A stretch of DNA of 64,000 bases from Alphaproteobacteria bacterium (GTDB lineage Bacteria; Pseudomonadota; Alphaproteobacteria; Rs-D84). The stretch lies in contig JAFXPG010000014.1 of assembly GCA_017528045.1 (NCBI GenBank), positions 68,414 through 132,413 on the forward strand, written 5' to 3'. The position numbers were made by a program, and so were the translations under genes. The notes beneath the pieces were generated by a model, which saw only the letters and a program-made list of their open reading frames with translations, had not been told where the DNA came from and made no database searches. Positions within the stretch are counted from its first letter, which is position 1. Each line of letters begins with the position of its first letter. Positions 1 to 64,000 of the stretch are shown here, in pieces.

Positions 1-337
1 AACCTTTTTTATGTGCTGCATCTTCTAAAGTTTCCATAGCACTGTTCCATAATGCAGCAGATTTGTTTTCTGAATAAATATATTGGTGAGGTGCACGTTT
101 TTTATCACCAAAAATTTTCATTACATTTAATTGTTCAGAAGATAATTGCCCTGATAAATATAATTTAGTAATCAAAGTTTCTACATCTAATAATTCACAA
201 GGTCTGTGGACAGTTGATGTTTTTCGAATAAAATTATTTTGTATTGATTTAGAATATAAAAACCAAAACCACAATTGTTCTGCGTTTTGAAATTTTTCTG
301 AATCATTTATATTTTTATAAGCCAACGTATTTTCCAT
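1..337 (-). CDS. hypothetical protein, truncated by the window edge
   Basis: ATG at 337 with an AGGAG-type RBS just upstream on the minus strand. The frame stays open to position 1 (MENTLAYKNINDSEKFQNAEQLWFWF...). It is absent from the track because it runs off the edge. No family recognised. Confidence 0.5.
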   Translation of the reverse strand, partial: MENTLAYKNINDSEKFQNAEQLWFWFLYSKSIQNNFIRKTSTVHRPCELLDVETLITKLYLSGQLSSEQLNVMKIFGDKKRAPHQYIYSENKSAALWNSAMETLEDAAHKKG

Positions 338-511
338 ATTTTTCTCCTTTTGTATTTATATGGTTATATTTAAAAATACCTTATATAAATAAGGCATTTT
401 TAAGTTAATAATAAAAATGGTATTAAGTAAAATATTACAACTATAAATAGAATATAAAATTAAAAAATCGATTCGAAATCGGTTTTTTAATTTGTTAATG
501 CGAATCGATTT

Positions 512-2923
512 TTATTCCATTTCAAAAGGTTCTTCGCATGGGGCATCAGGATCTTCAGGACAACAAGCAAATGTTCCATCACCCATATCCGTATAAGTTT
601 CAGATGCACAACATCCTTCTGGCCCAGGACTGCTGCCGTCTTCACATAATAATGTATTTTCATCTATGGCTGTCTCAGGTTTTGCAAACGGGTTTTCTAC
701 ATAACCATCATCATCATAAGTTAATCCAAGAATTTCCGTATTGTATTTTTCTGTATCATCTGCATAAGTATCCGTAAATTTCTTAGATTGACTTTCAAAA
801 TATACTTCCTGTTTAGCATTATTTTTAGCTTTATAATTCTGCGATTGACAGTAAGCTAATAAGGTTCTGTAATCCATATTTTTCGTTGTTGGGTTTTCTC
901 TCCAAGTATCATTTACTTTAGTCGTTCCAGTCTTTTCATCATATTCGCAAATATCACCCATATCAAATGATCTAACTTGACCAATCCAAGATGGATCATC
1001 AAGATTACGGCTTGCTTTGTCTTTTAAATCTGTCCATTTTGCACGAGATTGGGCAGGAGCATATTGCGTAAACGCACATTTTTTACCAGCACCTTCTGTT
1101 TCATCACATGTAACAATTATATCAACTGGAGAATAAACATTTATACGTGTTCCGGCAGCAATAGAAAATGGTGGCGTTGTATTATCCAATGCGTCAACTA
1201 ATAATTTTTGTGCAACCTTGTTCCATGTGGATATAACTTCTTGCTTTGCCATTTCTGATGAACGCATAGTTCCGGATTGAACAACCGTATTATTATCCAA
1301 ATTAATTTGATTAACAACTTTATCTGCAATAGGTGCAATCATATTTACCGCAGCCGGAACAATAGATGTTAATATAGGCATAACCATTTGTTCAACATAA
1401 TCAGTACTGCCATGTCCTGGAACGCCTATACGTCCTTGGGCGTCACCTGTGTAAGGATCAGAATCATCTCCATTAAAGTTAAATTCTACTCCATCTGGAC
1501 GTATAAATTGGTACCATCTTATATCCATACGACCAATAGATTTATAAGGTCCTGGAATTTCACCTGTTAAATATCCCATTAACAATGTTCCGGTTGGTAT
1601 AATAATTGTTCGTCCATCATCTGAATATACATTTCTGTCCACTGTTGCACGTACTGGTAAATAAGAATGACTATCATATACTGCTGGATCTGCACGTACT
1701 TCAGAAACAATAGTTGCAGGAATCGGTTTAAATTGACGTAAAATAAATGTACGATCATATGGACGTGAAGATACAATGTATTCACCACTTTGTGCTGATC
1801 CCATCAATGCTTCTTTATTTAAATCACTTTTCCAACCAAGTTCTTCATTATCACTGGCTTTCATCATTCCACCAGAAGCCCATTCCGTTTCGTCCACATC
1901 AAAATTTCCATTTGAATCAGCCACAGAATATTTCTTTGGTGCAGCCAATTGTGGTAATTTTATATCACGGGCTTTTACACGTCTGTATCCAATATGATCT
2001 GCATCTGTTCCAATTTTTGAGCCATCTTCCAAAGAAGTTATAACACCTGTTGAAAAATCATATTTACCAGTTGGATTTGAACAATCTTTATCTTCAAAAG
2101 GATGAAAATAATTTGCACCATGTTCTGGTTTTATCCAACCAATTTGAACACCAGATTGGTTATATCCTGGAATAGCAAAATCTGAACATTTTTCGGCAGG
2201 TAATGAAAATTCATCATCTGAATTTTTGAATGAATCAGCAGGAGATATTTCTTTATCACCAAGATTTTCTTCTGGATCTGATATAAAAGAAGGTTCTGTT
2301 TCTTCTTCAATTGGTTCAGGCTCTGGTTCAGGTTCTAATTCTACTATTGGTTCTGGTTCAATCACAGGTTCTGGTTCAATCACAGGTTCAACTTTCTTTT
2401 CTTCTACAATTTTTTCAATCGAATTGTATGTAATATCTAATATTTCTTCTGTATTTGTTACATCTTCTTGGGCCATATGCCAAGTTATCATCAATTTTGC
2501 TTTTGCTTTAGATTGAACAGATTTCGGACTGTAAGTAATTTTTATAGAACAAGAATCAGTCAATATATTATTGCAATCATTTTTTTGTACAATATCGATT
2601 TGTTCTTTTTTTGAATCTATTTTGATACCGTCTATAACGACAGATTCACTGGCATATAAATCAACATCTTCAGTTTTTGATTCATCAACACGAACATCAT
2701 CAAAAGAAATTTTTTCAGGTGTTACAGTAAATGTTACTGGTTTTTGTACAATAGGTTTACTTTTAGATCTGTTACCTATGAATAAAGTTAATAAAATAAC
2801 AACAATCAATACCAAAGCACATAACAATATCCATTGGACATGCTTTGGTGTTTCTGAACGAAATTCGTCAAATTGTTGTTTTATATTTTTCATTTTATTT
2901 ATTGTATTCTTACCACATGACAA
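512..2923 (-). CDS. virB10: VirB10/TrbI-family type IV secretion protein, unusually long (803 aa)
   Basis: N-terminal TM helix (WILLCALVLIVVILLTLFIG), a Pro/Glu repeat linker, and a TrbI-like core (GTLLMGYLTGEIPGPYKSIGRMDIRWYQFIRPDGVEF...GDAQGRIGVPGH). Lies downstream of virB8 and virB9. An alternative start is MKNIKQ at 2893. Confidence 0.8.
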   Translation of the reverse strand: MSCGKNTINKMKNIKQQFDEFRSETPKHVQWILLCALVLIVVILLTLFIGNRSKSKPIVQKPVTFTVTPEKISFDDVRVDESKTEDVDLYASESVVIDGIKIDSKKEQIDIVQKNDCNNILTDSCSIKITYSPKSVQSKAKAKLMITWHMAQEDVTNTEEILDITYNSIEKIVEEKKVEPVIEPEPVIEPEPIVELEPEPEPEPIEEETEPSFISDPEENLGDKEISPADSFKNSDDEFSLPAEKCSDFAIPGYNQSGVQIGWIKPEHGANYFHPFEDKDCSNPTGKYDFSTGVITSLEDGSKIGTDADHIGYRRVKARDIKLPQLAAPKKYSVADSNGNFDVDETEWASGGMMKASDNEELGWKSDLNKEALMGSAQSGEYIVSSRPYDRTFILRQFKPIPATIVSEVRADPAVYDSHSYLPVRATVDRNVYSDDGRTIIIPTGTLLMGYLTGEIPGPYKSIGRMDIRWYQFIRPDGVEFNFNGDDSDPYTGDAQGRIGVPGHGSTDYVEQMVMPILTSIVPAAVNMIAPIADKVVNQINLDNNTVVQSGTMRSSEMAKQEVISTWNKVAQKLLVDALDNTTPPFSIAAGTRINVYSPVDIIVTCDETEGAGKKCAFTQYAPAQSRAKWTDLKDKASRNLDDPSWIGQVRSFDMGDICEYDEKTGTTKVNDTWRENPTTKNMDYRTLLAYCQSQNYKAKNNAKQEVYFESQSKKFTDTYADDTEKYNTEILGLTYDDDGYVENPFAKPETAIDENTLLCEDGSSPGPEGCCASETYTDMGDGTFACCPEDPDAPCEEPFEME

Positions 2924-4374
2924 CTGTTACCGCTGAATTTTAACAATTTATCACATAATTGTTGTGCTGTATCTATATCAGCCAAAGGACCAATACGTAA
3001 ACGATACAAACGTGCTGTTGCTGAATCTGCACCTAAATCACCAACACCCTGTTCGTCTACTGCAAAGAAAACACTGTTTTTATATGGACTTAAAATTCCT
3101 GCACCATCTTCACCACTGAATTTTGCTAACAAATCTGTCCAATAATCATTTAACGCTTTTACGGATGTATCAGATTTTAATTCAATCGCGACACCTGATT
3201 GATTGCTTGTAATCAAAGGTATGTTTGATTGTGGTAAATAAGCACCTGATGTTGTACGTGCTGTTGGCATCATTTGAACACCTGATGTTGTTGTGTTTAC
3301 AACCATATTAGAATCATACCCCATCATTTGAGGTTGATTATAAATCATCGTTGGTGTTGCTGTATAATCATTAATAGATGCGTTTATAGCATATTGTTCA
3401 TCTGTATAAGCAATATTATTCAAAGATTGATTCGACATCATAGATTGTGCAACGTTAGCTTCTGCTAAGGCCATAACAGATGCTGTATCTGCAATCAAGA
3501 ATGGTTTTGCACGTTTTTTGATACAAACAATTCTTTGGCCACTGCGTAAAACCATATCGCCAACAGCTTCCACTATTAATAAACGACCATCTTCACCGTC
3601 TGTACGAAAACCAACTGGGCTTTCACCGCCTTCTACTAACAAAGAAACAACTGGCCTTTGTGTCATAGAAATAACTTTGTCACCAAAATCTATATATGTA
3701 AATATTCTGTCACGCCATACGCGTTCTGGTGCAATTACATAATCGTCAGGATTTGGAACAAATATATCTAAATCAAAACGAAATTCGGATGGGTCGATTT
3801 TCATAGTTTTTATCCAACCATAATCTTCACCGTCAACACCAACAACAGACGTTGTTGCAGCAGGTTTATTAAAACCATGCCCCATAGAACCACCAGATAC
3901 ATTTGACGAAGTATTCAAGGCTGATGCATTACCCAAAGAAATATCTACTTGGGAATATGTTATTTCTCCTGACCCCGATGGGTATGCGCGTAAATATAAT
4001 ATATAAGTATTACCTGACTGACCATGGACTATTAAATTAGTGTCGTTACCACTGTTACCATTTTCAGGAGAAATGTAAATAGTTCTGTCACCTTTTGTTG
4101 CGTTTATTTGAAATAAACCTGTGCTGCCTTCTACATAGTCAACAATTTTTTCTCCCATTGGTAAATTGACTAAGGTTGCCATACCTGCACGTGTTTTTAT
4201 TGGTAAAACGGTTCCGGTAGACCAAGTTAAATTTGCATATCCAGGTTTAGTGGAACCTGCTGTCATATTGGCATTAGGATTATCCCATGCAACTTGATAA
4301 GAAAATGCAGGAAATGCACAACATAAAACTGCTAATATAGAAATGTTTAACTTACATAATTTTATAAAAGTCAT
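2899..4374 (-). CDS. virB9: VirB9-like T4SS protein with a C-terminal SPOR-like domain
   Basis: Signal peptide (ILAVLCCAFPAFS). Position between virB8 and virB10. C-terminus LYRLRIGPLADIDTAQQLCDKLLKFSGNSCHVVRIQ resembles a SPOR domain. Confidence 0.7.
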   Translation of the reverse strand: MTFIKLCKLNISILAVLCCAFPAFSYQVAWDNPNANMTAGSTKPGYANLTWSTGTVLPIKTRAGMATLVNLPMGEKIVDYVEGSTGLFQINATKGDRTIYISPENGNSGNDTNLIVHGQSGNTYILYLRAYPSGSGEITYSQVDISLGNASALNTSSNVSGGSMGHGFNKPAATTSVVGVDGEDYGWIKTMKIDPSEFRFDLDIFVPNPDDYVIAPERVWRDRIFTYIDFGDKVISMTQRPVVSLLVEGGESPVGFRTDGEDGRLLIVEAVGDMVLRSGQRIVCIKKRAKPFLIADTASVMALAEANVAQSMMSNQSLNNIAYTDEQYAINASINDYTATPTMIYNQPQMMGYDSNMVVNTTTSGVQMMPTARTTSGAYLPQSNIPLITSNQSGVAIELKSDTSVKALNDYWTDLLAKFSGEDGAGILSPYKNSVFFAVDEQGVGDLGADSATARLYRLRIGPLADIDTAQQLCDKLLKFSGNSCHVVRIQ

Positions 4375-4409
4375 CTTTTATAATCCTTACCTTGCTTTCT
4401 TTTTTATCT

Positions 4410-5087
4410 TTATTCCAAATCTAAAGGATCAATCAGACCGTTCATAATAGAATATTCTGTTATCTGTATACCAAGCGGATTACTGCTTAATTTAGCTAAA
4501 TTACCCAATAATCCAGAACGACCTTTGTCCAATTCAGATTGTATTCTTACTTGTATCTTATAAAAATTTCTGTTGGTCTGTCCACTAATATTTTTACAGA
4601 TCAAATTGAAATTTACTTGGTAATAACCATTACGCATATCTATAATAGCTTCATCTTTAGATGTATTAGAAAAAGATACTCGGCAAGAATTGTTTGATGG
4701 TTGTTCATTAAAAGTATATTTTTTATACATTTTAGTTTTTTTGAAAGCATCATATACTTTTGGATTTGACCATGGTTTTACAACTTGTTCCCAGTTATCT
4801 GTAGTAAGTTGGACGCTTTCTAGTGTGTTTCGTGCAATTATATATTCACGTATAAAACCTCGTCTGTAATTTTCTATTGTTGCGGCATCGTAATTATCAG
4901 GTGTCATAGGTTTTATTGTTACATTTGATGCAGATGTTTCATTTAATACAAAAAACACTTCTGGTCTTACCAAAGGTGTCATTTTGAACAACGTGAAAAT
5001 AAGCATGCCCAAGACGACAACTGATGTTGCCAAGACAAAAACTAATGCACGCGATAACAAAACAGGTGGTTCTACGACCTTTGACAC
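4410..5087 (-). CDS. virB8: VirB8-like T4SS protein
   Basis: 225 aa with a single N-terminal TM followed by a periplasmic domain. First gene of the B8-B9-B10 order. Confidence 0.65.
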   Translation of the reverse strand: MSKVVEPPVLLSRALVFVLATSVVVLGMLIFTLFKMTPLVRPEVFFVLNETSASNVTIKPMTPDNYDAATIENYRRGFIREYIIARNTLESVQLTTDNWEQVVKPWSNPKVYDAFKKTKMYKKYTFNEQPSNNSCRVSFSNTSKDEAIIDMRNGYYQVNFNLICKNISGQTNRNFYKIQVRIQSELDKGRSGLLGNLAKLSSNPLGIQITEYSIMNGLIDPLDLE

Positions 5088-5240
5088 TATATTCCCCTAC
5101 ATTAATATAAAGTGATTGTAGAAAAAAATATTCGACCAGTGCAAGCAAAAAAATGAATAAAAAATAATTTTTTCTTTTTTTTATTTTTAACCTTTGTTAT
5201 ACTTGATGGCGAAGGGAATTTTATAAAGGAAGGATTATCC

Positions 5241-5741
5241 ATGAAACGTATGTTTTTGGCATCGGGTATTGTGGTATGTATGACATGCCCTGCATTCGCA
5301 ACAGACCCAACTGGATTTGATTTGTCGACATTAGATGTCGGCATCAATGGAACAACATATGGATTTATAAGGGGTAATGGCAATGCCAGCTATGGCAATT
5401 ATTCACCAACCCAATATGATTTAACTGAATCTGGCACATGGGGCACGACATTTGATTATGGTAAAGTGCGTGGTGAAGCGTTGTGCAGCAGTACAAGTGG
5501 AACATATGCACAACCAAGCACGCCGGATGAAAACATAACTGGAAGATATTGTTGGTGTAAAGTGACGGGTTATCAAGCATCTGGTGGATCCAAATGGCAA
5601 AATGTTTCGTCTGTGTCCTGGGTGTTCGGCTTCGACCACGAGATTGCAGACATTTGTCCGGACGGCTGTGCATTCTATTGCGCGGACTACGTCCAGAATG
5701 ATTCCGTATTTCGGAATTCGATGTTCGGCGTGTCGCAATAA
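5241..5741 (+). CDS. secreted Cys-rich hypothetical protein
   Basis: Signal peptide MKRMFLASGIVVCMTCPAFA and multiple Cys residues. Divergent from virB8. Confidence 0.5.
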   Translation: MKRMFLASGIVVCMTCPAFATDPTGFDLSTLDVGINGTTYGFIRGNGNASYGNYSPTQYDLTESGTWGTTFDYGKVRGEALCSSTSGTYAQPSTPDENITGRYCWCKVTGYQASGGSKWQNVSSVSWVFGFDHEIADICPDGCAFYCADYVQNDSVFRNSMFGVSQ

Positions 5742-5773
5742 AAATATGAACTAAATTTCACCCCCTTTTTCGC

Positions 5774-5802
5774 TTGCGTGAAATTTTTAAAAATATTATA
5801 AT
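5774..5802 (+). promoter_or_regulatory. sigma70-like promoter upstream of tRNA-Trp/secE
   Basis: TTGCGT (5774-5779), a 17-nt spacer, then TATAAT (5797-5802). Confidence 0.4.
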
Positions 5803-5900
5803 ATTTCCGCTTGATTTTTTATATTGGTGTGCTATGCTTTCAGCGATTATCAATATAAAATGGCTGAAATGCCGGGGTGTTTGTATGGGTACTGACTAAA

Positions 5901-5974
5901 AGGGGCTTAGTTCAACGGTAGAATATCGGTCTCCAAAACCGCGGATGAGGGTTCGATTCCTTCAGCCCCTGCCA
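5901..5974 (+). tRNA. trnW: tRNA-Trp (anticodon CCA)
   Basis: Cloverleaf readable by eye. Acceptor AGGGGCT/AGCCCCT, anticodon loop CTCCAAA, T-loop GGTTCGATTCC, encoded CCA end. Canonical position before secE. Confidence 0.9.
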
Positions 5975-6010
5975 GAAAAATTGATAATAAATAAAAATTG
6001 GAAAGAATTT

Positions 6011-6190
6011 ATGAAAAAAATATTAGAATTTATTAAATCTGTGCGTTCTGAATGGTTTAAAATTGTTTGGCCAACACGTGATACTGTTGTTCATACGACA
6101 ATTATGATATTTGTATTTTCAGGATTAGCAGCTTTATTCTTTTTCGTAATAGATAGCATTTTAAATGCTTTGGTACATTGGATTTTCTAA
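6011..6190 (+). CDS. secE: preprotein translocase subunit SecE
   Basis: MKKILEFIKSVRSEWFKIVWPTRD... with a C-terminal TM. The track ORF start at 5945 lies inside the tRNA, so I trimmed to the ATG at 6011. Confidence 0.85.
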   Translation: MKKILEFIKSVRSEWFKIVWPTRDTVVHTTIMIFVFSGLAALFFFVIDSILNALVHWIF

Positions 6191-6208
6191 GACATAAAGG
6201 AATGTATT

Positions 6209-6754
6209 ATGGAAGAAAAAATGCAGTGGTTTGTTGTAAATGTTCATACTTCTTGCGAAGATAAAGTCGCACGTGAATTGCGCGAACAGATTGATAAACG
6301 TAAATTAAATGCTTATTTTGGTGAAATTTTGGTTCCAACACGTGAAGTTTCTGAAATAAAAGCTGGTAAACGTGTTAAAACAGAAAAGAAATTCTTTCCT
6401 GGATATATTGTTGTTCAAATGGTTATGAATAACGAAACTTTTTCTTTGGTTAAATTGATGCCAAATGTTGTAATGTTTTTAGGACAAAAAGTTAAAAACC
6501 AATCAAAACCTATTCCTATCAGTGAAGCAGAAGCTCGTCGTTTATTGAAACAAGTTGAAGAAGGTTCTGTTGTTACTGAAGATACTGTCTATGAAGAAGG
6601 TCAAGAAGTTCATGTTATTGATGGACCTTTTGCAAATTTCAATGGAATTGCATCTAATGTTGATAATGTAAAACAAAAAATGACAGTTACAATTTTAGTA
6701 TTTGGTCGTGAAACCAGTGTTGAATTGGATTTCGAACAAGTAGAAAGAGTTTAG
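6209..6754 (+). CDS. nusG: transcription termination/antitermination factor NusG
   Basis: WFVVNVHTSCEDKV...FPGYIVVQM...VHVIDGPFANFNG (NGN plus KOW). Synteny with secE. Confidence 0.95.
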   Translation: MEEKMQWFVVNVHTSCEDKVARELREQIDKRKLNAYFGEILVPTREVSEIKAGKRVKTEKKFFPGYIVVQMVMNNETFSLVKLMPNVVMFLGQKVKNQSKPIPISEAEARRLLKQVEEGSVVTEDTVYEEGQEVHVIDGPFANFNGIASNVDNVKQKMTVTILVFGRETSVELDFEQVERV

Positions 6755-6843
6755 TCTTTGACTAAAAAACGTGGTAGATACGCCATATCGCACCACGACA
6801 CTAACCTGATGTGAAAACATCTTTAAAAAAACGGAGTGAAAAA

Positions 6844-7275
6844 ATGGCAAAAAAAGAATTAAAAGGGATTGTTAAATTAGTAGTCCCTGCAAAACAAGCA
6901 AATCCAGCTCCTCCTATTGGACCAGCATTGGGTGCTGCCGGTGTTAATATCGCAGAATTCTGCAAACAATTTAATGACAAAACAGCTGATAAAGAACCAG
7001 GAATGCCAATTCCTTGCATTATTACTGTTTATACAGACCGCAGTTTCGAATTTATTATGAAATTGCCACCTGTGTCATATTATATTAAGAAAGCTTTGAA
7101 ATTGAAAATTGGTTCCCATAAACCAGGACGTGATTTTGTTGGTACAATTTCTAAAGCACAAATTGAAGAAATTGCAAAGAATAAAATGCCTGATTTGAAT
7201 TGTTCTACTATTGAATCTGCATGTAATATTGTTGCGGGTCAATGTCGTTCTATGGGTGTAAAAGTGGAGGACTAG
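6844..7275 (+). CDS. rplK: 50S ribosomal protein L11
   Basis: MAKKELKGIVKLVVPAKQANPAPPIGPALG. I chose the in-frame ATG at 6844. Confidence 0.95.
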   Translation: MAKKELKGIVKLVVPAKQANPAPPIGPALGAAGVNIAEFCKQFNDKTADKEPGMPIPCIITVYTDRSFEFIMKLPPVSYYIKKALKLKIGSHKPGRDFVGTISKAQIEEIAKNKMPDLNCSTIESACNIVAGQCRSMGVKVED

Positions 7276-7278
7276 GTC

Positions 7279-7953
7279 ATGAAAGTTACAAAAAGAAAAC
7301 AAGCTTGGTCCGCATTGGATTCTAAAAAATTATATTCTTTGGATGAAGCAATTGAAACATTACGTGGTTTTTGTTCTTCTAAATTTGATGAAAGTTTAGA
7401 AATAGCAATTAAATTGGGTATTGATGTTACAAAAGCTGATCAAAATATCCGTGGAATGTTGTCTTTGCCAAATGGTACAGGTAAATCTGTACGTGTTGCT
7501 GTATTTACAGTTAACAGTCAAGAAGATGCTAAAAAAGCAGGCGCTGATATCGTTGGTGGTGAAGAATTAATTGAAAAAGTAGCAAACGGATTTTTGGAAT
7601 TTGATCGTGTTATTGCAACACCTGATATGATGCCAAAAATGTCAAAAGTTGCTCGTGTTTTGGGACCAAAAGGTTTAATGCCTAATCCAAAATTAGGAAC
7701 AGTTACAAATAATGTAGCAGAAGCTATTGCTAGTGCAAAAGCTGGACAAATAGAATACCGCGCTGAAAAGAAAGGTATTATCCATGCTGGTATTGGTAAA
7801 ATGTCCTTTGCTACAGAAAAATTGGTCGAAAATGCTAATGCTTTGATTGATCAATTGAAAAAAGTTAAACCTGCATCCGCAAAAGGTCAATACATTTTGG
7901 GTTGCAGTGTAGCAACAACTCAAGGCCCAGGTCTGAAAGTTGATGTAAAATAA
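7279..7953 (+). CDS. rplA: 50S ribosomal protein L1
   Basis: Typical L1 sequence (RGMLSLPNGTGKSVRVAVF...) and synteny. Confidence 0.95.
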   Translation: MKVTKRKQAWSALDSKKLYSLDEAIETLRGFCSSKFDESLEIAIKLGIDVTKADQNIRGMLSLPNGTGKSVRVAVFTVNSQEDAKKAGADIVGGEELIEKVANGFLEFDRVIATPDMMPKMSKVARVLGPKGLMPNPKLGTVTNNVAEAIASAKAGQIEYRAEKKGIIHAGIGKMSFATEKLVENANALIDQLKKVKPASAKGQYILGCSVATTQGPGLKVDVK

Positions 7954-8127
7954 TTTATGGTGGGGCATCCCACCGTAAAACAGATTTCTGTCCAAGACTG
8001 ATGGTGTGAAGATTCACTTAATTCCCATCATAGACAAAGAAAAATTCTTTGGGGCAGGAACAACAAGCCCCACCCGTGGAAAACCACAGATGGAAAGTTA
8101 ACAAGAAGCTTAAAAGGATATACAAAG
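7954..8127 (+). promoter_or_regulatory. candidate rplJ (L10) leader structure
   Basis: A 174-nt untranslated gap with GC-rich hairpins in an AT-rich genome (GGTGGGGCATCCCACC; GGGGCAGGAACAACAAGCCCC). This is the position of L10(L12)4 autoregulatory leaders in other bacteria. Confidence 0.35.
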
Positions 8128-8607
8128 ATGAGACGCGAAGAAAAATCAGATTTGATTTCAGCGTTGCAGTCGTCCTTGAAAGAAGCGGACGGTGTTTTCG
8201 TTATTGAAAACCATGGTTTAACAGTAAAAGAAATGGAAGCTTTGCGTAATGAATTACGTGATAAAGTTTCTTTGTTCAAAGTTGTTAAAAACCGTTTGAT
8301 GAAATTAGCATTGAAAGATACTGATTTCGAACCTGTATCCGAATTGATGAAACGTCCAACAGCTGTTGCAGTTACGACAGATGCTTTGGCTGTTACAAAA
8401 GTTTTGGCTAAATTCGCTGAAGAACACCAAAATTTAACAATTTTGGGTGGTAAAATGGATGCAGAACTTCTGGATGTAAACGGCGTTATGCAATTATCCA
8501 AGCTTCCATCCTTGCTGGAAATTCGTGGTACTATCGCACGTATATTGATAGAACCAGCATCACGTTTAGCACGTGTTTCAGCAGAGTATGGAAAAAAACA
8601 AGATTAA
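8128..8607 (+). CDS. rplJ: 50S ribosomal protein L10
   Basis: Synteny and an L10-like sequence. Confidence 0.9.
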   Translation: MRREEKSDLISALQSSLKEADGVFVIENHGLTVKEMEALRNELRDKVSLFKVVKNRLMKLALKDTDFEPVSELMKRPTAVAVTTDALAVTKVLAKFAEEHQNLTILGGKMDAELLDVNGVMQLSKLPSLLEIRGTIARILIEPASRLARVSAEYGKKQD

Positions 8608-8631
8608 TAAAAACTCACAAGGAGTATTAAA

Positions 8632-9000
8632 ATGGCAGATATTCAAAAAATCGTTGAAGAATTGTCAAAATTGACTGTTCAAGAAGCAGTTGAATTATCA
8701 AAAGCATTAGAAGAAACATGGGGCGTAAGCGCTGCTGCTGCTGTTGCAGTTGCTGCTGGTCCTGCAGCTGGTGCTGCAGCTGAAGAAAAAACAGAATTTG
8801 ATGTTGTATTAGCAGATGCTGGTGCAAACAAATTAGCTGTTATCAAAGCTGTTAAAGATATTACAGGTTTAGGTTTAGGCGAAGCTAAAGCTTTGGTTGA
8901 ATCTGCTCCTAAAGCTGTTAAAGAAGCAGTTGCAAAAGATGAAGCTGAAAAAATGAAAGCTACATTGGAAGCAGCTGGTGCAAAAGTAGAAATGAAATAA
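8632..9000 (+). CDS. rplL: 50S ribosomal protein L7/L12
   Basis: Ala-rich hinge and the C-terminus [20 protein letters not shown]...[11 protein letters not shown]. Confidence 0.95.
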
Positions 9001-9166
9001 TTTTTACTTTAAGGAATCTAGGATTCCAAAAAAATTAAATTGCAGAAATGCAATTCCCGCCGCCCGCCAAGGAAAAATTTTTTCTGTGGCGGGCACACAG
9101 GCGTAAAAGGTGATAAACTTTTTTCGTTTGCAAAACACAGAAGAGAAAAATAAAAGGATTCAGAAA

Positions 9167-12100
9167 ATGGCAGTTATCCAGAAACTTAGAAAATCTTTTG
9201 GTAAAAGTTTTTTGCAAACTCCGCTTCCTGATTTGGTTGAAATTCAGTATAATTCTTACAGAGACTTTTTACAGGCAGATGTAGCCCCAGAAAATAGAAA
9301 AAATATGGGATTGCAAAATGTATTCAAATCCATGTTCCCAATTAAAGATTATGCGGGAATTGCTGATTTGGAATTCATTGAATATACATTGGATAAGCCT
9401 GTGTATAATGTTCAAGAATGTATGTTGCGTAATATGACATATTCCAGCAAACTGAAATTGAAGCTGAGATTGATTTTATGGGATATCGCAGAAGATGGTA
9501 AAAAGACACTGCGTGATATCAAAGAACAAGAAATATTCATGGGCGAAGTTCCATTAATGACAGAACGCGGCAGCTTTATTGCAGCTGGTGTGGAACGTGT
9601 AGTAGTATCACAAATGCACCGTGCCCAAGGTGTGGTATTTGGAACAACAAAAGAAGCAAAAGTTGCTGGAAATCCAGAAACCTATACAGGTCGTATTATT
9701 CCAGAACATGGATCTTGGATTGATTTTGAAGAATCCAGAGGTGTTATTTACGTTCGTATTGACCGCAGACGTAAAATACCTGCAACAGTTTTGTTACGTT
9801 GTTTACCTTCTAAAGAAGATGAAAAGAAATTTGCAGCTGATCCACGTAAACCAACAATCAATGGTATGAGCCCAGAAGAAATTTTGGGAACTTTCTATAA
9901 ACAAATATCATTGTCTTTTGATGGTAAATTATGGACAGGTAGCTTAGATTCTTTTGAAGGATTAGAAAAATATCGTTTGAATTATGATTTAATTAATCCA
10001 AAAGATAAAAAAGTTTTGGCCAATAAAGGTGATCGTTTGAATGCTAAACGTTTGTCTAAATTGATGGCGACATCAAAGACTTTTGGTATAGAACGCGATG
10101 CTTTAATTGGTGAATATTTGTTCAGTGCTGTTAAAAACGGTGAAGAAGTTTTATTTAGTGAAGGAACAGAAATTACAGAAGAAGTATTAAATGAATTGGA
10201 AAAATTAGGTGTTAAAAACATCTCTTTGATTGCAATTGATAATACTACTGTTACTGCTCATATGCGTAACACATTAATAGCCGATAAAACAACAACACGT
10301 GAAGAAGCTTTGGTTGCTATTTATGATTTAGTACGTCCAGGTGAACGTCCAACATTAGAAGCAGCAATTAATTTATTCTTGCGTCAAGGTTTCGATCCTG
10401 CATATTATGATTTATCTGCAGTTGGTCGTTTTAAAATGAATAAACGTTTAAGAATTGATTCTGGTAAAAAACCAGAAGATGAACGTACTTTGACAAAAGC
10501 AGATTTCTTGGCAGTGTTGAAGACTTTAACAAATATTATCGATCATAAAGATGTAATTGATGATATTGATAATTTATCTAACCGTCGTGTTCGTGCCGTT
10601 GGTGAATTGTTTGAACAAACTTTCCGTACAGGTATGTTACGTATTGAAAGATTAGTTCGTGAAAGTTTGACATCTCCAAATATTGCAACAATGCAACCTC
10701 AAGATGTTATTAATGCAAAACCTTTGATGGCTTTGATTTCTGAATTCTTGGGAACATCTCAATTGTCTCAATTTATGGATTCTTACAATCCTTTGGCTGA
10801 AGTAGAACATAAACGTTTGATTTCTGCTTTGGGTCCTGGTGGTTTGAACCGTGAACGTGCAGGTATCGATGTTCGAGACGTTCATCCTACTCATTATGGA
10901 AGATTGTGTCCTATCCATACACCAGAAGGTGCAAATATTGGTTTGATTTCACACTTGGCATCTTATGCTCGTGTAAATCCTTATGGATTCATTGAAACAC
11001 CATACTATGTTGTTAAAAACAGTAAAATTACCGATGAAATGGTATATTTAACTGCTGATGAAGAATTGGGTCATAAAATTGCCCAAGGTAATACACCTAC
11101 AACATCTGCTGGTGTTCTTGCTGAAGATATGGTTACAGCACGTGTAGATGGCGAATTTACAATGGTTCCAAAAGATGAAATCGATTTAATCGACGTGGCT
11201 CCTCGTCAGGTAGTATCTATTGCAACAGGATTAATTCCTTTCGTTGCTAATGACGACGCGAACCGTGCATTGATGGGATCAAACATGCAACGTCAGGGTG
11301 TACCTTTAATGCGTGTAGAAGCACCATTAGTAGGTACAGGTATTGAACGCGAAGTTGCACGTGATTCTCGTACTGGTAAAGTTGCAAAACATAGCGGTAT
11401 TGTTGAATCTGTTGATGCAAATCGTATTGTTGTAAAATGTATGAATTCTCGCAATGTTGTAACAGGTGTAGATATTTATAATTTGGAAAAATTTGGTCGT
11501 TCAAATGGTGAAACTTTAATTCATCAAAAACCATTGGTTCATGTTGGGGATAAAATCTCTGCTGGAGATATCATTGCAGACGGTTCTTCTATGAATTATG
11601 GTGAATTAGCTTTGGGACGCAATGTATTGGTTGCTTTTGTTCCATGGCGTGGATATAACTATGAAGACGCTATTGTTATTTCTGAACGTATTTCACGTCA
11701 AGATGTTTTCACTTCTATCAAGATTGTAGAAAAGGAAATCAAATTACGTGATACACAACTTGGTCCAGAAAGCTTTACTCGTGATATTCCAAATGTTGGT
11801 GAAGAAGCACTTAAGAATTTGGATGAATCCGGTATCATTTATGTTGGTGCACGTGTAAAACAAGGCGATATTTTGGTTGGTCGTGTTTCTCCTAAATCTG
11901 AAACATTGTTAACACCAGAAGAAGCTTTGTTACGTAATATCTTTGGTGAAAAAGCATTAAACGTAAAAGATACTTCTTTGAAAGTAGGACCAAATGAAGA
12001 AGGTACAGTTATTGGTGTGAATGTTTTAACACGTCATGGTGTTAAAAAAGACGACAGAACACAAATGATTGAATTGCAGAAAATCGAAAAAATCAACAAA

Positions 12101-13303
12101 GATCGTGAAGAAGAAACAAATATTGTTGAAAACGGTTTTGCTGATCAGGTTTTCCAATTGGCTGAAAATCAAACAATTTCTGCTGGTACAGGCAGTTTGA
12201 AACCTTTTGTTGGTAAAAAATTAACTGCTGAAGTGTTTGAAGGAATCAAAGCTTCTGATATGAAGAAATTGGTTGTTTCTAACAAAGAAATCCAAGCAAA
12301 AATTGATGAATTGCGTGAACAACAATTGTTGAAATTGAAAGAATTAAACGAACGTGCTGACGCAGAAATCACAAAAGCCACAGAAACCACAACTTTGGGT
12401 GCTGGTGTTCTGAAAGAAGTTAAAGTTTACATCGCTCATAAAATGAAATTGCAACCTGGTGATAAAATGGCTGGACGTCATGGAAACAAAGGTATCGTTT
12501 CTAAGGTTGTTCCTATTGAAGATATGCCTCATATGGAAGATGGAACACCTGTTGATATCGTTTTGAATCCATTAGGTGTGCCAAGCCGTATGAATATCGG
12601 TCAGATATTTGAAACTCACCTTGGTATGGCAGCCCGTGCTTTGGGTCAGCAAATCGGCGAAGTTTTGGAAGAAGTAAAACAAAAACGCGCTGTAACAGAT
12701 GATTTGCGTAATATAATGGGTAAAATTTATGGCAAACAAGTTGCTGAAAAATTGGAAAAAATGACTGATACAGATGTTCGTGCAGAAGCGGCATTGTTGA
12801 AAGATGGTGTTCCAATGGCAACTCCTACATTCGATGGTGCAACACCAGAAGAAATCAAAGCAATGTTGAAATTGGCTAAATTACCAGAATCTGGACAATT
12901 TACATTGTATGATGGTATTACTGGTGAAAAATTTGCTCGTCCAGTTACAGTTGGTGTAATGTACATGATGAAATTGCATCACTTGGTTGATGAAAAGATT
13001 CATGCTCGTTCAACTGGTAATTACTCTTTGGTCACACAACAACCATTGTCTGGTAAAGCACACTTTGGTGGTCAGAGACTTGGAGAAATGGAAGTTTGGG
13101 CATTGGAAGCACACGGTGCAGCACACTTGTTGCGCGAAATGTTAACTGTTAAATCTGACGATATTGTTGGAAGAAATAAGATGTATGAAGCAATTATTTC
13201 TGGAAACAACGATATTCAAACAGGAACACCAGAAGCATTTAACGTTTTGGTACGTGAATTGCGTGGTTTAGGTTTAGCATTAACACCTAAGAAAATTGAT
13301 TAG
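9167..13303 (+). CDS. rpoB: DNA-directed RNA polymerase beta subunit
   Basis: Full-length RpoB. Start placed at MAVIQKLRKSFGK (ATG 9167 with an AAAGGA RBS). The track start at 9110 adds an implausible extension. Confidence 0.95.
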   Translation: MAVIQKLRKSFGKSFLQTPLPDLVEIQYNSYRDFLQADVAPENRKNMGLQNVFKSMFPIKDYAGIADLEFIEYTLDKPVYNVQECMLRNMTYSSKLKLKLRLILWDIAEDGKKTLRDIKEQEIFMGEVPLMTERGSFIAAGVERVVVSQMHRAQGVVFGTTKEAKVAGNPETYTGRIIPEHGSWIDFEESRGVIYVRIDRRRKIPATVLLRCLPSKEDEKKFAADPRKPTINGMSPEEILGTFYKQISLSFDGKLWTGSLDSFEGLEKYRLNYDLINPKDKKVLANKGDRLNAKRLSKLMATSKTFGIERDALIGEYLFSAVKNGEEVLFSEGTEITEEVLNELEKLGVKNISLIAIDNTTVTAHMRNTLIADKTTTREEALVAIYDLVRPGERPTLEAAINLFLRQGFDPAYYDLSAVGRFKMNKRLRIDSGKKPEDERTLTKADFLAVLKTLTNIIDHKDVIDDIDNLSNRRVRAVGELFEQTFRTGMLRIERLVRESLTSPNIATMQPQDVINAKPLMALISEFLGTSQLSQFMDSYNPLAEVEHKRLISALGPGGLNRERAGIDVRDVHPTHYGRLCPIHTPEGANIGLISHLASYARVNPYGFIETPYYVVKNSKITDEMVYLTADEELGHKIAQGNTPTTSAGVLAEDMVTARVDGEFTMVPKDEIDLIDVAPRQVVSIATGLIPFVANDDANRALMGSNMQRQGVPLMRVEAPLVGTGIEREVARDSRTGKVAKHSGIVESVDANRIVVKCMNSRNVVTGVDIYNLEKFGRSNGETLIHQKPLVHVGDKISAGDIIADGSSMNYGELALGRNVLVAFVPWRGYNYEDAIVISERISRQDVFTSIKIVEKEIKLRDTQLGPESFTRDIPNVGEEALKNLDESGIIYVGARVKQGDILVGRVSPKSETLLTPEEALLRNIFGEKALNVKDTSLKVGPNEEGTVIGVNVLTRHGVKKDDRTQMIELQKIEKINKDREEETNIVENGFADQVFQLAENQTISAGTGSLKPFVGKKLTAEVFEGIKASDMKKLVVSNKEIQAKIDELREQQLLKLKELNERADAEITKATETTTLGAGVLKEVKVYIAHKMKLQPGDKMAGRHGNKGIVSKVVPIEDMPHMEDGTPVDIVLNPLGVPSRMNIGQIFETHLGMAARALGQQIGEVLEEVKQKRAVTDDLRNIMGKIYGKQVAEKLEKMTDTDVRAEAALLKDGVPMATPTFDGATPEEIKAMLKLAKLPESGQFTLYDGITGEKFARPVTVGVMYMMKLHHLVDEKIHARSTGNYSLVTQQPLSGKAHFGGQRLGEMEVWALEAHGAAHLLREMLTVKSDDIVGRNKMYEAIISGNNDIQTGTPEAFNVLVRELRGLGLALTPKKID

Positions 13304-13376
13304 TGGCCCGGCCACAGGCGGAAAACCGCCTGCCGGCCACAAGGCACTTTTAGTGACGTAAAAGGAGCAAAAACAC

Positions 13377-16300
13377 ATGACAAATATGTTGCAAAAGATA
13401 TTTGGACAAATAGAAACCAAGGAACAATTTGATGCTTTGCGTATTTCTATTGCGTCCCCAGAAGAAATTCTGTCTTGGTCGCATGGCGAAGTAAAAAAAC
13501 CAGAAACCATCAATTATCATTCCTTGAAACCAGAAGTTGAAGGTTTGTTCTGTCAACAAATTTTCGGACCTGTAAAAGATTATGAATGCGCTTGCGGAAA
13601 ATATAAACGTATTAAATTCCGTGGTGTCGTTTGTGAACGTTGCGGTGTAGAAGTTGGATCTTCTGCTGTACGTCGTGAACGTATGGGTCATATTAAATTG
13701 GCAATTCCTGTCGCGCATACTTGGTTTTTACGCGAAGGTAAAATTGCAACTTTGTTGAATAATTTACCTCAGAAAAAATTAGAACAAGTTATTTCTTATG
13801 ATGCTTATATTGTTACAGAACCTGGTTTAACAAGTTTAAAACAATATGATGTTATCAGTGAAGATGAATACCAAGCAGCCATAGAAGAATTTGGTGAAGA
13901 TTCTTTCCATGTAGGTATTGGTGCAGAAGGTATTCGTTCTATTATCTCTAATTTAGATATGGGTGATGAAAGAACACGTTTGCGTGCTGAATTGGCTGAA
14001 ACAAAATCAGAAGCAAAACGTAAATCTATCATTAAACAATTAAAATTGGTTGAAGCATTTTTAGATTCTAAAACAGAACCAGCATGGATGTTGCCAGATG
14101 TTTTACCTGTGATTCCACCAGATATGCGTCCTTTGGTAACTTTGGATGCTGGTCACGTTGCAGCATCTGATTTGAACGATTTGTATCGTCGTGTAATTAT
14201 TCGTAACAATCGTTTGAAAAGATTTATGGAAATGCATGCTCCAGAAATCATCGTACGTAATGAAAAACGTATGTTGCAAGAAGCAGTAGATTCATTGTTT
14301 GATAATGGACATAAAGCACGTCCAATGGTTTCTCAAAACCGTCGTCCTTTGAAATCTTTATCTGATTCTTTACGTGGTAAATCTGGTCGTTTCCGTATGA
14401 ATATGTTGGGTAAACGTGTAGATTATTCTGGACGTAGTGTTATTACACCTGGACCAACATTACGTATGCACCAAGTTGGTTTACCAAAAACAATGGCATT
14501 GGAATTGTTCAAACCATTTGTGTTTGCTAAATTATTAGCTGGTGATTATGCTAATACTTTGAAAACAGCACGTAAAATGGTTGAAAATGGTGAAGATATT
14601 GTATGGGAAATTTTGGAAAAAGTTATTTACCAACATCCTGTATTGTTAAATCGTGCTCCATCTTTGCACAGATTGTCTTTGATTGCATTTGAACCTGTTT
14701 TGATTGAAGGTAAAGCTATCCGTTTACACCCATTGGTATGTAAAGGCTTTAATGCTGACTTTGACGGTGACCAGATGTCTGTTCACGTTCCAATTTCATT
14801 GGAAGCTCAACTTGAAGCTCGTACATTGATGTTATCTACAAATAACGTTTTGTCACCAGCTAATGGTGAACCAATGACAGTTCCAACACAAGACATGGTA
14901 TTGGGTGTTTACTACATTTCTTTGATTAATGGTGAACACGATGAAAAGAAATCTCCACGTTTTGCAAATATGGACGAAGTCGAATTAGCTTTAGAAAATA
15001 AAACAATCACATTACATACACCTATTTATGCTCGTGTAAAAGGTAAAACTTATGCTACAACAGCTGGTCGTATGATTTTGGGACAATTGTTACCAGATGG
15101 TATGCCTTTTGATTCTGTAAACAAAGTTATACCAGCAGGTGAAATCAAAAAATTATTAGCAAAAACTTATGAAGTTTGTGGTGATAAAGCGATGATCTTG
15201 TTGGCTGACGCTTTGAAAGATACAGGATTTGAACAAGCTGCACGCAGTGGTATTTCAATTGGTTTTGATGATATCGTTATTCCTGCTGAAAAAGAAGCTA
15301 TGATTGCTAAATCTGAAAAAGCAGCAGCAGAAATTGAAAATCAATATCAAAACGGTTTGTTATCCAGTGGTGAACGTCATAATAAATTGATTGACTTGTG
15401 GCAACATACAACTGATGAATTGGGTAATTTATCATTTGCAGCATTGGGTAAATCTGAAGGCGACAAATGGAATTCTATCTATATGATGGCTGATTCTAAG
15501 GCTCGTGGTTCAAAAGGTCAGATTCAACAGTTAGCTGGTATGCGTGGTATGATGCAGAAACCAGACGGTTCTATTATCGAAGTTCCTATTATTTCGAACT
15601 TTAAAGAAGGTTTAACCATGTCTGAATACTTTACATCTACCCACGGTGCTCGTAAAGGTATGTCAGATACTGCTTTGAAAACCGCATCTGCTGGTTACTT
15701 AACACGTCGTTTAGTTGATTTGGCTATTAATACAGTAATTACAGAACATGATTGTGGAACACACGAATTTATTACAGCTAAACCTGTATATCAAGGTTCT
15801 ACATTAACAGTTGCTTTGGGTGATGTTGTTTTGGGCCGTACAGCTGCTCATGATATTATTCATCCTTTGACAAAAGAAGTGATAGTTCCTGCTGGTGAAT
15901 TAATTACAAAAGCAGCAGCACGTCAAATTAATGAATCTGGATTGCCAAGTGTTGATGTTCGCAGTGTTTTAACATGTCAAAGTGACGGTTTGTGTGCAAA
16001 ATGTTATGGTATGGATTTGTCCAGAAATGCATTGGTACACGTTGGGGAACCTGTTGGTTTGATTGCTGGTCAATCAATTGGTGAACCTGGAACTCAGTTG
16101 ACTTTGCGTACCTTCCATATTGGTGGTATTGCAGAAGGTGGTTCAGAAGCTCACTTTATAGAAATGCCAGTTGCAGGAACAATTAAATTAGATGGTGTTA
16201 ATACAATTACAAATTCTGCTGGTCGTGTTGTGGTATTATCACGTACTGGTAAAATTGCTGTTGTAGACACAGAAGGCAAAGAATTGTTCACTGTAGCATT

Positions 16301-17483
16301 ACCATATGCTTCTATGTTATTGGTAAATGACGGTGATAAAGTTGAAAAAGGACAAAAGGTAGCAGAATGGGATCCTTATTCAAATACAATTATTGCTGAA
16401 AAAGATGGTATTGTATCTTTCAATGATTTGATTGAAAATGTTTCTTATCAAGAAGAAGTTGATTCTATGACAGGTATCGTTTCCCGTAAAGTTATTAACT
16501 GGAAAACAAATACCAAGAAAGCATTGAATCCATCTATCCGTTTGGTTGATGACAAAGGAAATGTGATTTCTTTGGGTGGTAAGAAAATTGCAGAATATTT
16601 ATTACCAACATATTCAACTTTGAATGTATCTAATGGTGATAAAATACATGCTGGTGATGTGTTGGCACGTATACCTGTTCAATCTAAGAAAACAGGCGAT
16701 ATTACCGGTGGATTACCACGTGTTGAAGAATTGTTAGAAATTCGTCGTCCTGCAAATCCTGCTTTGTTAGCAGAAATTGATGGTACAGTTGAATTAGAAG
16801 ATGCAAAATCTAAGATTATTATTCGTATTGAACCATCTGACGGAACGGCTCCTGTTGAATATGCTGTGCCAAAGGGAACTAATTTGTTGGTTCGCAGTGG
16901 TGATGTTGTTCGCAAAGCTGATAAATTGGTTGATGGTGATCCAATTCCACAAGATATCTTGCGTATTTTGGGTCAAAAAGCATTGGCACAATTTATGGTT
17001 GAACAAGTTCAACAAGTTTACCGTTTACAGGGTGTGTCAATCAATGACAAACACATTGAAATTTTGATACGTGAAATGACACGTCGTGTAGAAATCAGCA
17101 ACCCAGGTGATACTGCGTTCTTAAGTGGACAAGTTATCGACCGTGTTGATTTTGAAGAAGAAAACGCACGTGTTGCAAAAGATGGTGGTCGTGTTGCCGA
17201 AGCTTCTCAAGTTTTGGTTGGTTTGACACGTGCATCATTAACTTCACGTTCATTTATATCCAATGCATCGTTCCAACAAACAACAAAAGTATTGGTAGAT
17301 GCAGCAATCAGTGGTTCAACTGATAAATTAATCGGTGTGAATGAAAACTTGATTGTTGGTCGCTTGATACCAATTGGAACAGGTGCTTATGTACGTCGCG
17401 TTCGTGAAATTGCAAAAGAAGAAGAAAAAGCCGAAAAATTGGCTCGCGAAGGTGGCGAACAACAACAATTGTTGGATATTTAA
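13377..17483 (+). CDS. rpoC: DNA-directed RNA polymerase beta-prime subunit
   Basis: NADFDGDQM catalytic motif and a zinc-binding Cys cluster near the N-terminus. Confidence 0.97.
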   Translation: MTNMLQKIFGQIETKEQFDALRISIASPEEILSWSHGEVKKPETINYHSLKPEVEGLFCQQIFGPVKDYECACGKYKRIKFRGVVCERCGVEVGSSAVRRERMGHIKLAIPVAHTWFLREGKIATLLNNLPQKKLEQVISYDAYIVTEPGLTSLKQYDVISEDEYQAAIEEFGEDSFHVGIGAEGIRSIISNLDMGDERTRLRAELAETKSEAKRKSIIKQLKLVEAFLDSKTEPAWMLPDVLPVIPPDMRPLVTLDAGHVAASDLNDLYRRVIIRNNRLKRFMEMHAPEIIVRNEKRMLQEAVDSLFDNGHKARPMVSQNRRPLKSLSDSLRGKSGRFRMNMLGKRVDYSGRSVITPGPTLRMHQVGLPKTMALELFKPFVFAKLLAGDYANTLKTARKMVENGEDIVWEILEKVIYQHPVLLNRAPSLHRLSLIAFEPVLIEGKAIRLHPLVCKGFNADFDGDQMSVHVPISLEAQLEARTLMLSTNNVLSPANGEPMTVPTQDMVLGVYYISLINGEHDEKKSPRFANMDEVELALENKTITLHTPIYARVKGKTYATTAGRMILGQLLPDGMPFDSVNKVIPAGEIKKLLAKTYEVCGDKAMILLADALKDTGFEQAARSGISIGFDDIVIPAEKEAMIAKSEKAAAEIENQYQNGLLSSGERHNKLIDLWQHTTDELGNLSFAALGKSEGDKWNSIYMMADSKARGSKGQIQQLAGMRGMMQKPDGSIIEVPIISNFKEGLTMSEYFTSTHGARKGMSDTALKTASAGYLTRRLVDLAINTVITEHDCGTHEFITAKPVYQGSTLTVALGDVVLGRTAAHDIIHPLTKEVIVPAGELITKAAARQINESGLPSVDVRSVLTCQSDGLCAKCYGMDLSRNALVHVGEPVGLIAGQSIGEPGTQLTLRTFHIGGIAEGGSEAHFIEMPVAGTIKLDGVNTITNSAGRVVVLSRTGKIAVVDTEGKELFTVALPYASMLLVNDGDKVEKGQKVAEWDPYSNTIIAEKDGIVSFNDLIENVSYQEEVDSMTGIVSRKVINWKTNTKKALNPSIRLVDDKGNVISLGGKKIAEYLLPTYSTLNVSNGDKIHAGDVLARIPVQSKKTGDITGGLPRVEELLEIRRPANPALLAEIDGTVELEDAKSKIIIRIEPSDGTAPVEYAVPKGTNLLVRSGDVVRKADKLVDGDPIPQDILRILGQKALAQFMVEQVQQVYRLQGVSINDKHIEILIREMTRRVEISNPGDTAFLSGQVIDRVDFEEENARVAKDGGRVAEASQVLVGLTRASLTSRSFISNASFQQTTKVLVDAAISGSTDKLIGVNENLIVGRLIPIGTGAYVRRVREIAKEEEKAEKLAREGGEQQQLLDI

Positions 17484-17635
17484 TAACAACGCAAAATATG
17501 CCCGATATTTCTGATTATTGGATGTGTCGGGCATAAATATTGTGCAAGAGAAAACAAAAGATGCTTTTAGATTTTTTACTTGCAAATAACGAATAATTGA
17601 ATAGAATTAAGTTAATCAAATAAAAGGATTGTAAA

Positions 17636-17785
17636 ATGGCAACTCCAAAAAGTAAAACAAGTAAAGCACGTTCTGCACAACGTCGTTCACATGATGCTTT
17701 GTCAGTAATGCCTGTATCTGTATGCAAAAAATGTGGCGAAAAGAAACGTCCACATCATGTTTGCCCTGCATGCGGATCTAAATAA
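17636..17785 (+). CDS. rpmF: 50S ribosomal protein L32
   Basis: Hand-translated 49 aa: MATPKSKTSKARSAQRRSHDALSVMPVSVCKKCGEKKRPHHVCPACGSK. Below the track size cut-off. Canonical position before plsX. Confidence 0.9.
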   Translation: MATPKSKTSKARSAQRRSHDALSVMPVSVCKKCGEKKRPHHVCPACGSK

Positions 17786-17850
17786 TAATTAAACAAAGGG
17801 AATTAAAAGGGCAGGGTTGTTTGAACCTAAAGCCCTTTTTTTATATAAAA

Positions 17851-18924
17851 ATGTCTGAATCCAAAAGAGTAATCTCAGTTGATGCAATGGGCGGTGACCA
17901 TGCTCCTATGGCTGTGTTGGGTGGTATGAACCAATTTTTATACCAAAATGGCGAAGATATTGTTTTCTTTCGAGTTTTTGGAAATGAAAGAATATTGCGT
18001 TCTTTGTTGAAAAAATATCCACGTGTTGCACGTAATTGTGAAATAATAAACGCAAACGAAGTTATTTCAGGAACAGATAAAGTTCGTGATGTTATTCGTC
18101 ATGCACAAGATACATCTATGTATATGGCTGTAAAAGATGTGCGCGATGGTAATTCAGAAGCTGTTGTATCTGCTGGAAATACAGGGGTTTTAATGGCTTT
18201 ATCTAAATTGGCATTAAAAACGGTAGATGGAATATCAAGACCTGCTATTACAACAATGTTGCCTTCTGGAAATGGCGATACACGTGTTGTTGGTTTGGAT
18301 TTAGGTGCTAATGTTTTATGTGATGAAGAAATATTATTTGATTTTTCTATTTTGGGCAGTGTTTATGCAGAAATTATAGGTGGTATGAAACGTCCAAAGG
18401 TTGGAATTTTAAATATTGGTGCCGAAGAAACAAAAGGTATGGATAAATTACAACGCTTAAATAAAGTTTTGATGGAACATATTGATGAATTACCTTATGA
18501 ATATATTGGATTTGTAGAAGGTAATGATGTTACTGCTGGAAATGTGCAAGTTGTTGTCACAGATGGCTTTACAGGCAATGTAATGTTAAAAACAGTAGAA
18601 GGAACCGCTAAAATGATTTCGCGTGTTGTAAAGGCAAATTACAAGCGTTCTTGGCTGGCTATATTGGGAACATTCTTTTTGATACATTTATTTAAAAGAT
18701 TAAAACATAAAATTGATCCAAGATCTTATGCTGGTGCTGTATTTTTAGGACTTAATGGATTTTCTATTAAAACCCATGGAAACAGTGATGCTTTGTCTTG
18801 GGCAAATGCATTAGAATATGCATTGAATTTATCTAAATCTGATTTCTATGGTAAGATACGTGAAAGAACAACAGCTTTATCTGGAATAAAAGAAGAAATA
18901 AAAAATCTAGAGAAAGGTGAATAA
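17851..18924 (+). CDS. plsX: phosphate acyltransferase PlsX
   Basis: RVISVDAMGGDHAP...GFTGNVMLKT. Start placed at MSESKR (17851). Confidence 0.9.
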   Translation: MSESKRVISVDAMGGDHAPMAVLGGMNQFLYQNGEDIVFFRVFGNERILRSLLKKYPRVARNCEIINANEVISGTDKVRDVIRHAQDTSMYMAVKDVRDGNSEAVVSAGNTGVLMALSKLALKTVDGISRPAITTMLPSGNGDTRVVGLDLGANVLCDEEILFDFSILGSVYAEIIGGMKRPKVGILNIGAEETKGMDKLQRLNKVLMEHIDELPYEYIGFVEGNDVTAGNVQVVVTDGFTGNVMLKTVEGTAKMISRVVKANYKRSWLAILGTFFLIHLFKRLKHKIDPRSYAGAVFLGLNGFSIKTHGNSDALSWANALEYALNLSKSDFYGKIRERTTALSGIKEEIKNLEKGE

Positions 18925-18940
18925 TTAAAAAAATAATTGT

Positions 18941-18972
18941 AAAAAAAAACCGCCACTTCGGCGGTTTTTTTG
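18941..18972. terminator. bidirectional rho-independent terminator
   Basis: A-run, CCGCC-ACTTC-GGCGG hairpin, T-run. Lies between the convergent plsX and the 804-aa gene. Confidence 0.8.
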
Positions 18973-18975
18973 TTT

Positions 18976-21390
18976 TTAATCAGATTCTTTGGTGCACTCC
19001 AACGGCCATCCTTCTGAACCTGGATGTTTTTCATCATATGCTTCATCAGAATCTAACCAGTCAGTAGCTACATACCCATCTGCACATACACATCTTGAAT
19101 TTTGCCCCCCATCAGATACCAAGAAGTCTGATGTACTTTTTGTTCCATCAACATATGTTACTTGTGGACAAGGTATGCATTGTACTTTATTGTTTGTATC
19201 GTCTTTACCTGTATCATATAAATAATAATTAACAGGACAAGATATCAACATGCTTGCAACCCAATCAGACATCGCACGCAAAGTTAATGTTGTTTGTTCT
19301 TTTGGCATATATCCACCAACAGACATACATGTTGTAATTTCTGCACGACATGCGTTTACGGCTGTTTTTGAAGTTGTTACATCTGGATTTGATTCATCAT
19401 AACCATTTGTTGACAAGCAAGAAGATACATCGTTACGGCAATCTTCTGCATAATCTGCCAAAATAGAATCCTGTTTCAATTTAATTTTGGTCAAAGTAGC
19501 GGCCAGATATTGACGTATAACTTCGTTATCAGGTTTGTATTTTGAAGATGATTTCTTTGTGTCAAATGTATAATCTTGACATTGTTTCATCACAGAAGCA
19601 CACATACCATGAACTTTGTTGTTTTTATCAATATAACCGATTTTTTGTAATATGTATGTTGCCATATCATCTGTTGGATTATTAGATGTATAATTATCTG
19701 CCCATAATGTCATTGCTACATTGATATAATCGCTTAAGTTTTCTAATGAGCTTACACTCCAAGCGTTCAAAACATCGGAAGCACTTTTTCCAGCATCTAC
19801 TTTGCCTACTTTATTTGTTTTATAATTCCATGCGGAATATAAACCATACATACCATAACTTTTCCATGTTGATAAATCTGTTGTGCTTTTTATAGGTGTT
19901 TCATTACCATATGTTCCGCCGGAAACCCCAGGTGCGCCACCTTTTACAATGGCAGCATTAGCCAAATATTTTCCAGTTGGATCCAAACATAATTCGTAAT
20001 CATCGCCACATACGTATTCATCTTGCATACAAGAATCAATTGCTGCTACGCAACCACGAACATCGTAAGAATTTTTATTTTGTGCCAACATCAAACGTGC
20101 TTGTTGTAAAATGTTTGAAGCATTATTGATATTATTACGCATTTCTGTGTTAGCTTCATTCAAATTACGTTCATAAGCCATACATTGTTTATCTATTTCC
20201 AAATCATATGAATTTGTAATAACGTTTGCATCTATACCTTGGGATGTACAAGAATTCAATACAGCCGTCTTGCAACGAGCAGTTGCTGTCTTAAATAATT
20301 GTTCACCACGTTGATTAGATACACTGGATGTGCCACCGGCAGAATTACCCAAGAATGAAGATAAATCAAAACCAGTTGTGAAATCAGCATTCAATAATCC
20401 CGATACGTCCATAGATACAGATGATGTATAAGAAGATGCAGATGGTGAAGAAGCATCAATAATCTTCTTTTTTATGGAATCTAGACTGCTTCTGATATTA
20501 GATTTATCAGAAGTGGATTTCATTGTTAATTCAGCTTCTGTTTCTGCAAATAAAGAATTGATTTGATCAGCACTTAAACCAATATATTTGATTTTTTGTA
20601 CAACATCTTGGAAATTTTCTGTTGCTGTTTTTAATGCTGTTTCTATTTTTTCATAGTTCTTTATATTTTTAGAACATGAACATCTGCCTTGATTATCATC
20701 TAATACGTTACAATAATTATCCATACATGCAGCATATTGAGCTTTACAGTATTCTGTTAATTCAGAAATAGCTGTTAAATTAGATGTTGTAGAAGAAATA
20801 TCTTCTTCTGTCAAAATAGGTGTTGTTGCGCCCAAACTTGATGCAGCACGCATAGTTGAACGACGTGATGAAGATATCGTTCTGCCAGAAGATATATATT
20901 GTGCGTTTCCTGAATCTGTCAAAGTTGTGACACTTGAAGATGCATTTGTACGTGATGCAGGCATCACTGTTGTATTTGCACTTATACGAGCAGTCACAGG
21001 CTTAGAAGATTGTGTGCCACGTGCAGTTACAGTTGCAGGATGAGATTTATTTGAAATTGCATTCATTTTTGCCGTACGTGAAACCACACCACGTGATGTT
21101 TTTTGAGCATTTCTTGGTGAAGAAGCAATGGCACGCGAAGATGTGTTTGTTCGTTGAGAACTGTTTGCTGCGGAAGATATTGCACGAGATGTAGAACGGT
21201 TTATTGTTCCACGTTTTGCAACGTTTCTGACCGCAGGTGCAACAGCAGTTTCTTCTGTTTCAACCGCAGGTTCTTCTGCTTCTAACATTTCATCAGTATA
21301 TTCAACGACATCGTCATAATATACCGGTGCAACTTCTGCAAAAGCAGGCAAAACTAAAAGTCCACTTAAAACACAAATAAATCTTTTCAT
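18976..21390 (-). CDS. large secreted Ser/Thr/Arg-rich and Cys-rich protein
   Basis: Signal peptide MKRFICVLSGLLVLPAFA. Low-complexity S/T/R region, then many Cys. C-terminus contains CIPCPQVTY and RCVCADGY motifs. Confidence 0.6.
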   Translation of the reverse strand: MKRFICVLSGLLVLPAFAEVAPVYYDDVVEYTDEMLEAEEPAVETEETAVAPAVRNVAKRGTINRSTSRAISSAANSSQRTNTSSRAIASSPRNAQKTSRGVVSRTAKMNAISNKSHPATVTARGTQSSKPVTARISANTTVMPASRTNASSSVTTLTDSGNAQYISSGRTISSSRRSTMRAASSLGATTPILTEEDISSTTSNLTAISELTEYCKAQYAACMDNYCNVLDDNQGRCSCSKNIKNYEKIETALKTATENFQDVVQKIKYIGLSADQINSLFAETEAELTMKSTSDKSNIRSSLDSIKKKIIDASSPSASSYTSSVSMDVSGLLNADFTTGFDLSSFLGNSAGGTSSVSNQRGEQLFKTATARCKTAVLNSCTSQGIDANVITNSYDLEIDKQCMAYERNLNEANTEMRNNINNASNILQQARLMLAQNKNSYDVRGCVAAIDSCMQDEYVCGDDYELCLDPTGKYLANAAIVKGGAPGVSGGTYGNETPIKSTTDLSTWKSYGMYGLYSAWNYKTNKVGKVDAGKSASDVLNAWSVSSLENLSDYINVAMTLWADNYTSNNPTDDMATYILQKIGYIDKNNKVHGMCASVMKQCQDYTFDTKKSSSKYKPDNEVIRQYLAATLTKIKLKQDSILADYAEDCRNDVSSCLSTNGYDESNPDVTTSKTAVNACRAEITTCMSVGGYMPKEQTTLTLRAMSDWVASMLISCPVNYYLYDTGKDDTNNKVQCIPCPQVTYVDGTKSTSDFLVSDGGQNSRCVCADGYVATDWLDSDEAYDEKHPGSEGWPLECTKESD

Positions 21391-21464
21391 GGTAAAATCA
21401 TCCTTCCTTGTTGGAATAATTTTATCATATATGGCATATCTTTACAAGGGAAAAAATTACACTT

Positions 21465-21917
21465 TTATTGATTGTTTATTTTTAAATTTGGATGTGTTTT
21501 TCGTAATGTAGTTAAAGAATTTTGTTGTGTTCTTATGAAATCTTCGGGATTCCATATTTGAAAACTGTTTCCACGACCAACAAATAAAGCTTTGTCTGTT
21601 ATATTTGCATGTTTTAACAATTCTTTGGGTATGACTATGCGACCTGTTATATCAAATTGCAAAGGACGAGCATCTGCAAATATCATTGCTGTTAAATTAT
21701 CAAGGTCGTCATCAAATAATCCCATTTGATCAGAAGCTGATGCTATTTTTTCCATACGGGACATGGATAAACCTTCAATACAATTATGTTTAAAAGAACG
21801 AAATAATACAACCCCAGCAAAATTTTCTGAATTTAAAGAAGAACGAAAAGCAGCAGGTACAGAAATACGCCCCTTTGTATCCAAACGATTTTCATAACAA
21901 GAAAGAAATAAAGACAT
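21465..21917 (-). CDS. mraZ: transcriptional regulator MraZ
   Basis: MSLFLSCYENRLDTKGRISVPAAFRS and a second SpoVT/AbrB-like half (GRIVIPKELL). Confidence 0.9.
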   Translation of the reverse strand: MSLFLSCYENRLDTKGRISVPAAFRSSLNSENFAGVVLFRSFKHNCIEGLSMSRMEKIASASDQMGLFDDDLDNLTAMIFADARPLQFDITGRIVIPKELLKHANITDKALFVGRGNSFQIWNPEDFIRTQQNSLTTLRKTHPNLKINNQ

Positions 21918-21962
21918 TTTTATTCCTTAATTTTTCATGTGCTTTTGGTTCTTCTTTTGTTG

Positions 21963-21996
21963 AATGTAGCATGTCTTTATATGGTTGTCAATGACA
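21963..21996 (-). promoter_or_regulatory. mraZ promoter with an overlapping palindrome
   Basis: Minus strand: TTGACA (21991-21986), 17-nt spacer, TACATT (21968-21963). The palindrome TTGTCA-A-TGACAA (21984-21996) overlaps the -35. Confidence 0.45.
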
Positions 21997-22283
21997 ATAT
22001 ATAATCTATTTATGGTATTTTATGGTTTTTTAAATAAAATTAAACATTTTTTAATAAAATAAAAATAAATAAATTTTATGCTTGACCTGCGATTCGTTTT
22101 TGTTCTAAGATGTTTGTATAGACAAGGGGAAAGTTAATTCAAAGTGCCAGAAATCTGATAAAAACCGGAAATTTGGCAAAAAAATAAAAACTGAAAAAAT
22201 TAAAATTAAAAAATTGTAAATACAAAAGTAAATACAAAAAATTTTAATTTTTTTATACAAAACAATAAGAAAGGGGGGACCGC

Positions 22284-22613
22284 ATGCCAAAAAATATTAA
22301 AGAAATAATGATTGCCCTAAACAAAGTATTAACAACAACAGTATGGGTCAATGCTGATCGTCAAATCGTATCTTTAAGCGATGAATTGCATATTGGAAAT
22401 AATAATATGCCTCGTTCTATTGAAGATTTGTCACGTGCATCATTGATAGGTGCTTATGTTTCTTTGCAAATCAGAACAGATAATTTTGATGTCGCAGCAG
22501 AATCTTTAGAAACACCAGATTTAGCCTTGAAAGTAAAAGAAATGGTTTTTGCAGAAGCTAAAAAAGTTATGGATTCTGGCGAAGTTATCGAAGCAACACG
22601 TAAAGTTGCTTAA
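22284..22613 (+). CDS. hypothetical protein (109 aa)
   Basis: RBS GAAAGGGGGG before the ATG and a terminator downstream. No family recognised. Confidence 0.5.
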   Translation: MPKNIKEIMIALNKVLTTTVWVNADRQIVSLSDELHIGNNNMPRSIEDLSRASLIGAYVSLQIRTDNFDVAAESLETPDLALKVKEMVFAEAKKVMDSGEVIEATRKVA

Positions 22614-22644
22614 TAAGTTTCCGTATTATCGGAAGGAAGGGAGT

Positions 22645-22679
22645 CCCGCCACAACATTTGTTGTGGCGGTGCTTTTTTT
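22645..22679. terminator. rho-independent terminator
   Basis: CCGCCACAAC-ATTT-GTTGTGGCGG followed by a T-run. Confidence 0.75.
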
Positions 22680-22983
22680 ATCGACCATTATTTAATAATC
22701 TTACATCATCAAATTCGGGATGTTGTTTAAATATATCTGAAATATAAGGGCATATTGACATAACTTTACGGTGTTGTTCACGTGCCATTTCTATTATTTG
22801 TAAAGTTAAATAAAATTCTAGACCTTCATTTTTATATTCTGGTTCTATTTCTGATTCTGATATCATAATTTTGTCGTTTCCGATTTTTACAAAAAATATG
22901 CTGCCGATTTTTTTACCGTGGCATATTGCGTATATTCGACAGCCATTATCTGATATTTGAAAATGTATTTCTTTTATATTCAT
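22678..22983 (-). CDS. small GNAT-like N-acetyltransferase (YjdJ-like)
   Basis: 101-aa protein resembling short GNAT proteins (...EIEPEYKNEGLEFYLTLQIIEMAREQHRKVMSICPY). Confidence 0.55.
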   Translation of the reverse strand: MNIKEIHFQISDNGCRIYAICHGKKIGSIFFVKIGNDKIMISESEIEPEYKNEGLEFYLTLQIIEMAREQHRKVMSICPYISDIFKQHPEFDDVRLLNNGR

Positions 22984-23052
22984 AAAAAAATCCTTTGGCT
23001 GTTTTTAAAAACTATACCAAAGGATAACATTTAAACTATAAGATTGATTTCT

Positions 23053-23982
23053 TTAAATTAAATCAAAGTTTTTACGTATTATATTAGCACTTTTACGCAA
23101 TGCGGCAGATTCTGTAGAATCTAACTTTGGTCGTAATGTTAAAATAACACCTTTATTACCAATTATACGTGGTATTGACATTGCAACAGCTGTTTTTCCA
23201 ATTCCATCAACAGCTGATGTTGTTAATATACGTTTTTCATCGTTAATGATTGCATATAATAAATCAGCAACTGCTGCACCAATTCCATCCCAAGTTGCAC
23301 CGCGTCCTTGTATAATTTCATAAGCAGCATTACGTACACGATGTTCTATGGTGTTTCGTGTTGTTTTGGGTAAATATATTTTTGATTGTTTACAGAATTC
23401 GTCCAGATGTAATCCACCAATAAAAACGGAAGACCAATTAATAACAGAAGAATCTCCGTGTTCACCCAAAACATAAGATGTTATTGAACGTGTAGATACA
23501 CTTAATTGACGTGATAAAATAATTTTGAAACGTGCAGAATCTAACATTGTACCCGTTCCAATTACTCGTGATGATGGTAATTTTGATATTTTTTGTGCCA
23601 GCATAACCATAACATCTAATGGATTGGTTACGATTATTAATTTTACTGTTTTGGTATCAACATTTTCCATAACTTTTGGAATAATATCAGAAATCACAGC
23701 GGCATTTTTATGTAATAAATCTGTACGTGTTTCACCCGGCTTTTGATTTGCACCTGCCGCGATAATAACTATTTCAGAACCACGAATTGCGCGATAATTA
23801 CTGGCTGCTGTAATTTTTATGTCATATGAAAAAGCTGATGCATGTCCCAAATCTTCTGCTGCTGCACGTGCACGAATACCATCTCTATCGAATAAAATAA
23901 TTTCATGTGCCAAACCTGTTTTTTGAACAGCTGTTGCAACAGCAGAACCAACTGAACCAATACCGATAATTGCTATTTTCAT
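23053..23982 (-). CDS. ldh: L-lactate dehydrogenase
   Basis: Rossmann start MKIAIIGIGSVGSAVA. GANQKPGETRTDL carries Gln at the LDH/MDH specificity position. GEHGDS motif present. Confidence 0.85.
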   Translation of the reverse strand: MKIAIIGIGSVGSAVATAVQKTGLAHEIILFDRDGIRARAAAEDLGHASAFSYDIKITAASNYRAIRGSEIVIIAAGANQKPGETRTDLLHKNAAVISDIIPKVMENVDTKTVKLIIVTNPLDVMVMLAQKISKLPSSRVIGTGTMLDSARFKIILSRQLSVSTRSITSYVLGEHGDSSVINWSSVFIGGLHLDEFCKQSKIYLPKTTRNTIEHRVRNAAYEIIQGRGATWDGIGAAVADLLYAIINDEKRILTTSAVDGIGKTAVAMSIPRIIGNKGVILTLRPKLDSTESAALRKSANIIRKNFDLI

Positions 23983-24078
23983 ATTTTCCCTCTTGTTTTT
24001 ACAATTATATCATAAAAAGTATTTGATAAAAACATTTATATTTTGCTAATCTTCCTTTAAAAGGAAGGTTTTATAAAA

Positions 24079-24825
24079 ATGAAAAAAATTTTATGTTTTG
24101 GAAATATTACAGATAAATATAAAAATGCTATAGAAAATGCAATGCGTCAAAATCATGATATTGTTGGTTATGTATCAGCAATGGATAGTGATGATTTACC
24201 AAATACACAAGATGATTTTATTTTGATGAAATGTGATATTCATTCTGATGATTTTTTACGTCGTATAATTGCTATAAATAAAAAATTAACAGACGGTCAA
24301 AAATTTTATTTAACACATTGTTTTGTTTTATTTAATAAATCTGGCAATCGTACACCATTTATTTTAAGTGATGCAGCATGTGTTCCAATGCCTGATGAAA
24401 ATCAATTAACGCATATTATAGAAAATGCAAAAGATTTGTTTGAAGATTTATTTAATAAACAACCTGTTATATCATTGATATCAGCGGGTGGTGATACAAA
24501 TATAAAAATATCACCATTATTACATTCATGGTATAATGAACATAAAAAAGATTTTGAAAAAGATACATTGAGAATAGAACAATTGGATGTTGCGCTGGAT
24601 TCTTTTGTTCGCTGTGAAAAACATATATCAGGTGAAATTGCAGATGTGATTATTGTTGATAATATTAATACAGGAAATGCAATATTAAAATCTTTAACTG
24701 TATTAAGTAATGATTGGTATGGAATAGGTTTTTTAATAGGTGCAAAAAATAAAGTGATATTAAATTCACGCAGTGCATCTGAAAATTCTTTAACACAAAA
24801 TATTTTAATGGCATGTAAAGATTAA
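24079..24825 (+). CDS. short phosphate acetyl/butyryl-transferase-like protein
   Basis: C-terminal similarity to the PTA_PTB family (ADVIIVDNINTGNAILKSL...LIGAKNKVILNSRSAS). Shorter than a typical Pta. Confidence 0.5.
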   Translation: MKKILCFGNITDKYKNAIENAMRQNHDIVGYVSAMDSDDLPNTQDDFILMKCDIHSDDFLRRIIAINKKLTDGQKFYLTHCFVLFNKSGNRTPFILSDAACVPMPDENQLTHIIENAKDLFEDLFNKQPVISLISAGGDTNIKISPLLHSWYNEHKKDFEKDTLRIEQLDVALDSFVRCEKHISGEIADVIIVDNINTGNAILKSLTVLSNDWYGIGFLIGAKNKVILNSRSASENSLTQNILMACKD

Positions 24826-24856
24826 AAAAAAACGGGCGTTTGCCCGTTTTTTTTTA
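24824..24856. terminator. bidirectional rho-independent terminator
   Basis: A-run, ACGGGC-GTTT-GCCCGT hairpin, T-run, between convergent genes. Confidence 0.8.
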
Positions 24857-26290
24857 ATATGATTTTGCAACAAATACATATGTCGGATCTTTGTCATCTA
24901 AACAACGACGACTGATTTTATATTTATCAACCAAAGAATCAAATTCTTCATTAGTTGTTTGTTCGTATTTTATACGGAAAAACCCAATCTTGCCAGATTC
25001 TAATGCTGATTCTAATTCTTTTAAATCAGCAATATTGTTAATCATTGTTTTGTTGCGTTCTTCAACTGCTTTTAACATATCATGTTGAATAATGTTTAAC
25101 ATATTTTGTGCATCGTTCAAGAAATGTTCAACACTTACAGTTGCTTTTGATGATTTACCAAGATCGCGACGTGTAATTGTTAATGTGTTTTCTGCCATTT
25201 CCTTTGCACCAATTTCAACACGTAAAGGAACACCGCGTTTAATCCATTTCCACATTTTATCTGGTGCACGTGCATCAGAATCATCAACTAAAACACGAAT
25301 ACCAGTATTACGTAATTTATCACCAATTTCATTGGCATACGCATTTAATTCTTTTTCGTTTTCTTCACGTGTAATAGGTATTATAACAACTTGATAAGGT
25401 GCAACGGCAGGTGGTAATACTAAACCATCATCATCGGAATGTATCATGAACATACTGCCCATCATACGAGTTGTTGTTCCCCATGATGTTGTCCATGCAT
25501 GTTGTAATTTACCATCAGTTCCCAAATATTGAATACCAAAAGATTTTGCAAAATGTTGTCCTAAATCATGAGATGTACCTGCTTGTAAAGCTTTACCATC
25601 TTGCATGATATGTTCCAATGTGTATGTATGATCCGCACCAGCAAATCTTTCTTCTGGTGTTTTTTCACCCATAATACTTGGTATAGCTAGTATATCACGC
25701 ATAAAATCACCATACATTTTATGCATTTTTCTGGCATCTGCATTTGCTTCTTCGTGTGTGGCAAAAACATTATGTCCTTCTTGCCAGTTAAATTCAGCTG
25801 TTCTTAAGAATAATCTTGGGCGCATTTCCCAACGCATAACATTTACCCATTGATTCAATTTCATTGGTAAATCACGATAAGATTTTACCCAACGAGACAT
25901 TGCTTCGCCAATAATTGTTTCAGATGTTGGGCGAATAACATAAGGTTCTGTTAATTCTGCATCAGGATCTGGTTGTAATTTTCCATCAATCATTTTTAAT
26001 CTGTGATGGGTAACTACTGCACATTCTTTTGCAAAACCTGCAACATGTTCTGCTTCTTTATTAAAGAAGTCAATAGGTATAAGTAAAGGAAAATTTGCAT
26101 TTAATACGCCATTAGATTTAATACGTTTATCCATTTCATCACGCATTAATTCCCAAATTGCCCATCCATAAGGTTTAATTGTCATACAACCGCGTACAGG
26201 CGAATTTTCTGCCAAATCTGCGGCTGTAATTAAATTTTGATACCATTCACTAAAATTTTCTTCTCTTGTTGGTGTTATAGCTGTTTTCAT
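24854..26290 (-). CDS. proS: prolyl-tRNA synthetase, archaeal/eukaryote-like architecture
   Basis: REENFSEWYQNLITAADL... start, no large editing insertion, and a C-terminal domain ending in Tyr. Confidence 0.93.
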   Translation of the reverse strand: MKTAITPTREENFSEWYQNLITAADLAENSPVRGCMTIKPYGWAIWELMRDEMDKRIKSNGVLNANFPLLIPIDFFNKEAEHVAGFAKECAVVTHHRLKMIDGKLQPDPDAELTEPYVIRPTSETIIGEAMSRWVKSYRDLPMKLNQWVNVMRWEMRPRLFLRTAEFNWQEGHNVFATHEEANADARKMHKMYGDFMRDILAIPSIMGEKTPEERFAGADHTYTLEHIMQDGKALQAGTSHDLGQHFAKSFGIQYLGTDGKLQHAWTTSWGTTTRMMGSMFMIHSDDDGLVLPPAVAPYQVVIIPITREENEKELNAYANEIGDKLRNTGIRVLVDDSDARAPDKMWKWIKRGVPLRVEIGAKEMAENTLTITRRDLGKSSKATVSVEHFLNDAQNMLNIIQHDMLKAVEERNKTMINNIADLKELESALESGKIGFFRIKYEQTTNEEFDSLVDKYKISRRCLDDKDPTYVFVAKSY

Positions 26291-26310
26291 TTTTTACTAC
26301 TCTTAATATT

Positions 26311-27120
26311 TTATTTGTTTTCCATATATTTATCTGAAATTATTTTGTGCAGAGTGTCTGCCATTTGTTTTCTGTCCATACCCGATAAATCGGGAACTGG
26401 TAAAATTTCTATTTCTACCAAGAATCCACCAAGCATCATAATATGAAATACTTGCATGAAAGCACTACGTTCTATTTTACATAATGGACCACAATCCATT
26501 TTTGCATTATCAAAATATGCAAAATGGTTTGCTAAATCGTCTGGTGATATTTTTGTCCCGTCACGTAAACGATAATATACAACAACTGGTTGAACCGTTA
26601 TACCGGTTTTTTCAACAATATCAAACATAGAACTTTTGAAGTTTTTTACATATGCACCATTTGTTGATGTTCCTTCTGGAAAAATAAACATTGGGTAATC
26701 AACAACATCTAATTTTGTTTTTATTGCATTTAAAGCTTCTAAAGCATGTGATGGGCGACGGTCAATAAATACCACACCAAATTTTTTTGCCATCCAACCA
26801 ATCAAAGGCCAAGATTCTATATCTTTTTTTGCAAAGAAAGATCCGCCTAGTGAAGCTGCCATGGTTGATATTTCAAAAACAGATATATGATTGCATACGC
26901 AAAGTAAAGGACGTTTTGATACTAACTTACCTTTGATTTTAAAACGTACACCCATAAACCAATTAAATTGACGCATAAATATTTGCATGTATTTAACAGA
27001 CAATTTTCCCCGTGGGATGAAAGCAAGAATCAAAGCATTCAAGCATACATATAGCCATGCAACTGAAAATTTAATTATTGCCCATGTTGTGTTAAATATA
27101 TTTTGTTTACGAATTTGCAT
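26311..27120 (-). CDS. olsA: lyso-ornithine lipid O-acyltransferase (PlsC family)
   Basis: NHISVFE and FPEGTSTNG acyltransferase motifs. Sits 4 nt downstream of the olsB-like gene. Confidence 0.7.
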   Translation of the reverse strand: MQIRKQNIFNTTWAIIKFSVAWLYVCLNALILAFIPRGKLSVKYMQIFMRQFNWFMGVRFKIKGKLVSKRPLLCVCNHISVFEISTMAASLGGSFFAKKDIESWPLIGWMAKKFGVVFIDRRPSHALEALNAIKTKLDVVDYPMFIFPEGTSTNGAYVKNFKSSMFDIVEKTGITVQPVVVYYRLRDGTKISPDDLANHFAYFDNAKMDCGPLCKIERSAFMQVFHIMMLGGFLVEIEILPVPDLSGMDRKQMADTLHKIISDKYMENK

Positions 27121-27123
27121 TTT

Positions 27124-28086
27124 TTATTTTTCCTCGGTTGTTTCTTCAGCATTTTCTTTATCAATATATTCAACATCGTCAGCATCTTCACGCATAAATA
27201 ATTCTGCAAATGCACGAATAGCTTTTGCTGTGCCTGTAATTGGTGACATTATTATTTTACCCAATGTTTTTAATGGACCTTCTTCAATACCAAAATCATC
27301 AAATGCATTTTCAGAACCAGCAAAATGTTTTTGATATGTTTTATCAACATTTTTGGTTTGAACCATAACAAACACATCATATGTTCCAAAGCTTTTATCA
27401 ATAAATACACCACGTCCAAATGTTGCACCTAAACGTAAATATCCCTTGATTAAAGGAGTCATTTGTTTTTTTGCTTCTTCTTCATCTACAAAGGCACGTG
27501 GTAGAATATTCATTTGTGTTAATCTAGGATCAACACCTGGCTCCAGTTTATCTTTTAATACAGTTGCACGTAAATGCAAAGGAGATAAATGATTATAATA
27601 TAAATAAGAAATTGCTTGTGCAGACATTGCTGGTTTTGTACCAACCCAAGAAGGTACACCAAACAAAATAACTACTTTACGTTTTACAACATATTCACAT
27701 AAACCAGCCCATAATAAACGCATAACTAAACCGTTTTCACGATATTCTTTATCAACGCAAGCACGAGACATTTCTGCTATGTTGCCTTTAACTTTCTTTA
27801 TTTTTGATAAATTAAATTCTAATTCTGTATAGAATCCACCCATTTTTTCAGCAGCTTCACGATCAATAATACGATATGTTCCTACTATTTTATTATTGTG
27901 AAAAACGGCCATATAATCTGCATATGTATCGTAAGAATCATATTCTTCACCCAAACTTCTTTGCTCTTCCGTTGGTTCAGCAGCTTCTTCAAGGCAGAAA
28001 ACATTATATCGCAATTGACGAACCTGTCTTCGTTCTTCTTTTGTACGTGTCAAACGGACTTCATAGTCACGAACTTTTATAGCCAT
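27124..28086 (-). CDS. olsB: ornithine N-acyltransferase (GNAT/hemolysin-like)
   Basis: RQVRQLRYNVFCLEE motif. Operon with the PlsC-like gene. Start placed at MAIKVRD (28086). Confidence 0.7.
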   Translation of the reverse strand: MAIKVRDYEVRLTRTKEERRQVRQLRYNVFCLEEAAEPTEEQRSLGEEYDSYDTYADYMAVFHNNKIVGTYRIIDREAAEKMGGFYTELEFNLSKIKKVKGNIAEMSRACVDKEYRENGLVMRLLWAGLCEYVVKRKVVILFGVPSWVGTKPAMSAQAISYLYYNHLSPLHLRATVLKDKLEPGVDPRLTQMNILPRAFVDEEEAKKQMTPLIKGYLRLGATFGRGVFIDKSFGTYDVFVMVQTKNVDKTYQKHFAGSENAFDDFGIEEGPLKTLGKIIMSPITGTAKAIRAFAELFMREDADDVEYIDKENAEETTEEK

Positions 28087-28189
28087 AATATATCCTTTAT
28101 AAAAACATTGATATAATGGTATCAAAGAAAAAGCTTATAAGCAATTATTTTTATTTTTGCTGGACTTTTGTAAATTTTCGTATATGGAA

Positions 28190-29257
28190 TTATTTTAATT
28201 TGTCTGCCAATTCTGCAATGGCAATTGCATACCAAGAAGAATTATTCCATCTTTTTATTCTATAAAAATTAGGATACGTTAAATATGCATCTATTACTGA
28301 TGCTGGGGCAACATCTGAATCTGGATTTGATACATCATTTATTTTTTCTTGGTTTTTGTATAAATCTTGTTTTGCTAATTCTTTTGTATCAGCAATAAGG
28401 CCAGCTATCATATCAGATTCAGGAATAGGACTGCCGTCTGGATTTGTGACTCCTAATAAAGTCCATTCTTTTAAAGTTTTTTTTGTATCGCCATTTAAAA
28501 TTGTTCTGTCAAAATCTGCTGGTAATATCACACGACGAACAATTTTTTCATGTGGATTCCATCCTAGTTTATTTAAATAATTCCCAGCACTGAACATTGC
28601 ATCGCCAACACTGTTGATTATATCTATTTTTCCATCACCATTTCCATCAACACCATATTGTTGTAATGTTGTAGGAATAAATTGAAAATGTCCCATAGCA
28701 CCAGCCCAACTGCCGTGTAAATCTTTTATAGATAAATTATTTTTATCCGCAATTTTCATTAAACTTAATAATTGTTTGGTGAAAAATTCTTCCCGACGAC
28801 CTTCATAAATTAAAGTTAAAAAAGAATTTGTTAATTGGTATTTGGCTTTGTTTTTCCCATAATTAGATTCCATTCCCCAAAATGCCAGTATTACGTGTCT
28901 AGGAATTTGATATTTTGTTTCTACACGATTTAATAATGTTGGATATTGATTTAATTTTTTTCTGCCGTTAATAATTCTGTTTTCGTTTACAGTACGATTA
29001 ATATATTGTTGTAAAGTCAATGTGAATTCGGATTGGTTTTTATCTGATTTTACGATGTTTGGAATAAATACAGATTGTTTTAAAGTGTCGTCAATTACAG
29101 ATTGAGAAATATTTTGTTGTAAAGCTTTTGTTTGTATATTAGTTGCAATATTGTCCCATCTTTCAAAATTAAAAACACCACGATCTGCATGTACAGAATT
29201 TATAACTAAACTGCAACACAAAATAAAACCATAAAATATAGTTTTTTTATTAAACAT
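28190..29257 (-). CDS. lytic murein transglycosylase (MltB/SLT_2-like)
   Basis: Signal peptide, then FWGMESNYG and GAMGHFQFIPTT motifs. Confidence 0.8.
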   Translation of the reverse strand: MFNKKTIFYGFILCCSLVINSVHADRGVFNFERWDNIATNIQTKALQQNISQSVIDDTLKQSVFIPNIVKSDKNQSEFTLTLQQYINRTVNENRIINGRKKLNQYPTLLNRVETKYQIPRHVILAFWGMESNYGKNKAKYQLTNSFLTLIYEGRREEFFTKQLLSLMKIADKNNLSIKDLHGSWAGAMGHFQFIPTTLQQYGVDGNGDGKIDIINSVGDAMFSAGNYLNKLGWNPHEKIVRRVILPADFDRTILNGDTKKTLKEWTLLGVTNPDGSPIPESDMIAGLIADTKELAKQDLYKNQEKINDVSNPDSDVAPASVIDAYLTYPNFYRIKRWNNSSWYAIAIAELADKLK

Positions 29258-29275
29258 AAAACACCATTGCTCTAA

Positions 29276-39010: not shown

Positions 39011-40252
39011 ATGAAATTACCTGAACTTTTGGCACCAGCGGGAACTTTAGATGCTTTTAAAACGGCGATTTTATACGGGGCAGATGCGATTTATGCTGGT
39101 TTGCCAGGTTTTTCTATGCGTGCACGTGCTAAAATCACAGTAGATGAAGTAAAGCAGGGTATAGATTTCGCGCATGAACATGGAAAAAAAGTTTATTTAG
39201 CGTTTAATTTATTTGCTCATGACCGTGATTATGCAAATATGTCACGTGTTAGTGAAGTTTTAAATTACCTTAAACCTGATGCTTTAATTATTTCTGATGC
39301 AGGCGTTTTAATGTGGGTTAAAGAACATCATCCAGATATTCCAATACATATTTCTACCCAAGCAAATATTTGCAGCGCATCTACTGTAAAGTTTTGGCAA
39401 AATGCGGGTGCTGTACAATGTGTTTTGGCGCGAGAAGTATCTCATCCTGAATTTATTTCTATACGTGAACAATGTCCTGATATAGGGTTAGAAATATTTA
39501 TACATGGTGCAATGTGTATGTCTTATTCTGGACGTTGCTTGTTGTCAAATTATATTACTGGTCGTCCATCAAATCGCGGTGCATGTGCACAATTATGTCG
39601 TTGGAAATATGATGTGATTTTACGTGAAAAAGAAAGTGGTATAGAAATGCCTTTGGAAGAAGATGAACGTGGTGCATATATTATGAACAGCAAAGATTTA
39701 TGTTTAATGCCACGTTTAAAAGAAGTAATAGAATCAAAACCTGATACGTTAAAAATAGAAGGTCGTAACCGCAGTGAATATTATGTTGGTTCTGTGACGC
39801 GTGCGTACAGAAATGCTTTGGATGCTTATGCGAAAGATCCTGAACATTTTGATCCAACACCATTTATGAATGATTTAAATTTATTGGAAACGCGTGGTTA
39901 TACCCAGGCTTTCTTTGACGGTCCGTTACCAAGTGATGCACATGATTATGAACAAACACATTCAAATTCGGATTATTGTGTAGCGGGTGTAATAACAAAT
40001 GTTGATAATAAAAATATAACATTTGAATTGCGTAATGAAATAAAGCAGGGCGATACAATTAATTTCTTGTTACCTTATACCCAAGATAAAGTTTCTGTTG
40101 TTTTAGATAAGATTATAAATGCAAAAGATGGAACAGAATTATCAAAAATGTCTGCTGGTCAAAATAATTCACTGTTAATATCAATAGATAAAATTCCAGA
40201 AGAATATCGTGATAAAATGGTTCCGTTAATTTTGGCTTATAAGCATAAATAA
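39011..40252 (+). CDS. peptidase U32 family protein (YegQ/TrhP-like)
   Basis: LELLAPAG-type start (LPELLAPAGTLDAFKTAILYGADAIY) and a Cys cluster (CMSYSGRCLLSNY...CAQLCRW). Confidence 0.85.
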   Translation: MKLPELLAPAGTLDAFKTAILYGADAIYAGLPGFSMRARAKITVDEVKQGIDFAHEHGKKVYLAFNLFAHDRDYANMSRVSEVLNYLKPDALIISDAGVLMWVKEHHPDIPIHISTQANICSASTVKFWQNAGAVQCVLAREVSHPEFISIREQCPDIGLEIFIHGAMCMSYSGRCLLSNYITGRPSNRGACAQLCRWKYDVILREKESGIEMPLEEDERGAYIMNSKDLCLMPRLKEVIESKPDTLKIEGRNRSEYYVGSVTRAYRNALDAYAKDPEHFDPTPFMNDLNLLETRGYTQAFFDGPLPSDAHDYEQTHSNSDYCVAGVITNVDNKNITFELRNEIKQGDTINFLLPYTQDKVSVVLDKIINAKDGTELSKMSAGQNNSLLISIDKIPEEYRDKMVPLILAYKHK

Positions 40253-40278
40253 AAAAAACGCCGCAAGGCGTTTTTTTA
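40251..40278. terminator. bidirectional rho-independent terminator
   Basis: A8, ACGCC-GCAA-GGCGT hairpin, T7. Confidence 0.8.
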
Positions 40279-42039
40279 TTCATCTTTCTTTAATTCAGGA
40301 ATATCTACATAAGAATTATATGTTGCCAAGAATCTGCCACCAGTAGTGCAGGCAAAATTTGATAAAGAATCATCATAAGCACGTACAGCGGCCGTCCAAC
40401 GTTCTGTTATTTCAGATTTAGCACCTTGGTATCCGGCTAATCCACCAAGTGCACCACCAGCGGCGGTTCCAACCAAAGTTCCCTTTGCACGTGCTTCATT
40501 TGATATATCAATCAAACTGCCGTCACTGGCATTACGTAAAGATGGTGTAAACACTAGTCCTTTGCCTTCATCTGCTTTTATTCGTTCGCCAGATGTTCCG
40601 TCACTTACATTTCTTTCGTAATATGTTGGATGATATTTATTTTCCAGTGTTTCCCAATCTTCAGAATTATAACCAAGAGCTTTTATTGGTAAATGGTCAA
40701 ATACAGCATACGCACGTATCTTTTTTTCGGCATATGATGCACTGACTACTTCATAGAATTCACCATTAGTGCTATTGGTTGAATTATCAAGCTCTATATA
40801 TTTTTTATCTTTTTGCTCGTCTTCATCTGATGATAATGTGTATTTTTTTAAATGGTTATTTCTTATTGAATCTGTTAATGATTTTAAATAATAAGTGGAG
40901 GAACCATTATTAGAAGCAACAGAAATGTTTACCAAATCATTTTTTACCTGATTGCAACATTCATGGCTGCTATTGCAAATCAAAAGTGTTGTTCCATCTT
41001 TTTTTATTAAAACTGTAGAGTCTGCTGATGCATTTCCTTCTGTGCATTTTTGTGATTGTGTAGATTTAAATAATTTTTGTTTCTCTTTCCAATCTGCAAA
41101 AGAAGAAGAGGATGTTACAGAAACATTTCCAACGATACAATCTCTTTCACCCATATCTTTTATTTCGCATTTTGTTGTTTCCAATACGCCATCGGTTTCA
41201 TTTGCACCGGCCAACATATTTCCAACAACCATACCTGTAGCTGCATTTACAGCAGTAGATTTAATCGTATCACCCGCAACTTTTCCGGAATATGTGCTGG
41301 CTGCCATTATGCCAGCCCCAGCTACTGCTCCGATTGCTGTGTCTTGTAATTGGGTTGAACTGGTTCCTAACAACTTGGTATCGCCTGCTGGTTTTGGTGC
41401 TAAAAAATTACCGGCAACACCAGAAAGTATTGCAGCTGCAGCAATTTTAAAACCAGCATTTTGCTTTTGTTCTTGATTCAAAACAGCTTCAACTTCTTCA
41501 ATAGTTGGTGCTGCATCAGCAGGAACTTCTTTTTTCCCATATTTCAAATCATATGAATAACTGGATTCAGGAAAAGCATCAACATTACATTTCATTGTAT
41601 CGCCAGCAGCGATAGTTGTTGTTGCCAAGATTTCTTTGGTGTTTGCATCACGTAATTCGACAACAGCCACACATTGTGCTACTGGTGTTCTGCGTACACC
41701 AGATTCAGGAATTCCCCATCTGAAAACACCATTTGGATAAATCATAGCACATTTTTCCAAATCGGATCTGGTTACTTGTGATGATGTATTATTTAAAATT
41801 TCTGCGGCTAATTTTTTATCATCAACAGCAACAGGTAAATTTCCTGTATCACTGGAAGTTGTGACACCCGCAGTTGCAGCATCCGCATATTCTTGTTGAT
41901 ATCTGATAGCGGCAACTTGATTATAAGCATCAGCATAACTTCTGCTATTACTTTTTACGTTTATACGGGCAGATGCAGTTGTGTTTAAAGAACACACTGA
42001 TAATAAAGAAATTAAAGATATTTTATATATTTTATTCAT
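40276..42039 (-). CDS. secreted protein with glycine-zipper segments
   Basis: Signal peptide after MNKIYK (start 42039). Segments AIGAVAGAGIMAAS and GTAAGGALGGLAGY. Lies 32 nt downstream of an OMP gene. Confidence 0.55.
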   Translation of the reverse strand: MNKIYKISLISLLSVCSLNTTASARINVKSNSRSYADAYNQVAAIRYQQEYADAATAGVTTSSDTGNLPVAVDDKKLAAEILNNTSSQVTRSDLEKCAMIYPNGVFRWGIPESGVRRTPVAQCVAVVELRDANTKEILATTTIAAGDTMKCNVDAFPESSYSYDLKYGKKEVPADAAPTIEEVEAVLNQEQKQNAGFKIAAAAILSGVAGNFLAPKPAGDTKLLGTSSTQLQDTAIGAVAGAGIMAASTYSGKVAGDTIKSTAVNAATGMVVGNMLAGANETDGVLETTKCEIKDMGERDCIVGNVSVTSSSSFADWKEKQKLFKSTQSQKCTEGNASADSTVLIKKDGTTLLICNSSHECCNQVKNDLVNISVASNNGSSTYYLKSLTDSIRNNHLKKYTLSSDEDEQKDKKYIELDNSTNSTNGEFYEVVSASYAEKKIRAYAVFDHLPIKALGYNSEDWETLENKYHPTYYERNVSDGTSGERIKADEGKGLVFTPSLRNASDGSLIDISNEARAKGTLVGTAAGGALGGLAGYQGAKSEITERWTAAVRAYDDSLSNFACTTGGRFLATYNSYVDIPELKKDE

Positions 42040-42071
42040 CTTTTTGCCCGCCAATATTCGTAACAAAAATA

Positions 42072-43250
42072 TTAGAATTCTAATCTTAATCTTACGCCAA
42101 CGTCAACAGTACTTAATGTACCACTTTCATACCAATTAGTATAATGGAACACACTGTCATAAGGTGCTTCGTATTCATCACCGGCACCGTCACTTAACCA
42201 TTCTGTTTGAGATACAATAATGGAACCAGATGTTTTTACTTTACCCAAATTAGCATATCTTATAAAGAAATCTAGTTTTAAACCATCGTTCATATCTGTT
42301 GTGACACCGCCTTCTAGTGCGAAAGCAAATTGTTCCATTGTGCCACCATTATGATATGCGTAAACATCAGAAATACCTGTTAATCCACCGGCTGCAATTC
42401 CGCCAGGTCCTAAACCACCGGTTTCATCATAAAAAGTATTATCAAATACAACGTAATCTGCGATTGTGTTTAAAGATAAACCAACACCCGCACCAACATA
42501 TGGACGTAAAGCACCACCCATCATATATCCGGTAAATGAATCAATGTTATAATATACATTTAACATTGTAGAATTAGATGTTATTGCACCACCACTGACC
42601 GATGCGTTTGCGTATTCTTCGCCCGTGAATGTTTGAACATCAGATGCATAAGACATTCCAGAATAACGTAAATATGAAAAATCGATACGAATATCAGAAT
42701 TTATAGCCGCACCGACAGAAACTTGTAAAGGTATAATATTGTCAGATTTAAAATCTGATGCACGGAAAGAACCCGGGGCAAAGAAAGCCTTGTCTTCACC
42801 TGCGTAATCTGCAGACATGGAACCATTCAACATAGTTGTATATCCAGCGGACAAACCAACATATAAACCACTTTCAGCCAATCTGTTGTAATCAGAAGAT
42901 TGATAATATTGACGACCGGCATTTGTTGCAGAAGAACCAACCCTTGGCAAAGAACCCGTTACGCGATTTGGATTCGCAGCAGCAGTATAAGTAGCCATTG
43001 GACGACCATTAACCGCAGAAGCAGCAGCCATTTGTTGTGGTGTTATATTTGTGCGCCCAGCCATTTGTTGTGGGTTATATACATATCCAGTTGTTGGACG
43101 AACGATTTGCTGTTGTTGAGGGTATGTATTTATAACATATCCTTGACGTGCAAGTTGTTGTGGATTATATACAGGATACGCGGCACTCCCTGCACATGGC
43201 AGTGCAGATATAATACCGGCAAACACCGCAAGAAACTTGGTCTTTTTCAT
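42072..43250 (-). CDS. outer-membrane beta-barrel protein (Omp25/opacity-like) with an N-terminal YNPQQ repeat region
   Basis: Signal peptide, repeats YNPQQLA / YNPQQMA / TPQQMA, beta-strand pattern, C-terminal RLRLEF. Confidence 0.7.
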   Translation of the reverse strand: MKKTKFLAVFAGIISALPCAGSAAYPVYNPQQLARQGYVINTYPQQQQIVRPTTGYVYNPQQMAGRTNITPQQMAAASAVNGRPMATYTAAANPNRVTGSLPRVGSSATNAGRQYYQSSDYNRLAESGLYVGLSAGYTTMLNGSMSADYAGEDKAFFAPGSFRASDFKSDNIIPLQVSVGAAINSDIRIDFSYLRYSGMSYASDVQTFTGEEYANASVSGGAITSNSTMLNVYYNIDSFTGYMMGGALRPYVGAGVGLSLNTIADYVVFDNTFYDETGGLGPGGIAAGGLTGISDVYAYHNGGTMEQFAFALEGGVTTDMNDGLKLDFFIRYANLGKVKTSGSIIVSQTEWLSDGAGDEYEAPYDSVFHYTNWYESGTLSTVDVGVRLRLEF

Positions 43251-43275
43251 TCCTTCCTACATTTCCTTTGTGAAT

Positions 43276-43309
43276 ATTATATCATAAAAAAGGACTTAAA
43301 AAAAGCGTT
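43276..43309 (-). promoter_or_regulatory. conserved 34-nt promoter block (extended -10 TGATATAAT), copy 2
   Basis: Identical to 30770-30803. Lies 26 nt upstream of the OMP start codon. Confidence 0.55.
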
Positions 43310-43333
43310 AAAATAAATTTTATTAATAAAATT

Positions 43334-43363
43334 AAAAATGCACCCCGTGTGGGGTGCATTTTG
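43334..43363 (-). terminator. rho-independent terminator of the upstream OMP gene
   Basis: ATGCACCCC-GTGT-GGGGTGCAT hairpin with a T-run on the minus strand. Confidence 0.75.
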
Positions 43364-43391
43364 TCCAATATAAGTTAATTTTTTACTGAAT

Positions 43392-44543
43392 TTAGAATCT
43401 GGCGTTAAATCTGAACCCAGCTTCTGCTTTGATGTCTGTCCCATTTTGAGAACCAGAATGAGAATCATCCAAAGTATATTCAGCAAAGAAAGCCAATTGA
43501 ATTGAATCAGTAATTTGATTAGCAACACTTGCTTTAATTACATATTCATCCCAACCATCTTTCATGTTTTTGGTTGTATCTAATAAACCTTGTTTAACCG
43601 CATCTTGCAAAGATTGTGCGGTTGCTGCACCTTTCACAGGTCCAATAATAGCACTAAGAGCAGCAGCGGCATCTGCAGGATTATTTAACTTGGTATGAAT
43701 ACTTTTTACACCGTTATCTGTATGTTCAATATATTCAAATCCGGCACCAAAAGACCATTGTGAATCCATTTGATACATTAAATCAAATCCAGCCACGGTT
43801 TCATGTGTAGATTTTAAATTAACAGCAATTTCATTTGGAAAACCAAGTTGCGGCATTGTAAAATCTTCTACATCTAAATCAGAATATGCTTTTAATAATG
43901 TGGCTAATTTAGCCAATTCTGGATTTGTACTGGATTTACCTTTTAATGGTTGAATTGTTTGTTCAATCGCAATTTCATTATTATGGTTTCCAAATGTTTG
44001 TAAATATTCAACGTGTGCGGCTGCTGTGAATTTGTTCCATGTTTTTCCAAAACGTGTTCCAGCAATTATACCGTAACGACCATTTGAATAATTATCAAAT
44101 TTGAAACCTTTTGATGTATATGTACCTTTCATTGGTGAAACACCAGATAAATATGCATCAGCATACAAATCTAAAACCAAAGGTTGTTCTTCTGTTAAAA
44201 CACGATATGTTAAACCAATACGTCCGCGGTGCATACCTTGGCGGCTGATGTCTTCATCGTGTGTATAACCAAAACGGCCGTGGATATCCAATCTGTCTGT
44301 GATTCCATAACCGATATCACCGGCAAAACGCCAAATTGGAAATTCTATATCGCCGTCCATTTCTCTTTTTCTTGTAGCTTCTGTGCTGTCGGCTTTTTTA
44401 TACATAACAGCAGCACCTGTTTTTAAATACACTTCACGATTTTTTGGCATGTAAAGTGGGTTTTCCATGTTTGACGATGCGAAAGCACCCGTTGATACAA
44501 CTGATGCGGTAACTGCAACCAAACATTTCAAGGATTTTTTCAT
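43392..44543 (-). CDS. outer-membrane beta-barrel protein
   Basis: Signal peptide (TGAFASS), beta-strand periodicity, C-terminal FRFNARF. Confidence 0.6.
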   Translation of the reverse strand: MKKSLKCLVAVTASVVSTGAFASSNMENPLYMPKNREVYLKTGAAVMYKKADSTEATRKREMDGDIEFPIWRFAGDIGYGITDRLDIHGRFGYTHDEDISRQGMHRGRIGLTYRVLTEEQPLVLDLYADAYLSGVSPMKGTYTSKGFKFDNYSNGRYGIIAGTRFGKTWNKFTAAAHVEYLQTFGNHNNEIAIEQTIQPLKGKSSTNPELAKLATLLKAYSDLDVEDFTMPQLGFPNEIAVNLKSTHETVAGFDLMYQMDSQWSFGAGFEYIEHTDNGVKSIHTKLNNPADAAAALSAIIGPVKGAATAQSLQDAVKQGLLDTTKNMKDGWDEYVIKASVANQITDSIQLAFFAEYTLDDSHSGSQNGTDIKAEAGFRFNARF

Positions 44544-44783
44544 CCATTTCTCCTTTGTTCTTTCTTTTTAAACCAACCCCCATTATTGGCAAGATTGGTC
44601 GTTATACCCATACCACCCATTATTGGCAACAGTATGTTTCGCGATATAACGTTCATATTGTTAAACATTATTATCTGCATGTCAAAAAATAAATTGTCTT
44701 GACATAATACTTGAAATATGTCAATCGCATCCTATATATATTTTGGATGGGGGTGCAAAGGCAAAAAAACAAGAGGTTGCGCC

Positions 44784-45344
44784 ATGATAAATGAATTATA
44801 TACAGAACAACAAAGACTAAAAATTTTACAAAAGCAAATTTTAATGTATGGTGGCAGTGTAAAAAAACAACCATTAAATGTTGAAGAAATCAAAAAGTTA
44901 GAAAAAGATTACAGGACAATGTTTATTGGTTTTACATCTATAAATTGGTCTAAGCCAGGAACTAAATTGGGAACAGCATGGCAAAAGGCCTTAAGTCAAA
45001 TGGAATCTTATATAAAAACTAAATCAAAAATTATAAATCATCCTGTTTATGAACAATTGATGAAATATCATGCCATGTTTTCTAAAAAACAATCTGAACA
45101 TATTATGAAATGTCAAGGCAGAGAATCTGAAACAGTCTTAACAAAAGATTTACAGAAAGTTTTTCTTGATGATGGTACAAAAATGGCAAGTAATGGTAAA
45201 AAGGCTTTGGATAGTTTTTATCAACAGTATATGCCAAAACAATCTATTCAAGAATTACCAGTTGGTAAAAAGTTTGAAATTATAAAACAAAATATTCAAC
45301 AATCTATGATATTTGATTTATTCACAAAAAATCGTGCAGCTTAA
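44784..45344 (+). CDS. hypothetical protein
   Basis: Start at MINELY (ATG 44784) with an AAGAGG RBS. No family recognised. Confidence 0.45.
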   Translation: MINELYTEQQRLKILQKQILMYGGSVKKQPLNVEEIKKLEKDYRTMFIGFTSINWSKPGTKLGTAWQKALSQMESYIKTKSKIINHPVYEQLMKYHAMFSKKQSEHIMKCQGRESETVLTKDLQKVFLDDGTKMASNGKKALDSFYQQYMPKQSIQELPVGKKFEIIKQNIQQSMIFDLFTKNRAA

Positions 45345-45375
45345 TAAAAAAACCGCCAATATGGCGGTTTTTTTA
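45345..45375. terminator. bidirectional rho-independent terminator
   Basis: CCGCCA-ATA-TGGCGG hairpin flanked by A- and T-runs. Confidence 0.8.
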
Positions 45376-46734
45376 TTGCTTTATTGTTTCAAGAACAAAT
45401 TTAACAACGTCTTGTGTTTTTATTCTTTCTTGTTCCATTGAATCACGATGGCGTATTGTTACCGTGCCATCTTCCAATGTTTGATGGTCAACAGTTATAC
45501 ACAATGGTGTTCCAATTTCATCATGTCTGCGATAGTTTTTACCGATGTTACCAGAATTTTCTAATTCAATTTTACCGATACCAAGTTTACGCAAATCATC
45601 AACAATTTTATTTGATAAATCTACGATTTCTGGAACATTGCGAACCAATGGAATTACCGCTGCTTTCACAGGTGCCAACCATGGTTTTAATTTTAATACT
45701 GTACGTGATTTTCCATCACCTAAATCTTCTTCATCGTATGCTTCTATCATCACAGCCAACATAGCACGGTTTACACCCATTGCTGTTTCAATTACATAAG
45801 GTATAAAGTTTTCGCCAGTTTGTGCATCACTGTAAGATAATTTGGTTGTGGAATCTGTATTTTCCATAACATTTGCAGCCAATTTGAATTCTTTTTGAGA
45901 TTTTGTATGAGAACCCAAATCAAAATCTTGACGATTATGAACACCTTCTACTTCGTCAAACCCATCAGGAAAAGCATATTCAATATCTACTGCTGCTTTT
46001 GCATAGTGAGCCAATTTTACATGTGGCAAGAAACGTAATTTTTCAGCAGGAATTCCCAATACATTAATCCACCAAGATAAACGTGTTGATTTCCAATATT
46101 CAAAATATTTTTCATCTTCACTTGGGTTAACAAAATATTGCATTTCTGCTTGTTCAAATTCACGCATACGAAAAACGAAACCACGAGGTGAAATTTCATT
46201 ACGGAAAGCTTTTCCGATTTGTGCGATTCCAAAAGGTAATTTATGAGGTTTGGAATCTAACACGTTTTTGAAATTTACATATGTTGTGGTTGCTGTTTCT
46301 GGACGTAAATATGCGTTTATTGCGCCATCAGCCATTGCACCAATGGATAATCCCATCATTAATTGATATGCACGTGGTTCTGTGATTTCAGTGCTGCCAC
46401 AGTTATCACATTTTGTTGGGTCTTTCATTTTATCTTGGCGCATACGTGCACCACATTTTTTACATTCAACCAATGGGTCAGAAAAGCTGCTTTCGTGACC
46501 AGAATATTTCCACATTAAACGGTTAGATATTAATGCTGCATCTAAACCTTCGATGTCATTTCTGGAATAAATCATAGAATTCCACCAAGCATTACGAATA
46601 TTACGCATTAATTCTACACCATAAGGACCGTAATCATAAGCACCGCCCAGACCACCATAAATTTCAGAACCTGTGAAAATAAAACCACGTCTTTTACATA
46701 AAGCAACTATATCATTAACTGATTTTGCTGGCAT
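45373..46734 (-). CDS. glyQS: glycyl-tRNA synthetase, single-chain alpha2 type
   Basis: IVALCKRRGFIFTGSEIYGGLGGAYDYGPYGVEL is a typical GlyQS N-terminus. Class II motifs present. Confidence 0.93.
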   Translation of the reverse strand: MPAKSVNDIVALCKRRGFIFTGSEIYGGLGGAYDYGPYGVELMRNIRNAWWNSMIYSRNDIEGLDAALISNRLMWKYSGHESSFSDPLVECKKCGARMRQDKMKDPTKCDNCGSTEITEPRAYQLMMGLSIGAMADGAINAYLRPETATTTYVNFKNVLDSKPHKLPFGIAQIGKAFRNEISPRGFVFRMREFEQAEMQYFVNPSEDEKYFEYWKSTRLSWWINVLGIPAEKLRFLPHVKLAHYAKAAVDIEYAFPDGFDEVEGVHNRQDFDLGSHTKSQKEFKLAANVMENTDSTTKLSYSDAQTGENFIPYVIETAMGVNRAMLAVMIEAYDEEDLGDGKSRTVLKLKPWLAPVKAAVIPLVRNVPEIVDLSNKIVDDLRKLGIGKIELENSGNIGKNYRRHDEIGTPLCITVDHQTLEDGTVTIRHRDSMEQERIKTQDVVKFVLETIKQ

Positions 46735-46794
46735 TTTTTTACCCCTATATCTTATACTGCCGAATATTCTATATCTTTTTTATCAGTTTGCAAC

Positions 46795-46974
46795 TTATAA
46801 ATCTGGTTCTATTGCTGATACAGGACATACAGATGCACAAGTTCCACAGCCCATGCATTTTGTTTTATCAATTTTGCATTTACCAGCTTCGCCATCAACA
46901 ATAGCCATCGCAGGACATACACCCATGCATGTGTGACAACCAATACATTTTTTTGGATCTATTTTATAAGCCAT
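46795..46974 (-). CDS. fdx: 2x[4Fe-4S] ferredoxin (59 aa)
   Basis: Hand-translated MAYKIDPKKCIGCHTCMGVCPAMAIVDGEAGKCKIDKTKCMGCGTCASVCPVSAIEPDL. Two CxxCxxCxxxCP motifs. Below the track cut-off. Confidence 0.85.
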   Translation of the reverse strand: MAYKIDPKKCIGCHTCMGVCPAMAIVDGEAGKCKIDKTKCMGCGTCASVCPVSAIEPDL

Positions 46975-46992
46975 TTTTATTTCCTTTCTTTT

Positions 46993-47691
46993 TTAATTTC
47001 TGTTATTTAATAATCTTAATATATATTCAAACAAAGCAATGAATGAAATATACATATGTAAAGCACCTAATACTGCCAATTGATCTTTTTGTTCGCCATT
47101 ACCCAATGTGTAATATGCGTTCTTCAAAGTTTGCATATCGTATGCTGTGAATAAAGCAAACACTAATATACCAATTAAACAAACGATAGTGTTAAACGTT
47201 GCACCCAATGGTAAAAATAAAGATACTATACCAACCAAGATTAAACCAATCATGCCCAAGAATAAGAACATTCCCAAGAAAGATAAATCTTTTGCTGTTT
47301 TATATCCGAATAAAGCCATGCATGCAAACATTACTGCTGCCAAAACGATAGCCATTAAAACAGAAGCAGGGCTGGATACGAAAATCATAGGTGTTATTAC
47401 AATTCCCATCATTACAGAATATAAAAATAATAACCAGATAGCTGTTGATGGTTTCATTGAAAATGCGCGTGCTTGTGCCCATAAAGACAAAGCTAATCCA
47501 CCAAAAACAATGATATAATAAGTTGCTGACAGACCACCATTATGAATTAAACCTGTCCAGGCACCAGATATTAACATAACAAATGTTGTTAATGCAGTAA
47601 CCCCAACGGCACCGGACATCAAACCAAATACGCGTTTCAAATATAATTCTATACCGCCGATTTTTCTAGATACAGATGTTTTTGTAGCCAT
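46993..47691 (-). CDS. BAX inhibitor-1 / YccA family membrane protein
   Basis: Seven-TM protein with a typical C-terminal region (AYDMQTLKN...ALHMYISFIALF). Confidence 0.85.
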   Translation of the reverse strand: MATKTSVSRKIGGIELYLKRVFGLMSGAVGVTALTTFVMLISGAWTGLIHNGGLSATYYIIVFGGLALSLWAQARAFSMKPSTAIWLLFLYSVMMGIVITPMIFVSSPASVLMAIVLAAVMFACMALFGYKTAKDLSFLGMFLFLGMIGLILVGIVSLFLPLGATFNTIVCLIGILVFALFTAYDMQTLKNAYYTLGNGEQKDQLAVLGALHMYISFIALFEYILRLLNNRN

Positions 47692-47858
47692 TTTTGTTTT
47701 CTCCTTGTTTATATGTGGAAATATAATACACTGCGGTTAACAATTCAAGAATAAAGCAAATAATTTTTTTAATTAAATACTGGACAAATGTTTTTTGTCA
47801 ATTATATTTATGTGCGTTATGAATTTAATAAGTTTTTTGTAAACAAAAAGAATAAAAA

Positions 47859-48299
47859 ATGGGAAGTCATATTTATAGAGGTTCTGATTGTATAAACAAT
47901 GCTTTTGCTTCAGAATCCGATAAAGAAAATTTAGGTTCTTGTGCAGATGCACGTGATGTTATGAGTACTTTTTTTATAAAGCACGCTGTTAATGATTTAA
48001 GACGTGTTTATGGGTTTTCTGGTGCAGAACAAATTAAAGTAAAACAAATAGAATTGTTGAATTCTTATGCAGATATAAAAAACAGAAAACATATTACAGA
48101 AGGTCAAGAAGCTTTGTCACAAAAAGACAAACATCTCTTGAAATGTAGTGTTTGGTTGTTAAGTCAACATATTTTTGATGTTTTGGTCGTAGAAGCTGTT
48201 TTAGAATGTCGCAGAAAAAATGGACGTTTCAGTATGCCTTTGTTAAAAGAACAATTGAAAAAGACAGTTAAAGACTTATGTGATATAGTAATCAGATAG
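47859..48299 (+). CDS. hypothetical protein (146 aa)
   Basis: ORF followed by a terminator. No family recognised. Confidence 0.45.
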   Translation: MGSHIYRGSDCINNAFASESDKENLGSCADARDVMSTFFIKHAVNDLRRVYGFSGAEQIKVKQIELLNSYADIKNRKHITEGQEALSQKDKHLLKCSVWLLSQHIFDVLVVEAVLECRRKNGRFSMPLLKEQLKKTVKDLCDIVIR

Positions 48300-48304
48300 T
48301 TATT

Positions 48305-48335
48305 AAAAGCCACTTTCGGGTGGCTTTAATTTTTG
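48305..48335 (+). terminator. rho-independent terminator
   Basis: AAAGCCAC-TTTCGG-GTGGCTTT hairpin followed by AATTTTT. Confidence 0.75.
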
Positions 48336-48389
48336 GTTGAAAGATGTTTTATTTTAATAAACAATAGCATTAAAATAAAGGTTCATATT

Positions 48390-49223
48390 ATGGCTGTTGT
48401 TATAAATCCAATTAATCCTGTTGCTTTTTCTGTATTTGGGTTGCCTGTGCGCTGGTATGCATTGGCTTATATCGCAGGATTTGTTATTGGGTATTATCTG
48501 GTAAAATATTTAACCAAGAAAGATGATGCACAAATTCATTTAGATAAAAAACAAATGGATGATTTGTTAACTTATGTTGTGATGGGTGTGATTATTGGCG
48601 GCAGATTAGGATATGTTTTATTTTATAATTTACAATTTTTTATTGAATACCCATTGGAAATATTTGCTCTTTGGCATGGTGGAATGAGTTTTCATGGTGG
48701 TTTTATTGGTGTAGTATGTTCAACGTTATTATTTGCAAAAAAATATAAATTTCCGGATAAATCATCATTAAGAAATGCTTTAAGAATTTTAGATGTTATG
48801 GCGGTTGCTGCACCCATAGGTTTGTTTTTTGGTCGTATAGCAAATTTTATAAATATGGAAGTAATGGGACGTGCAACAGATTCACGTTTTGGAATAATTT
48901 TCAATGGTATCCCAGAATATCAGTATCCACGTCATCCAAGTCCTTTATACGAAGCGGGATGTGAAGGAATTCTGTTATTTATCATAATGTGGTTATTATA
49001 TACGAAAACCAAATTTAATCGCACCCCAGGTGCAATAGGTGGCTTGTTATGTGTTTTTTATGCGATATTCAGAATTTTTTGTGAACAATTTCGTCAACCA
49101 GATGTTCAAATTGGATTTTTAACATCTTGGGGATTAACAATGGGACAATTACTGTCTGGTGTAATGTTTATTGTTGGTTTGTCGGTTTTTGTTTATTCGA
49201 TTCGTCAAAATAAAATAAAATAA
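48390..49223 (+). CDS. lgt: prolipoprotein diacylglyceryl transferase
   Basis: VRWYALAYIAGF..., HGGMSFHGGFIG, FGRIANFINMEVMG. Start placed at MAVVINP (48390). Confidence 0.9.
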   Translation: MAVVINPINPVAFSVFGLPVRWYALAYIAGFVIGYYLVKYLTKKDDAQIHLDKKQMDDLLTYVVMGVIIGGRLGYVLFYNLQFFIEYPLEIFALWHGGMSFHGGFIGVVCSTLLFAKKYKFPDKSSLRNALRILDVMAVAAPIGLFFGRIANFINMEVMGRATDSRFGIIFNGIPEYQYPRHPSPLYEAGCEGILLFIIMWLLYTKTKFNRTPGAIGGLLCVFYAIFRIFCEQFRQPDVQIGFLTSWGLTMGQLLSGVMFIVGLSVFVYSIRQNKIK

Positions 49224-49252
49224 AACGCCCAAACGGGCGTTGTATTTTTTTT
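49224..49252. terminator. bidirectional terminator after lgt (copy A of a duplicated hairpin)
   Basis: A-rich run, ACGCCC-AAAC-GGGCGT hairpin, T8. Confidence 0.8.
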
Positions 49253-49404
49253 GTGGCGGATGGTGAGGGATTATCTCGGCACCTTGTGCCTGCGTTGCAA
49301 CCGTGACGATTTCACTGCATTAACATTTGTGAAATCTACTTGTTGTCGAACTCCAGCAACTGCGTTGCAGGGCCTAACCCCAAGCCACAATCACGATAAA
49401 AATA
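49253..49404. ncRNA. candidate structured RNA or relic of unknown class
   Basis: Conspicuously GC-rich 150 nt. Closing helix TTGTGGC / GCCACAA. Internal hairpins GGCAC-CTT-GTGCC and GATTTCAC-N13-GTGAAATC. No credible ORF. Class and strand undetermined. Confidence 0.3.
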
Positions 49405-49431
49405 AAATGCCCAAGCGGGCATTTAATTTTT
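49405..49431. terminator. bidirectional terminator (copy B of a duplicated hairpin)
   Basis: AAATGCCC-AAGC-GGGCATTT hairpin followed by AATTTTT. Differs from copy A mainly by a compensatory stem change. Confidence 0.75.
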
Positions 49432-49655
49432 ATGGCGGTGTTGTAATATTTGACGGTATTAGATATCCAATTTACAGGGTATTTACAGGGAATTTTTATG
49501 AAAAATACGTTATTTTACCGTAAATCATGCTACTGTAAGGCTTGTAACACGCCACTTTTATTCAAAATTCCCTATTCAAAAAGCAGGGAATTATTTTATA
49601 TTAACAGGGAATTTGCCACTATTATATTTGACTTTCTTTTTTAATTTGAAATATC

Positions 49656-50408
49656 ATGTTATTTATGCAAGCAGATACCAAAATGTTAGGAATTTGTAAA
49701 TTTTGTGGCGAAGAAAAACAATTGGTACAATCGCACATTATACCAAAGTGTTTACATGCAACAAACCAAGGTAGAATGGTTGGGATAAATGCAACCACAA
49801 AATTTGATATGAACCCTAATGCACAAAATGGTTATAAAGAACGTCTTTTATGTGCAGATTGTGATAACAAACTCGGTGTTTTTGATAATTATGCCAGAAA
49901 ATTCTTTTACGATATTATACCAAGTGCATCAACAGATATAAGCGATGGATTTAATATATATAATATTCAGTCCGATAAATTTGATTATGAAAAACTTTAT
50001 AAATTCTTTGTGTCTGTTTTATGGCGTTGTAGCATCTCTTCTAAAAGAGTCGATTTAAAAAAATATCAACAAATTGCGTTCGATATATTAACCGACAAAG
50101 CACCGATACAACCAGACTTATTTTTGCCAATAATTTGTAAAAAAGAAATAGAACACCCATCAAATTATGCAACCGGTATGTCCCCTGGACGATTTGCTGG
50201 AAAATATGCATATTGTTTGAAAATACCTGGTTATGAAATAACAATAGTTGTAAACACAAAAGATTCAAATGACCCAAAAAGTATCGATATGTATAAAACA
50301 TACTTTTGTAAAAATTGTATAAAGGTCATAAAAATGGACATGTTATCAACAGTTGATAAATTATTGTCACATAAAGTTGAACTTAATAAAAAACAATGCC
50401 AAATTTAA
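49656..50408 (+). CDS. HNH-type nuclease domain protein (second member of the family seen at 37129)
   Basis: ICKFCGEEKQLVQSHIIPKCLH...LLCADCDNKLG. The start is uncertain; alternative ATGs lie at 49665 and 49683. Confidence 0.5.
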   Translation: MLFMQADTKMLGICKFCGEEKQLVQSHIIPKCLHATNQGRMVGINATTKFDMNPNAQNGYKERLLCADCDNKLGVFDNYARKFFYDIIPSASTDISDGFNIYNIQSDKFDYEKLYKFFVSVLWRCSISSKRVDLKKYQQIAFDILTDKAPIQPDLFLPIICKKEIEHPSNYATGMSPGRFAGKYAYCLKIPGYEITIVVNTKDSNDPKSIDMYKTYFCKNCIKVIKMDMLSTVDKLLSHKVELNKKQCQI

Positions 50409-50605
50409 AATATTAACAAATAAAAAGTCCCGGATTCCTGGGACAAAAAATTAACTTTCCCAGATTTCTGCGGCAAATCCGTTTTCAACTGAAAAATTAG
50501 CAAATTTCCGCATATTATGTTTGAAAATAAAACGAATCCCGTTATTAATGAAAGTATAGGGAGAGAAAGGAGGCCCATAAATGTAAGGAACAAAGGAGGT
50601 GTACA

Positions 50606-51925
50606 ATGGGTACACTAGTATTTGAAAATGTAAAAATTGCGGATATTCATGGCTATGAACATAACGCAAAAATGCATCCTGAATCTCAGGTGCAACAGAT
50701 AATATCTTCTATAAACAAATTTGGGTTTAATAATCCAATATTAATTGATGAAAATAATGAAATCATTGCAGGTCATGGCCGTTTTTTAGCTGCTCAGGCA
50801 ATGAATCTGGAAACCGTTCCAACGATAAAGCTTTCGCATTTAACGGATGCGCAAAAACGCGCTTATAGATTGGCAGATAATAAGATTGCTGAAAACGGTG
50901 GCTGGAATAAAGAATTGCTAAGCCTTGAAATCAAAGATTTGGAAAAGATATGTTTGAACGATAATTTTGTAATCCAAGATATTGGATTTAATGATGCAGA
51001 ATTGGATTCTATCATTAACTTCACAGATGCCAAACCAATCAGTCAGAAAACCAATGCTGTGCCGTTTATACCAGAAGATGAAATCGTATCAAAGTCTGGT
51101 GATATATGGCAATTAGGTAAACATCGCATAATCTGTGGTGACAGTTTAAATCCAGACACATTTGTAAAATTGTTTGATGGTAAAAAGGCCGACATGATTC
51201 TGCAAGACCCACCATACAACGTCAAAATAGATGGTCATGTATGTGGTTCTGGCACTATTAAACACAAAGAATTTGCAATGGCATCTGGTGAAATGACTAT
51301 GGATGAATTCACAAAGTTTTTGATGAATAACTTCGCACTGTGTAAACAGTATTCCAACGATGGTTCTTTGCTTTACAACTTTATGGATTGGCGTCATATT
51401 TTGGAAATCACAACCGCTGGTAAGAATGTATTTGATAAATTCATCAATATGTGCGTGTGGGTAAAAACATCTGGTGGTATGGGCAGTTTATACAGGAGCC
51501 AACACGAACTGTGTTTTATATTCCAAAATGGCAAAGAATCACATAATAATAATGTCCAACTTGGCAAATATGGCCGGTATAGAACCAATGTATGGCAATA
51601 TGCTGGTGTAAATGCTTTTGGTAAACATAAACAAGATGGCATTATGCATCCAACGGTTAAGCCCGTAGAGATGTTAAAAGATGCGATATTGGATGTATCA
51701 AAACGTGGCGATATTGTGTTAGATTGTTTCCTTGGTTCAGGTAGCACTTTAGTTGCATGCCAACAATCTGGGCGCATTTGTTATGGCATAGAATACGAAC
51801 CGCTTTATATAGATACAACAATACGGCGCTTTCAGAATTTATTCGGCATAGATGCAGTAAATTTATCCACTGGTAAAACATACAATGAAATGTTGAAAGA
51901 ACACAAAGGGGGCAATAATGTCTGA
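50606..51925 (+). CDS. ParB-like nuclease domain fused to an N6-adenine/N4-cytosine DNA methyltransferase
   Basis: N-terminal ParB/Srx-like region (NPILIDENNEIIAGHGRFLAA). Methylase motif ILQDPPYN and C-terminal FLGSGST. Strong AAAGGAGG RBS. Confidence 0.85.
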   Translation: MGTLVFENVKIADIHGYEHNAKMHPESQVQQIISSINKFGFNNPILIDENNEIIAGHGRFLAAQAMNLETVPTIKLSHLTDAQKRAYRLADNKIAENGGWNKELLSLEIKDLEKICLNDNFVIQDIGFNDAELDSIINFTDAKPISQKTNAVPFIPEDEIVSKSGDIWQLGKHRIICGDSLNPDTFVKLFDGKKADMILQDPPYNVKIDGHVCGSGTIKHKEFAMASGEMTMDEFTKFLMNNFALCKQYSNDGSLLYNFMDWRHILEITTAGKNVFDKFINMCVWVKTSGGMGSLYRSQHELCFIFQNGKESHNNNVQLGKYGRYRTNVWQYAGVNAFGKHKQDGIMHPTVKPVEMLKDAILDVSKRGDIVLDCFLGSGSTLVACQQSGRICYGIEYEPLYIDTTIRRFQNLFGIDAVNLSTGKTYNEMLKEHKGGNNV

Positions 51926-52322
51926 TTATGAAATAGGATATGCTCGCCCACCAAAATCAACACGGTTTAAACCAGGTCAATCGGGCAACCCAAAGGGGCG
52001 TAAAAAGGGTTCTATGAATCTTGATACGATTTTGATGAAGGCTTTGGATGCAAAAATAACCGTTGAAACACCAGCCGGTACAAAGCGTATTACTAAAAAA
52101 GAAGCGATAGCTATGAGATTGGTAAACAAAGCGGCTATGGGCGATCCTAAATCAATACAAACACTGTTGCCTTGGATGTCTAAAGTAGAAGAACGCAACA
52201 AATTAATCGCGCAAAAGTTAGAAGATGTAACCGAACAAGATGATATGATAATAAAAGGTTTTATAGATGGTATCAGGACGAATAATGCCGCAACGTCAAC
52301 TGCAAGCAATATTGCGGAATAA
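51918..52322 (+). CDS. DUF5681-like protein (putative small terminase)
   Basis: RPPKSTRFKPGQSGNPKGRKKGS motif. Sits immediately upstream of, and overlaps, the large terminase. Confidence 0.6.
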   Translation: MSDYEIGYARPPKSTRFKPGQSGNPKGRKKGSMNLDTILMKALDAKITVETPAGTKRITKKEAIAMRLVNKAAMGDPKSIQTLLPWMSKVEERNKLIAQKLEDVTEQDDMIIKGFIDGIRTNNAATSTASNIAE

Positions 52323-53739
52323 CTTTAAAAGTTTTGTTATCAAGGTATTTCAAACAGTATCGAATGATACATACCTTGATAACTGGCATATAGACGTTGT
52401 GTGTAATGAAATAGAACAAATGATATCTGGTGAAAATACAAGATTGATTGTTAATTTGCCACCACGTAATATGAAATCCATTATTTGCTCTGTTGCATTA
52501 CCTGCGTATTTGTTGGGTAAAAATCCGCACGAACAGATAGTGTGTGTAAGTTATTCTGATGATTTGTCATCACAACTAGCAAACCAATTTAAAATGGTTA
52601 TAGAATCACAGTGGTATAAAGATTTATTCCCAGCGGTTATATTAAAAACACGTGGTTTGGATATGCTGCGCACAAGCGTTGGCGGTTATCGCTTTGCAAC
52701 ATCTATTTGTGGCCCATTAACAGGATTTGGTGGTAATTGGATAATAATTGATGATCCTTTAAAGGCTGGTGACGGTTTTTCTGATACGGTTCGTGAAAAA
52801 GTAAACGACTGGTATACAAATACTTTGTATTCACGATTGAATAATAAAAATACTGGTCGCATATTGGTTGTTATGCAACGTTTGCATGAAATGGATTTAA
52901 CAGGATATTTATTATCCAAATCACTTGGCTTCAAATAAATTCGCATACCAATTATTGCGGAAGAAAATGAAGATTGGTCTTTTACTGATAAATTCAATTG
53001 TGAACATCATATAAACAGACAAAAAAACGATTTATTGCATCCTGCACGTGAAAACTTTGATGCTGTCACCAGTATGCGTAATATGATGGGTGAATTTGCC
53101 TTTGCTGGTCAATACCAACAAAGGCCGGTGCCATTAGAGGGAGGTATTGTTAAACGTGGTTGGATACGTTATTATCAAAATTTACCAAGGATTTGGACTA
53201 TAGCTATTTCTTGGGATACAGCGGCAAAGGCTGGCTCAAAAAATGCGTATTCTGCATGTTCTGTACTTGGCATATGTGATGGTGACAAACCAGGTAAATA
53301 CAATAGAAAGATTGTGTTGTTGGAAGTTCACAGAATGAAATTGGAATTTCCACAATTGATGGAAAAAATAATTGAAATGTCCAATGAAATTCAAAACAAA
53401 TACCAGAAAATGTTCAATATGAAATTTATGCGTGTAGAAACAGTAATAGAAGACGCATCATCTGGGACACAGATTATACAATTTTTACATTCCAAGGGAA
53501 TACGCATAGAAGGAATCAAACCAGAAAACGATAAAGAAACCAGATTGATAGGAATTACACATCTTTTGGAAAATGGCACAGTATTATTACCAAACCAACA
53601 AGATGGTGAAACGGTGGACTTTTTCGATGAATTGTTTAAATTCCCGAATTCCACATTCAAAGATATGGTTGATTCATTCTCACAAGGTGTCAGATATATG
53701 GACGACAAATATGTTTCCGGATGTAAAGGGTATTTTTAA
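52285..53739 (+). pseudogene. phage terminase large subunit interrupted by a single in-frame TAA at 52936-52938
   Basis: Track ORFs 52267-52938 and 53035-53739 are in the same frame. The gap translates cleanly (IRIPIIAEENEDWSF...). Walker B-like WIIIDDPLK and LHEMDLTGYL are present. Confidence 0.75.
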
Positions 53740-53741
53740 CG

Positions 53742-54467
53742 TTAAAATGGATATTCGCCATTTGCCCATTTGCAAGGATTGAAGTCCGCTATACCAGTGA
53801 CATATTTATCACACTGATCATAAAAACCATAAGTAATTCTAATATATTCACTTGACGAAAGAGTTTGTTTGTTCTTTTCTACATATTCATAAACAGCATT
53901 ATCTGATGCAGGTGTGCCATTGAACACACACGCTAAACATTCACACATTTTTTGAATATAATTCTGGTTTAGTTGAACACGACCGTTTTGCATATTATAT
54001 TCACATCTATTAAAAAATTGATTTTTTAATTTTTTTCGTATTTCGGGATTTTGTTTTGCTATTTTTGTTATTTTTGCTGTTTCTTCCTTTTCTTTTTGTG
54101 CAGCAACTTTTTTCCTTTTATCTATTTGATATTCATCGAATACTTTTGTGTTAACAACATGTATTGTTTTGTCGACAGAAATCTTATTTCCAGCTTTATC
54201 TGCAAAATACGAACCACCGAATCTTCCGCGGTTATCAGTGTCAAAAAACTTTTTATTTATTACAGCATAATCCGTAAATTCAGCGAACTCGTCTTTTGAA
54301 TAAGAATTTGTTTTTTTCATAATATCATCAGAAACACAGAAATAATCACCCTTAGAGATATTATAATTTTTTAAGCTATTATCATTAATTTTTCCACACC
54401 TATATGGGAAAGGTTCACTGGCCACACACGCAGCTAATATAAGTAGAAATAATAATCTTTTTTTCAT
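53742..54467 (-). CDS. putative lipoprotein, unknown function
   Basis: Lipobox-like LILAAC within the signal peptide. Cys-rich. Confidence 0.5.
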   Translation of the reverse strand: MKKRLLFLLILAACVASEPFPYRCGKINDNSLKNYNISKGDYFCVSDDIMKKTNSYSKDEFAEFTDYAVINKKFFDTDNRGRFGGSYFADKAGNKISVDKTIHVVNTKVFDEYQIDKRKKVAAQKEKEETAKITKIAKQNPEIRKKLKNQFFNRCEYNMQNGRVQLNQNYIQKMCECLACVFNGTPASDNAVYEYVEKNKQTLSSSEYIRITYGFYDQCDKYVTGIADFNPCKWANGEYPF

Positions 54468-54553
54468 ATTTATTCTTTTTTTAGATATTCATAATCCATC
54501 TTTGGTGGTATTAATATGATGTTGTAAAGATCCCACAGGCATTTGGTTTCATG

Positions 54554-54730
54554 TTATGATTGTTTTGATGTCTTCTCAATTTTTTCTATTATTAAACCTG
54601 CACATAAAAATAAAGTTGCCATTATTCCCCATAAACACGCATATATTTGTCCTGTAATATATTGTGCACTGAAAAGACTGCTAAAGAATTCTATTCCGCA
54701 TATAACGCATAATATTGCACATATCCACAT
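54554..54730 (-). CDS. small two-TM membrane protein (58 aa)
   Basis: Hand-translated MWICAILCVICGIEFFSSLFSAQYITGQIYACLWGIMATLFLCAGLIIEKIEKTSKQS. AAGGAGAG RBS 6 nt upstream. Below the track cut-off. Confidence 0.45.
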   Translation of the reverse strand: MWICAILCVICGIEFFSSLFSAQYITGQIYACLWGIMATLFLCAGLIIEKIEKTSKQS

Positions 54731-54751
54731 TTTTCTCTCCTTTTATTTTTT

Positions 54752-54974
54752 AACAAAAAGTTAACCGCCAAAGAAATTGGCGGCCGGGGAGTTCTCAAAT
54801 CATTTGTTCGTTGATTCCGTGGCTTTCGGTTTTTACCTGTTTTATAACCAACAGCTCCCCGACCATAAGTCAGGGATGATAACGGTGCAAAAGACACCGA
54901 TAACATCAGATTACGATGCTTCCGCACCGGAACAAATAGGCTTGAGATAGCCCCGAACCCAATCCCTTGGATTC
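54752..54974 (-). ncRNA. structured GC-rich leader or sRNA with its own promoter and an intrinsic terminator; class unknown
   Basis: Minus-strand promoter: TTGATT (55009-55004), 17-nt spacer, TATTAT (54986-54981). Multi-hairpin fold: GGGAT...ATCCC closes three hairpins, plus a long-range CGGGGAG...CTCCCCG helix. Terminator CCGCCAA-AGAAA-TTGGCGG (54765-54783) followed by a T-run on the minus strand. Confidence 0.45.
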
Positions 54975-55013
54975 ACTAGAATAATACATTAAAATATGAT
55001 AATAATCAAGTTA

Positions 55014-55241
55014 TTAAGGTTTTTGGGATAGTTGCTTTTTCCATAAAGCCGCCATTTGTAACAATTTATAATTAATACGTTTAATAAGCCATGCTTGGCG
55101 ACAAGTTAAATTGCCATCATTGGTCCTGCGGATTGCGGCTTCTAATTCCCGCAAAGAACGGCATGCAGCAAAGTAGAGCATAATAAAATCTGTTTTGTTA
55201 CTGGGCTTGATATCATCAAAATGCTTATACTTCATAGACAA
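55014..55241 (-). CDS. hypothetical protein (75 aa)
   Basis: ORF only. No family recognised. Confidence 0.35.
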   Translation of the reverse strand: MSMKYKHFDDIKPSNKTDFIMLYFAACRSLRELEAAIRRTNDGNLTCRQAWLIKRINYKLLQMAALWKKQLSQKP

Positions 55242-55347
55242 TCCTTTTTAAGATTGTCGTATTGATGATTATATTCCCGCGAAAGTCCAGTTATTTTATT
55301 TATTTTTTGAGTAAATCTCAGCAATTAATAATCATTGTTAAAAATAC

Positions 55348-55376
55348 TTGACAAACATATTCTTTTTGTCTAATAT
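55348..55376 (+). promoter_or_regulatory. sigma70-like promoter of the radical SAM / aaRS-like operon
   Basis: TTGACA (55348-55353), 17-nt spacer, TAATAT (55371-55376). The inverted repeat GACAAA-N10-TTTGTC lies within the spacer. Confidence 0.55.
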
Positions 55377-55400
55377 GTAGTTATTAGAATTAGGATTGTA

Positions 55401-56606
55401 ATGAAAGAAACCAAACCTAAAAGTCTTTTTTTGTGGCCAAGAGAAATGTTCGCGCCACCAAGTTTATTTAAGCACTATGTATATTTGGGTGAGATGGCTG
55501 GGGTCGCCAAAAAATACTCTGATGTTGATATTATAGACCTAAGCTTGCAGAATATATCCAGGCAAGAATTCGTATCCAGGTTATCAGATAGAGATTTTGT
55601 GTTTATACCGGTTGAAGTATACACTGCTAGGTCAATTGTAAATTTGGTAGAATACGTAAGGAATCAAACAAAAGCAAAGATTATTGGGTATAGTACGGCT
55701 TGCGCTTTAAATCCTGGATTATTTACCAATTATTTTGATTATGTTGTTGCATCTGGTTTTAGGGGAAACGCAATAAAAGCTATATTACAGGGCGATTTTT
55801 CGGATTTTTCAATTGATGGCAACATCATAAAAACAAAGCAAAAACCGTCTAATATCGAATGGGGCATTGCACCATTAAATCAAATGCCTGTGCAAGAATA
55901 TTTAAAGATTTCAAACAATGAAGTGGAATTGAGTGTACAAATGGGATGCAAAGCGAACTGTGCCTTTTGCATGGAAAAAATATTTCATCCGGCAAGTTTT
56001 GTAGAGTATCGTCCAATACCAGAGATTGTTAAGTTTTTTGAAACAAATATTTATGACAGGTATTTTTTAGATGCTACCACTTTTACTATAGATAAAAAAT
56101 GGGTGTTAAATTTATGCGATGCTATCAGGACAGCAAGTGTACCCAATATACCCAAGTGGCGTACTGTTACTCGTGTAGACTGTTTAGATGAAGAATTATG
56201 TACAGCCATGTCTTCTGCTGGATGCTACCAAATTGGCCTTGGCATAGAATCATTATCGCCAAATGTTCAAAAAAATGTTCATAAAGTTATCCAAGAACAA
56301 AAGATTATTCAAGTGTTTGATATGTTGAAACGCAATAATATTCAACCTCGCGGTTTCTTTATTTTGGGTCTGCCTGGTCAAGCAAAAGAAGATGTTGATT
56401 ACTGTTTGTCTTTCATAAAAGATAATAATATTCCATGTCGTTGGAAGGAATACTTGCCTCTTCATAACGTAAAAACGTTTAATGATATTGCGCAACTTAA
56501 ACCGTTTGAAAAAGATTCTTTCTTTTTCCACCCAGTGGCAAACATGTCCAAAGAAGACTATTTGAAAGTATTATTGAAAGATACCAGGTATACAAGGAGC
56601 AAATAA
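55401..56606 (+). CDS. radical SAM enzyme with an N-terminal B12-binding-like domain (class B-like)
   Basis: Roughly 170-aa Rossmann-like N-domain followed by SVQMGCKANCAFCMEK (CxxxCxxC). Confidence 0.75.
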   Translation: MKETKPKSLFLWPREMFAPPSLFKHYVYLGEMAGVAKKYSDVDIIDLSLQNISRQEFVSRLSDRDFVFIPVEVYTARSIVNLVEYVRNQTKAKIIGYSTACALNPGLFTNYFDYVVASGFRGNAIKAILQGDFSDFSIDGNIIKTKQKPSNIEWGIAPLNQMPVQEYLKISNNEVELSVQMGCKANCAFCMEKIFHPASFVEYRPIPEIVKFFETNIYDRYFLDATTFTIDKKWVLNLCDAIRTASVPNIPKWRTVTRVDCLDEELCTAMSSAGCYQIGLGIESLSPNVQKNVHKVIQEQKIIQVFDMLKRNNIQPRGFFILGLPGQAKEDVDYCLSFIKDNNIPCRWKEYLPLHNVKTFNDIAQLKPFEKDSFFFHPVANMSKEDYLKVLLKDTRYTRSK

Positions 56607-56607
56607 A

Positions 56608-57678
56608 ATGATTGGCCGTGTTTTAGAAACAAAAAAAATGAAAACATTTATTTTTATCAAAGTTGGCAATGCCAATGAGGTTGTGTGTGGTCAAATAGAT
56701 AAAAGTTTAGAACCAAGGCCCCATACCAGTGATATTGTTAAATTTGATATAGAAAATGATCCAGATGAAATATTGCCACATTTTGTAAACATGGATGTGT
56801 TAGAAAGATGCAATGCGCCTGAGATTGTTAACCCAGATATGATACAAATATCATTATATAAAAGTAAATTTGAACAAATTGCTGATGCACATTTCTCTAA
56901 AATAGGCGCAATAAAAGTTCATACACCAACATTAGGTAGATACAAAGGGACTTCGAATATAGATCCTTATGAAACCCAGAATAAAAAAGGTAAAACATTA
57001 TATTTAAAATTTACACACGATTTGTTATTACGCTCGGTTTTGGCAGATGTATTAGTACCTGTATATGAAATAGGAAATGTTTTCAGAAATATGGGGATTT
57101 CGTATAAATATGCCACAGAATACACAATGTTGGAATCTCATATACCGTGCCAGGATCTACAGTATGGTATAAATTTGGCACAAACAATTTTGCAAGATTT
57201 TGCGCATTCAATTGGAAAAAATGATTTTGATAATCTGCCTGTTAAAACATTACAACAATCTTTTTCTGAATTTGGTAAAGATCTTGCCAATATGCCTGAT
57301 TCAGAACAAGTTGATTTTTATAAAGACAAAATTAAACCGTCTGGCACCTTTATTTCCGTTTATCAACCAGCAATTGCGAGTCCATTGGCTAAAATAGATC
57401 CAAAAACCAACTTGGGACTTGATGCAGAGATAATATATAACGGTAAAGGGATTGCACATATATATGTTTGTGAAAATAATTATGATAAACTGCTAAAAAT
57501 CTTCAAAAATCAAGACAAGACTCAACAAAGATGGGATAAGGATTTTTTATTAAAAGCCAAAGCTGGCATTCCTTCAACTGTCGGTGTTGCAATAGGATTG
57601 GACAGAACTATAGCCGGATTATTTGGGGTTACCGTCAATGATTTAGTTATGAGAGGCAAATTATCAAATGAACGATGA
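56608..57678 (+). CDS. class IIb aminoacyl-tRNA synthetase paralogue (LysRS/EpmA-like), divergent
   Basis: Short OB-like N-domain (GRVLETKKMKTFIFIKVGNANEVVCGQI). Motif 1 (KVHTPTL), motif 2 (VYEIGNVFRNMGISYKYATEYTMLESH), SPLAK, motif 3 (GVAIGLDRTIAGLFG). Starts 1 nt after the upstream stop. Confidence 0.8.
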   Translation: MIGRVLETKKMKTFIFIKVGNANEVVCGQIDKSLEPRPHTSDIVKFDIENDPDEILPHFVNMDVLERCNAPEIVNPDMIQISLYKSKFEQIADAHFSKIGAIKVHTPTLGRYKGTSNIDPYETQNKKGKTLYLKFTHDLLLRSVLADVLVPVYEIGNVFRNMGISYKYATEYTMLESHIPCQDLQYGINLAQTILQDFAHSIGKNDFDNLPVKTLQQSFSEFGKDLANMPDSEQVDFYKDKIKPSGTFISVYQPAIASPLAKIDPKTNLGLDAEIIYNGKGIAHIYVCENNYDKLLKIFKNQDKTQQRWDKDFLLKAKAGIPSTVGVAIGLDRTIAGLFGVTVNDLVMRGKLSNER

Positions 57679-58753
57679 AATCAAAACGATAGAATTTTTA
57701 AAAACTGGCTTATCGTTGCAGACTCATATTGGCTGTCCAATAAAGTGTTCTTATTGTGTTGTTACTGGTTTTTATGATGATATGGTCAAAACCCAACAAC
57801 TCGTAGATACGGATACACTGATAAATAACTTAATAAAACATGAATTTTTTAATGACGATGTTATCTTGATGGTGAACAATAAAACAGAAGGTTTTCAACC
57901 AAAGGTTGAAAAATATACTTTTGATATTTTGGATAAACTTAAGAATTATGGAATAAAAAATCCAAAAGTATTGATAACGAAACTTCCGATACCGCTAAGA
58001 TATACAGAATCTTTGACTGATAATAATGTTTTTGTGTTTACAACATATTCTGGCATGCCCGCGTCTATAGAACCAACATCAAACCCAACAAATTTGTCTA
58101 ATATTATAAACAATATCAAAACATTAAGACAGCATTCTGATGTAAGACATGTACATTATTGGCGTCCTATTGTTAGAAATATAAACAGCAGTTCTGATAT
58201 TATTGATAACATATTAGGAAATGTAAACGATGTATTTGATTGTTCTGTTGTATCTGGTATCCGTTTAACACCGGTTATTAAACAGCACCTAGAAAGCCGA
58301 GGGGCAGATTTTTATGATTGGAATGGTGATATTAATCATAAATTTTTACCAGACGATATTTATGATCAAATTATACAATCAAGGAACAAATTATGTCCTG
58401 AATATAAGTTGTTTACAAAGACCAGTTGTTCTATCAGTCATTTATTGGATAGTTTTGATGCGAATTTGAATTTTGTAAAAAGAAATTATAAGTGCTCTGT
58501 TCAATGTCCAAATGGGTCAATATGTAAATCGTACCAGCCACAATATACAGAGAAAGAACGCGAAATATTAAAAAAGTTCGATTTATTGGATTATGCACAT
58601 TTTACAGATGGGGTTTTATACATAAATAAGCCGATTTCCCAAGAATTAAAAGCATTTCTTACTCAAACAATAAAATTAAGAATAATTGTTCCAGAAACAC
58701 TAAAATCTTATACCGAAGGTATTTTCAATGCACGAAATGGGCGTTCTTTGTGA
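57668..58753 (+). CDS. radical SAM enzyme (second, different type)
   Basis: LQTHIGCPIKCSYCVV CxxxCxxC near the N-terminus and a C-terminal Cys cluster (CSVQCPNGSICKS). Overlaps the upstream gene by 11 nt. Confidence 0.7.
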   Translation: MNDEIKTIEFLKTGLSLQTHIGCPIKCSYCVVTGFYDDMVKTQQLVDTDTLINNLIKHEFFNDDVILMVNNKTEGFQPKVEKYTFDILDKLKNYGIKNPKVLITKLPIPLRYTESLTDNNVFVFTTYSGMPASIEPTSNPTNLSNIINNIKTLRQHSDVRHVHYWRPIVRNINSSSDIIDNILGNVNDVFDCSVVSGIRLTPVIKQHLESRGADFYDWNGDINHKFLPDDIYDQIIQSRNKLCPEYKLFTKTSCSISHLLDSFDANLNFVKRNYKCSVQCPNGSICKSYQPQYTEKEREILKKFDLLDYAHFTDGVLYINKPISQELKAFLTQTIKLRIIVPETLKSYTEGIFNARNGRSL

Positions 58754-59258
58754 TTTTCATGGTACTTTGGTAGATGCTAATCATGCATGGATCAAAGCTT
58801 TTGAAACTTATGATATTCCTGATATAAATCAGGTGATTACAGATGTGTATCATAAAGTAAATCGAAAAATAATATGTAATAAGTATGGTATAAATTATGA
58901 AGAAATAAAAAATAAATACATATATTTTTTGGAGGTTCGTTATGAAATAGTTAATCTTGTTAAATTATTAAGTGGCAATACAGGAATAATAATAGTTTCG
59001 AATTCTAGCAGAGAACGTTTGCTCAGGGACATAGATTTTGTAAAACCAAATTTAGATTTGAATATACTGGAAATATTATCCAAAGAAAACGGCAACAAAA
59101 ACGATCCAGATTATATAAATCAGGTGCTAGACAGATATAATTACAGGTCTGCATATTTAGTAGGAAATGACATCAGAGAAGACTTCAACCCATCATTGCG
59201 TATAACAAATATATTTGTCCCATATAAAAATACTATACTTATGAATAAAACCCTATAA
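58728..59258 (+). CDS. HAD-superfamily protein with an atypical motif I (DFHGT)
   Basis: VLCDFHGTLVD, IIIVSNSS, and LVGNDIREDF. Overlaps the upstream gene by 26 nt. Confidence 0.55.
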   Translation: MHEMGVLCDFHGTLVDANHAWIKAFETYDIPDINQVITDVYHKVNRKIICNKYGINYEEIKNKYIYFLEVRYEIVNLVKLLSGNTGIIIVSNSSRERLLRDIDFVKPNLDLNILEILSKENGNKNDPDYINQVLDRYNYRSAYLVGNDIREDFNPSLRITNIFVPYKNTILMNKTL

Positions 59259-60215
59259 AGATATTTTTATCATATTTTTTTCTGTATCAATATATGCTTT
59301 GCCACCGATAGGAAACACAAAGTACGGCATTGTATGCCCAAAATCTAACCCTGTTATAACTGGTATTTGTCCTAATTTAACATGATTATTAAAAAACTCG
59401 CGCAGTCCATCAACAGAAAAATCAGAATTGTTTCTAAATCTGCCCAGCACTATACCTTTCACCTTATCAAAATCTGGCTGTTGCGACAATGAAACAAAAT
59501 TTCGCTTAAATAAATCAATACTCATACCATCGTCTTCTAAAAATAATATTTTGTTTGCTAATCCAGGCATATATGGTGTTCCGAACAACAATGGTAATGT
59601 TCCTATGTTTCCGCCGCCAATTTCACCTTCTGCCTGTCCTGGGTACAACACAACACGTCCAGGATTTTGCATAAAATGCCTATCATCTTGATTTTTGTGC
59701 CATTTATCATCACTCCATTCGTGAGAATCTATAATATCGAATTCACGTCTTTTGTTTTTTACAATATTCATAAAGGCTTGTTCTATATAATCAAACCCTT
59801 GTTGCATAGCAAAATGGCTAAAACAAGGGCCGTATAAATTAATCAATTCTGATTTCTTGAGCAGAGCATTCTGCAATGCAGTTATGTCAGAAAATCCGCA
59901 AAATATTTTCTTATTGTTTTTTATTAAATCATAATCAATATACGGCAATAATTCGTTGGAATTTGCGCCACCAAATGCCGCCATAACCAAATCAATATCC
60001 GGATCTTGAAAAGCATCATGTAAATCTTTGACTCTACTTTGTACACTTGAAGAACCAAACATATCTCGTTCAAAAGCATGTTGCCCGAAAGACACCTTAA
60101 AACCCAATGCTTTCAATCTTGTTTCTGCTAATTCTCTATTGGATTCTGCCAAGTTAGCTAAACTTGCAGCTGGTGCAATTACACGTATATTTACTATGCC
60201 TTTGTTAAAAATCAT
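59253..60215 (-). CDS. S66 peptidase (LD-carboxypeptidase / MccF-like)
   Basis: GFSDITAL nucleophile motif, LFLEDDG, and FGHTMP. Convergent with the HAD gene, with overlapping stops. Confidence 0.8.
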   Translation of the reverse strand: MIFNKGIVNIRVIAPAASLANLAESNRELAETRLKALGFKVSFGQHAFERDMFGSSSVQSRVKDLHDAFQDPDIDLVMAAFGGANSNELLPYIDYDLIKNNKKIFCGFSDITALQNALLKKSELINLYGPCFSHFAMQQGFDYIEQAFMNIVKNKRREFDIIDSHEWSDDKWHKNQDDRHFMQNPGRVVLYPGQAEGEIGGGNIGTLPLLFGTPYMPGLANKILFLEDDGMSIDLFKRNFVSLSQQPDFDKVKGIVLGRFRNNSDFSVDGLREFFNNHVKLGQIPVITGLDFGHTMPYFVFPIGGKAYIDTEKNMIKISL

Positions 60216-60343
60216 AACTTACATCCTTTATCAGTCTAAATATATGTATTGTATACCAAATAAAAACCAATTTTTCAACTTATTTTAACTTGACTTCTGG
60301 CTACTTTAGAGCGGTAATTGGACGATGTTATAAAGGAGTCGAT

Positions 60344-60769
60344 ATGTCTTATAAAGACAACCTGCCAAAGACGATAGATGAGCTAAAAGCCTTGTCTTTT
60401 GATGAACGGGCACGATTGTGGGCAAAATACTCACAATACCCATTTAAACGGCAAATGCGGTCGCTTTGGTATTACATTCAATGTGACCGCCTAAACCTGC
60501 GAATTGAGCATAAATATCTTGTACAAATCCGCAAATACAAAGATGATCCAGAAAAATGCTTAACCAGTGTCCAAAAAAATAAATATAACTTTGTTCCTGG
60601 CACCATTTTAACACGATATTTCAAGGGCATAAAATACACTATCTTAGTCAATGATGATGGCAGTTTTTCATATAACGGTGACAAATATTCAACATTGTCG
60701 GGGGTAGCAACTAAGATCGCTGGTATGAAACTATCCGGACCAAAATTTTTTAATCTAGCCACAAAATGA
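60344..60769 (+). CDS. DUF2924-like protein (recombinase-associated)
   Basis: PGTILTRYFKGIKYTILVNDDGSFSYNGDKYSTLSGVATKIAGMKLSGPKFFNL. AAGGAG RBS. Start placed at MSYKD. Confidence 0.6.
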   Translation: MSYKDNLPKTIDELKALSFDERARLWAKYSQYPFKRQMRSLWYYIQCDRLNLRIEHKYLVQIRKYKDDPEKCLTSVQKNKYNFVPGTILTRYFKGIKYTILVNDDGSFSYNGDKYSTLSGVATKIAGMKLSGPKFFNLATK

Positions 60770-61454
60770 CATTTTTGATGTATGGTATTAATTCTTCCAT
60801 AAGACTTGATTGTTTGAATTCTACACCCGTATGGCTTTCTGCATTATTACCGCTACCGTCATCATAAATTTCTACAGTTGTAGAGGTATGAACTTTTATA
60901 AAGTAAAGCCCAGTGCGTAGTAATGCGTATCGTATAGTATTTATATCTGCAGGAATTTTTAGTTGTTTTATAAAATTTTCTCTGTCTTCTCGCCATAATT
61001 TGTGATTTTCACACTCGTATATCTCTGTAACGCCATTTTTAACAACCACTGATGTTTCATCAGAATGTTTAGGTTGAGGGTTTAAAATGGGCCAGAGATC
61101 ATAAGCGATAACTTTTATTTCTTCTTCTGTTAATCCTTCTAAAATTTGAGCAAATTTTAAAAAGTTTTGAGCAGTTAATTTATTATTGTTATGCAAACCT
61201 GCGATCATGGCACATAGTAGGCGTAAATTATTTTTAGCAATTCCTTCCATAGCATCTTTCTGCAATCTGTAACTTATCCCCACTAAATCATCACTATCAA
61301 CATTAGAAAAATCTCCTTGTCTTATTTCTGATAAAATAATCTCCCTTAACATTGTTATTTTCTTCTTTTTATACTTATTCCAAAAAAATTCAACTCCCCT
61401 TGCTAAAGGATTATTTGTAAGTTTATCTATTGTGCTTAGAAAGTTCATAATCAC
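60750..61454 (-). CDS. hypothetical protein (234 aa)
   Basis: ORF divergent from the recombinase gene. No family recognised. Confidence 0.45.
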   Translation of the reverse strand: MIMNFLSTIDKLTNNPLARGVEFFWNKYKKKKITMLREIILSEIRQGDFSNVDSDDLVGISYRLQKDAMEGIAKNNLRLLCAMIAGLHNNNKLTAQNFLKFAQILEGLTEEEIKVIAYDLWPILNPQPKHSDETSVVVKNGVTEIYECENHKLWREDRENFIKQLKIPADINTIRYALLRTGLYFIKVHTSTTVEIYDDGSGNNAESHTGVEFKQSSLMEELIPYIKNVILWLD

Positions 61455-61557
61455 TCCTTTTGTATCAAATATACGTTTTTTTACGCTTTTTTCAATCTAA
61501 TTAACTTGACTAATCACTTAATACAAGCACTAATTGCAAGCAATATAGGAGTTAAAC

Positions 61558-63186
61558 ATGACAATTAAATGCGCTATTTATACCCGTAAATCAACCGAGC
61601 ACGGTCTTGAACAAGAATTTAATTCTTTGCAAAACCAAGAAGAGTCGTGCAAGGCATATATAGCTTCACAATCGTTTAATGGTTGGCAATATTATAAGAC
61701 ATACAGTGATGCGGCGATTTCTGGTGGGACTATGGAACGGCCTGCATTAAAACAAATGTTGGATGATATGGCACATGGGTTAGTAAATACTGTGGTAGTG
61801 TATAAGGTTGATCGATTATCGCGTTCAATCTTGGATTTCCACAATATGATGAAATATTTTGAAAAATACGGTGCAAATTTCGTGTCTATTACCCAGTCAT
61901 TTGATACCAGTACATCTATGGGTAAATTGACATTGAATATGCTGTTATCATTCGCACAGTTCGAACGTGAAGTATCAAGTGAACGTGTGCGTGATAAAAT
62001 CCGTGCATCAAAAGCCAAAGGCCTATGGATGGGCGGTGCACCACGTTTGGGTTATGACCTGATAAACAAAAAATTGGTAGTAAACCCAACCGAAGCAGAA
62101 CAAGTGCGACATCTGTTTGAGAAATACCTAGAACTGCAATCTGTAAACGATTTAACTGAATACGCACGGCAAAATGGTATATATGGTAAACGCTGGAAAA
62201 CCAATAAACGAAAAATACGTGGTGGCAATCCTATTGCTAAAATGAGTATGCATCGCATTCTGCGGGATAAAGTTTACATAGGTCAAATTGAAAATAAAAA
62301 AGAAGGCACTTTTGCCAAAGGTGAACACGAACCGATTATTTCTACAGAACTATTTAATCGTGTCCAAATTGCGCTGGCTAATAATGCGAATAATAAATCA
62401 CCAAGCACACATGCACCAAATATACTGACAGGTAAATTATTTAATCACAATGGCACAAAGTTTATCAACCAACGCACAAGTGGCAAAGGCAAAAAGACAA
62501 CATATTACTATGCGACGAAAGGATTCTATCTGACCGCAGCACGCGTTGATGAAATAGTGATAAAAACAATAACCAATTTTCTGAACAGTGACATGTCAAA
62601 TTTGCCCATAAACCTGGCAACTATATTAAAACGAATTGATGTTACAAACATGAATTTCGCAGATAAACGCAATTTGATTCAATCATTGGTTGAAAAACTT
62701 GTGTATTCGCAGGAACAGCTGATTTATACAATTACGACCAACGGCACAAAACTGCAACAATTTGTATCTGAAAATTATATGAATCCAAACACAGACAAAA
62801 TGGAATACATAATTGGTGATAACAGCATAACAATCACAGAGAAAGTATTCCTTCGTAAATATGTGAATACAGTATATGACCGTGGTAAAAATGGTGTACT
62901 AAACGTCATTGACAATAACCATCTGATTCTGAAAGCCTTCGCCACCGCATGGAAATATAGGGAACTATATGAACAAGACGACAATGTAGATAAGGTTATA
63001 CGTGCCGTCCGCACATCGTCAAGATTGTTTTATAAATATTTGGCACTGGCATATCTTAACCCACAAATAGTAAATAAACTGTTAAGTGGAAAATCCAAGA
63101 TATCAGTTAGAGACATTTTAGACAAAGCATCTAATGAACACGATTTAATAAAACAAATAAAAATATTTAGTGCCCAAGTACTTTGA
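61558..63186 (+). CDS. large serine recombinase
   Basis: AIYTRKSTEHGLEQEFNSLQNQ, VVVYKVDRLSRS, FAQFEREVSSERVRDK, and a recombinase domain GGAPRLGYD. 542 aa. Confidence 0.9.
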   Translation: MTIKCAIYTRKSTEHGLEQEFNSLQNQEESCKAYIASQSFNGWQYYKTYSDAAISGGTMERPALKQMLDDMAHGLVNTVVVYKVDRLSRSILDFHNMMKYFEKYGANFVSITQSFDTSTSMGKLTLNMLLSFAQFEREVSSERVRDKIRASKAKGLWMGGAPRLGYDLINKKLVVNPTEAEQVRHLFEKYLELQSVNDLTEYARQNGIYGKRWKTNKRKIRGGNPIAKMSMHRILRDKVYIGQIENKKEGTFAKGEHEPIISTELFNRVQIALANNANNKSPSTHAPNILTGKLFNHNGTKFINQRTSGKGKKTTYYYATKGFYLTAARVDEIVIKTITNFLNSDMSNLPINLATILKRIDVTNMNFADKRNLIQSLVEKLVYSQEQLIYTITTNGTKLQQFVSENYMNPNTDKMEYIIGDNSITITEKVFLRKYVNTVYDRGKNGVLNVIDNNHLILKAFATAWKYRELYEQDDNVDKVIRAVRTSSRLFYKYLALAYLNPQIVNKLLSGKSKISVRDILDKASNEHDLIKQIKIFSAQVL

Positions 63187-63982
63187 GTAATGGTTCATTT
63201 TTTGCAAATTTTATATATTCGTTTTTCAATTTTATAAAAAACCAATCTCGTATAGCTGCATTTTTAAATTCGTATTGTAATCTAGAAAAAACGGCTGTTT
63301 CATTAAACGTTTCATCATTGATTAAATATTTCCAAATAGTTGATACATGTGCTTTAGCAGTAATCTTTAATATTCTTTTTTTAGGATATAATGACGTTGC
63401 ATAATCATATAATACCAAGCATATTGCTATAAGTCGTTTTATAATCATGGTTTCTTGTTCTTCTTCTCTATCTAATCGTTCAGTATAAAATTTATATCCG
63501 TATTTATGTGAGTAATTGTCTCTAGAATCTCTATATCTTTTTGCCCAATATAAATCATTCTTTAATCTGTTTAAATCGTAACTAACTTCTGGTAAATCAA
63601 CAATAATTTTATTGGCAATTCTCAATATCTCTTCAATATTAGTATCATCTTTAAAAACAAAAATCTGTCTTTCTCCAAATGTTTTTTCAGTTTCTTTCTT
63701 ATATTCAATAACTTCATTAAGATTATCTTTTTGATTTTCTATGCATTGAAATAAGTTTGCCAATAATATGTTTAAATCTTTTATTTGTTCCTCATCTTTT
63801 GTTTTTTTATTGTCTTTAAGTTTATCTTTTCTTTCTTGATAATAGAGATAGAAGGTGCCAAACATAGAAATATAAGCAGGAATTGTTGCAGCAAGTACGG
63901 TTTCCCATTGACTCGGTTTTAATAGGTCTATTAACAGCGCCATATCTGTAACTGGTATATTCATTGTTAGATCTAACGACAT
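63167..63982 (-). CDS. hypothetical protein (271 aa) with one N-terminal TM
   Basis: ORF convergent with the recombinase gene and overlapping its 3' end by 20 nt. No family recognised. Confidence 0.4.
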   Translation of the reverse strand: MSLDLTMNIPVTDMALLIDLLKPSQWETVLAATIPAYISMFGTFYLYYQERKDKLKDNKKTKDEEQIKDLNILLANLFQCIENQKDNLNEVIEYKKETEKTFGERQIFVFKDDTNIEEILRIANKIIVDLPEVSYDLNRLKNDLYWAKRYRDSRDNYSHKYGYKFYTERLDREEEQETMIIKRLIAICLVLYDYATSLYPKKRILKITAKAHVSTIWKYLINDETFNETAVFSRLQYEFKNAAIRDWFFIKLKNEYIKFAKNEPLLKVLGH

Positions 63983-64000
63983 TTTGTTTCCTTTTATTTT

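Follow-up and report, generated by a model that had tools for sequence, protein, structure and literature searches.

A structured leader RNA with two conserved, mutually exclusive helix sets in gut Alphaproteobacteria: a candidate transcription attenuator with an sRNA-Xcc1-like 3' half

The window (the whole stretch of 64,000 nucleotides of alphaproteobacterial DNA that was analysed) carries on its minus strand a leader RNA of about 215 nt (54976..54752), which extends from a promoter to an intrinsic terminator and whose structure is under selection. Homologous RNAs were found at 169 loci, all hosted by gut and rumen Alphaproteobacteria of the order Rs-D84 ("Candidatus Enterousia"), and nearly always directly in front of a gene on the same strand. 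Since the RNA can take two folds, one of which leaves the terminator whole, it probably decides the read-through into the gene behind it. On balance, it is thus best read as a cis-acting, riboswitch-like transcription attenuator accompanying accessory genes in Rs-D84 Alphaproteobacteria. Its 3' half resembles sRNA-Xcc1 (RF02221), an RNA family found on integrons, plasmids and prophages.

Extent, transcription signals and composition

The window is taken to be part of a low-GC bacterial chromosome, because it contains a pair of ORFs of the size of rpoB/rpoC and three tRNA genes. A first-pass annotation, made by eye, had described the region as far more GC-rich than its surroundings. GC content does rise, to 0.40-0.43 across 54700-54999 vs 0.25-0.35 around it, but this rise is modest. 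The minimum free energy of the RNA is -91.2 kcal/mol (z = -6.6), and none of 200 shuffled sequences folded equally well. The features are collected in Table 1, where RNA positions are given as an index starting with 1 at the G at 54976 (coordinate = 54977 - index).

Table 1. Features of the leader RNA and of the genes behind it, in window coordinates and RNA index
Feature	Coordinates	Index	Strand	Basis or remark
Whole RNA	54752..54976		minus	inferred start to end of U-run
Sigma-70-type promoter	54981..55009		minus	consensus scan; shared position in homologues
P1 hairpin	54955..54974	3-10/15-22	minus	covariation
P2 hairpin	54938..54953	24-28/35-39	minus	covariation
P3 5' strand	54930..54937	40-47 (partner: P10 loop, 168-175)	minus	covariation
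Quasi-palindromic conserved core	54883..54929	48-94	minus	conservation; reverse-strand self-matches
P7 local hairpin	54856..54876	101-108/114-121	minus	covariation
3' domain resembling sRNA-Xcc1	54782..54864	113-195	minus	covariation; Rfam alignment of relatives
Intrinsic terminator	54752..54785		minus	terminator scan; covarying stem
RBS GGAGAG and 58-aa two-TM ORF	RBS 54740-54735; ORF 54730..54554		minus	cargo gene here
241-aa lipoprotein gene	53742..54467		minus	second cargo gene; lipobox LAAC

The minus-strand promoter proposed in that annotation was recovered by a consensus scan, with a -35 box TTGATT (55009-55004), a 17-nt spacer and a -10 box TATTAT (54986-54981). In all 54 homologues inspected, the -35/-10 pair occupies the same columns, 7-8 nt 5' of a conserved GAAUC, while the surrounding sequence is otherwise unrelated. 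The predicted start also coincides with the border of sequence conservation, as given by the matches to metagenome contigs. This sigma-70 promoter looks constitutive.

At the other end, the RNA closes with an intrinsic (Rho-independent) terminator, a GC-rich stem-loop followed by a U-run, as had been noted by eye. The hairpin, GGCCGCCAA-UUUCU-UUGGCGGUU, has its stem at 54785-54763 (index 192-214) and is followed by the U-rich tail AACUUUUUGUU; the terminator scan gave nine pairs, five of them GC, and then AACUUUUUGU. Over 140 sequences, 92-95% of the stem cells are paired and 4-5 pairs show changes on both sides; at least six U are present in the 10 nt 3' of the stem in 128 of the 140 homologues.

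Two other candidate features of this segment were rejected. A 78-aa ORF overlapping the RNA (54691-54927) is not a gene: by inspection, indels are frequent and conservation tracks base pairs, not codons. An internal promoter seen by eye before the 3' domain (TTGCAC-17-TATGGT) was dropped, because its start would fall 3' of the 5' strand of the closing helix. No second copy of the element was found in the window by blastn, by profile nhmmer or with R1, a covariance model built from the 3' domain of the family.

Covarying helices and two alternative folds

Covariation analysis of homologues had been suggested as a check on the structure, and was carried out on 140 non-redundant sequences (alignment A2). 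It supports about a dozen helices, two loop-to-strand pseudoknots and three GNRA tetraloops. Standard pairs fill 95-96% of the cells, vs 85% in column shuffles and 31-50% in slid controls; 43-44 pairs are changed on both sides, and none of 500 shuffles reached the observed values.

In the 5' half, P1 is 96-98% paired, with 5 of its 7-8 pairs changed on both sides, and is capped by a GNRA tetraloop (GGGA in the window; GAGA, GGGA or GAAA across the family). This GGGA had previously been assigned to a GGGAU/AUCCC helix closing a junction of three hairpins, a pairing that the alignment contradicts: 64% of its cells are paired, and one of its pairs fails in 88 of the 140 sequences. P2 (94.7% paired, four of five pairs changed on both sides) exposes the loop UCUCA (30-34), which forms pseudoknot PK1 with 180-184 (95.9% paired; 73-80 double changes at each variable pair). 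Every P3 pair has changes on both sides, and each of the four Watson-Crick pair types is frequent. P3 uses the loop of P10 and PK1 that of P2, so that a pair of loop-to-strand pseudoknots links the two halves with rough two-fold symmetry.

The core that follows is quasi-palindromic, as indicated by its matches to its own reverse strand. It contains P4 (CGGUGC-GAAA-GCAUCG, 100% paired) and P6 (CGGUG-U-rich loop-CACCG, 99.3%). An alternative core fold, combining 48-53/89-94 (100% paired) with 59-63/69-73, is equally possible. P4, P6 and 48-53/89-94 are not told apart by the alignment because the core is nearly invariant, in part through the search patterns used: the genome-scan pattern fixed the P6/P7 sequence and the metagenome-scan pattern that of P4/P6, so invariance in these segments is partly due to ascertainment.

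Downstream of the core, the local hairpin P7 (UCCCUGAC-UUAUG-GUCGGGGA) sequesters a G-rich strand; it is 97.0% paired, and its pair 106:116 is seen as GC, GU and AU. The 3' domain is closed by P7alt, in which GUCGGGGAG (114-122) pairs with CUCCCCGGC (186-194). This is the long-range CGGGGAG/CUCCCCG helix already proposed by eye, and it stands, with 99.0% of its cells paired over the 140 sequences and six of nine pairs changed on both sides. Enclosed within it are P8 (123-130/154-160, with internal loop UAUAAAACA; 7/7 pairs changed on both sides), P9 (140-142/147-149, with a GNRA loop; 3/3 changed on both sides), P10 (162-165/175-178; 91% paired) and the 3' strand of PK1. The wobble pairs are strand-specific, G50-U61 occurring in 139 of the 140 sequences and U105-G117 in 110, which fits a minus-strand transcript only. 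Overall, the initial observation was largely right, and its by-eye fold partly wrong.

Several of these helices exclude each other. The G-rich strand 114-121 has two partners, 101-108 in P7 or 186-194 in P7alt, and the C-rich CCCC (188-191) has a second partner of its own, GGGG (23-26), in a helix termed P0 that is 96.4% paired. P0 competes with P2, since both need nucleotides 24-26. Two mutually exclusive sets of helices result: P0 and P7 with a whole terminator (fold A), or P2 and P7alt (fold B). P7alt and the base of the terminator stem (192/193-213/214) share nucleotides 192-194, an overlap of 2-3 nt, and both helices are conserved. By counts inferred from a rough NJ tree, pair 23:191 of P0 has switched between GC and AU about 14 times and pair 121:187 of P7alt from AU to UA 4-5 times; where position 121 becomes U, its P7 partner 101 shows no compensating change. 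In three loci (L110, L152 and the second L015 copy), substitutions are compensated in several competing helices at once. For the window RNA, the calculated stabilities are similar, -75.6 kcal/mol for fold A vs about -70.5 kcal/mol for fold B, the latter obtained by simply adding the pseudoknot helices and ignoring pseudoknot penalties. We infer that folds A and B are functional alternatives, with fold B lowering termination, and that a signal exists that shifts the balance.

Homologues, downstream genes and kinship with sRNA-Xcc1

The 169 loci were collected with two pattern scans and nhmmer. Scanning species-representative genomes gave 68 loci, about 55 of which hold full-length homologues (57-219 bits, nhmmer) in gut MAGs that carry the label 'Candidatus Enterousia', Alphaproteobacteria or Rickettsiales; the remaining ones are chance matches in high-GC taxa. 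Mis-binning probably explains two additional records, which bear the labels Bacteroides fragilis and Gastranaerophilales. Metagenome contigs yielded 114 further loci. Several copies lie on some contigs, for example three within one contig of 347 kb. A taxonomy lookup places Enterousia in Rs-D84, an order of uncultured gut symbionts whose genomes measure about 0.75-1.0 Mb (PMC12306168). Matches between the window and gut or rumen metagenome contigs are confined to approximately 54763-54976, beyond which the sequences diverge on either side, and the depth of matches over this segment is far above that of its flanks. The RNA is, hence, a discrete and widespread unit. Similarity searches of the region in phage and plasmid collections gave nothing, and a 20-nt pattern of the 5' hairpin was not found in viral contigs. 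As for RNA data, homologues are present among the assembled contigs of three metatranscriptomes, but some of them continue 5' of the predicted start and may derive in part from DNA; the assembled contigs of three metatranscriptomes from a single study contain no homologue, and others contain fragments.

Downstream genes were compared for the 145 elements with enough downstream sequence. In 143 of them, the terminator stem is followed within 100 nt by the start of a same-strand ORF (at least 50 aa). The median distance is 25 nt (IQR 21-28), with an RBS in between, which leaves no room for a separate promoter. The layout of a leader or attenuator, suggested earlier for this one copy, is thus family-wide, and the alternative pairings do touch the base of the terminator. 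The proteins encoded fall into 84 unrelated clusters. About 60% of these have signal-peptide, lipoprotein or TM features according to a simple heuristic; others are DNA methylase-like and DUF262-like proteins (recognized by eye, not scanned) or unknowns. Upstream neighbours lie in mixed orientation, whereas downstream ones are almost always co-directional. No general partner protein was found among the neighbours of the 169 loci, which include a small protein termed c1 (17 loci), a convergent terminase (12) and a serine recombinase (10). Complementarity of the P10 loop and the PK1 strand to the RBS region downstream of the same element is no better than to those of other members.

In Rfam 15, three tRNAs were the only matches to reach the gathering score in the window, so that no curated family, be it a riboswitch, 6S, SRP, tmRNA, C4/IsrK, HEARO or another, accounts for the element at threshold. 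At E <= 10, the interval 54400-55300 gave nothing relevant and no sRNA-Xcc1 match for the window copy, and across 20 related loci tRNAs and sub-threshold sRNA-Xcc1 alone recurred. None of the Rfam riboswitch models matched in the window, over 54400-55300 at E <= 10, or in the 20 related loci. The first-pass statement that no riboswitch class could be matched thus holds at Rfam thresholds; below threshold, the 3' half is related to sRNA-Xcc1. Against a cutoff of 53 bits, and 69-73 bits for bona fide members scored with the same tool, L142 scored 45.3 bits and L083 44.8 bits as the best of the relatives (E about 6e-6 and 9e-6 in a rescan of three loci), followed by three others at 33-35 bits. 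Relatives align to the full length of the Rfam consensus over the 3' domain, whose P7alt, P8, P9 and P10 reproduce the sRNA-Xcc1 fold. In the reciprocal search, R1 scored the 3' domain of the window at 92.8 bits and detected one of three bona fide plasmid members (L184, 28.6 bits, E about 9e-4; L183 and L185 not detected), which gives partial support to the resemblance. No 3' domain devoid of a 5' domain was found with R1 in 706 kb of related loci.

Both RNAs have a GC-rich closing helix of 9-10 bp (GGYCGGGRG / CYCCCGRCC), a helix with an internal loop (AUACAAUA in sRNA-Xcc1, UAUAAAAYA in the window family) and then, in the same order, a short GNRA-capped hairpin, GAA(A), a second hairpin and a U-rich linker. 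Both are multi-copy, occur in mobile or accessory DNA and lie directly 5' of a same-strand gene. Unlike sRNA-Xcc1, the window family has a 5' domain of 113 nt, preceded by the promoter, and a terminator hairpin of its own; its halves are connected by two pseudoknots, and each strand of its closing helix has a competing partner. Its promoter thus lies 113 nt upstream of the closing helix, at which the sRNA-Xcc1 transcript begins (PMC2996969). As the family shares the sRNA-Xcc1 fold and fails the curated score, it is classed as an extended, two-domain variant of the sRNA-Xcc1 kind.

sRNA-Xcc1 is an 88-nt RNA of X. campestris integron cassettes, seen on Northern blots and with mapped ends (PMC2996969); its relatives occur in plasmids, prophages and genomic islands. 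It has been annotated in many pathogens, plasmids and prophages, and has been treated as a trans-acting virulence sRNA. It precedes symE in an integron cassette (bioRxiv 10.1101/2025.06.18.660453) and, according to the literature, an ORF6N gene in APSE phages; in the literature and on plasmids, its neighbours are symE, ORF6N or BRO proteins. In the plasmid members L184 and L185, about 40-50 nt separate the RNA from the start of a same-strand gene, whose RBS region is complementary to the second hairpin's loop over 11 and 8 nt, respectively, while the equivalent loop of the window family pairs with the upstream strand 40-47 and not with an RBS. This gene-proximal position, together with the loop-to-RBS complementarity, suggests that sRNA-Xcc1 proper may be a cis-acting leader rather than a trans-acting RNA, a reading that the present family makes testable.

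Proposed mechanism, alternative readings and local setting

Under the attenuator reading, transcription would start at about 54976 from the sigma-70 promoter, and the leader of about 215 nt could take either fold. In fold A, GUCGGGGAG would be held by UCCCUGAC in P7 and CUCCCC (186-191) would pair with GGGG (23-26), leaving the terminator (192-214) complete, so that transcription would stop about 25 nt before the start codon. In fold B, P2 would be formed, with the pseudoknots between the P2 loop and 180-184 and between the P10 loop and 40-47 in place. GUCGGGGAG would then pair with CUCCCCGRC as P7alt, giving the sRNA-Xcc1-like 3' domain and taking 192-194 from the base of the terminator beside the U-run, and RNA polymerase would read into the gene. 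The balance between the folds would be set by a signal (a small molecule, an ion, a protein or an RNA), probably read by the invariant core at 48-122. This reading is supported by the position of the promoter, the covarying exclusive helices, the terminator, the fixed gene spacing and the co-directional downstream genes, as well as by the bona fide sRNA-Xcc1 relatives, which also precede same-strand genes. It is weakened by the small overlap between P7alt and the terminator, and by the lack of a function common to the 84 downstream clusters.

Terminating riboswitches with broad regulons, such as the c-di-GMP-I and c-di-AMP classes, combine a complex fold with many copies in front of varied genes, including those of surface proteins. 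They share with the window family pseudoknots, tetraloops, mutually exclusive helices and a terminator directly before the ORF. As in a generic terminating riboswitch, a covarying structured domain lies directly upstream of an ORF. Nevertheless, the gene set is even less coherent here (84 clusters for 145 genes), and the 2-3 nt by which antiterminator and terminator overlap are fewer than in most riboswitch expression platforms. Metabolite riboswitches precede functionally related genes, whereas no functionally coherent set was found among the 145 downstream proteins.

Alternatively, the element could be a stand-alone, efficiently terminated trans-acting sRNA of about 215 nt, with the single-stranded, C-rich CUCCCC as an anti-Shine-Dalgarno seed on other mRNAs and the gene behind it as a mere neighbour, or expressed by leak-through. 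We consider this unlikely, even though the RNA has its own promoter and a good terminator (with its U-run in 128/140 homologues), a 3' half like that of an 88-nt RNA detected on Northern blots (PMC2996969) and several copies per genome, to be compared with the seven sRNA-Xcc1 copies in Xylella (PMC12189769), as such an sRNA would leave unexplained both the 143 of 145 co-directional genes set 21-28 nt past the terminator without promoter room and the two conserved alternative pairings of the C-rich strand. The stand-alone and cis-attenuator roles are not exclusive. Phage RNAs derived from leaders, such as P4 CI, C4 of P1/P7 (RF01695) and IsrK, regulate by premature termination, and in phage P4 the arrangement seqB/seqA/seqC is one that GUCGGGGAG with its two partner strands would match. 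By analogy, the Xcc1-like 3' domain might be cut out and pair with nascent leaders of the same element through the copy-specific strands of P3 and PK1 and through the G-rich strand, causing their premature termination. In its favour are a leader position in a mobile-element operon (convergent terminase at 12 loci, serine recombinase at 10), the complementarity of GUCGGGGAG to both an upstream and a downstream strand, and the hypervariability of P3 and PK1, which differ between copies of the same genome (L007/L040, the L009 pair, the L015 pair and L077/L096); sRNA-Xcc1 moreover adjoins C4 and IsrK RNAs in a Xylella genome (PMC12189769). Such an immunity-type function is, however, improbable: there is no sign of processing, the family matches these RNAs neither in sequence nor in structure (Rfam C4 and IsrK were not matched in the window and 20 related loci), diverse cargo lies downstream in place of antirepressor or replication genes, and freely varying helices are normal among the structural helices of any folded RNA.

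Selection could also act on DNA, the element being an operator or a site of recombination or cassette capture akin to integron attC, with a conserved DNA or ssDNA structure. The sharp borders, the very diverse flanking genes, the quasi-palindromic core at 48-94 and the presence of sRNA-Xcc1 inside integron cassettes (bioRxiv 10.1101/2025.06.18.660453; PMC2996969) point that way. Yet each strand-specific G-U pair would turn into a C-A mismatch when read from the opposite strand, and the element carries GNRA tetraloops, pseudoknots, a positionally conserved promoter and a terminator with its U-run, at a fixed orientation and spacing to the start codon; no integron integrase was seen in the neighbourhoods. 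A DNA-level role is, therefore, very improbable.

If the RNA is an attenuator, genomes as small as 0.75-1.0 Mb might gain an important layer of control from such a multi-copy switch preceding many accessory genes. Two conserved exclusive folds with multi-way compensatory changes are also well supported in this family, which makes it a good candidate for ligand and structural work. More tentatively, it might represent a new class of riboswitch-like sensors gating horizontally acquired cargo, in this case the surface proteins and defence-like genes of gut symbionts with reduced genomes, with the sRNA-Xcc1 of integrons, plasmids and prophages as its minimal form. Were this true, the whole superfamily would be a portable promoter-leader switch for mobile gene cassettes, and not a set of trans-acting sRNAs.

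In the window, the strong RBS, the 58-aa ORF with two TM segments and the lipoprotein gene follow the RNA in the order first described (Table 1). A link to a small toxic or holin-like peptide, which had been considered for the 58-aa ORF, does not extend to the family: the ORF is a singleton among the 145 downstream proteins and lies outside the conserved element, a 399-aa gene takes its place in the closest relative (L040), and the downstream clusters are unrelated to one another. The 241-aa lipoprotein, with the signal sequence MKKRLLFLLILAAC, had no match in a Pfam search, and its gene ends 2 nt from a convergent, broken terminase gene. The latter belongs to a degraded prophage-like stretch of the window, which comprises a ParB-methylase, a DUF5681 protein and a terminase large subunit split into two ORFs, both convergent with the RNA.

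Bona fide sRNA-Xcc1 copies and a deleted homologue

The records carrying bona fide sRNA-Xcc1 (Rfam RF02221) offer a view of how this RNA is placed relative to genes. In the Pseudomonas aeruginosa and N. vulgaris plasmids (L184 and L185), the copies score 70-73 bits, and a same-strand gene, encoding a BRO family protein in the former and a hypothetical protein in the latter, lies about 40-50 nt downstream. In both, the second hairpin of sRNA-Xcc1 is complementary to the ribosome-binding-site region of this gene (CCUCUGCUUGG/CCAAGCAGAGG in L184, and CUUUGUGA/UCACAAAG in L185). Because of this gene placement and hairpin complementarity, the two sequences suggest that sRNA-Xcc1 would exert translational control in cis, instead of, or in addition to, a trans-acting role. 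The Neisseria gonorrhoeae record (L183) carries one copy above threshold (68.8 bits), followed 140 nt downstream by a second, weak match (33.9 bits); at 2.17 Mb, this record is chromosome-sized, though labeled as a plasmid in the collection.

Among the homologues of the RNA element, one (L044) has an internal deletion that joins model positions 3-125 directly to 178-223, leaving the Xcc1-like domain mostly missing. The assignment of its contig to Gastranaerophilales is probably a binning error.

Coordinates of features in the window and in the collected loci
Feature	Location	Positions	Strand	Remark
sRNA-Xcc1	L184	1498-1618		P. aeruginosa plasmid NZ_CP093017.1
sRNA-Xcc1	L185	1482-1618		N. vulgaris plasmid NZ_CP116247.1
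sRNA-Xcc1, two matches	L183	1485-1570; 1710-1780		N. gonorrhoeae record NZ_CP119140.1
RNA-element homologue with internal deletion	L044	882-1078		
Terminase large subunit, split in two ORFs	Window	52267-52938; 53035-53739	+	ATPase ORF; nuclease ORF
Tight operon of four ORFs	Window	55401-59258	+	Starts overlap at the 361- and 176-aa ORFs
Small protein family member	Window	55014-55241	-	75 aa
Small protein family, long form	L002	5290-5766		158 aa
tRNA gene	L088	31-103		Near RNA element
tRNA gene	L120	44-116		Near RNA element
tRNA gene	L126	1055-1125		Near RNA element
tRNA gene	L109	458-531		Near RNA element
tRNA gene	L069	143-226		Near RNA element

Possible traces of mobile DNA

The two terminase ORFs of the window are separated by about 96 nt, and the relatives' loci hold an unbroken 481-aa terminase gene at the equivalent convergent position. 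Since no portal or capsid genes follow the split terminase, the region has the appearance of a prophage in decay or of an element resembling a satellite. tRNA genes lie about 0.3-1.5 kb or less from the RNA element in 5 of the 20 related loci scanned, which fits mobile DNA inserting adjacent to tRNA genes.

Neighboring protein-coding genes

Members of the small protein family occur upstream of the RNA element in 17 of the 169 loci. Neither the window member nor the long form has a Pfam match; the C-terminal part of the latter matches phrog_1933. The first 39 nt of the small-protein gene (55210-55248) are found alone in many metagenome contigs. The operon encodes a radical SAM protein (401 aa) and a class II aminoacyl-tRNA-synthetase-like protein (356 aa; tRNA-synt_2), and its other two ORFs, whose starts overlap, encode 361 and 176 aa; together these genes may serve to modify amino acids or peptides. 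Positions 54445-54483, which span the ribosome-binding site and initial signal-peptide codons of the lipoprotein gene, are found alone, at 80-90% identity, in many unrelated metagenome contigs, and may be a common signal-peptide or expression module.

Follow-up and report, generated by a model that had tools for sequence, protein, structure and literature searches.

A rare mobile gene cassette combining a LysRS-derived enzyme, two radical SAM proteins and an MccF-like peptidase: a candidate pathway to a lysyl-nucleotide-like antimetabolite

Five intact genes of a gut alphaproteobacterium (GCA_017528045.1, contig JAFXPG010000014.1), carried on a decayed island of prophage-like character, belong to an undescribed, horizontally mobile gene-cluster family; no description of this cluster was found in the literature. 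We propose, at roughly even odds (a probability of about 0.5), that the cassette makes a toxic compound in which a lysyl (aminoacyl) group is joined to a nucleotide-like molecule and which would block class II LysRS, and that the cassette protects its own producer. The preliminary description of this DNA had offered three functional readings: an aminoacyl-nucleotide-like antimetabolite with built-in immunity, an EpmA/EpmB-like modification module acting on EF-P, and a phage nucleic-acid hypermodification module. The comparative data favour the first, now narrowed to a lysyl product, through S66 genes within the operon, replacement of S66 by S51, co-variation of peptidase and aaRS, and embedded copies of LysRS and one AlaRS; the other two found no support. 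The analysis shows which genes are present, their synteny and co-variation, the purifying selection that acts on them, their folds and the changes in their motifs.

Cassette layout and island setting

The window, that is, the whole stretch of 64,000 nucleotides that was analysed, carries the features listed in Table 1. Recomputed coordinates of the five ORFs reproduced the tight coupling described previously, with a 1-nt gap followed by 11-nt and 26-nt overlaps, and the convergent stop overlap proved to be 6 nt between the HAD and S66 genes. The near-consensus promoter sequence was likewise present, with 10/12 positions matching; it was the region's top-scoring site, its end lay 24 nt from the ATG, and AGGA was located 9 nt upstream of the ORF1 ATG. 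Across this AT-rich region, Sigma-70-like sites showed no enrichment over shuffled sequence (40 observed vs 35 +/- 6.6 in shuffles). A TTGACA / ~17 nt / TATTAT pair occupied the same position in L007, L008 and L012 (L numbers are our labels for cassette loci) despite diverged flanking sequence. Purifying selection on each of the five genes is strong, with dN/dS of 0.04-0.12 against three related Enterousia-type loci.

Table 1. Features of the cassette and the surrounding island (window coordinates)
Feature	Position	Strand	Remark
ParB-N6/N4 DNA methylase, DUF5681 protein, large terminase	50606-53739	+	island context
Sigma-70-like promoter TTGACA-17-TAATAT of the four-gene operon	55348-55376	+	sequence match, predicted
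rSAM1 (ORF1)	55401-56606	+	401 aa
mini-LysRS (ORF2)	56608-57678	+	356 aa
ORF3 radical SAM	57668-58753	+	361 aa
HAD protein (ORF4)	58728-59258	+	176 aa
S66 peptidase (ORF5)	59253-60215	-	320 aa
DUF2924 gene (+), 234-aa ORF (-), large serine recombinase (+, 61558-63186)	60290-63186		island integration module

The large terminase gene contains one nonsense codon (TAA at 52936-52938), and a tRNA-Ser(tga) gene lies 3' of the serine recombinase in L001 and L006. Elsewhere, the cassette was found beside an integrase and a Bro-N gene (L009), and adjoining tail genes and a restriction/SNF2 island (L040). L017, which lies next to radA and mfd, is free of phage genes, and L033 and L036 come from the assembled genomes of two named Firmicutes strains.

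The prophage-like or integrative setting of the window, L009 and L040 is what anti-phage defence or phage anti-defence would predict, either through a viperin-like modified nucleotide or through hypermodified phage nucleic acid. Distant homologues of ORF3 fused to TIR, nucleoside 2-deoxyribosyltransferase-like and TCAD9/APH domains, together with the swapped aaRS allele of L012 (63% identity vs 91-93% for the flanking genes), point the same way. We nevertheless regard this role as improbable. The four operon proteins had no convincing PADLOC match, the sole one being rSAM1 to PDC-M51A at 2e-5, and outer-family ORF3 homologues, among whose representatives are the TIR-type fusions, were not adjoined by any of the cassette partners. 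No member of the cassette clade was found in 50,697 genomes of phages (ORF3 query), 72,556 plasmids (mini-LysRS query) or 2.9 million IMG/VR contigs; its absence from phage genomes and IMG/VR, the phage-free L017 locus and the occurrence of L033 and L036 in named strain assemblies also speak against the hypermodification hypothesis raised earlier. Moreover, a bypass LysRS would rescue the translation of the phage as well as that of the host.

Protein families of the five genes

Pfam matches were obtained for ORF1, ORF2 and ORF5, whereas ORF4 stayed below the cut-offs and ORF3 gave zero matches; structure prediction followed by Foldseek searches led from mini-LysRS to LysRS folds and from ORF3 to radical SAM folds.

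Mini-LysRS matched PF00152 at 80.6 bits but fell far short of the cut-offs of the LysRS and EpmA models (63-74 bits vs 264-287 for the EpmA models). Against PDB sequences, LysRS was matched at 3e-15 and EpmA-type proteins at 4e-7, and the Foldseek top 50 were all full-length LysRS. By these comparisons the paralogue derives from LysRS. It consists of a 66-residue OB fold (residues 1-66 form five strands in the AF2 model; PF01336 was matched in the L019 homologue) and a class IIb catalytic core, so that the aaRS-paralogue assignment made previously holds as to a LysRS-derived, class IIb origin, but the protein is a two-domain mini-LysRS rather than an EpmA-like bare catalytic core. Its motif 2 reads FRNMG, with the Arg kept and the adenine-N6 Glu lost; Gly replaces the Mg-binding Glu, an invariant His284 is gained, Arg333 of motif 3 is kept, and acidic residues are retained at substrate positions. 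These changes of the ATP/Mg site fit altered-nucleotide binding or an altered reaction. The protein is rare: 5.8 billion proteins yielded just 10 clusters of it.

The retained OB anticodon-binding-like domain is compatible with a mobile translation-modification module, in which mini-LysRS would aminoacylate tRNA-Lys or a protein, and the radical SAM enzymes, methyltransferase and HAD protein would elaborate the modification. EpmA (PoxA/GenX), which acts on EF-P, and EpmB provide the precedent of a LysRS-derived paralogue that acts together with a radical SAM partner, and the bona fide LysRS found in some clusters could supply Lys-tRNA. Such a module is improbable, however. EpmA lacks an OB domain and has a canonical motif 2, in contrast to mini-LysRS, whose EpmA scores are far below cut-off and which is matched best, by structure, to full-length LysRS; the 32 cassette loci scanned contained no efp, epmB, carrier protein or dedicated tRNA gene. 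ORF2 is no true EpmA, and the EF-P module suggested earlier is not supported. Co-variation with MccF/MccG-type hydrolases, to which mini-LysRS is linked instead, would be left unexplained, and the aaRS step is an add-on to a core that can occur without it (see below).

The S66 protein has both S66 Pfam domains (115 and 92 bits) and keeps the catalytic triad S109/E227/H294. Among PDB entries it was closest to Lmo1638 and BA_5613 (about 1e-92), which to our knowledge are uncharacterised, followed by MccF (1e-42) and LdcA-type structures (1e-16 to 1e-24). Trp172 aligns with the MccF loop Trp, which stacks on adenine (PMC8323819). The cassette S66 is far nearer to MccF-type than to LdcA-type structures, and its MccF-like label was upheld by triad, loop Trp and PDB ranking alike.

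rSAM1 matched PF04055 at 46.9 bits and has the cluster motif C183-x3-C187-x2-C190. Its matches to ApyD, HpnJ, AprD4, PhpK and ladderane-type B12-rSAM families were weak, all far below cut-off, with further weak matches to Sden_1168 P-methyltransferases and ArsL. The closest solved relative is AprD4 (6fd2, 9e-11), an enzyme of the apramycin pathway whose NCBIfam family is annotated as radical SAM diol-dehydratase. The N-terminal domain is probably of the B12-binding-domain class. The B12-type label given previously agrees with these relatives but goes too far as to cobalamin use, which is putative, and no PF02310 match was found in rSAM1 orthologues with Pfam.

ORF3 carries C23-x3-C27-x2-C30 and conserved C254, C280 and C286. 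Its AF2 model (pLDDT 76) has a predicted radical SAM fold, with Foldseek matches to PFL-AE, SkfB, SPL, RlmN and viperin at TM about 0.45-0.49. Motif and model agree with the second radical SAM enzyme reported earlier, and we consider ORF3 a predicted, unclassified radical SAM enzyme and the marker gene of the family. The HAD protein was indeed atypical: it scored just under the cut-offs (HAD_2, 23.5 vs 23.8 bits; TIGR01549, 22.2 vs 23.3), and yet all four HAD motifs are present (D9-x-H11-x-T13, S91, K124, G146-N-D148...E151-D152), invariant in 13 homologues, with DxH replacing DxD in motif I. The family profile matched only HAD-IA structures.

Distribution and co-variation of the cassette family

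The co-occurrence search showed that the five-gene association recurs in other genomes. Overall, the family is rare, with 32 dereplicated types in Alphaproteobacteria (L006-8, L017, L023, L029), Firmicutes/Tenericutes (L032-36) and one Nanoarchaeota MAG (L025). The constant core consists of ORF3, the DxH-type HAD protein, whose gene always adjoins cassette-clade ORF3 where the contig allows, and the AprD4/B12-domain-like rSAM1 (26/32 types); a SAM methyltransferase is often added. Mini-LysRS belongs to a facultative module and co-varies with an S66 or S51 hydrolase and, in Firmicutes, also with a class I LysRS. The core was found without any aaRS-like gene in L033, L057, L064 and L039, which makes the aaRS step an add-on. 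L033 has a His_Phos_1 fusion, an additional HAD gene and an AAA_18 kinase-like gene, and in L039 a homologue of the FomB-family phosphonate-monophosphate kinase (E 8e-42) stands at the mini-LysRS position. Phosphoryl chemistry recurs around the core.

Both mini-LysRS and a peptidase were present in 12 types, mini-LysRS only in 5 (all contig-limited), a peptidase only in 1 and neither in 14 (Fisher p = 3e-4), a statistic that leans largely on short contigs; in well-flanked types, a peptidase accompanied mini-LysRS in 5/5 cases and was found in 0/2 without it. The S66 gene is co-directional within the operon in L017, L023 and L040 and stands at the operon head in L029 and L041, and eight types (including L009, L015, L025 and L034-36) have an S51 peptidase in its place. 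Because of this in-operon position, the S51 replacement and the co-variation with the aaRS, the peptidase would be linked to the cassette by function rather than by chance. Identity among the S66 proteins of different variants is no higher than 38-42%, and the Trp loop is missing from the L017 type. Next to L019 and L041 there are GNAT genes. S66 (MccF), S51 (MccG) and GNAT (MccE2) proteins are the published detoxifiers of aminoacyl-nucleotides (PMC9239234; PMC8323819), and we propose the S66 peptidase as a self-immunity hydrolase.

The opposite strand of the S66 gene and its high dS against relatives (1.0-2.2 vs 0.1-1.0 for the operon genes) would also be expected if it merely adjoined the cassette, such as an LdcA of murein recycling that shares no function with the four plus-strand genes. 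This very improbable reading is largely refuted, as judged by sequence comparison: the LdcA equivalog gave 113 bits vs a cut-off of 378, and the S66 protein is not LdcA; the gene order persists in four Enterousia-type lineages, one of them with a degraded cassette (L028), and the peptidase lies in the operon in five other types or is replaced by S51 in eight.

Bona fide aaRS genes were also found in the clusters: Firmicutes types contain a class I LysRS (396 bits vs a cut-off of 147.55), L040 and L032 a full-length class II LysRS, and L009-11 an AlaRS (882 bits vs 529), which in L009 keeps its editing domain. Extra aaRS copies are an established self-resistance marker in clusters for aaRS inhibitors (PMC8323819). 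LysK of Firmicutes occurs with mini-LysRS or, in L061, on a contig that ends before the mini-LysRS position of L032/L036, whereas L033, L057 and L064, all without mini-LysRS, have no LysK. The AlaRS of L009-11 is unmatched by a change at the mini-LysRS pocket positions, so the simple rule that the extra aaRS is the target fails for some variants. The class I LysRS adjoining the cassette in L019 is an ordinary alphaproteobacterial one that close relatives have without the cassette, which makes its adjacency weak evidence.

Proposed pathway and likeness to known systems

By analogy with known systems, we infer the substrate, product, target and direction of every reaction as follows. The product, or an obligatory intermediate, would be a toxic lysyl conjugate that mimics lysyl-adenylate, its other part being a small molecule that is phosphorylated and probably nucleotide-like. 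rSAM1 and ORF3, in most relatives together with the methyltransferase, would remodel a nucleotide or sugar-phosphate-like precursor, and the DxH-type HAD protein would remove or transfer a phosphoryl group. Mini-LysRS would then join lysine to the scaffold, either directly via its remodelled nucleotide pocket or by taking lysine from Lys-tRNA, like the AlaRS-like AcmF in ascamycin biosynthesis. Finally, S66 would hydrolyse the aminoacyl bond of conjugate accumulating in the producer, a self-immunity of the MccF/MccG style. Where the host itself has a class I LysRS, as expected in Alphaproteobacteria and Archaea, no further protection should be needed, and the class I LysRS carried by the Firmicutes clusters would serve as a bypass. 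Against this pathway, no conserved exporter was found across the variants, only L036 adjoining an AI-2E-family transporter, and no gene for an obvious non-hydrolysable linkage was found (no ThiF/MccB-like and no sulfamate-pathway gene).

Since S51 and S66 also cleave ordinary peptides, a dipeptide product is conceivable. A non-proteinogenic amino acid (a lysine or phosph(on/in)ate amino-acid analogue) might be made and ligated by mini-LysRS to lysine or another amino acid. S66/S51 would cleave the resulting Trojan-horse or self-protected dipeptide, and the extra LysRS/AlaRS copies would keep the analogue out of the producer's proteins. The weak matches of rSAM1 to PhpK, Sden_1168 P-methyltransferases and ArsL and the FomB-family homologue replacing mini-LysRS in L039 are in line with this, and GNAT enzymes also detoxify amino-acid antimetabolites. 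Genes for aaRS and tRNA editing are known markers of clusters for non-canonical amino acids (PMC13149037), which suits the editing domain of the L009 AlaRS, and S51 has an Asp-X dipeptidase as its type member (PMC9239234). We consider this alternative possible but unlikely: among the variants with neighbours examined, genes for a PEP mutase, an aminotransferase or an amino-acid pathway were not found, the kinase/phosphatase partners and HAD (where contigs allow) point to a phosphorylated sugar or nucleotide, S66, S51 and GNAT together are documented only for aminoacyl-nucleotides (PMC9239234), and the cassette S66 Trp is aligned with the adenine-stacking Trp.

The lysyl-nucleotide pathway that we favour shares features with several known systems. 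The fosfomycin and oxetanocin pathways (phosphohydrolase, FomA/FomB kinases) also combine a B12-domain-type radical SAM enzyme with a phosphohydrolase, Fom3 or OxsB being class-B radical SAM enzymes that act on a nucleotide-tethered substrate, and one variant has the FomB-family kinase homologue; the cassette, however, has neither PEP mutase nor HD-domain OxsA, and the similarity of rSAM1 is weak, far below family cut-offs. Ascamycin (AcmD/AcmF), an aminoacyl-nucleoside sulfamate whose activity is controlled by hydrolytic removal of the aminoacyl group, likewise involves a class II aaRS-like enzyme. This AlaRS-like AcmF, truncated or remodelled, loads the amino acid on a nucleoside analogue via aminoacyl-tRNA (PMC12945691). 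In contrast, the cassette enzyme is LysRS-derived, sulfamate and halogenation genes are lacking, and the hosts are gut anaerobes and mobile elements rather than Streptomyces. In albomycin, two radical SAM enzymes (AbmJ and AbmM) and a methyltransferase (AbmI) also remodel a nucleoside, and AbmK is a SerRS. On the way to the albomycin warhead SB-217452, the nucleoside is then aminoacylated to mimic an aminoacyl-adenylate, with a second aaRS copy for self-resistance (PMC8323819; PMC12691670). ORF3 and rSAM1 had no detectable homology to the named Abm families in the searches run, and the cassette has no siderophore carrier and is far smaller (4-8 genes).

Microcin C clusters likewise use interchangeable non-homologous hydrolase and acetylase families for immunity, namely MccF (S66), MccG (S51) and MccE2 (GNAT), along with MccH; they too are carried by mobile elements, some with an extra aaRS gene, and the toxic species would in both cases be an aminoacyl-nucleotide mimic blocking a class IIb aaRS. 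The cassette has no MccA precursor peptide, ThiF-like MccB or MccC exporter, and its product is therefore not a RiPP. Its aminoacyl moiety would be lysine, directed at LysRS, compared to aspartate and AspRS for microcin C, and its scaffold would be built by two radical SAM enzymes, a HAD protein and a methyltransferase.

Gene layout and genomic setting

All five cassette ORFs were recovered at exactly the positions assigned to them in the preliminary description (see the table of features), and the spacing reported there (a 1-nt gap, overlaps of 11 and 26 nt, and a 6-nt overlap of the convergent stops) follows from the ORF coordinates. Runs of Pfam and NCBIfam on the proteins confirmed the radical SAM, class II aaRS (D/K/N type) and S66 assignments. 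The near-consensus promoter described ahead of the operon stood as to site and position. TTGACA-17-TAATAT was the best promoter-like match in the region; it precedes the ATG by 24 nt, and an AGGA stands 9 nt ahead of that start codon. Such sites were not enriched, with 40 promoter-like matches observed vs. 35 ± 6.6 in shuffled sequence. The site is favored because of its position near the ATG and AGGA and because the −35/−10 pair is retained at the equivalent position in relatives with diverged surrounding sequence. Compared with three related lineages, all five genes had dN/dS values of 0.04–0.12, indicating strong purifying selection; therefore, they represent functional cargo and not debris.

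Coordinates of the cassette and of features at related loci
Feature	Sequence	Position	Strand
rSAM1	window	55401-56606	+
LysRS-like gene (mini-LysRS)	window	56608-57678	+
ORF3	window	57668-58753	+
HAD-like gene	window	58728-59258	+
S66 peptidase	window	59253-60215	-
Promoter-like site	window	55348-55376	
Island, adjoining lgt	window	48325-64000	
Large terminase	window	52285-53739	
Nonsense codon TAA in terminase	window	52936-52938	
G+C-richer 250-nt stretch	window	54745-54995	-
Terminator-like hairpin	window	54785-54763	
ORF for 58-aa protein	window	54554-54730	-
LysRS-like protein	L026	9590-11065	
FomB-like P-loop protein	L039	8461-9429	
Degraded cassette	L028 (JAZQGC010000038)	7469-10587	
RelA/SpoT homologue	L034	4023-5480	
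ORF of equal size	L035	4083-5540	
Protein of roughly 420 aa	L018	1667-2932	
Protein of roughly 420 aa	L051	3477-4733	
Protein of roughly 420 aa	L048	1026-2300	

The genomes nearest to the window were Candidatus Enterousia MAGs (Alphaproteobacteria), and the gut-metagenome contig L001 was 99.98% identical to it. The cassette is carried by an integrative element encoding a ParB-N6/N4 methylase, DUF5681 and DUF2924 proteins, a large terminase, and a large serine recombinase; structural phage genes were absent from this element in the window. The terminase gene is interrupted by one nonsense codon at a position where the intact gene of L001 reads Gln, and this prophage packaging gene has been inactivated very recently in the window. 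The island adjoins lgt both here and in the related locus L006, in which the segment comprising the cassette and the recombinase is inverted relative to lgt. In L006, L007, L008, and L012 the ParB-methylase gene and the cassette are divergently oriented. In L001 and L006 the recombinase is followed by a tRNA-Ser(tga) gene, a likely attachment site.

Rfam detected no RNA family near the cassette, either at gathering score across the whole window or at E ≤ 1 within 54400-55420. The G+C-richer minus-strand stretch had an RNA MFE of −92.4 kcal/mol (z = −6.95; 0 of 200 shuffles were as stable) and terminates in a terminator-like hairpin just upstream of the ORF for a 58-aa, two-helix membrane protein. 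This stretch, also without an Rfam match, probably lies outside the cassette since it was confined to same-strain contigs and was not seen in other cassette loci.

Proteins of the cassette

The mini-LysRS is a LysRS derivative. It matched PF00152 with 80.6 bits, and its motif 2 and motif 3 arginines (R160 and R333) were invariant, which places it in the class II aaRS superfamily with a subclass IIb fold. Sequence matches among solved structures were stronger to class II LysRS than to EpmA-type proteins (3e-15 vs. 4e-7). The model of the protein has an N-terminal five-strand OB fold (residues 1–66), and the best 50 Foldseek matches were all full-length LysRS aligned over both domains (E 2e-22 to LysRS); the solved LysRS structures recovered were mostly Plasmodium, Cryptosporidium, and mycobacterial inhibitor complexes. 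Assignment as a canonical class II LysRS was rejected: TIGR00499 gave 82.5 bits vs. a cut-off of 427.6, the length is 356 aa vs. about 500, and the motif 2 and Mg-binding glutamates are lost. No LysRS gene was present within the window. Assignment as EpmA/PoxA/GenX was rejected as well, given the OB fold, the full-length LysRS structural matches, and the scores with the EpmA models NF006828 (73.9 bits vs. 264) and TIGR00462 (63.1 vs. 286.9). The same domain and scores speak against the proposal of an EF-P-type modification module modeled on EpmA and EpmB, as do the co-variation of the hydrolases with the aaRS gene and the lack of any efp or epmB call beside the cassette in the loci examined. 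ARAGORN detected no tRNA within the cassette or next to it, in the window and 32 related loci alike, so that a dedicated tRNA or an expansion of the code was dropped as a reading.

The active site is remodeled in all mini-LysRS members. They retain the two arginines and the acidic residues at the positions of LysU E240 and E278, no longer have the motif 2 Glu (the motif reads FRNMG in Proteobacteria and VRDRY or TRDVY in Firmicutes) or, through a change to Gly, the Mg-binding Glu of ‘GxE’, and have gained an invariant His at the N424 position. In LysRS (LysU numbering), the first of these glutamates makes contact with N6 of adenine, and the second acts as a bridge to Mg2+. Judging from the residues kept and from the loss of these two glutamates, the probable ligands of the mini-LysRS are an amino acid whose side chain is basic and a nucleotide-like molecule, and canonical adenylation is probably altered. 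The protein is rare, with only 10 clusters among 5.8 billion proteins. When loci L012/L013 were compared with window positions 55401-58215, rSAM1 and ORF3 were 93% and 91% identical, respectively, and the LysRS-like gene between them only 63% (dN 0.28 vs. 0.03–0.04); the mini-LysRS allele has been swapped, which suggests recombination or diversification centered on this gene. A LysRS-like protein of roughly 490 aa encoded on a 441-kb jumbo-phage contig of IMG/VR (L026) shared 23–25% identity with the mini-LysRS, scored 400 bits against our LysS profile, and had no cassette partners nearby.

The peptidase has the two-domain S66 fold (PF02016, 115 bits; PF17676, 92 bits). Lmo1638 and BA_5613 (about 1e-92), the solved proteins closest to it, are not known to have an assigned function. 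The triad S109/E227/H294 aligns with the GxSD, ED, and GHT/CHT motifs of these two proteins and of B. anthracis MccF. Structure matches were stronger to MccF (1e-42) than to LdcA-type enzymes (1e-16 to 1e-24), and LdcA identity, with a role in murein recycling, was ruled out by the equivalog NF008424 (113.5 bits vs. 378). Thus, by sequence comparison, the enzyme is placed on the MccF side of the family, as had been claimed. By alignment, W172 corresponds to the second Trp in the loop ‘WSDESINW’ of B. anthracis MccF, and its distance from the catalytic Ser matches that of W186 in E. coli MccF. W186 stacks on adenine, and LdcA is unable to protect (review PMC8323819). The S66 protein of the L017-type cassette lacks the Trp loop.

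The first enzyme, rSAM1, had been described as a B12-type radical SAM protein. The radical SAM part was borne out; dependence on B12 was not established, the orthologues having no match to PF02310, which is present in more distant relatives. NCBIfam B12-radical SAM models cover its N-terminal domain with scores far below the cut-off. The best solved relative was AprD4 (9e-11), which has the NCBIfam family annotation radical SAM diol-dehydratase; a B12-like domain is present in AprD4, but the enzyme is not known to use cobalamin.

ORF3 had no family match in Pfam or NCBIfam. It contains C23-x3-C27-x2-C30, each cysteine being kept by ≥90% of the aligned family, and its AlphaFold model (pLDDT 76) yielded radical SAM proteins as the only structural matches, none of them close (PFL-AE, SkfB, SPL, RlmN, and viperin, TM about 0.45–0.49; Foldseek probability 1.0 for the first four). 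From this motif and the predicted fold, ORF3 is assigned to the radical SAM superfamily. The HAD protein scored just under the Pfam and TIGRFAM cut-offs (Pfam, 23.5 vs. 23.8 bits). In 13 homologues, each of the four HAD motifs was conserved (D9, T13, S91, K124, and N147-D148…D152), and the Asp+2 position was an invariant His (DxH, not DxD); a profile of the family retrieved HAD-IA structures only (E 7e-4 to 0.07). PDB sequence searches with ORF3, the HAD protein, and two variable partners from other loci (the 421-aa protein of L018 and the FomB-like protein of L039) gave no useful match.

The wider ORF3 family comprises 600 representatives at E ≤ 1e-3. Some distant homologues (P0074, P0079, P0136, P0058, and P0091) are fused to TIR, nucleoside 2-deoxyribosyltransferase-like, or TCAD9 and APH kinase domains and may be uncharacterized nucleotide-centered conflict proteins. 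A defense role suggested by these fusions was not carried over to the cassette, because all cassette partners were absent from the outer-family loci recovered, mostly metagenome contigs. PADLOC did not convincingly place the cassette in any known anti-phage defense system: its sole match was rSAM1 to PDC-M51A (E 2e-5), with none for the other four proteins; PHROGs yielded nothing informative for the operon proteins.

Cassette types, proposed product and target

Loci were gathered by following homologues of the LysRS-like protein, ORF3, and rSAM1, and all were scanned with cassette-protein profiles. Dereplication at 80% ORF3 identity left 32 cassette types; since the cassette recurs in many loci, its synteny is not peculiar to the window. 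The DxH-HAD gene was always found beside the cassette-clade ORF3 where the contig allows (27/32 types), and rSAM1 was present in 26 types, a Methyltransf_23-type methyltransferase in 18, and the mini-LysRS in 17. The less frequent partners were S51 peptidase (eight types), class I LysRS (seven), S66 peptidase (five), class II LysRS (three), and AlaRS (two). Representative architectures are listed below. Phosphoryl-handling partners recur around the core: in addition to the HAD protein, locus L033 carries a methyltransferase–His_Phos_1 fusion, a second HAD, and an AAA_18 kinase-like gene, and in L039 (also in L037 and L038) a 322-aa P-loop protein exactly at the mini-LysRS position resembles FomB-family phosphonate-monophosphate kinases (143 bits, E 8e-42, under the 400-bit cut-off). 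In the L039 variant, the FomB-like gene is followed by a further HAD gene, this one ordinary.

Gene order in selected cassette types (MT, methyltransferase; aaRS, mini-LysRS; LysRS1 and LysRS2, class I and class II LysRS)
Locus	Source or setting	Order
L017	Rickettsiales MAG	rSAM1-aaRS-S66-ORF3-HAD, single strand
L029, L041	Alphaproteobacteria	S66-MT-rSAM1-aaRS-ORF3-HAD
L025	Nanoarchaeota MAG	MT-S51-rSAM1-aaRS-ORF3-HAD
L009	adjoins integrase and Bro-N	rSAM1-aaRS-HAD-ORF3, then convergent MT, AlaRS, S51
L040	prophage, adjoins tail genes	LysRS2-rSAM1-aaRS-S66-ORF3-HAD
L034, L035	Bacilli, Tenericutes	aaRS-rSAM1-ORF3-HAD-MT-S51-LysRS1
L036	Lachnoclostridium sp. An131	LysRS1-rSAM1-ORF3-HAD-MT-aaRS-S51-like, then AI-2E transporter

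From its place in a phage remnant, the cassette had been considered as a possible phage module for nucleic-acid hypermodification or anti-defense. Its distribution argues otherwise. The cassette clade was absent from 50,697 phage genomes of a curated collection (ORF3 query) and from 72,556 plasmids (mini-LysRS query); among IMG/VR viral contigs, the mini-LysRS alignment retrieved only the jumbo-phage LysRS-like gene, and the ORF3 alignment only outer-family homologues. The cassette was also seen in the phage-gene-free locus L017, which adjoins radA and mfd, and in assemblies from named strains of Firmicutes (L033 and L036), namely Lachnospiraceae bacterium P6A3 and, for L036, Lachnoclostridium sp. 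An131 (contig NZ_NFLI01000022, about 36–43 kb).

The peptidase tracks the mini-LysRS. Both were present in 12 types; five types had the mini-LysRS without a peptidase, all of them cut by contig ends, and where the mini-LysRS was absent, a peptidase was found in one type and none in 14 (Fisher's exact p = 3e-4, with the double-negative cell inflated by short contigs). Among well-flanked types, a peptidase accompanied the mini-LysRS in 5/5 and occurred in 0/2 without it. The peptidase family itself is not constant: it is either S66 or S51, the latter of two or more kinds, and S66 proteins of different types are only 38–42% identical. The pattern looks like repeated recruitment of an analogous function. 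In Firmicutes, a class I LysRS (396 bits vs. a cut-off of 147.55) was present in the mini-LysRS types L032, L034, L035, L036, L063, and L072 and absent from L033, L057, and L064, all without mini-LysRS. GNAT genes lie beside L019 and L041. The class I LysRS of L019 was rejected as cassette cargo and was not counted as evidence because it looks like an ordinary alphaproteobacterial gene, matched by >593 stretches, which its closest relatives carry without a cassette. The AlaRS copy of L009-11 is not accounted for by a changed mini-LysRS pocket, the pocket positions at these loci being identical to those of the window protein.

Self-protection in microcin C (mcc) clusters offers a comparison. 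MccG (S51) hydrolyzes the aminoacyl-nucleotide bond of processed microcin C, other immunity routes are MccF (S66), MccE2 (GNAT), and MccH, and immunity genes have been lost from mobile mcc clusters and then re-recruited (Yagmurov et al., PMC9239234). Extra aaRS copies (AbmK, AgnB2, and asnS) confer self-immunity in other systems (review PMC8323819). The cassette family shares this repertoire of S66 or S51, GNAT, and an embedded aaRS. Our strongest argument for a toxic aminoacyl conjugate arising from the mini-LysRS step, by analogy most simply an aminoacyl-nucleotide mimic, is this shared repertoire. The occurrence of LysRS in three forms (remodeled paralogue, class I copy, and class II copy) suggests that the amino acid is lysine and that LysRS is the target. 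The earlier idea of an aminoacyl-nucleotide-like antimetabolite with built-in immunity is thus supported and narrowed, and we give a probability of about 0.5 to a toxic lysyl aminoacyl-nucleotide-type product aimed at LysRS, with self-immunity. Weighing against a toxic conjugate are the lack of an obvious enzyme for a non-hydrolyzable linkage and the absence of a conserved exporter from the Pfam gene tables and neighbor scans of the cassette loci examined. A product of another kind, a lysyl dipeptide or a non-canonical amino acid, is improbable by our estimate but a serious rival because ordinary peptides are likewise substrates of S51 and S66 enzymes; in its favor, tRNA-editing genes mark non-canonical amino-acid clusters (2026 study, PMC13149037). 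Taking in both this product and the lysyl conjugate, a specialized-metabolite cluster with self-protection centered on the aminoacylation step is likely.

In AcmF, the AlaRS-like enzyme of the ascamycin pathway, alanine is moved from Ala-tRNA onto sulfamoyl-adenosine. The lysyl-conjugate reading can be extended, tentatively and with rather low confidence, to a mobile weapon built on the split between LysRS classes. A non-ribosomal radical-SAM pathway would end with the remodeled mini-LysRS and yield the first lysyl-adenylate mimic of natural origin, which would poison organisms dependent on class II LysRS. Intrinsic immunity would be expected of hosts with class I LysRS (Alphaproteobacteria and Archaea), and Firmicutes carriers would need to co-acquire a class I LysRS and an MccF/MccG-type hydrolase. 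If so, aaRS-inhibitor natural products would gain a further biosynthetic class, one that shares no ancestry with the machineries for microcin C, albomycin, agrocin, and ascamycin.

A microcin C-type RiPP cluster was rejected. None of the five window proteins had a ThiF/MccB-type match in Pfam or NCBIfam, and the ThiF-like family, like the exporter, was missing from the cassette loci examined. The cluster belongs to none of the compared aaRS-inhibitor families (mcc, abm, and acm), and no description of this gene combination was found in the literature searched; a toxic aminoacyl-nucleotide with self-immunity is a known concept, and the biosynthetic machinery is new. Should the lysyl-conjugate reading hold, translation inhibitors of the aminoacyl-nucleotide type would have a new enzymatic source, gut-bacterial and carried by prophages and islands, against a likely target, class II LysRS, already validated as a drug target. 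It would also extend the self-resistance rule of an extra aaRS with MccF, MccG, or GNAT beyond RiPPs, lend the existence of two unrelated LysRS classes an ecological meaning as a source of natural resistance, and link two uncharacterized enzyme families, the ORF3-type radical SAM proteins (about 600 representatives) and the DxH-HADs, to an assayable pathway. The presence of the cluster in the An131 and P6A3 assemblies makes the idea directly testable.

Additional genes and a degraded locus

A protein of roughly 420 aa follows ORF3 or HAD in L018, L051, and L048. The L018 copy had no Pfam, NCBIfam, or PDB match and the L051 copy no Pfam match; an alternative role in tailoring or ligation is possible for this protein. 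In L034 the gene immediately upstream of the mini-LysRS encodes a 485-aa RelA/SpoT homologue (HD_4, RelA_SpoT, and TGS, without the usual C-terminal part), either a cluster member or a housekeeping gene; an ORF of equal size occupies the corresponding position in L035. In the Ca. Enterousia MAG locus L028 the cassette is degraded, with rSAM1 gone and only the C-terminal ~137 residues of the mini-LysRS left; the remaining genes (ORF3, HAD, and S66) are intact there, with dN/dS of about 0.05–0.06.

Follow-up and report, generated by a model that had tools for sequence, protein, structure and literature searches.

Within the 64-kb stretch of DNA analysed here (the window), a gene for a LysRS-derived class IIb aminoacyl-tRNA synthetase (aaRS)-like protein lies in a cassette of five genes, encoding a class-B-like radical SAM enzyme (rSAM1), the aaRS-like protein, a novel radical SAM enzyme (rSAM2), a HAD-superfamily protein with a D-x-H motif and a hydrolase of the MccF or PepE type (Table 1). 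The candidate promoter, the best plus-strand site of the region, rests on consensus alone; related loci begin to share homology at about 55140-55390. All of the cassette genes are under purifying selection according to dN/dS. For the aaRS-like gene, the ratio against homologous loci is 0.04-0.15 and the gene is kept in 23 independent contigs, so the reading frame is not due to chance. The order rSAM1, aaRS-like, rSAM2 is kept in 23 of 23 recovered loci, down to 24% identity, with rSAM1 immediately preceding the aaRS-like gene wherever the locus reaches that far, and the HAD gene and an S66 or S51 hydrolase gene are present where the contig is long enough. The distant contexts compared were those of L018, L021, L022 and L023, with clusters P0011-P0025 left out. 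A previous reading of this DNA made from the letters alone (the sequence-only reading) had left out this gene context, namely the two radical SAM enzymes, the HAD protein, the MccF/PepE-type hydrolase and the serine-recombinase element.

Table 1. Features of the cassette and its surroundings, in window coordinates.
Feature	Position	Strand	Details
Candidate sigma-70-like promoter	55348..55376	+	TTGACA-17-TAATAT; 10/12 consensus; 25 nt upstream of first cassette gene
rSAM1, radical SAM enzyme	55401..56606	+	401 aa; class-B-like (B12-binding-domain type); cluster motif CKANCAFC; Pfam Radical_SAM, E 4e-12
LysRS-derived class IIb aaRS-like gene	56608..57678	+	ATG start; 356 aa
Mini OB-fold, residues 1-66	56608..56805	+	AlphaFold2 pLDDT ~90; canonical strand 3-4 helix deleted; Foldseek match
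Class II motif 1, residues 100-109	56905..56934	+	GAIKVHTPTL; P107 invariant
Altered motif 2, residues 159-176	57082..57135	+	FRNMGISYKYATEYTMLE; R160, aromatic Y172 and E176 kept; M162 for adenine-N6 Glu; HNP of HNPEF lost
ASPLAK element, LysRS lineage, residues 257-262	57376..57393	+	
Metal and side-chain block	57418..57480	+	LDAEIIYNGKGIAHIYVCENN; E274 kept; G281 for second Mg-binding Glu; H284 for Asn; C288 for epsilon-amino Glu
Class II motif 3, residues 326-333	57583..57606	+	GVAIGLDR; R333 kept
rSAM2, radical SAM enzyme	57668..58753	+	361 aa; N-terminal CPIKCSYC; conserved C-terminal cysteines; start overlaps aaRS-like gene end by 11 nt
HAD-superfamily protein	58728..59258	+	176 aa; motif I is D-F-H-G-T, not D-x-D
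S66 serine hydrolase, MccF-like branch	59253..60215	-	320 aa; convergent with operon; both S66 Pfam domains (PF02016, PF17676)
DUF2924 protein, recombinase accessory gene (element context)	60290..60769	+	
Large serine recombinase of the cassette-carrying integrative element	61558..63186	+	Homologue in L001, L004 and L006 with Resolvase and Recombinase Pfam domains

The aaRS-like protein is a member of the class IIb aaRS superfamily with a LysRS-lineage core. The Pfam domain tRNA-synt_2 (PF00152, class II D/K/N) covers residues 72-340 (E 1.4e-22, 80.6 bits against a gathering cut-off of 25), and the class II LysRS enzymes (LysS/LysU; 3a74, 1e1o, 4up9) are the best whole-chain match in both sequence and fold, OB domain plus core. 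Identity to any LysRS is only ~24%, the protein is ~140 residues shorter than LysRS, and it scores 82.5 bits against a cut-off of 427.6 for the LysRS equivalog TIGR00499 and 79.8 against 468 for NF001756. For EpmA, the structure 3g1z is among the sequence matches (E 1e-12), with scores of 73.9 bits against a cut-off of 264 (NF006828) and 63.1 against 286.9 (TIGR00462). With both sets of equivalog scores far under their cut-offs, the sequence-only reading was right to describe a divergent LysRS-lineage paralogue that is neither a normal synthetase nor an EpmA, and a check on its clustering places the protein outside canonical LysRS.

Close homologues of the aaRS-like protein number 10 among 5.8 billion proteins, and the clade as a whole amounts to ~33 clusters among 1.84 billion representative proteins. 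These clusters form one split in a neighbour-joining tree with a bootstrap support of 21%, a value at which deep monophyly is weakly supported. Judged from sequence, the protein belongs to a rare, unnamed and previously undescribed LysRS-derived clade; a full-text literature search turned up no account of a LysRS-like gene accompanied by radical SAM, HAD and MccF-type partners.

In the AlphaFold2 model (pLDDT ~90 here), residues 2-66 form five beta-strands, and strands 3 and 4 are not separated by a helix. The Foldseek alignment with full-length LysRS structures (4up9, E 2e-23, TM 0.72) spans the entire chain, including this OB domain. The start of the OB domain and motif 2 are 156 residues apart, where canonical LysRS has a median of 189. 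A reduced N-terminal OB domain of about 70 residues had been claimed from the letters alone, and the five-strand domain of 66 residues in the model agrees with it; EpmA/PoxA has no OB domain, as PoxA consists of the catalytic domain only (PMC3950694). Unlike canonical LysRS, in which an R/F/Q triad reads the anticodon (R in 90, F in 100 and Q in 100 of 103 sequences), the aaRS-like protein has K9/F16/C27, and two of the three anticodon-reading residues are lost in its clade. The triad is intact in most sister clades with the same cassette (cassettes L018, L021 and L022), which makes the involvement of tRNA plausible.

The sequence-only reading had class II motifs 1 and 3 and the SPLAK element as kept, and all three were located where claimed. 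The invariant Pro (P107) and the two invariant Arg (R160, R333) are present and invariant across the clade. Motif 3 of the aaRS-like protein reads G-x-A-x-G-x-D-R, whereas the canonical GxGxGxDR is found in 121 of 124 non-clade sequences, a comparison set drawn from the 150 best HMMER matches (full search) together with word-index matches. The same set bears out that motif 2 is unusual: the Glu at the FRNEG position and the His of HNPEF each occur in 123 of the 124 sequences, in contrast to FRNMG and YATEY in the aaRS-like protein. Roles have been assigned to the motif 2 residues R323 and E325 of the human enzyme (PMC9840234) and E332 of PfKRS (PMC6452685), and the two Mg-binding Glu correspond to human E487 and E494 (PMC9840234). 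The E264 equivalent is M, L, I, H or K in 33 of 33 clade members and Glu in 123 of the 124 other sequences, and at the E421 equivalent 32 of 33 members have a residue other than Glu (Gly in 25), against Glu in 121 of the 124. The equivalents of R262, R480, E278 and the aromatic F274 are retained in all members, with the R480 column gapped in one sequence.

The exchange of a Mg-binding Glu for Gly, which leaves only the first of the two (E274), is a second catalytic substitution that was absent from the sequence-only reading. The lysine pocket is changed at three of its four positions: E278, Y280, N424 and E428 in E. coli numbering correspond to E176, H178, H284 and C288. The Glu that C288 replaces binds the epsilon-amino group of lysine. 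Motif 1, the Arg residues of motifs 2 and 3, the aromatic that stacks on adenine and the pair of acids around the alpha-amino group, which make up the class II adenylate-site scaffold, are shared between the clade and LysRS in alignments, as is SPLA(K). The clade lacks the adenine-N6-reading Glu and one of the two Mg-binding Glu, which points to a rewired ATP site.

The Glu lost from the adenine-N6 position is also a contact of ATP-site inhibitors such as cladosporin (PMC6452685), and resistant copies of aaRSs occur in antibiotic gene clusters (PMC8323819). An auxiliary LysRS without this Glu could in principle be resistant, continue to charge tRNALys and keep the host alive in the presence of a LysRS inhibitor. 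This explanation is highly improbable, given the low identity and score against LysRS and the loss of two of three anticodon residues, of one Mg-binding Glu and of the Glu that binds the epsilon-amino group. To our knowledge, the known resistant aaRS copies retain the full architecture. A housekeeping or resistant LysRS was rejected on the catalytic and OB substitutions and the mobile context, and the antibiotic-resistant decoy entertained in the sequence-only reading is not supported either, as the gene is cargo of a mobile island and not a duplicate housekeeping gene. Unlike a housekeeping LysRS locus, the aaRS-like gene lies in a radical SAM operon, and its location on a serine-recombinase island and its patchy distribution disfavour a housekeeping role. 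Genes for ProRS and GlyRS are present in the 64-kb window, in which no LysRS gene was found.

In Candidatus Enterousia, the cassette is the cargo of a prophage-derived serine-recombinase element, and the recombinase is 84-87% identical in amino-acid sequence to its homologues. One locus, L010, is a mosaic. A gene-precise swap of specificity was considered from this mosaic and is weakened because recombination tracts also break inside the aaRS-like gene in L001 and L015. Searches of PADLOC-DB 2.0 gave no match for the aaRS-like, rSAM2, HAD or S66 proteins, the sole match being that of rSAM1 to the candidate PDC-M51A, which is weak (E 2e-5); with no real PADLOC match for any cassette protein, a known anti-phage defence system was rejected. 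PHROGs gave nothing informative for the cassette, and a scan of viral contigs with the family alignment found no relative.

Among the neighbouring genes, rSAM1 has weak full-length matches to the ApyD, HpnJ, AprD4, PhpK and ArsL families, all far under the cut-offs, and its nearest solved relative is AprD4 (6fd2, E 9e-11). The plasmid contexts of its homologues revealed nothing specific. For rSAM2, no Pfam or NCBIfam family match was found, and its AlphaFold2 model (pLDDT 76) resembles the radical SAM folds of PFL-activating enzyme, SkfB, spore photoproduct lyase and RlmN. Remote homologues of rSAM2 head plasmid operons of a radical SAM enzyme, a DEDDh exonuclease and an ATPase, and adjoin genes for a DEDDh exonuclease, a small ATPase, an HD protein, thymidylate synthase and NDP kinase, neighbours that indicate a nucleotide substrate. 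The D-x-H motif of the HAD protein is kept in seven cassettes, and a role as a phosphatase is uncertain because the usual second Asp is missing.

A LysRS paralogue acting outside translation beside a radical SAM partner is the pattern of EpmA/PoxA/GenX, the EF-P (R)-beta-lysine ligase, and of EpmB. By this parallel, the radical SAM enzymes might make an amino acid that the aaRS-like protein attaches to a lysine or other residue of a particular target protein, and EpmA is indeed among its matches (3g1z and NF006828, as above). However, EpmB is a lysine 2,3-aminomutase, and the radical SAM enzymes of the cassette are of other families, with no match from rSAM1 or rSAM2 to lysine 2,3-aminomutase models. 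EpmA also still has the Glu of FRNE and its metal-binding Glu residues, not all of which are retained here, and EpmA lacks the OB domain (PMC3950694). Since, in addition, the score falls far under the EpmA cut-off, the cassette encodes no candidate target protein and the genes are mobile cargo in few genomes, a protein-modifying role of this kind is very unlikely. EpmA identity itself was rejected on the scores, the presence of the OB domain and the type of radical SAM partner.

By its sequence matches, the S66 hydrolase belongs to the MccF-like branch and not to the LdcA branch: E is 4e-92 for the 'MccF-like' entries Lmo1638 and BA_5613, 1e-41 for MccF of E. coli and only 1e-19 for LdcA. The Ser of CGFSDITAL aligns with the residue that is Ala in 4inj, an otherwise identical Lmo1638 variant entry, and is the likely nucleophile. 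The S66 gene lies within the operon in L018. An S51 PepE-like hydrolase stands in place of S66 in L007-9, L013 and L021, the copy in L021 again within the operon, and the replacement of S66 at the same place by a non-homologous enzyme argues for one shared job, the cleavage of N-terminal aminoacyl groups. S66 and S51 enzymes also cleave ordinary peptides, so immunity is not the sole reading. The variant cassettes L007-9 also contain an AlaRS gene.

An MccF-branch S66 hydrolase that adjoins an operon on the opposite strand is reminiscent of the microcin C system (the adenylyltransferase MccB and the immunity peptidase MccF), in which MccF confers self-immunity by cleaving an aminoacyl-nucleotide (PMC8323819). 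Unlike that system, the cassette has no MccA peptide, ThiF-like MccB or MccC exporter, and its putative joining enzyme is aaRS-like.

As the aaRS-like gene always travels with two radical SAM genes, a HAD gene and a hydrolase gene of the microcin-C-immunity type, its product probably helps to build an aminoacylated, possibly nucleoside-like compound rather than serving normal translation. The dedicated amino-acid-handling enzyme suggested by the sequence-only reading fits this conserved, biosynthetic-looking cassette. More specifically, the aaRS-like protein may carry out the aminoacyl-transfer step of a cassette making an aminoacyl-nucleoside-type antimetabolite, with the hydrolase as self-protection, a model given a probability of roughly 0.4. 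The two radical SAM enzymes and the HAD protein would tailor a nucleoside or nucleotide-like scaffold, a substrate class suggested by the analogies drawn here and by the distant rSAM2 homologues. The aaRS-like enzyme would then join an amino acid to the tailored scaffold, either by activating the amino acid itself or by taking it from an aminoacyl-tRNA held via the OB domain. This step would yield an aminoacyl-nucleoside or aminoacyl-adenylate-like antimetabolite, presumably toxic, and the hydrolase would protect the host by cutting the aminoacyl bond, in the manner of MccF with microcin C.

For the tRNA-dependent version of this antimetabolite model, a possible precedent by analogy of mechanism is AcmF of the ascamycin pathway, an AlaRS-like aminoacyl transferase found with the AlaRS AcmD, which lacks ATP-binding residues and moves the amino acid of a tRNA onto a nucleoside analogue (PMC12945691). 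Both are truncated, class II aaRS-like proteins, AcmF being part of a small-molecule pathway, and the ATP site appears degraded here as well. In the clade described here, two ATP/Mg residues are lost and both Arg are kept, and the OB domain is kept with its triad degraded in the window clade and intact in sister clades. However, AcmF descends from AlaRS and the aaRS-like protein from LysRS, and the cassette has no sulfamate pathway genes. The loss of two of three OB anticodon-contact residues in the window clade weakens the tRNA-donor version for the aaRS-like protein itself. Counting against the antimetabolite model more generally, the cassette lacks a gene for an exporter, an unusual arrangement if the product is a secreted antibiotic.

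The intact triad of most sister clades with the same cassette could instead serve RNA-directed modification, in which the OB domain and core would bind tRNA or another RNA and aminoacylate a modified nucleoside within it, the radical SAM enzymes and HAD protein would make or remodel that nucleoside, and the hydrolase would reverse or trim the modification. A precedent exists in GluQRS (YadB), a truncated GluRS that acts on queuosine in tRNAAsp (PMC3950694). It is likewise a reduced aaRS paralogue with a non-canonical acceptor in nucleic acid, whereas it is a class I enzyme without an anticodon-binding domain, encoded by a stand-alone chromosomal gene and not in a cassette of radical SAM, HAD and peptidase genes. 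The structural neighbours RlmN and spore photoproduct lyase of rSAM2 act on nucleic acids, and remote rSAM2 homologues pair with a 3'-5' exonuclease. Nevertheless, no cassette holds a tRNA gene or a transglycosylase-type base-exchange gene, and ARAGORN and Rfam found no tRNA or riboswitch in or next to the cassette in the window and 15 related loci. We know of no tRNA modification pathway with a peptidase partner. Together with the loss of two triad residues in the window clade and the distribution of the cassette as rare mobile cargo rather than as a conserved translation factor, these observations make RNA modification possible but unlikely.

The retained motif 2 and motif 3 Arg, adenine-stacking aromatic and alpha-amino-binding acids would also suit a tRNA-independent ligase, a role on record for aaRS paralogues (PMC2922099). 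Here the radical SAM enzymes would make an unusual amino acid, and the aaRS-like enzyme would adenylate an amino acid and couple it with the unusual one to give a dipeptide-type Trojan-horse compound, with the S51 or S66 enzyme as a matching dipeptidase for immunity or activation. This proposal draws on S51 being the PepE dipeptidase family and on the resemblance of rSAM1 to the class-B natural-product enzymes ApyD, PhpK and ArsL. The loss of the adenine-N6 Glu and one Mg-binding Glu argues against ordinary ATP-dependent activation, however, and the conserved OB domain would be left without a role. With the context of the rSAM2 homologues indicating nucleotides and the cassette lacking an exporter, such a ligase is rather unlikely.

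A bolder version of the antimetabolite model takes the cassette to be a prophage-borne chemical weapon or abortive-infection device. The second aaRS half-reaction would run in reverse, passing the amino acid of an aminoacyl-tRNA bound by the mini OB domain to a nucleoside tailored by the radical SAM enzymes and held in the rewired pocket, and the resulting stable aminoacyl-adenylate mimic would poison the cognate synthetase. The hydrolase would set a safety threshold, and swaps of the aaRS-like gene or its OB domain, for which the L010 mosaic might be an example, would retarget the tRNA or amino acid. This scenario is doubtful and is put forward as speculation.

Paralogues of aaRSs have repeatedly exposed new chemistry, including EF-P lysylation, glutamyl-queuosine, carrier-protein aminoacylation and ascamycin. 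The clade described here is unlike all of these, being LysRS-derived with a minimal OB domain and with two near-universal class II ATP/Mg ligands replaced, and it is firmly tied to a cassette of five genes in which one of the two radical SAM enzymes has no family assignment. As the cassette is shorter than 5 kb, it is directly testable as a whole. If an aminoacyl-nucleoside antimetabolite is indeed made in gut Alphaproteobacteria, the cassette would open a new way to aaRS inhibitors and would be a new type of biosynthetic gene cluster, one invisible to current genome-mining tools. If the enzymes act on tRNA, a new RNA modification would be expected. Either way, the family serves as an experiment run by nature on how much of the class IIb scaffold can be removed and the rest put to new uses.

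The open reading frame that a sequence-only reading had singled out as a divergent class IIb synthetase paralogue exists as claimed. It begins with ATG, encodes 356 amino acids and contains a class II D/K/N synthetase core at residues 72-340 (Pfam, E 1.4e-22), with motif 1, motif 2, the ASPLAK element and motif 3 located where that reading had placed them. Comparison with homologous loci gives dN/dS values of 0.04-0.15, a sign of strong purifying selection. The reduced N-terminal domain was likewise borne out: in the AlphaFold2 model (mean pLDDT 81.5), residues 2-66 form five beta-strands (pLDDT about 90), strand 3 leading to strand 4 without an intervening helix, and full-length LysRS structures align over the whole chain, N-domain included (Foldseek; 4up9, E 2e-23, TM 0.72).

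Table. Features of the aaRS-like gene, its cassette and related loci (window coordinates unless a locus or residues are named).
Feature	Location	Strand	Remarks
VirB10-like and VirB9-like genes	512-4374	-	803 and 491 aa
Prophage remnant	50606-53739		
Large terminase, two ORFs	52267-52938; 53035-53739		
G+C-rich patch	54750-54995	-	
Small divergent ORF	55014-55241	-	75 aa
rSAM1	55401-56606		class-B-like radical SAM enzyme; Pfam E 4e-12
aaRS-like gene	56608-57678	+	
Motif 1	residues 100-109		GAIKVHTPTL
Motif 2	residues 159-176		FRNMGISYKYATEYTMLE
ASPLAK element	residues 257-262		
Motif 3	residues 326-333		GVAIGLDR
rSAM2	57668-58753		361 aa; CxxxCxxC motif; no family assignment
HAD protein	58728-59258		motif I D-F-H-G-T, not D-x-D
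S66 hydrolase	59253-60215		convergent to operon
ORF without family match	60750-61454	-	234 aa
AlaRS, complete short form	L007 5123-6889	-	NF002436, 882 bits vs cut-off 529
Plasmid operons headed by rSAM2 homologue	L024 6923-10168; L025 7097-10716; L026 2818-8069; L028 4923-8714		

The protein belongs to the class IIb superfamily, and its lineage is that of LysRS, because the NCBIfam models for AsnRS and AspRS give just 15-21 bits. Among solved structures, a profile search matched LysRS (3a74, E 4.5e-23), followed by EpmA/PoxA (3g1z, E 1e-12), and nothing else. Identity with either enzyme was rejected: the protein scores 82.5 bits against a curated cut-off of 427.6 for LysRS and 73.9 against 264 for EpmA, and it fails tested defining features of both. 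The proposal that it is neither a normal synthetase nor an obvious EpmA agrees with both scores. A role as a protein modifier resembling EpmA is improbable.

An alignment of 157 sequences served to place the active-site residues in E. coli numbering. R262, R480 and E278 are retained as R160, R333 and E176, as are the aromatic residue at F274 (Y172) and the acid at E240 (D138). E264 is replaced by M162, H270/N271 by Y/A, the second metal-binding glutamate E421 by G281, N424 by H284, E428 by C288 and Y280 by H178; conservation at these positions is 105-123 of the 124 alignment sequences outside the clade. In human LysRS, Arg323 contacts the alpha-phosphate, Glu325 hydrogen-bonds the adenine amino group, and the first Mg ion is held by Glu487 and Glu494 (PMC9840234), while in Plasmodium LysRS the equivalent of Glu325 is E332, which anchors cladosporin, an inhibitor of the ATP site (PMC6452685). 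The protein is therefore a LysRS-derived enzyme with a minimal OB domain that keeps the adenylate-site scaffold and has lost two near-universal ATP/Mg ligands as well as the greater part of the lysine side-chain pocket. Service as an auxiliary or resistant LysRS is the most improbable of the alternatives.

A word-index search of 5.8 billion proteins returned only 10 relatives, all unnamed and metagenomic. Searching 1.84 billion representatives in full with HMMER gave 3403 matches; of the best 150, only about 25 align at full length, including the N-domain (348-419 aa). In a motif survey, every canonical match carries FRNEG...HNPEF, whereas 33 clusters, for which neither Pfam nor NCBIfam has a dedicated model, carry FRN(M/L/I/H/K)G in place of FRNEG. 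These clusters form one split in a neighbour-joining tree. Bootstrap support is 100% at the window's own clade and 58% one level up, and the split as a whole receives only 21%.

In class IIb structures, an R/F/Q triad of the OB domain reads the anticodon (U35). Canonical LysRS enzymes carry these residues in 90, 100 and 100 of 103 sequences, respectively. The triad is kept in one sister group (5/6 at each position), in another (8/9, 8/9 and 7/9) and in the outer group (8/10, 9/10 and 7/10), whereas the window's clade has K/N/R, F/Y and C/H/K. On this pattern, tRNA binding is plausible for the family and uncertain for the window's protein. The spacing from the OB domain to motif 2 is 189 residues in canonical enzymes, about 182 in the outer group and 156-160 in the inner clades, consistent with loss of a helix in the latter. 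An RNA-directed modification comparable to that of GluQRS has a small but real chance of being the function.

The aaRS-like gene is the second of a tightly packed operon. Its fixed partners in this mobile cassette are two radical SAM (rSAM) enzymes, a HAD protein and a hydrolase of MccF or PepE type. By tblastn, the order rSAM1, aaRS-like, rSAM2 holds in 23 of 23 loci, down to 24% aaRS identity (L022, L023), and the HAD gene occurs in every locus whose contig extends far enough. rSAM1 has weak full-length matches to ApyD, HpnJ, AprD4, PhpK and ArsL, of which AprD4 is its closest solved relative; the predicted rSAM2 structure matches the radical SAM folds of PFL-activating enzyme, SkfB, spore photoproduct lyase and RlmN. 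HAD motif I reads D-(F/L)-H-G-T in all seven cassettes inspected (the window, L007, L013, L016, L018, L019 and L021), and a histidine occupies the site of the second, acid/base aspartate of HAD phosphatases. The S66 protein strongly matches Lmo1638 and an entry named "MccF-like protein" (BA_5613), at E 4e-92; it matches E. coli MccF at 1e-41 versus only 1e-19 for LdcA. The S66 gene lies inside the operon in L018 (33% identity), and in L013, L021 and L007-9 it is replaced by an S51 (PepE-like) hydrolase of unrelated origin, alongside a methyltransferase in L021 and L007-9. Because a non-homologous enzyme substitutes at a conserved place, the hydrolase is a functional part of the system. Additionally, an AlaRS sits between the methyltransferase and the S51 hydrolase in L007, L008 and L009. 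It may be a copy that confers resistance, act as a donor supply (compare AcmD) or be nothing more than the AlaRS of the host.

The closest genomes are gut metagenome-assembled genomes of the alphaproteobacterium Candidatus Enterousia. The cassette adjoins a DUF2924 gene and a large serine recombinase, with variable cargo upstream (a BsoBI restriction-modification system, a NOV_C protein, a reverse transcriptase with a 5'-3' exonuclease, Fic, or ParB-methylase/DUF5681/terminase remnants). The window's copy of the island has chromosomal lgt/coiA-side genes on one side and the recombinase on the other; the remainder is chromosomal, with ProRS, GlyRS, type IV secretion genes and ORFs of 1397 and 1368 aa, which correspond in size to rpoB and rpoC. 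The cassette recombines freely. The radical SAM proteins of L010 are 93% and 91% identical to those of the window and its aaRS-like protein just 63%, with DNA identity dropping at 56620, reaching a minimum of 50-60% in the OB part and returning at 57670. When the aaRS-like genes of L001 and L015 are compared with that of the window, their OB-coding part is near-identical (dS 0.03-0.08) versus a core dS of about 0.6. The L010/L011 mosaic, compared over window 55401-58300, has its breakpoints at the borders of the aaRS-like gene.

Several neighbouring features were also observed. The decayed prophage remnant upstream comprises a ParB_N-N6/N4 DNA methylase, DUF5681 and a large terminase broken into two ORFs; the same methylase and DUF5681 genes lie directly upstream of the L016 cassette on the opposite strand, and the methylase is also seen in L010. 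The ORF that separates the DUF2924 gene from the recombinase is an insertion with no homology in the related loci, and the small divergent ORF just upstream of the cassette promoter candidate is partly conserved in L001. Outside the conserved cassette, a patch of higher G+C without a convincing ORF folds at -91.9 kcal/mol (z -6.7 against shuffled sequence; plus strand, z -5.6) and has at its end a terminator-like hairpin followed by a U-rich tail. The patch matched nothing in Rfam at E<=1 or in phage or viral collections, and may be an undescribed structured RNA. The unusually long VirB10-like and VirB9-like genes at the window start score far under family cut-offs, and look like a divergent type IV secretion system of this gut alphaproteobacterium.

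Remote homologues of rSAM2 (27-29% identity over about 300 residues, pairwise E 2e-32) occur on plasmids of Gluconobacter, Labrenzia/Roseibium, Rhizobium, Sinorhizobium, Streptomyces and Nostoc. Four of the five contexts inspected, from Alphaproteobacteria and Streptomyces, show the homologue at the head of an operon that continues with a DEDDh 3'-5' exonuclease, a small AAA/ATP-binding protein and an aldo/keto reductase or HD protein; on the Nostoc plasmid (L027), the radical SAM gene has the ATPase alone behind it. The surroundings hold toxin-antitoxin and restriction-type genes, and one Streptomyces operon lies downstream of thymidylate synthase and NDP kinase. These contexts suggest that the rSAM2 branch works on nucleotides or nucleic acids. 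The plasmid operon itself is conserved and uncharacterised and, its exonuclease aside, is absent from PADLOC.

By analogy with known systems, the radical SAM enzymes and HAD protein would make a nucleoside or nucleotide-like scaffold, to which the aaRS-like enzyme would couple an amino acid, either through a modified activation reaction or by drawing it from aminoacyl-tRNA. In ascamycin biosynthesis, the AlaRS-like AcmF obtains its amino acid from aminoacyl-tRNA (PMC12945691), and the aaRS-like protein may work similarly; however, the AcmF group is AlaRS-derived and does not include it. The hydrolase would then protect the host by stripping off the aminoacyl group, the part that MccF plays with processed microcin C (PMC8323819). 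This combination of scaffold building, aminoacyl joining and protective hydrolysis is a tentative reading with a probability of roughly 40%, against which stand a missing exporter, an OB triad that is degraded in the window's clade and the unusual HAD motif. A tRNA-independent ligase for a dipeptide-type antimetabolite is unlikely, ranking behind RNA-directed modification. No description of the clade or cassette was found in the literature searched, and the aaRS-like protein is a variant aaRS paralogue inside an uncharacterised cassette.
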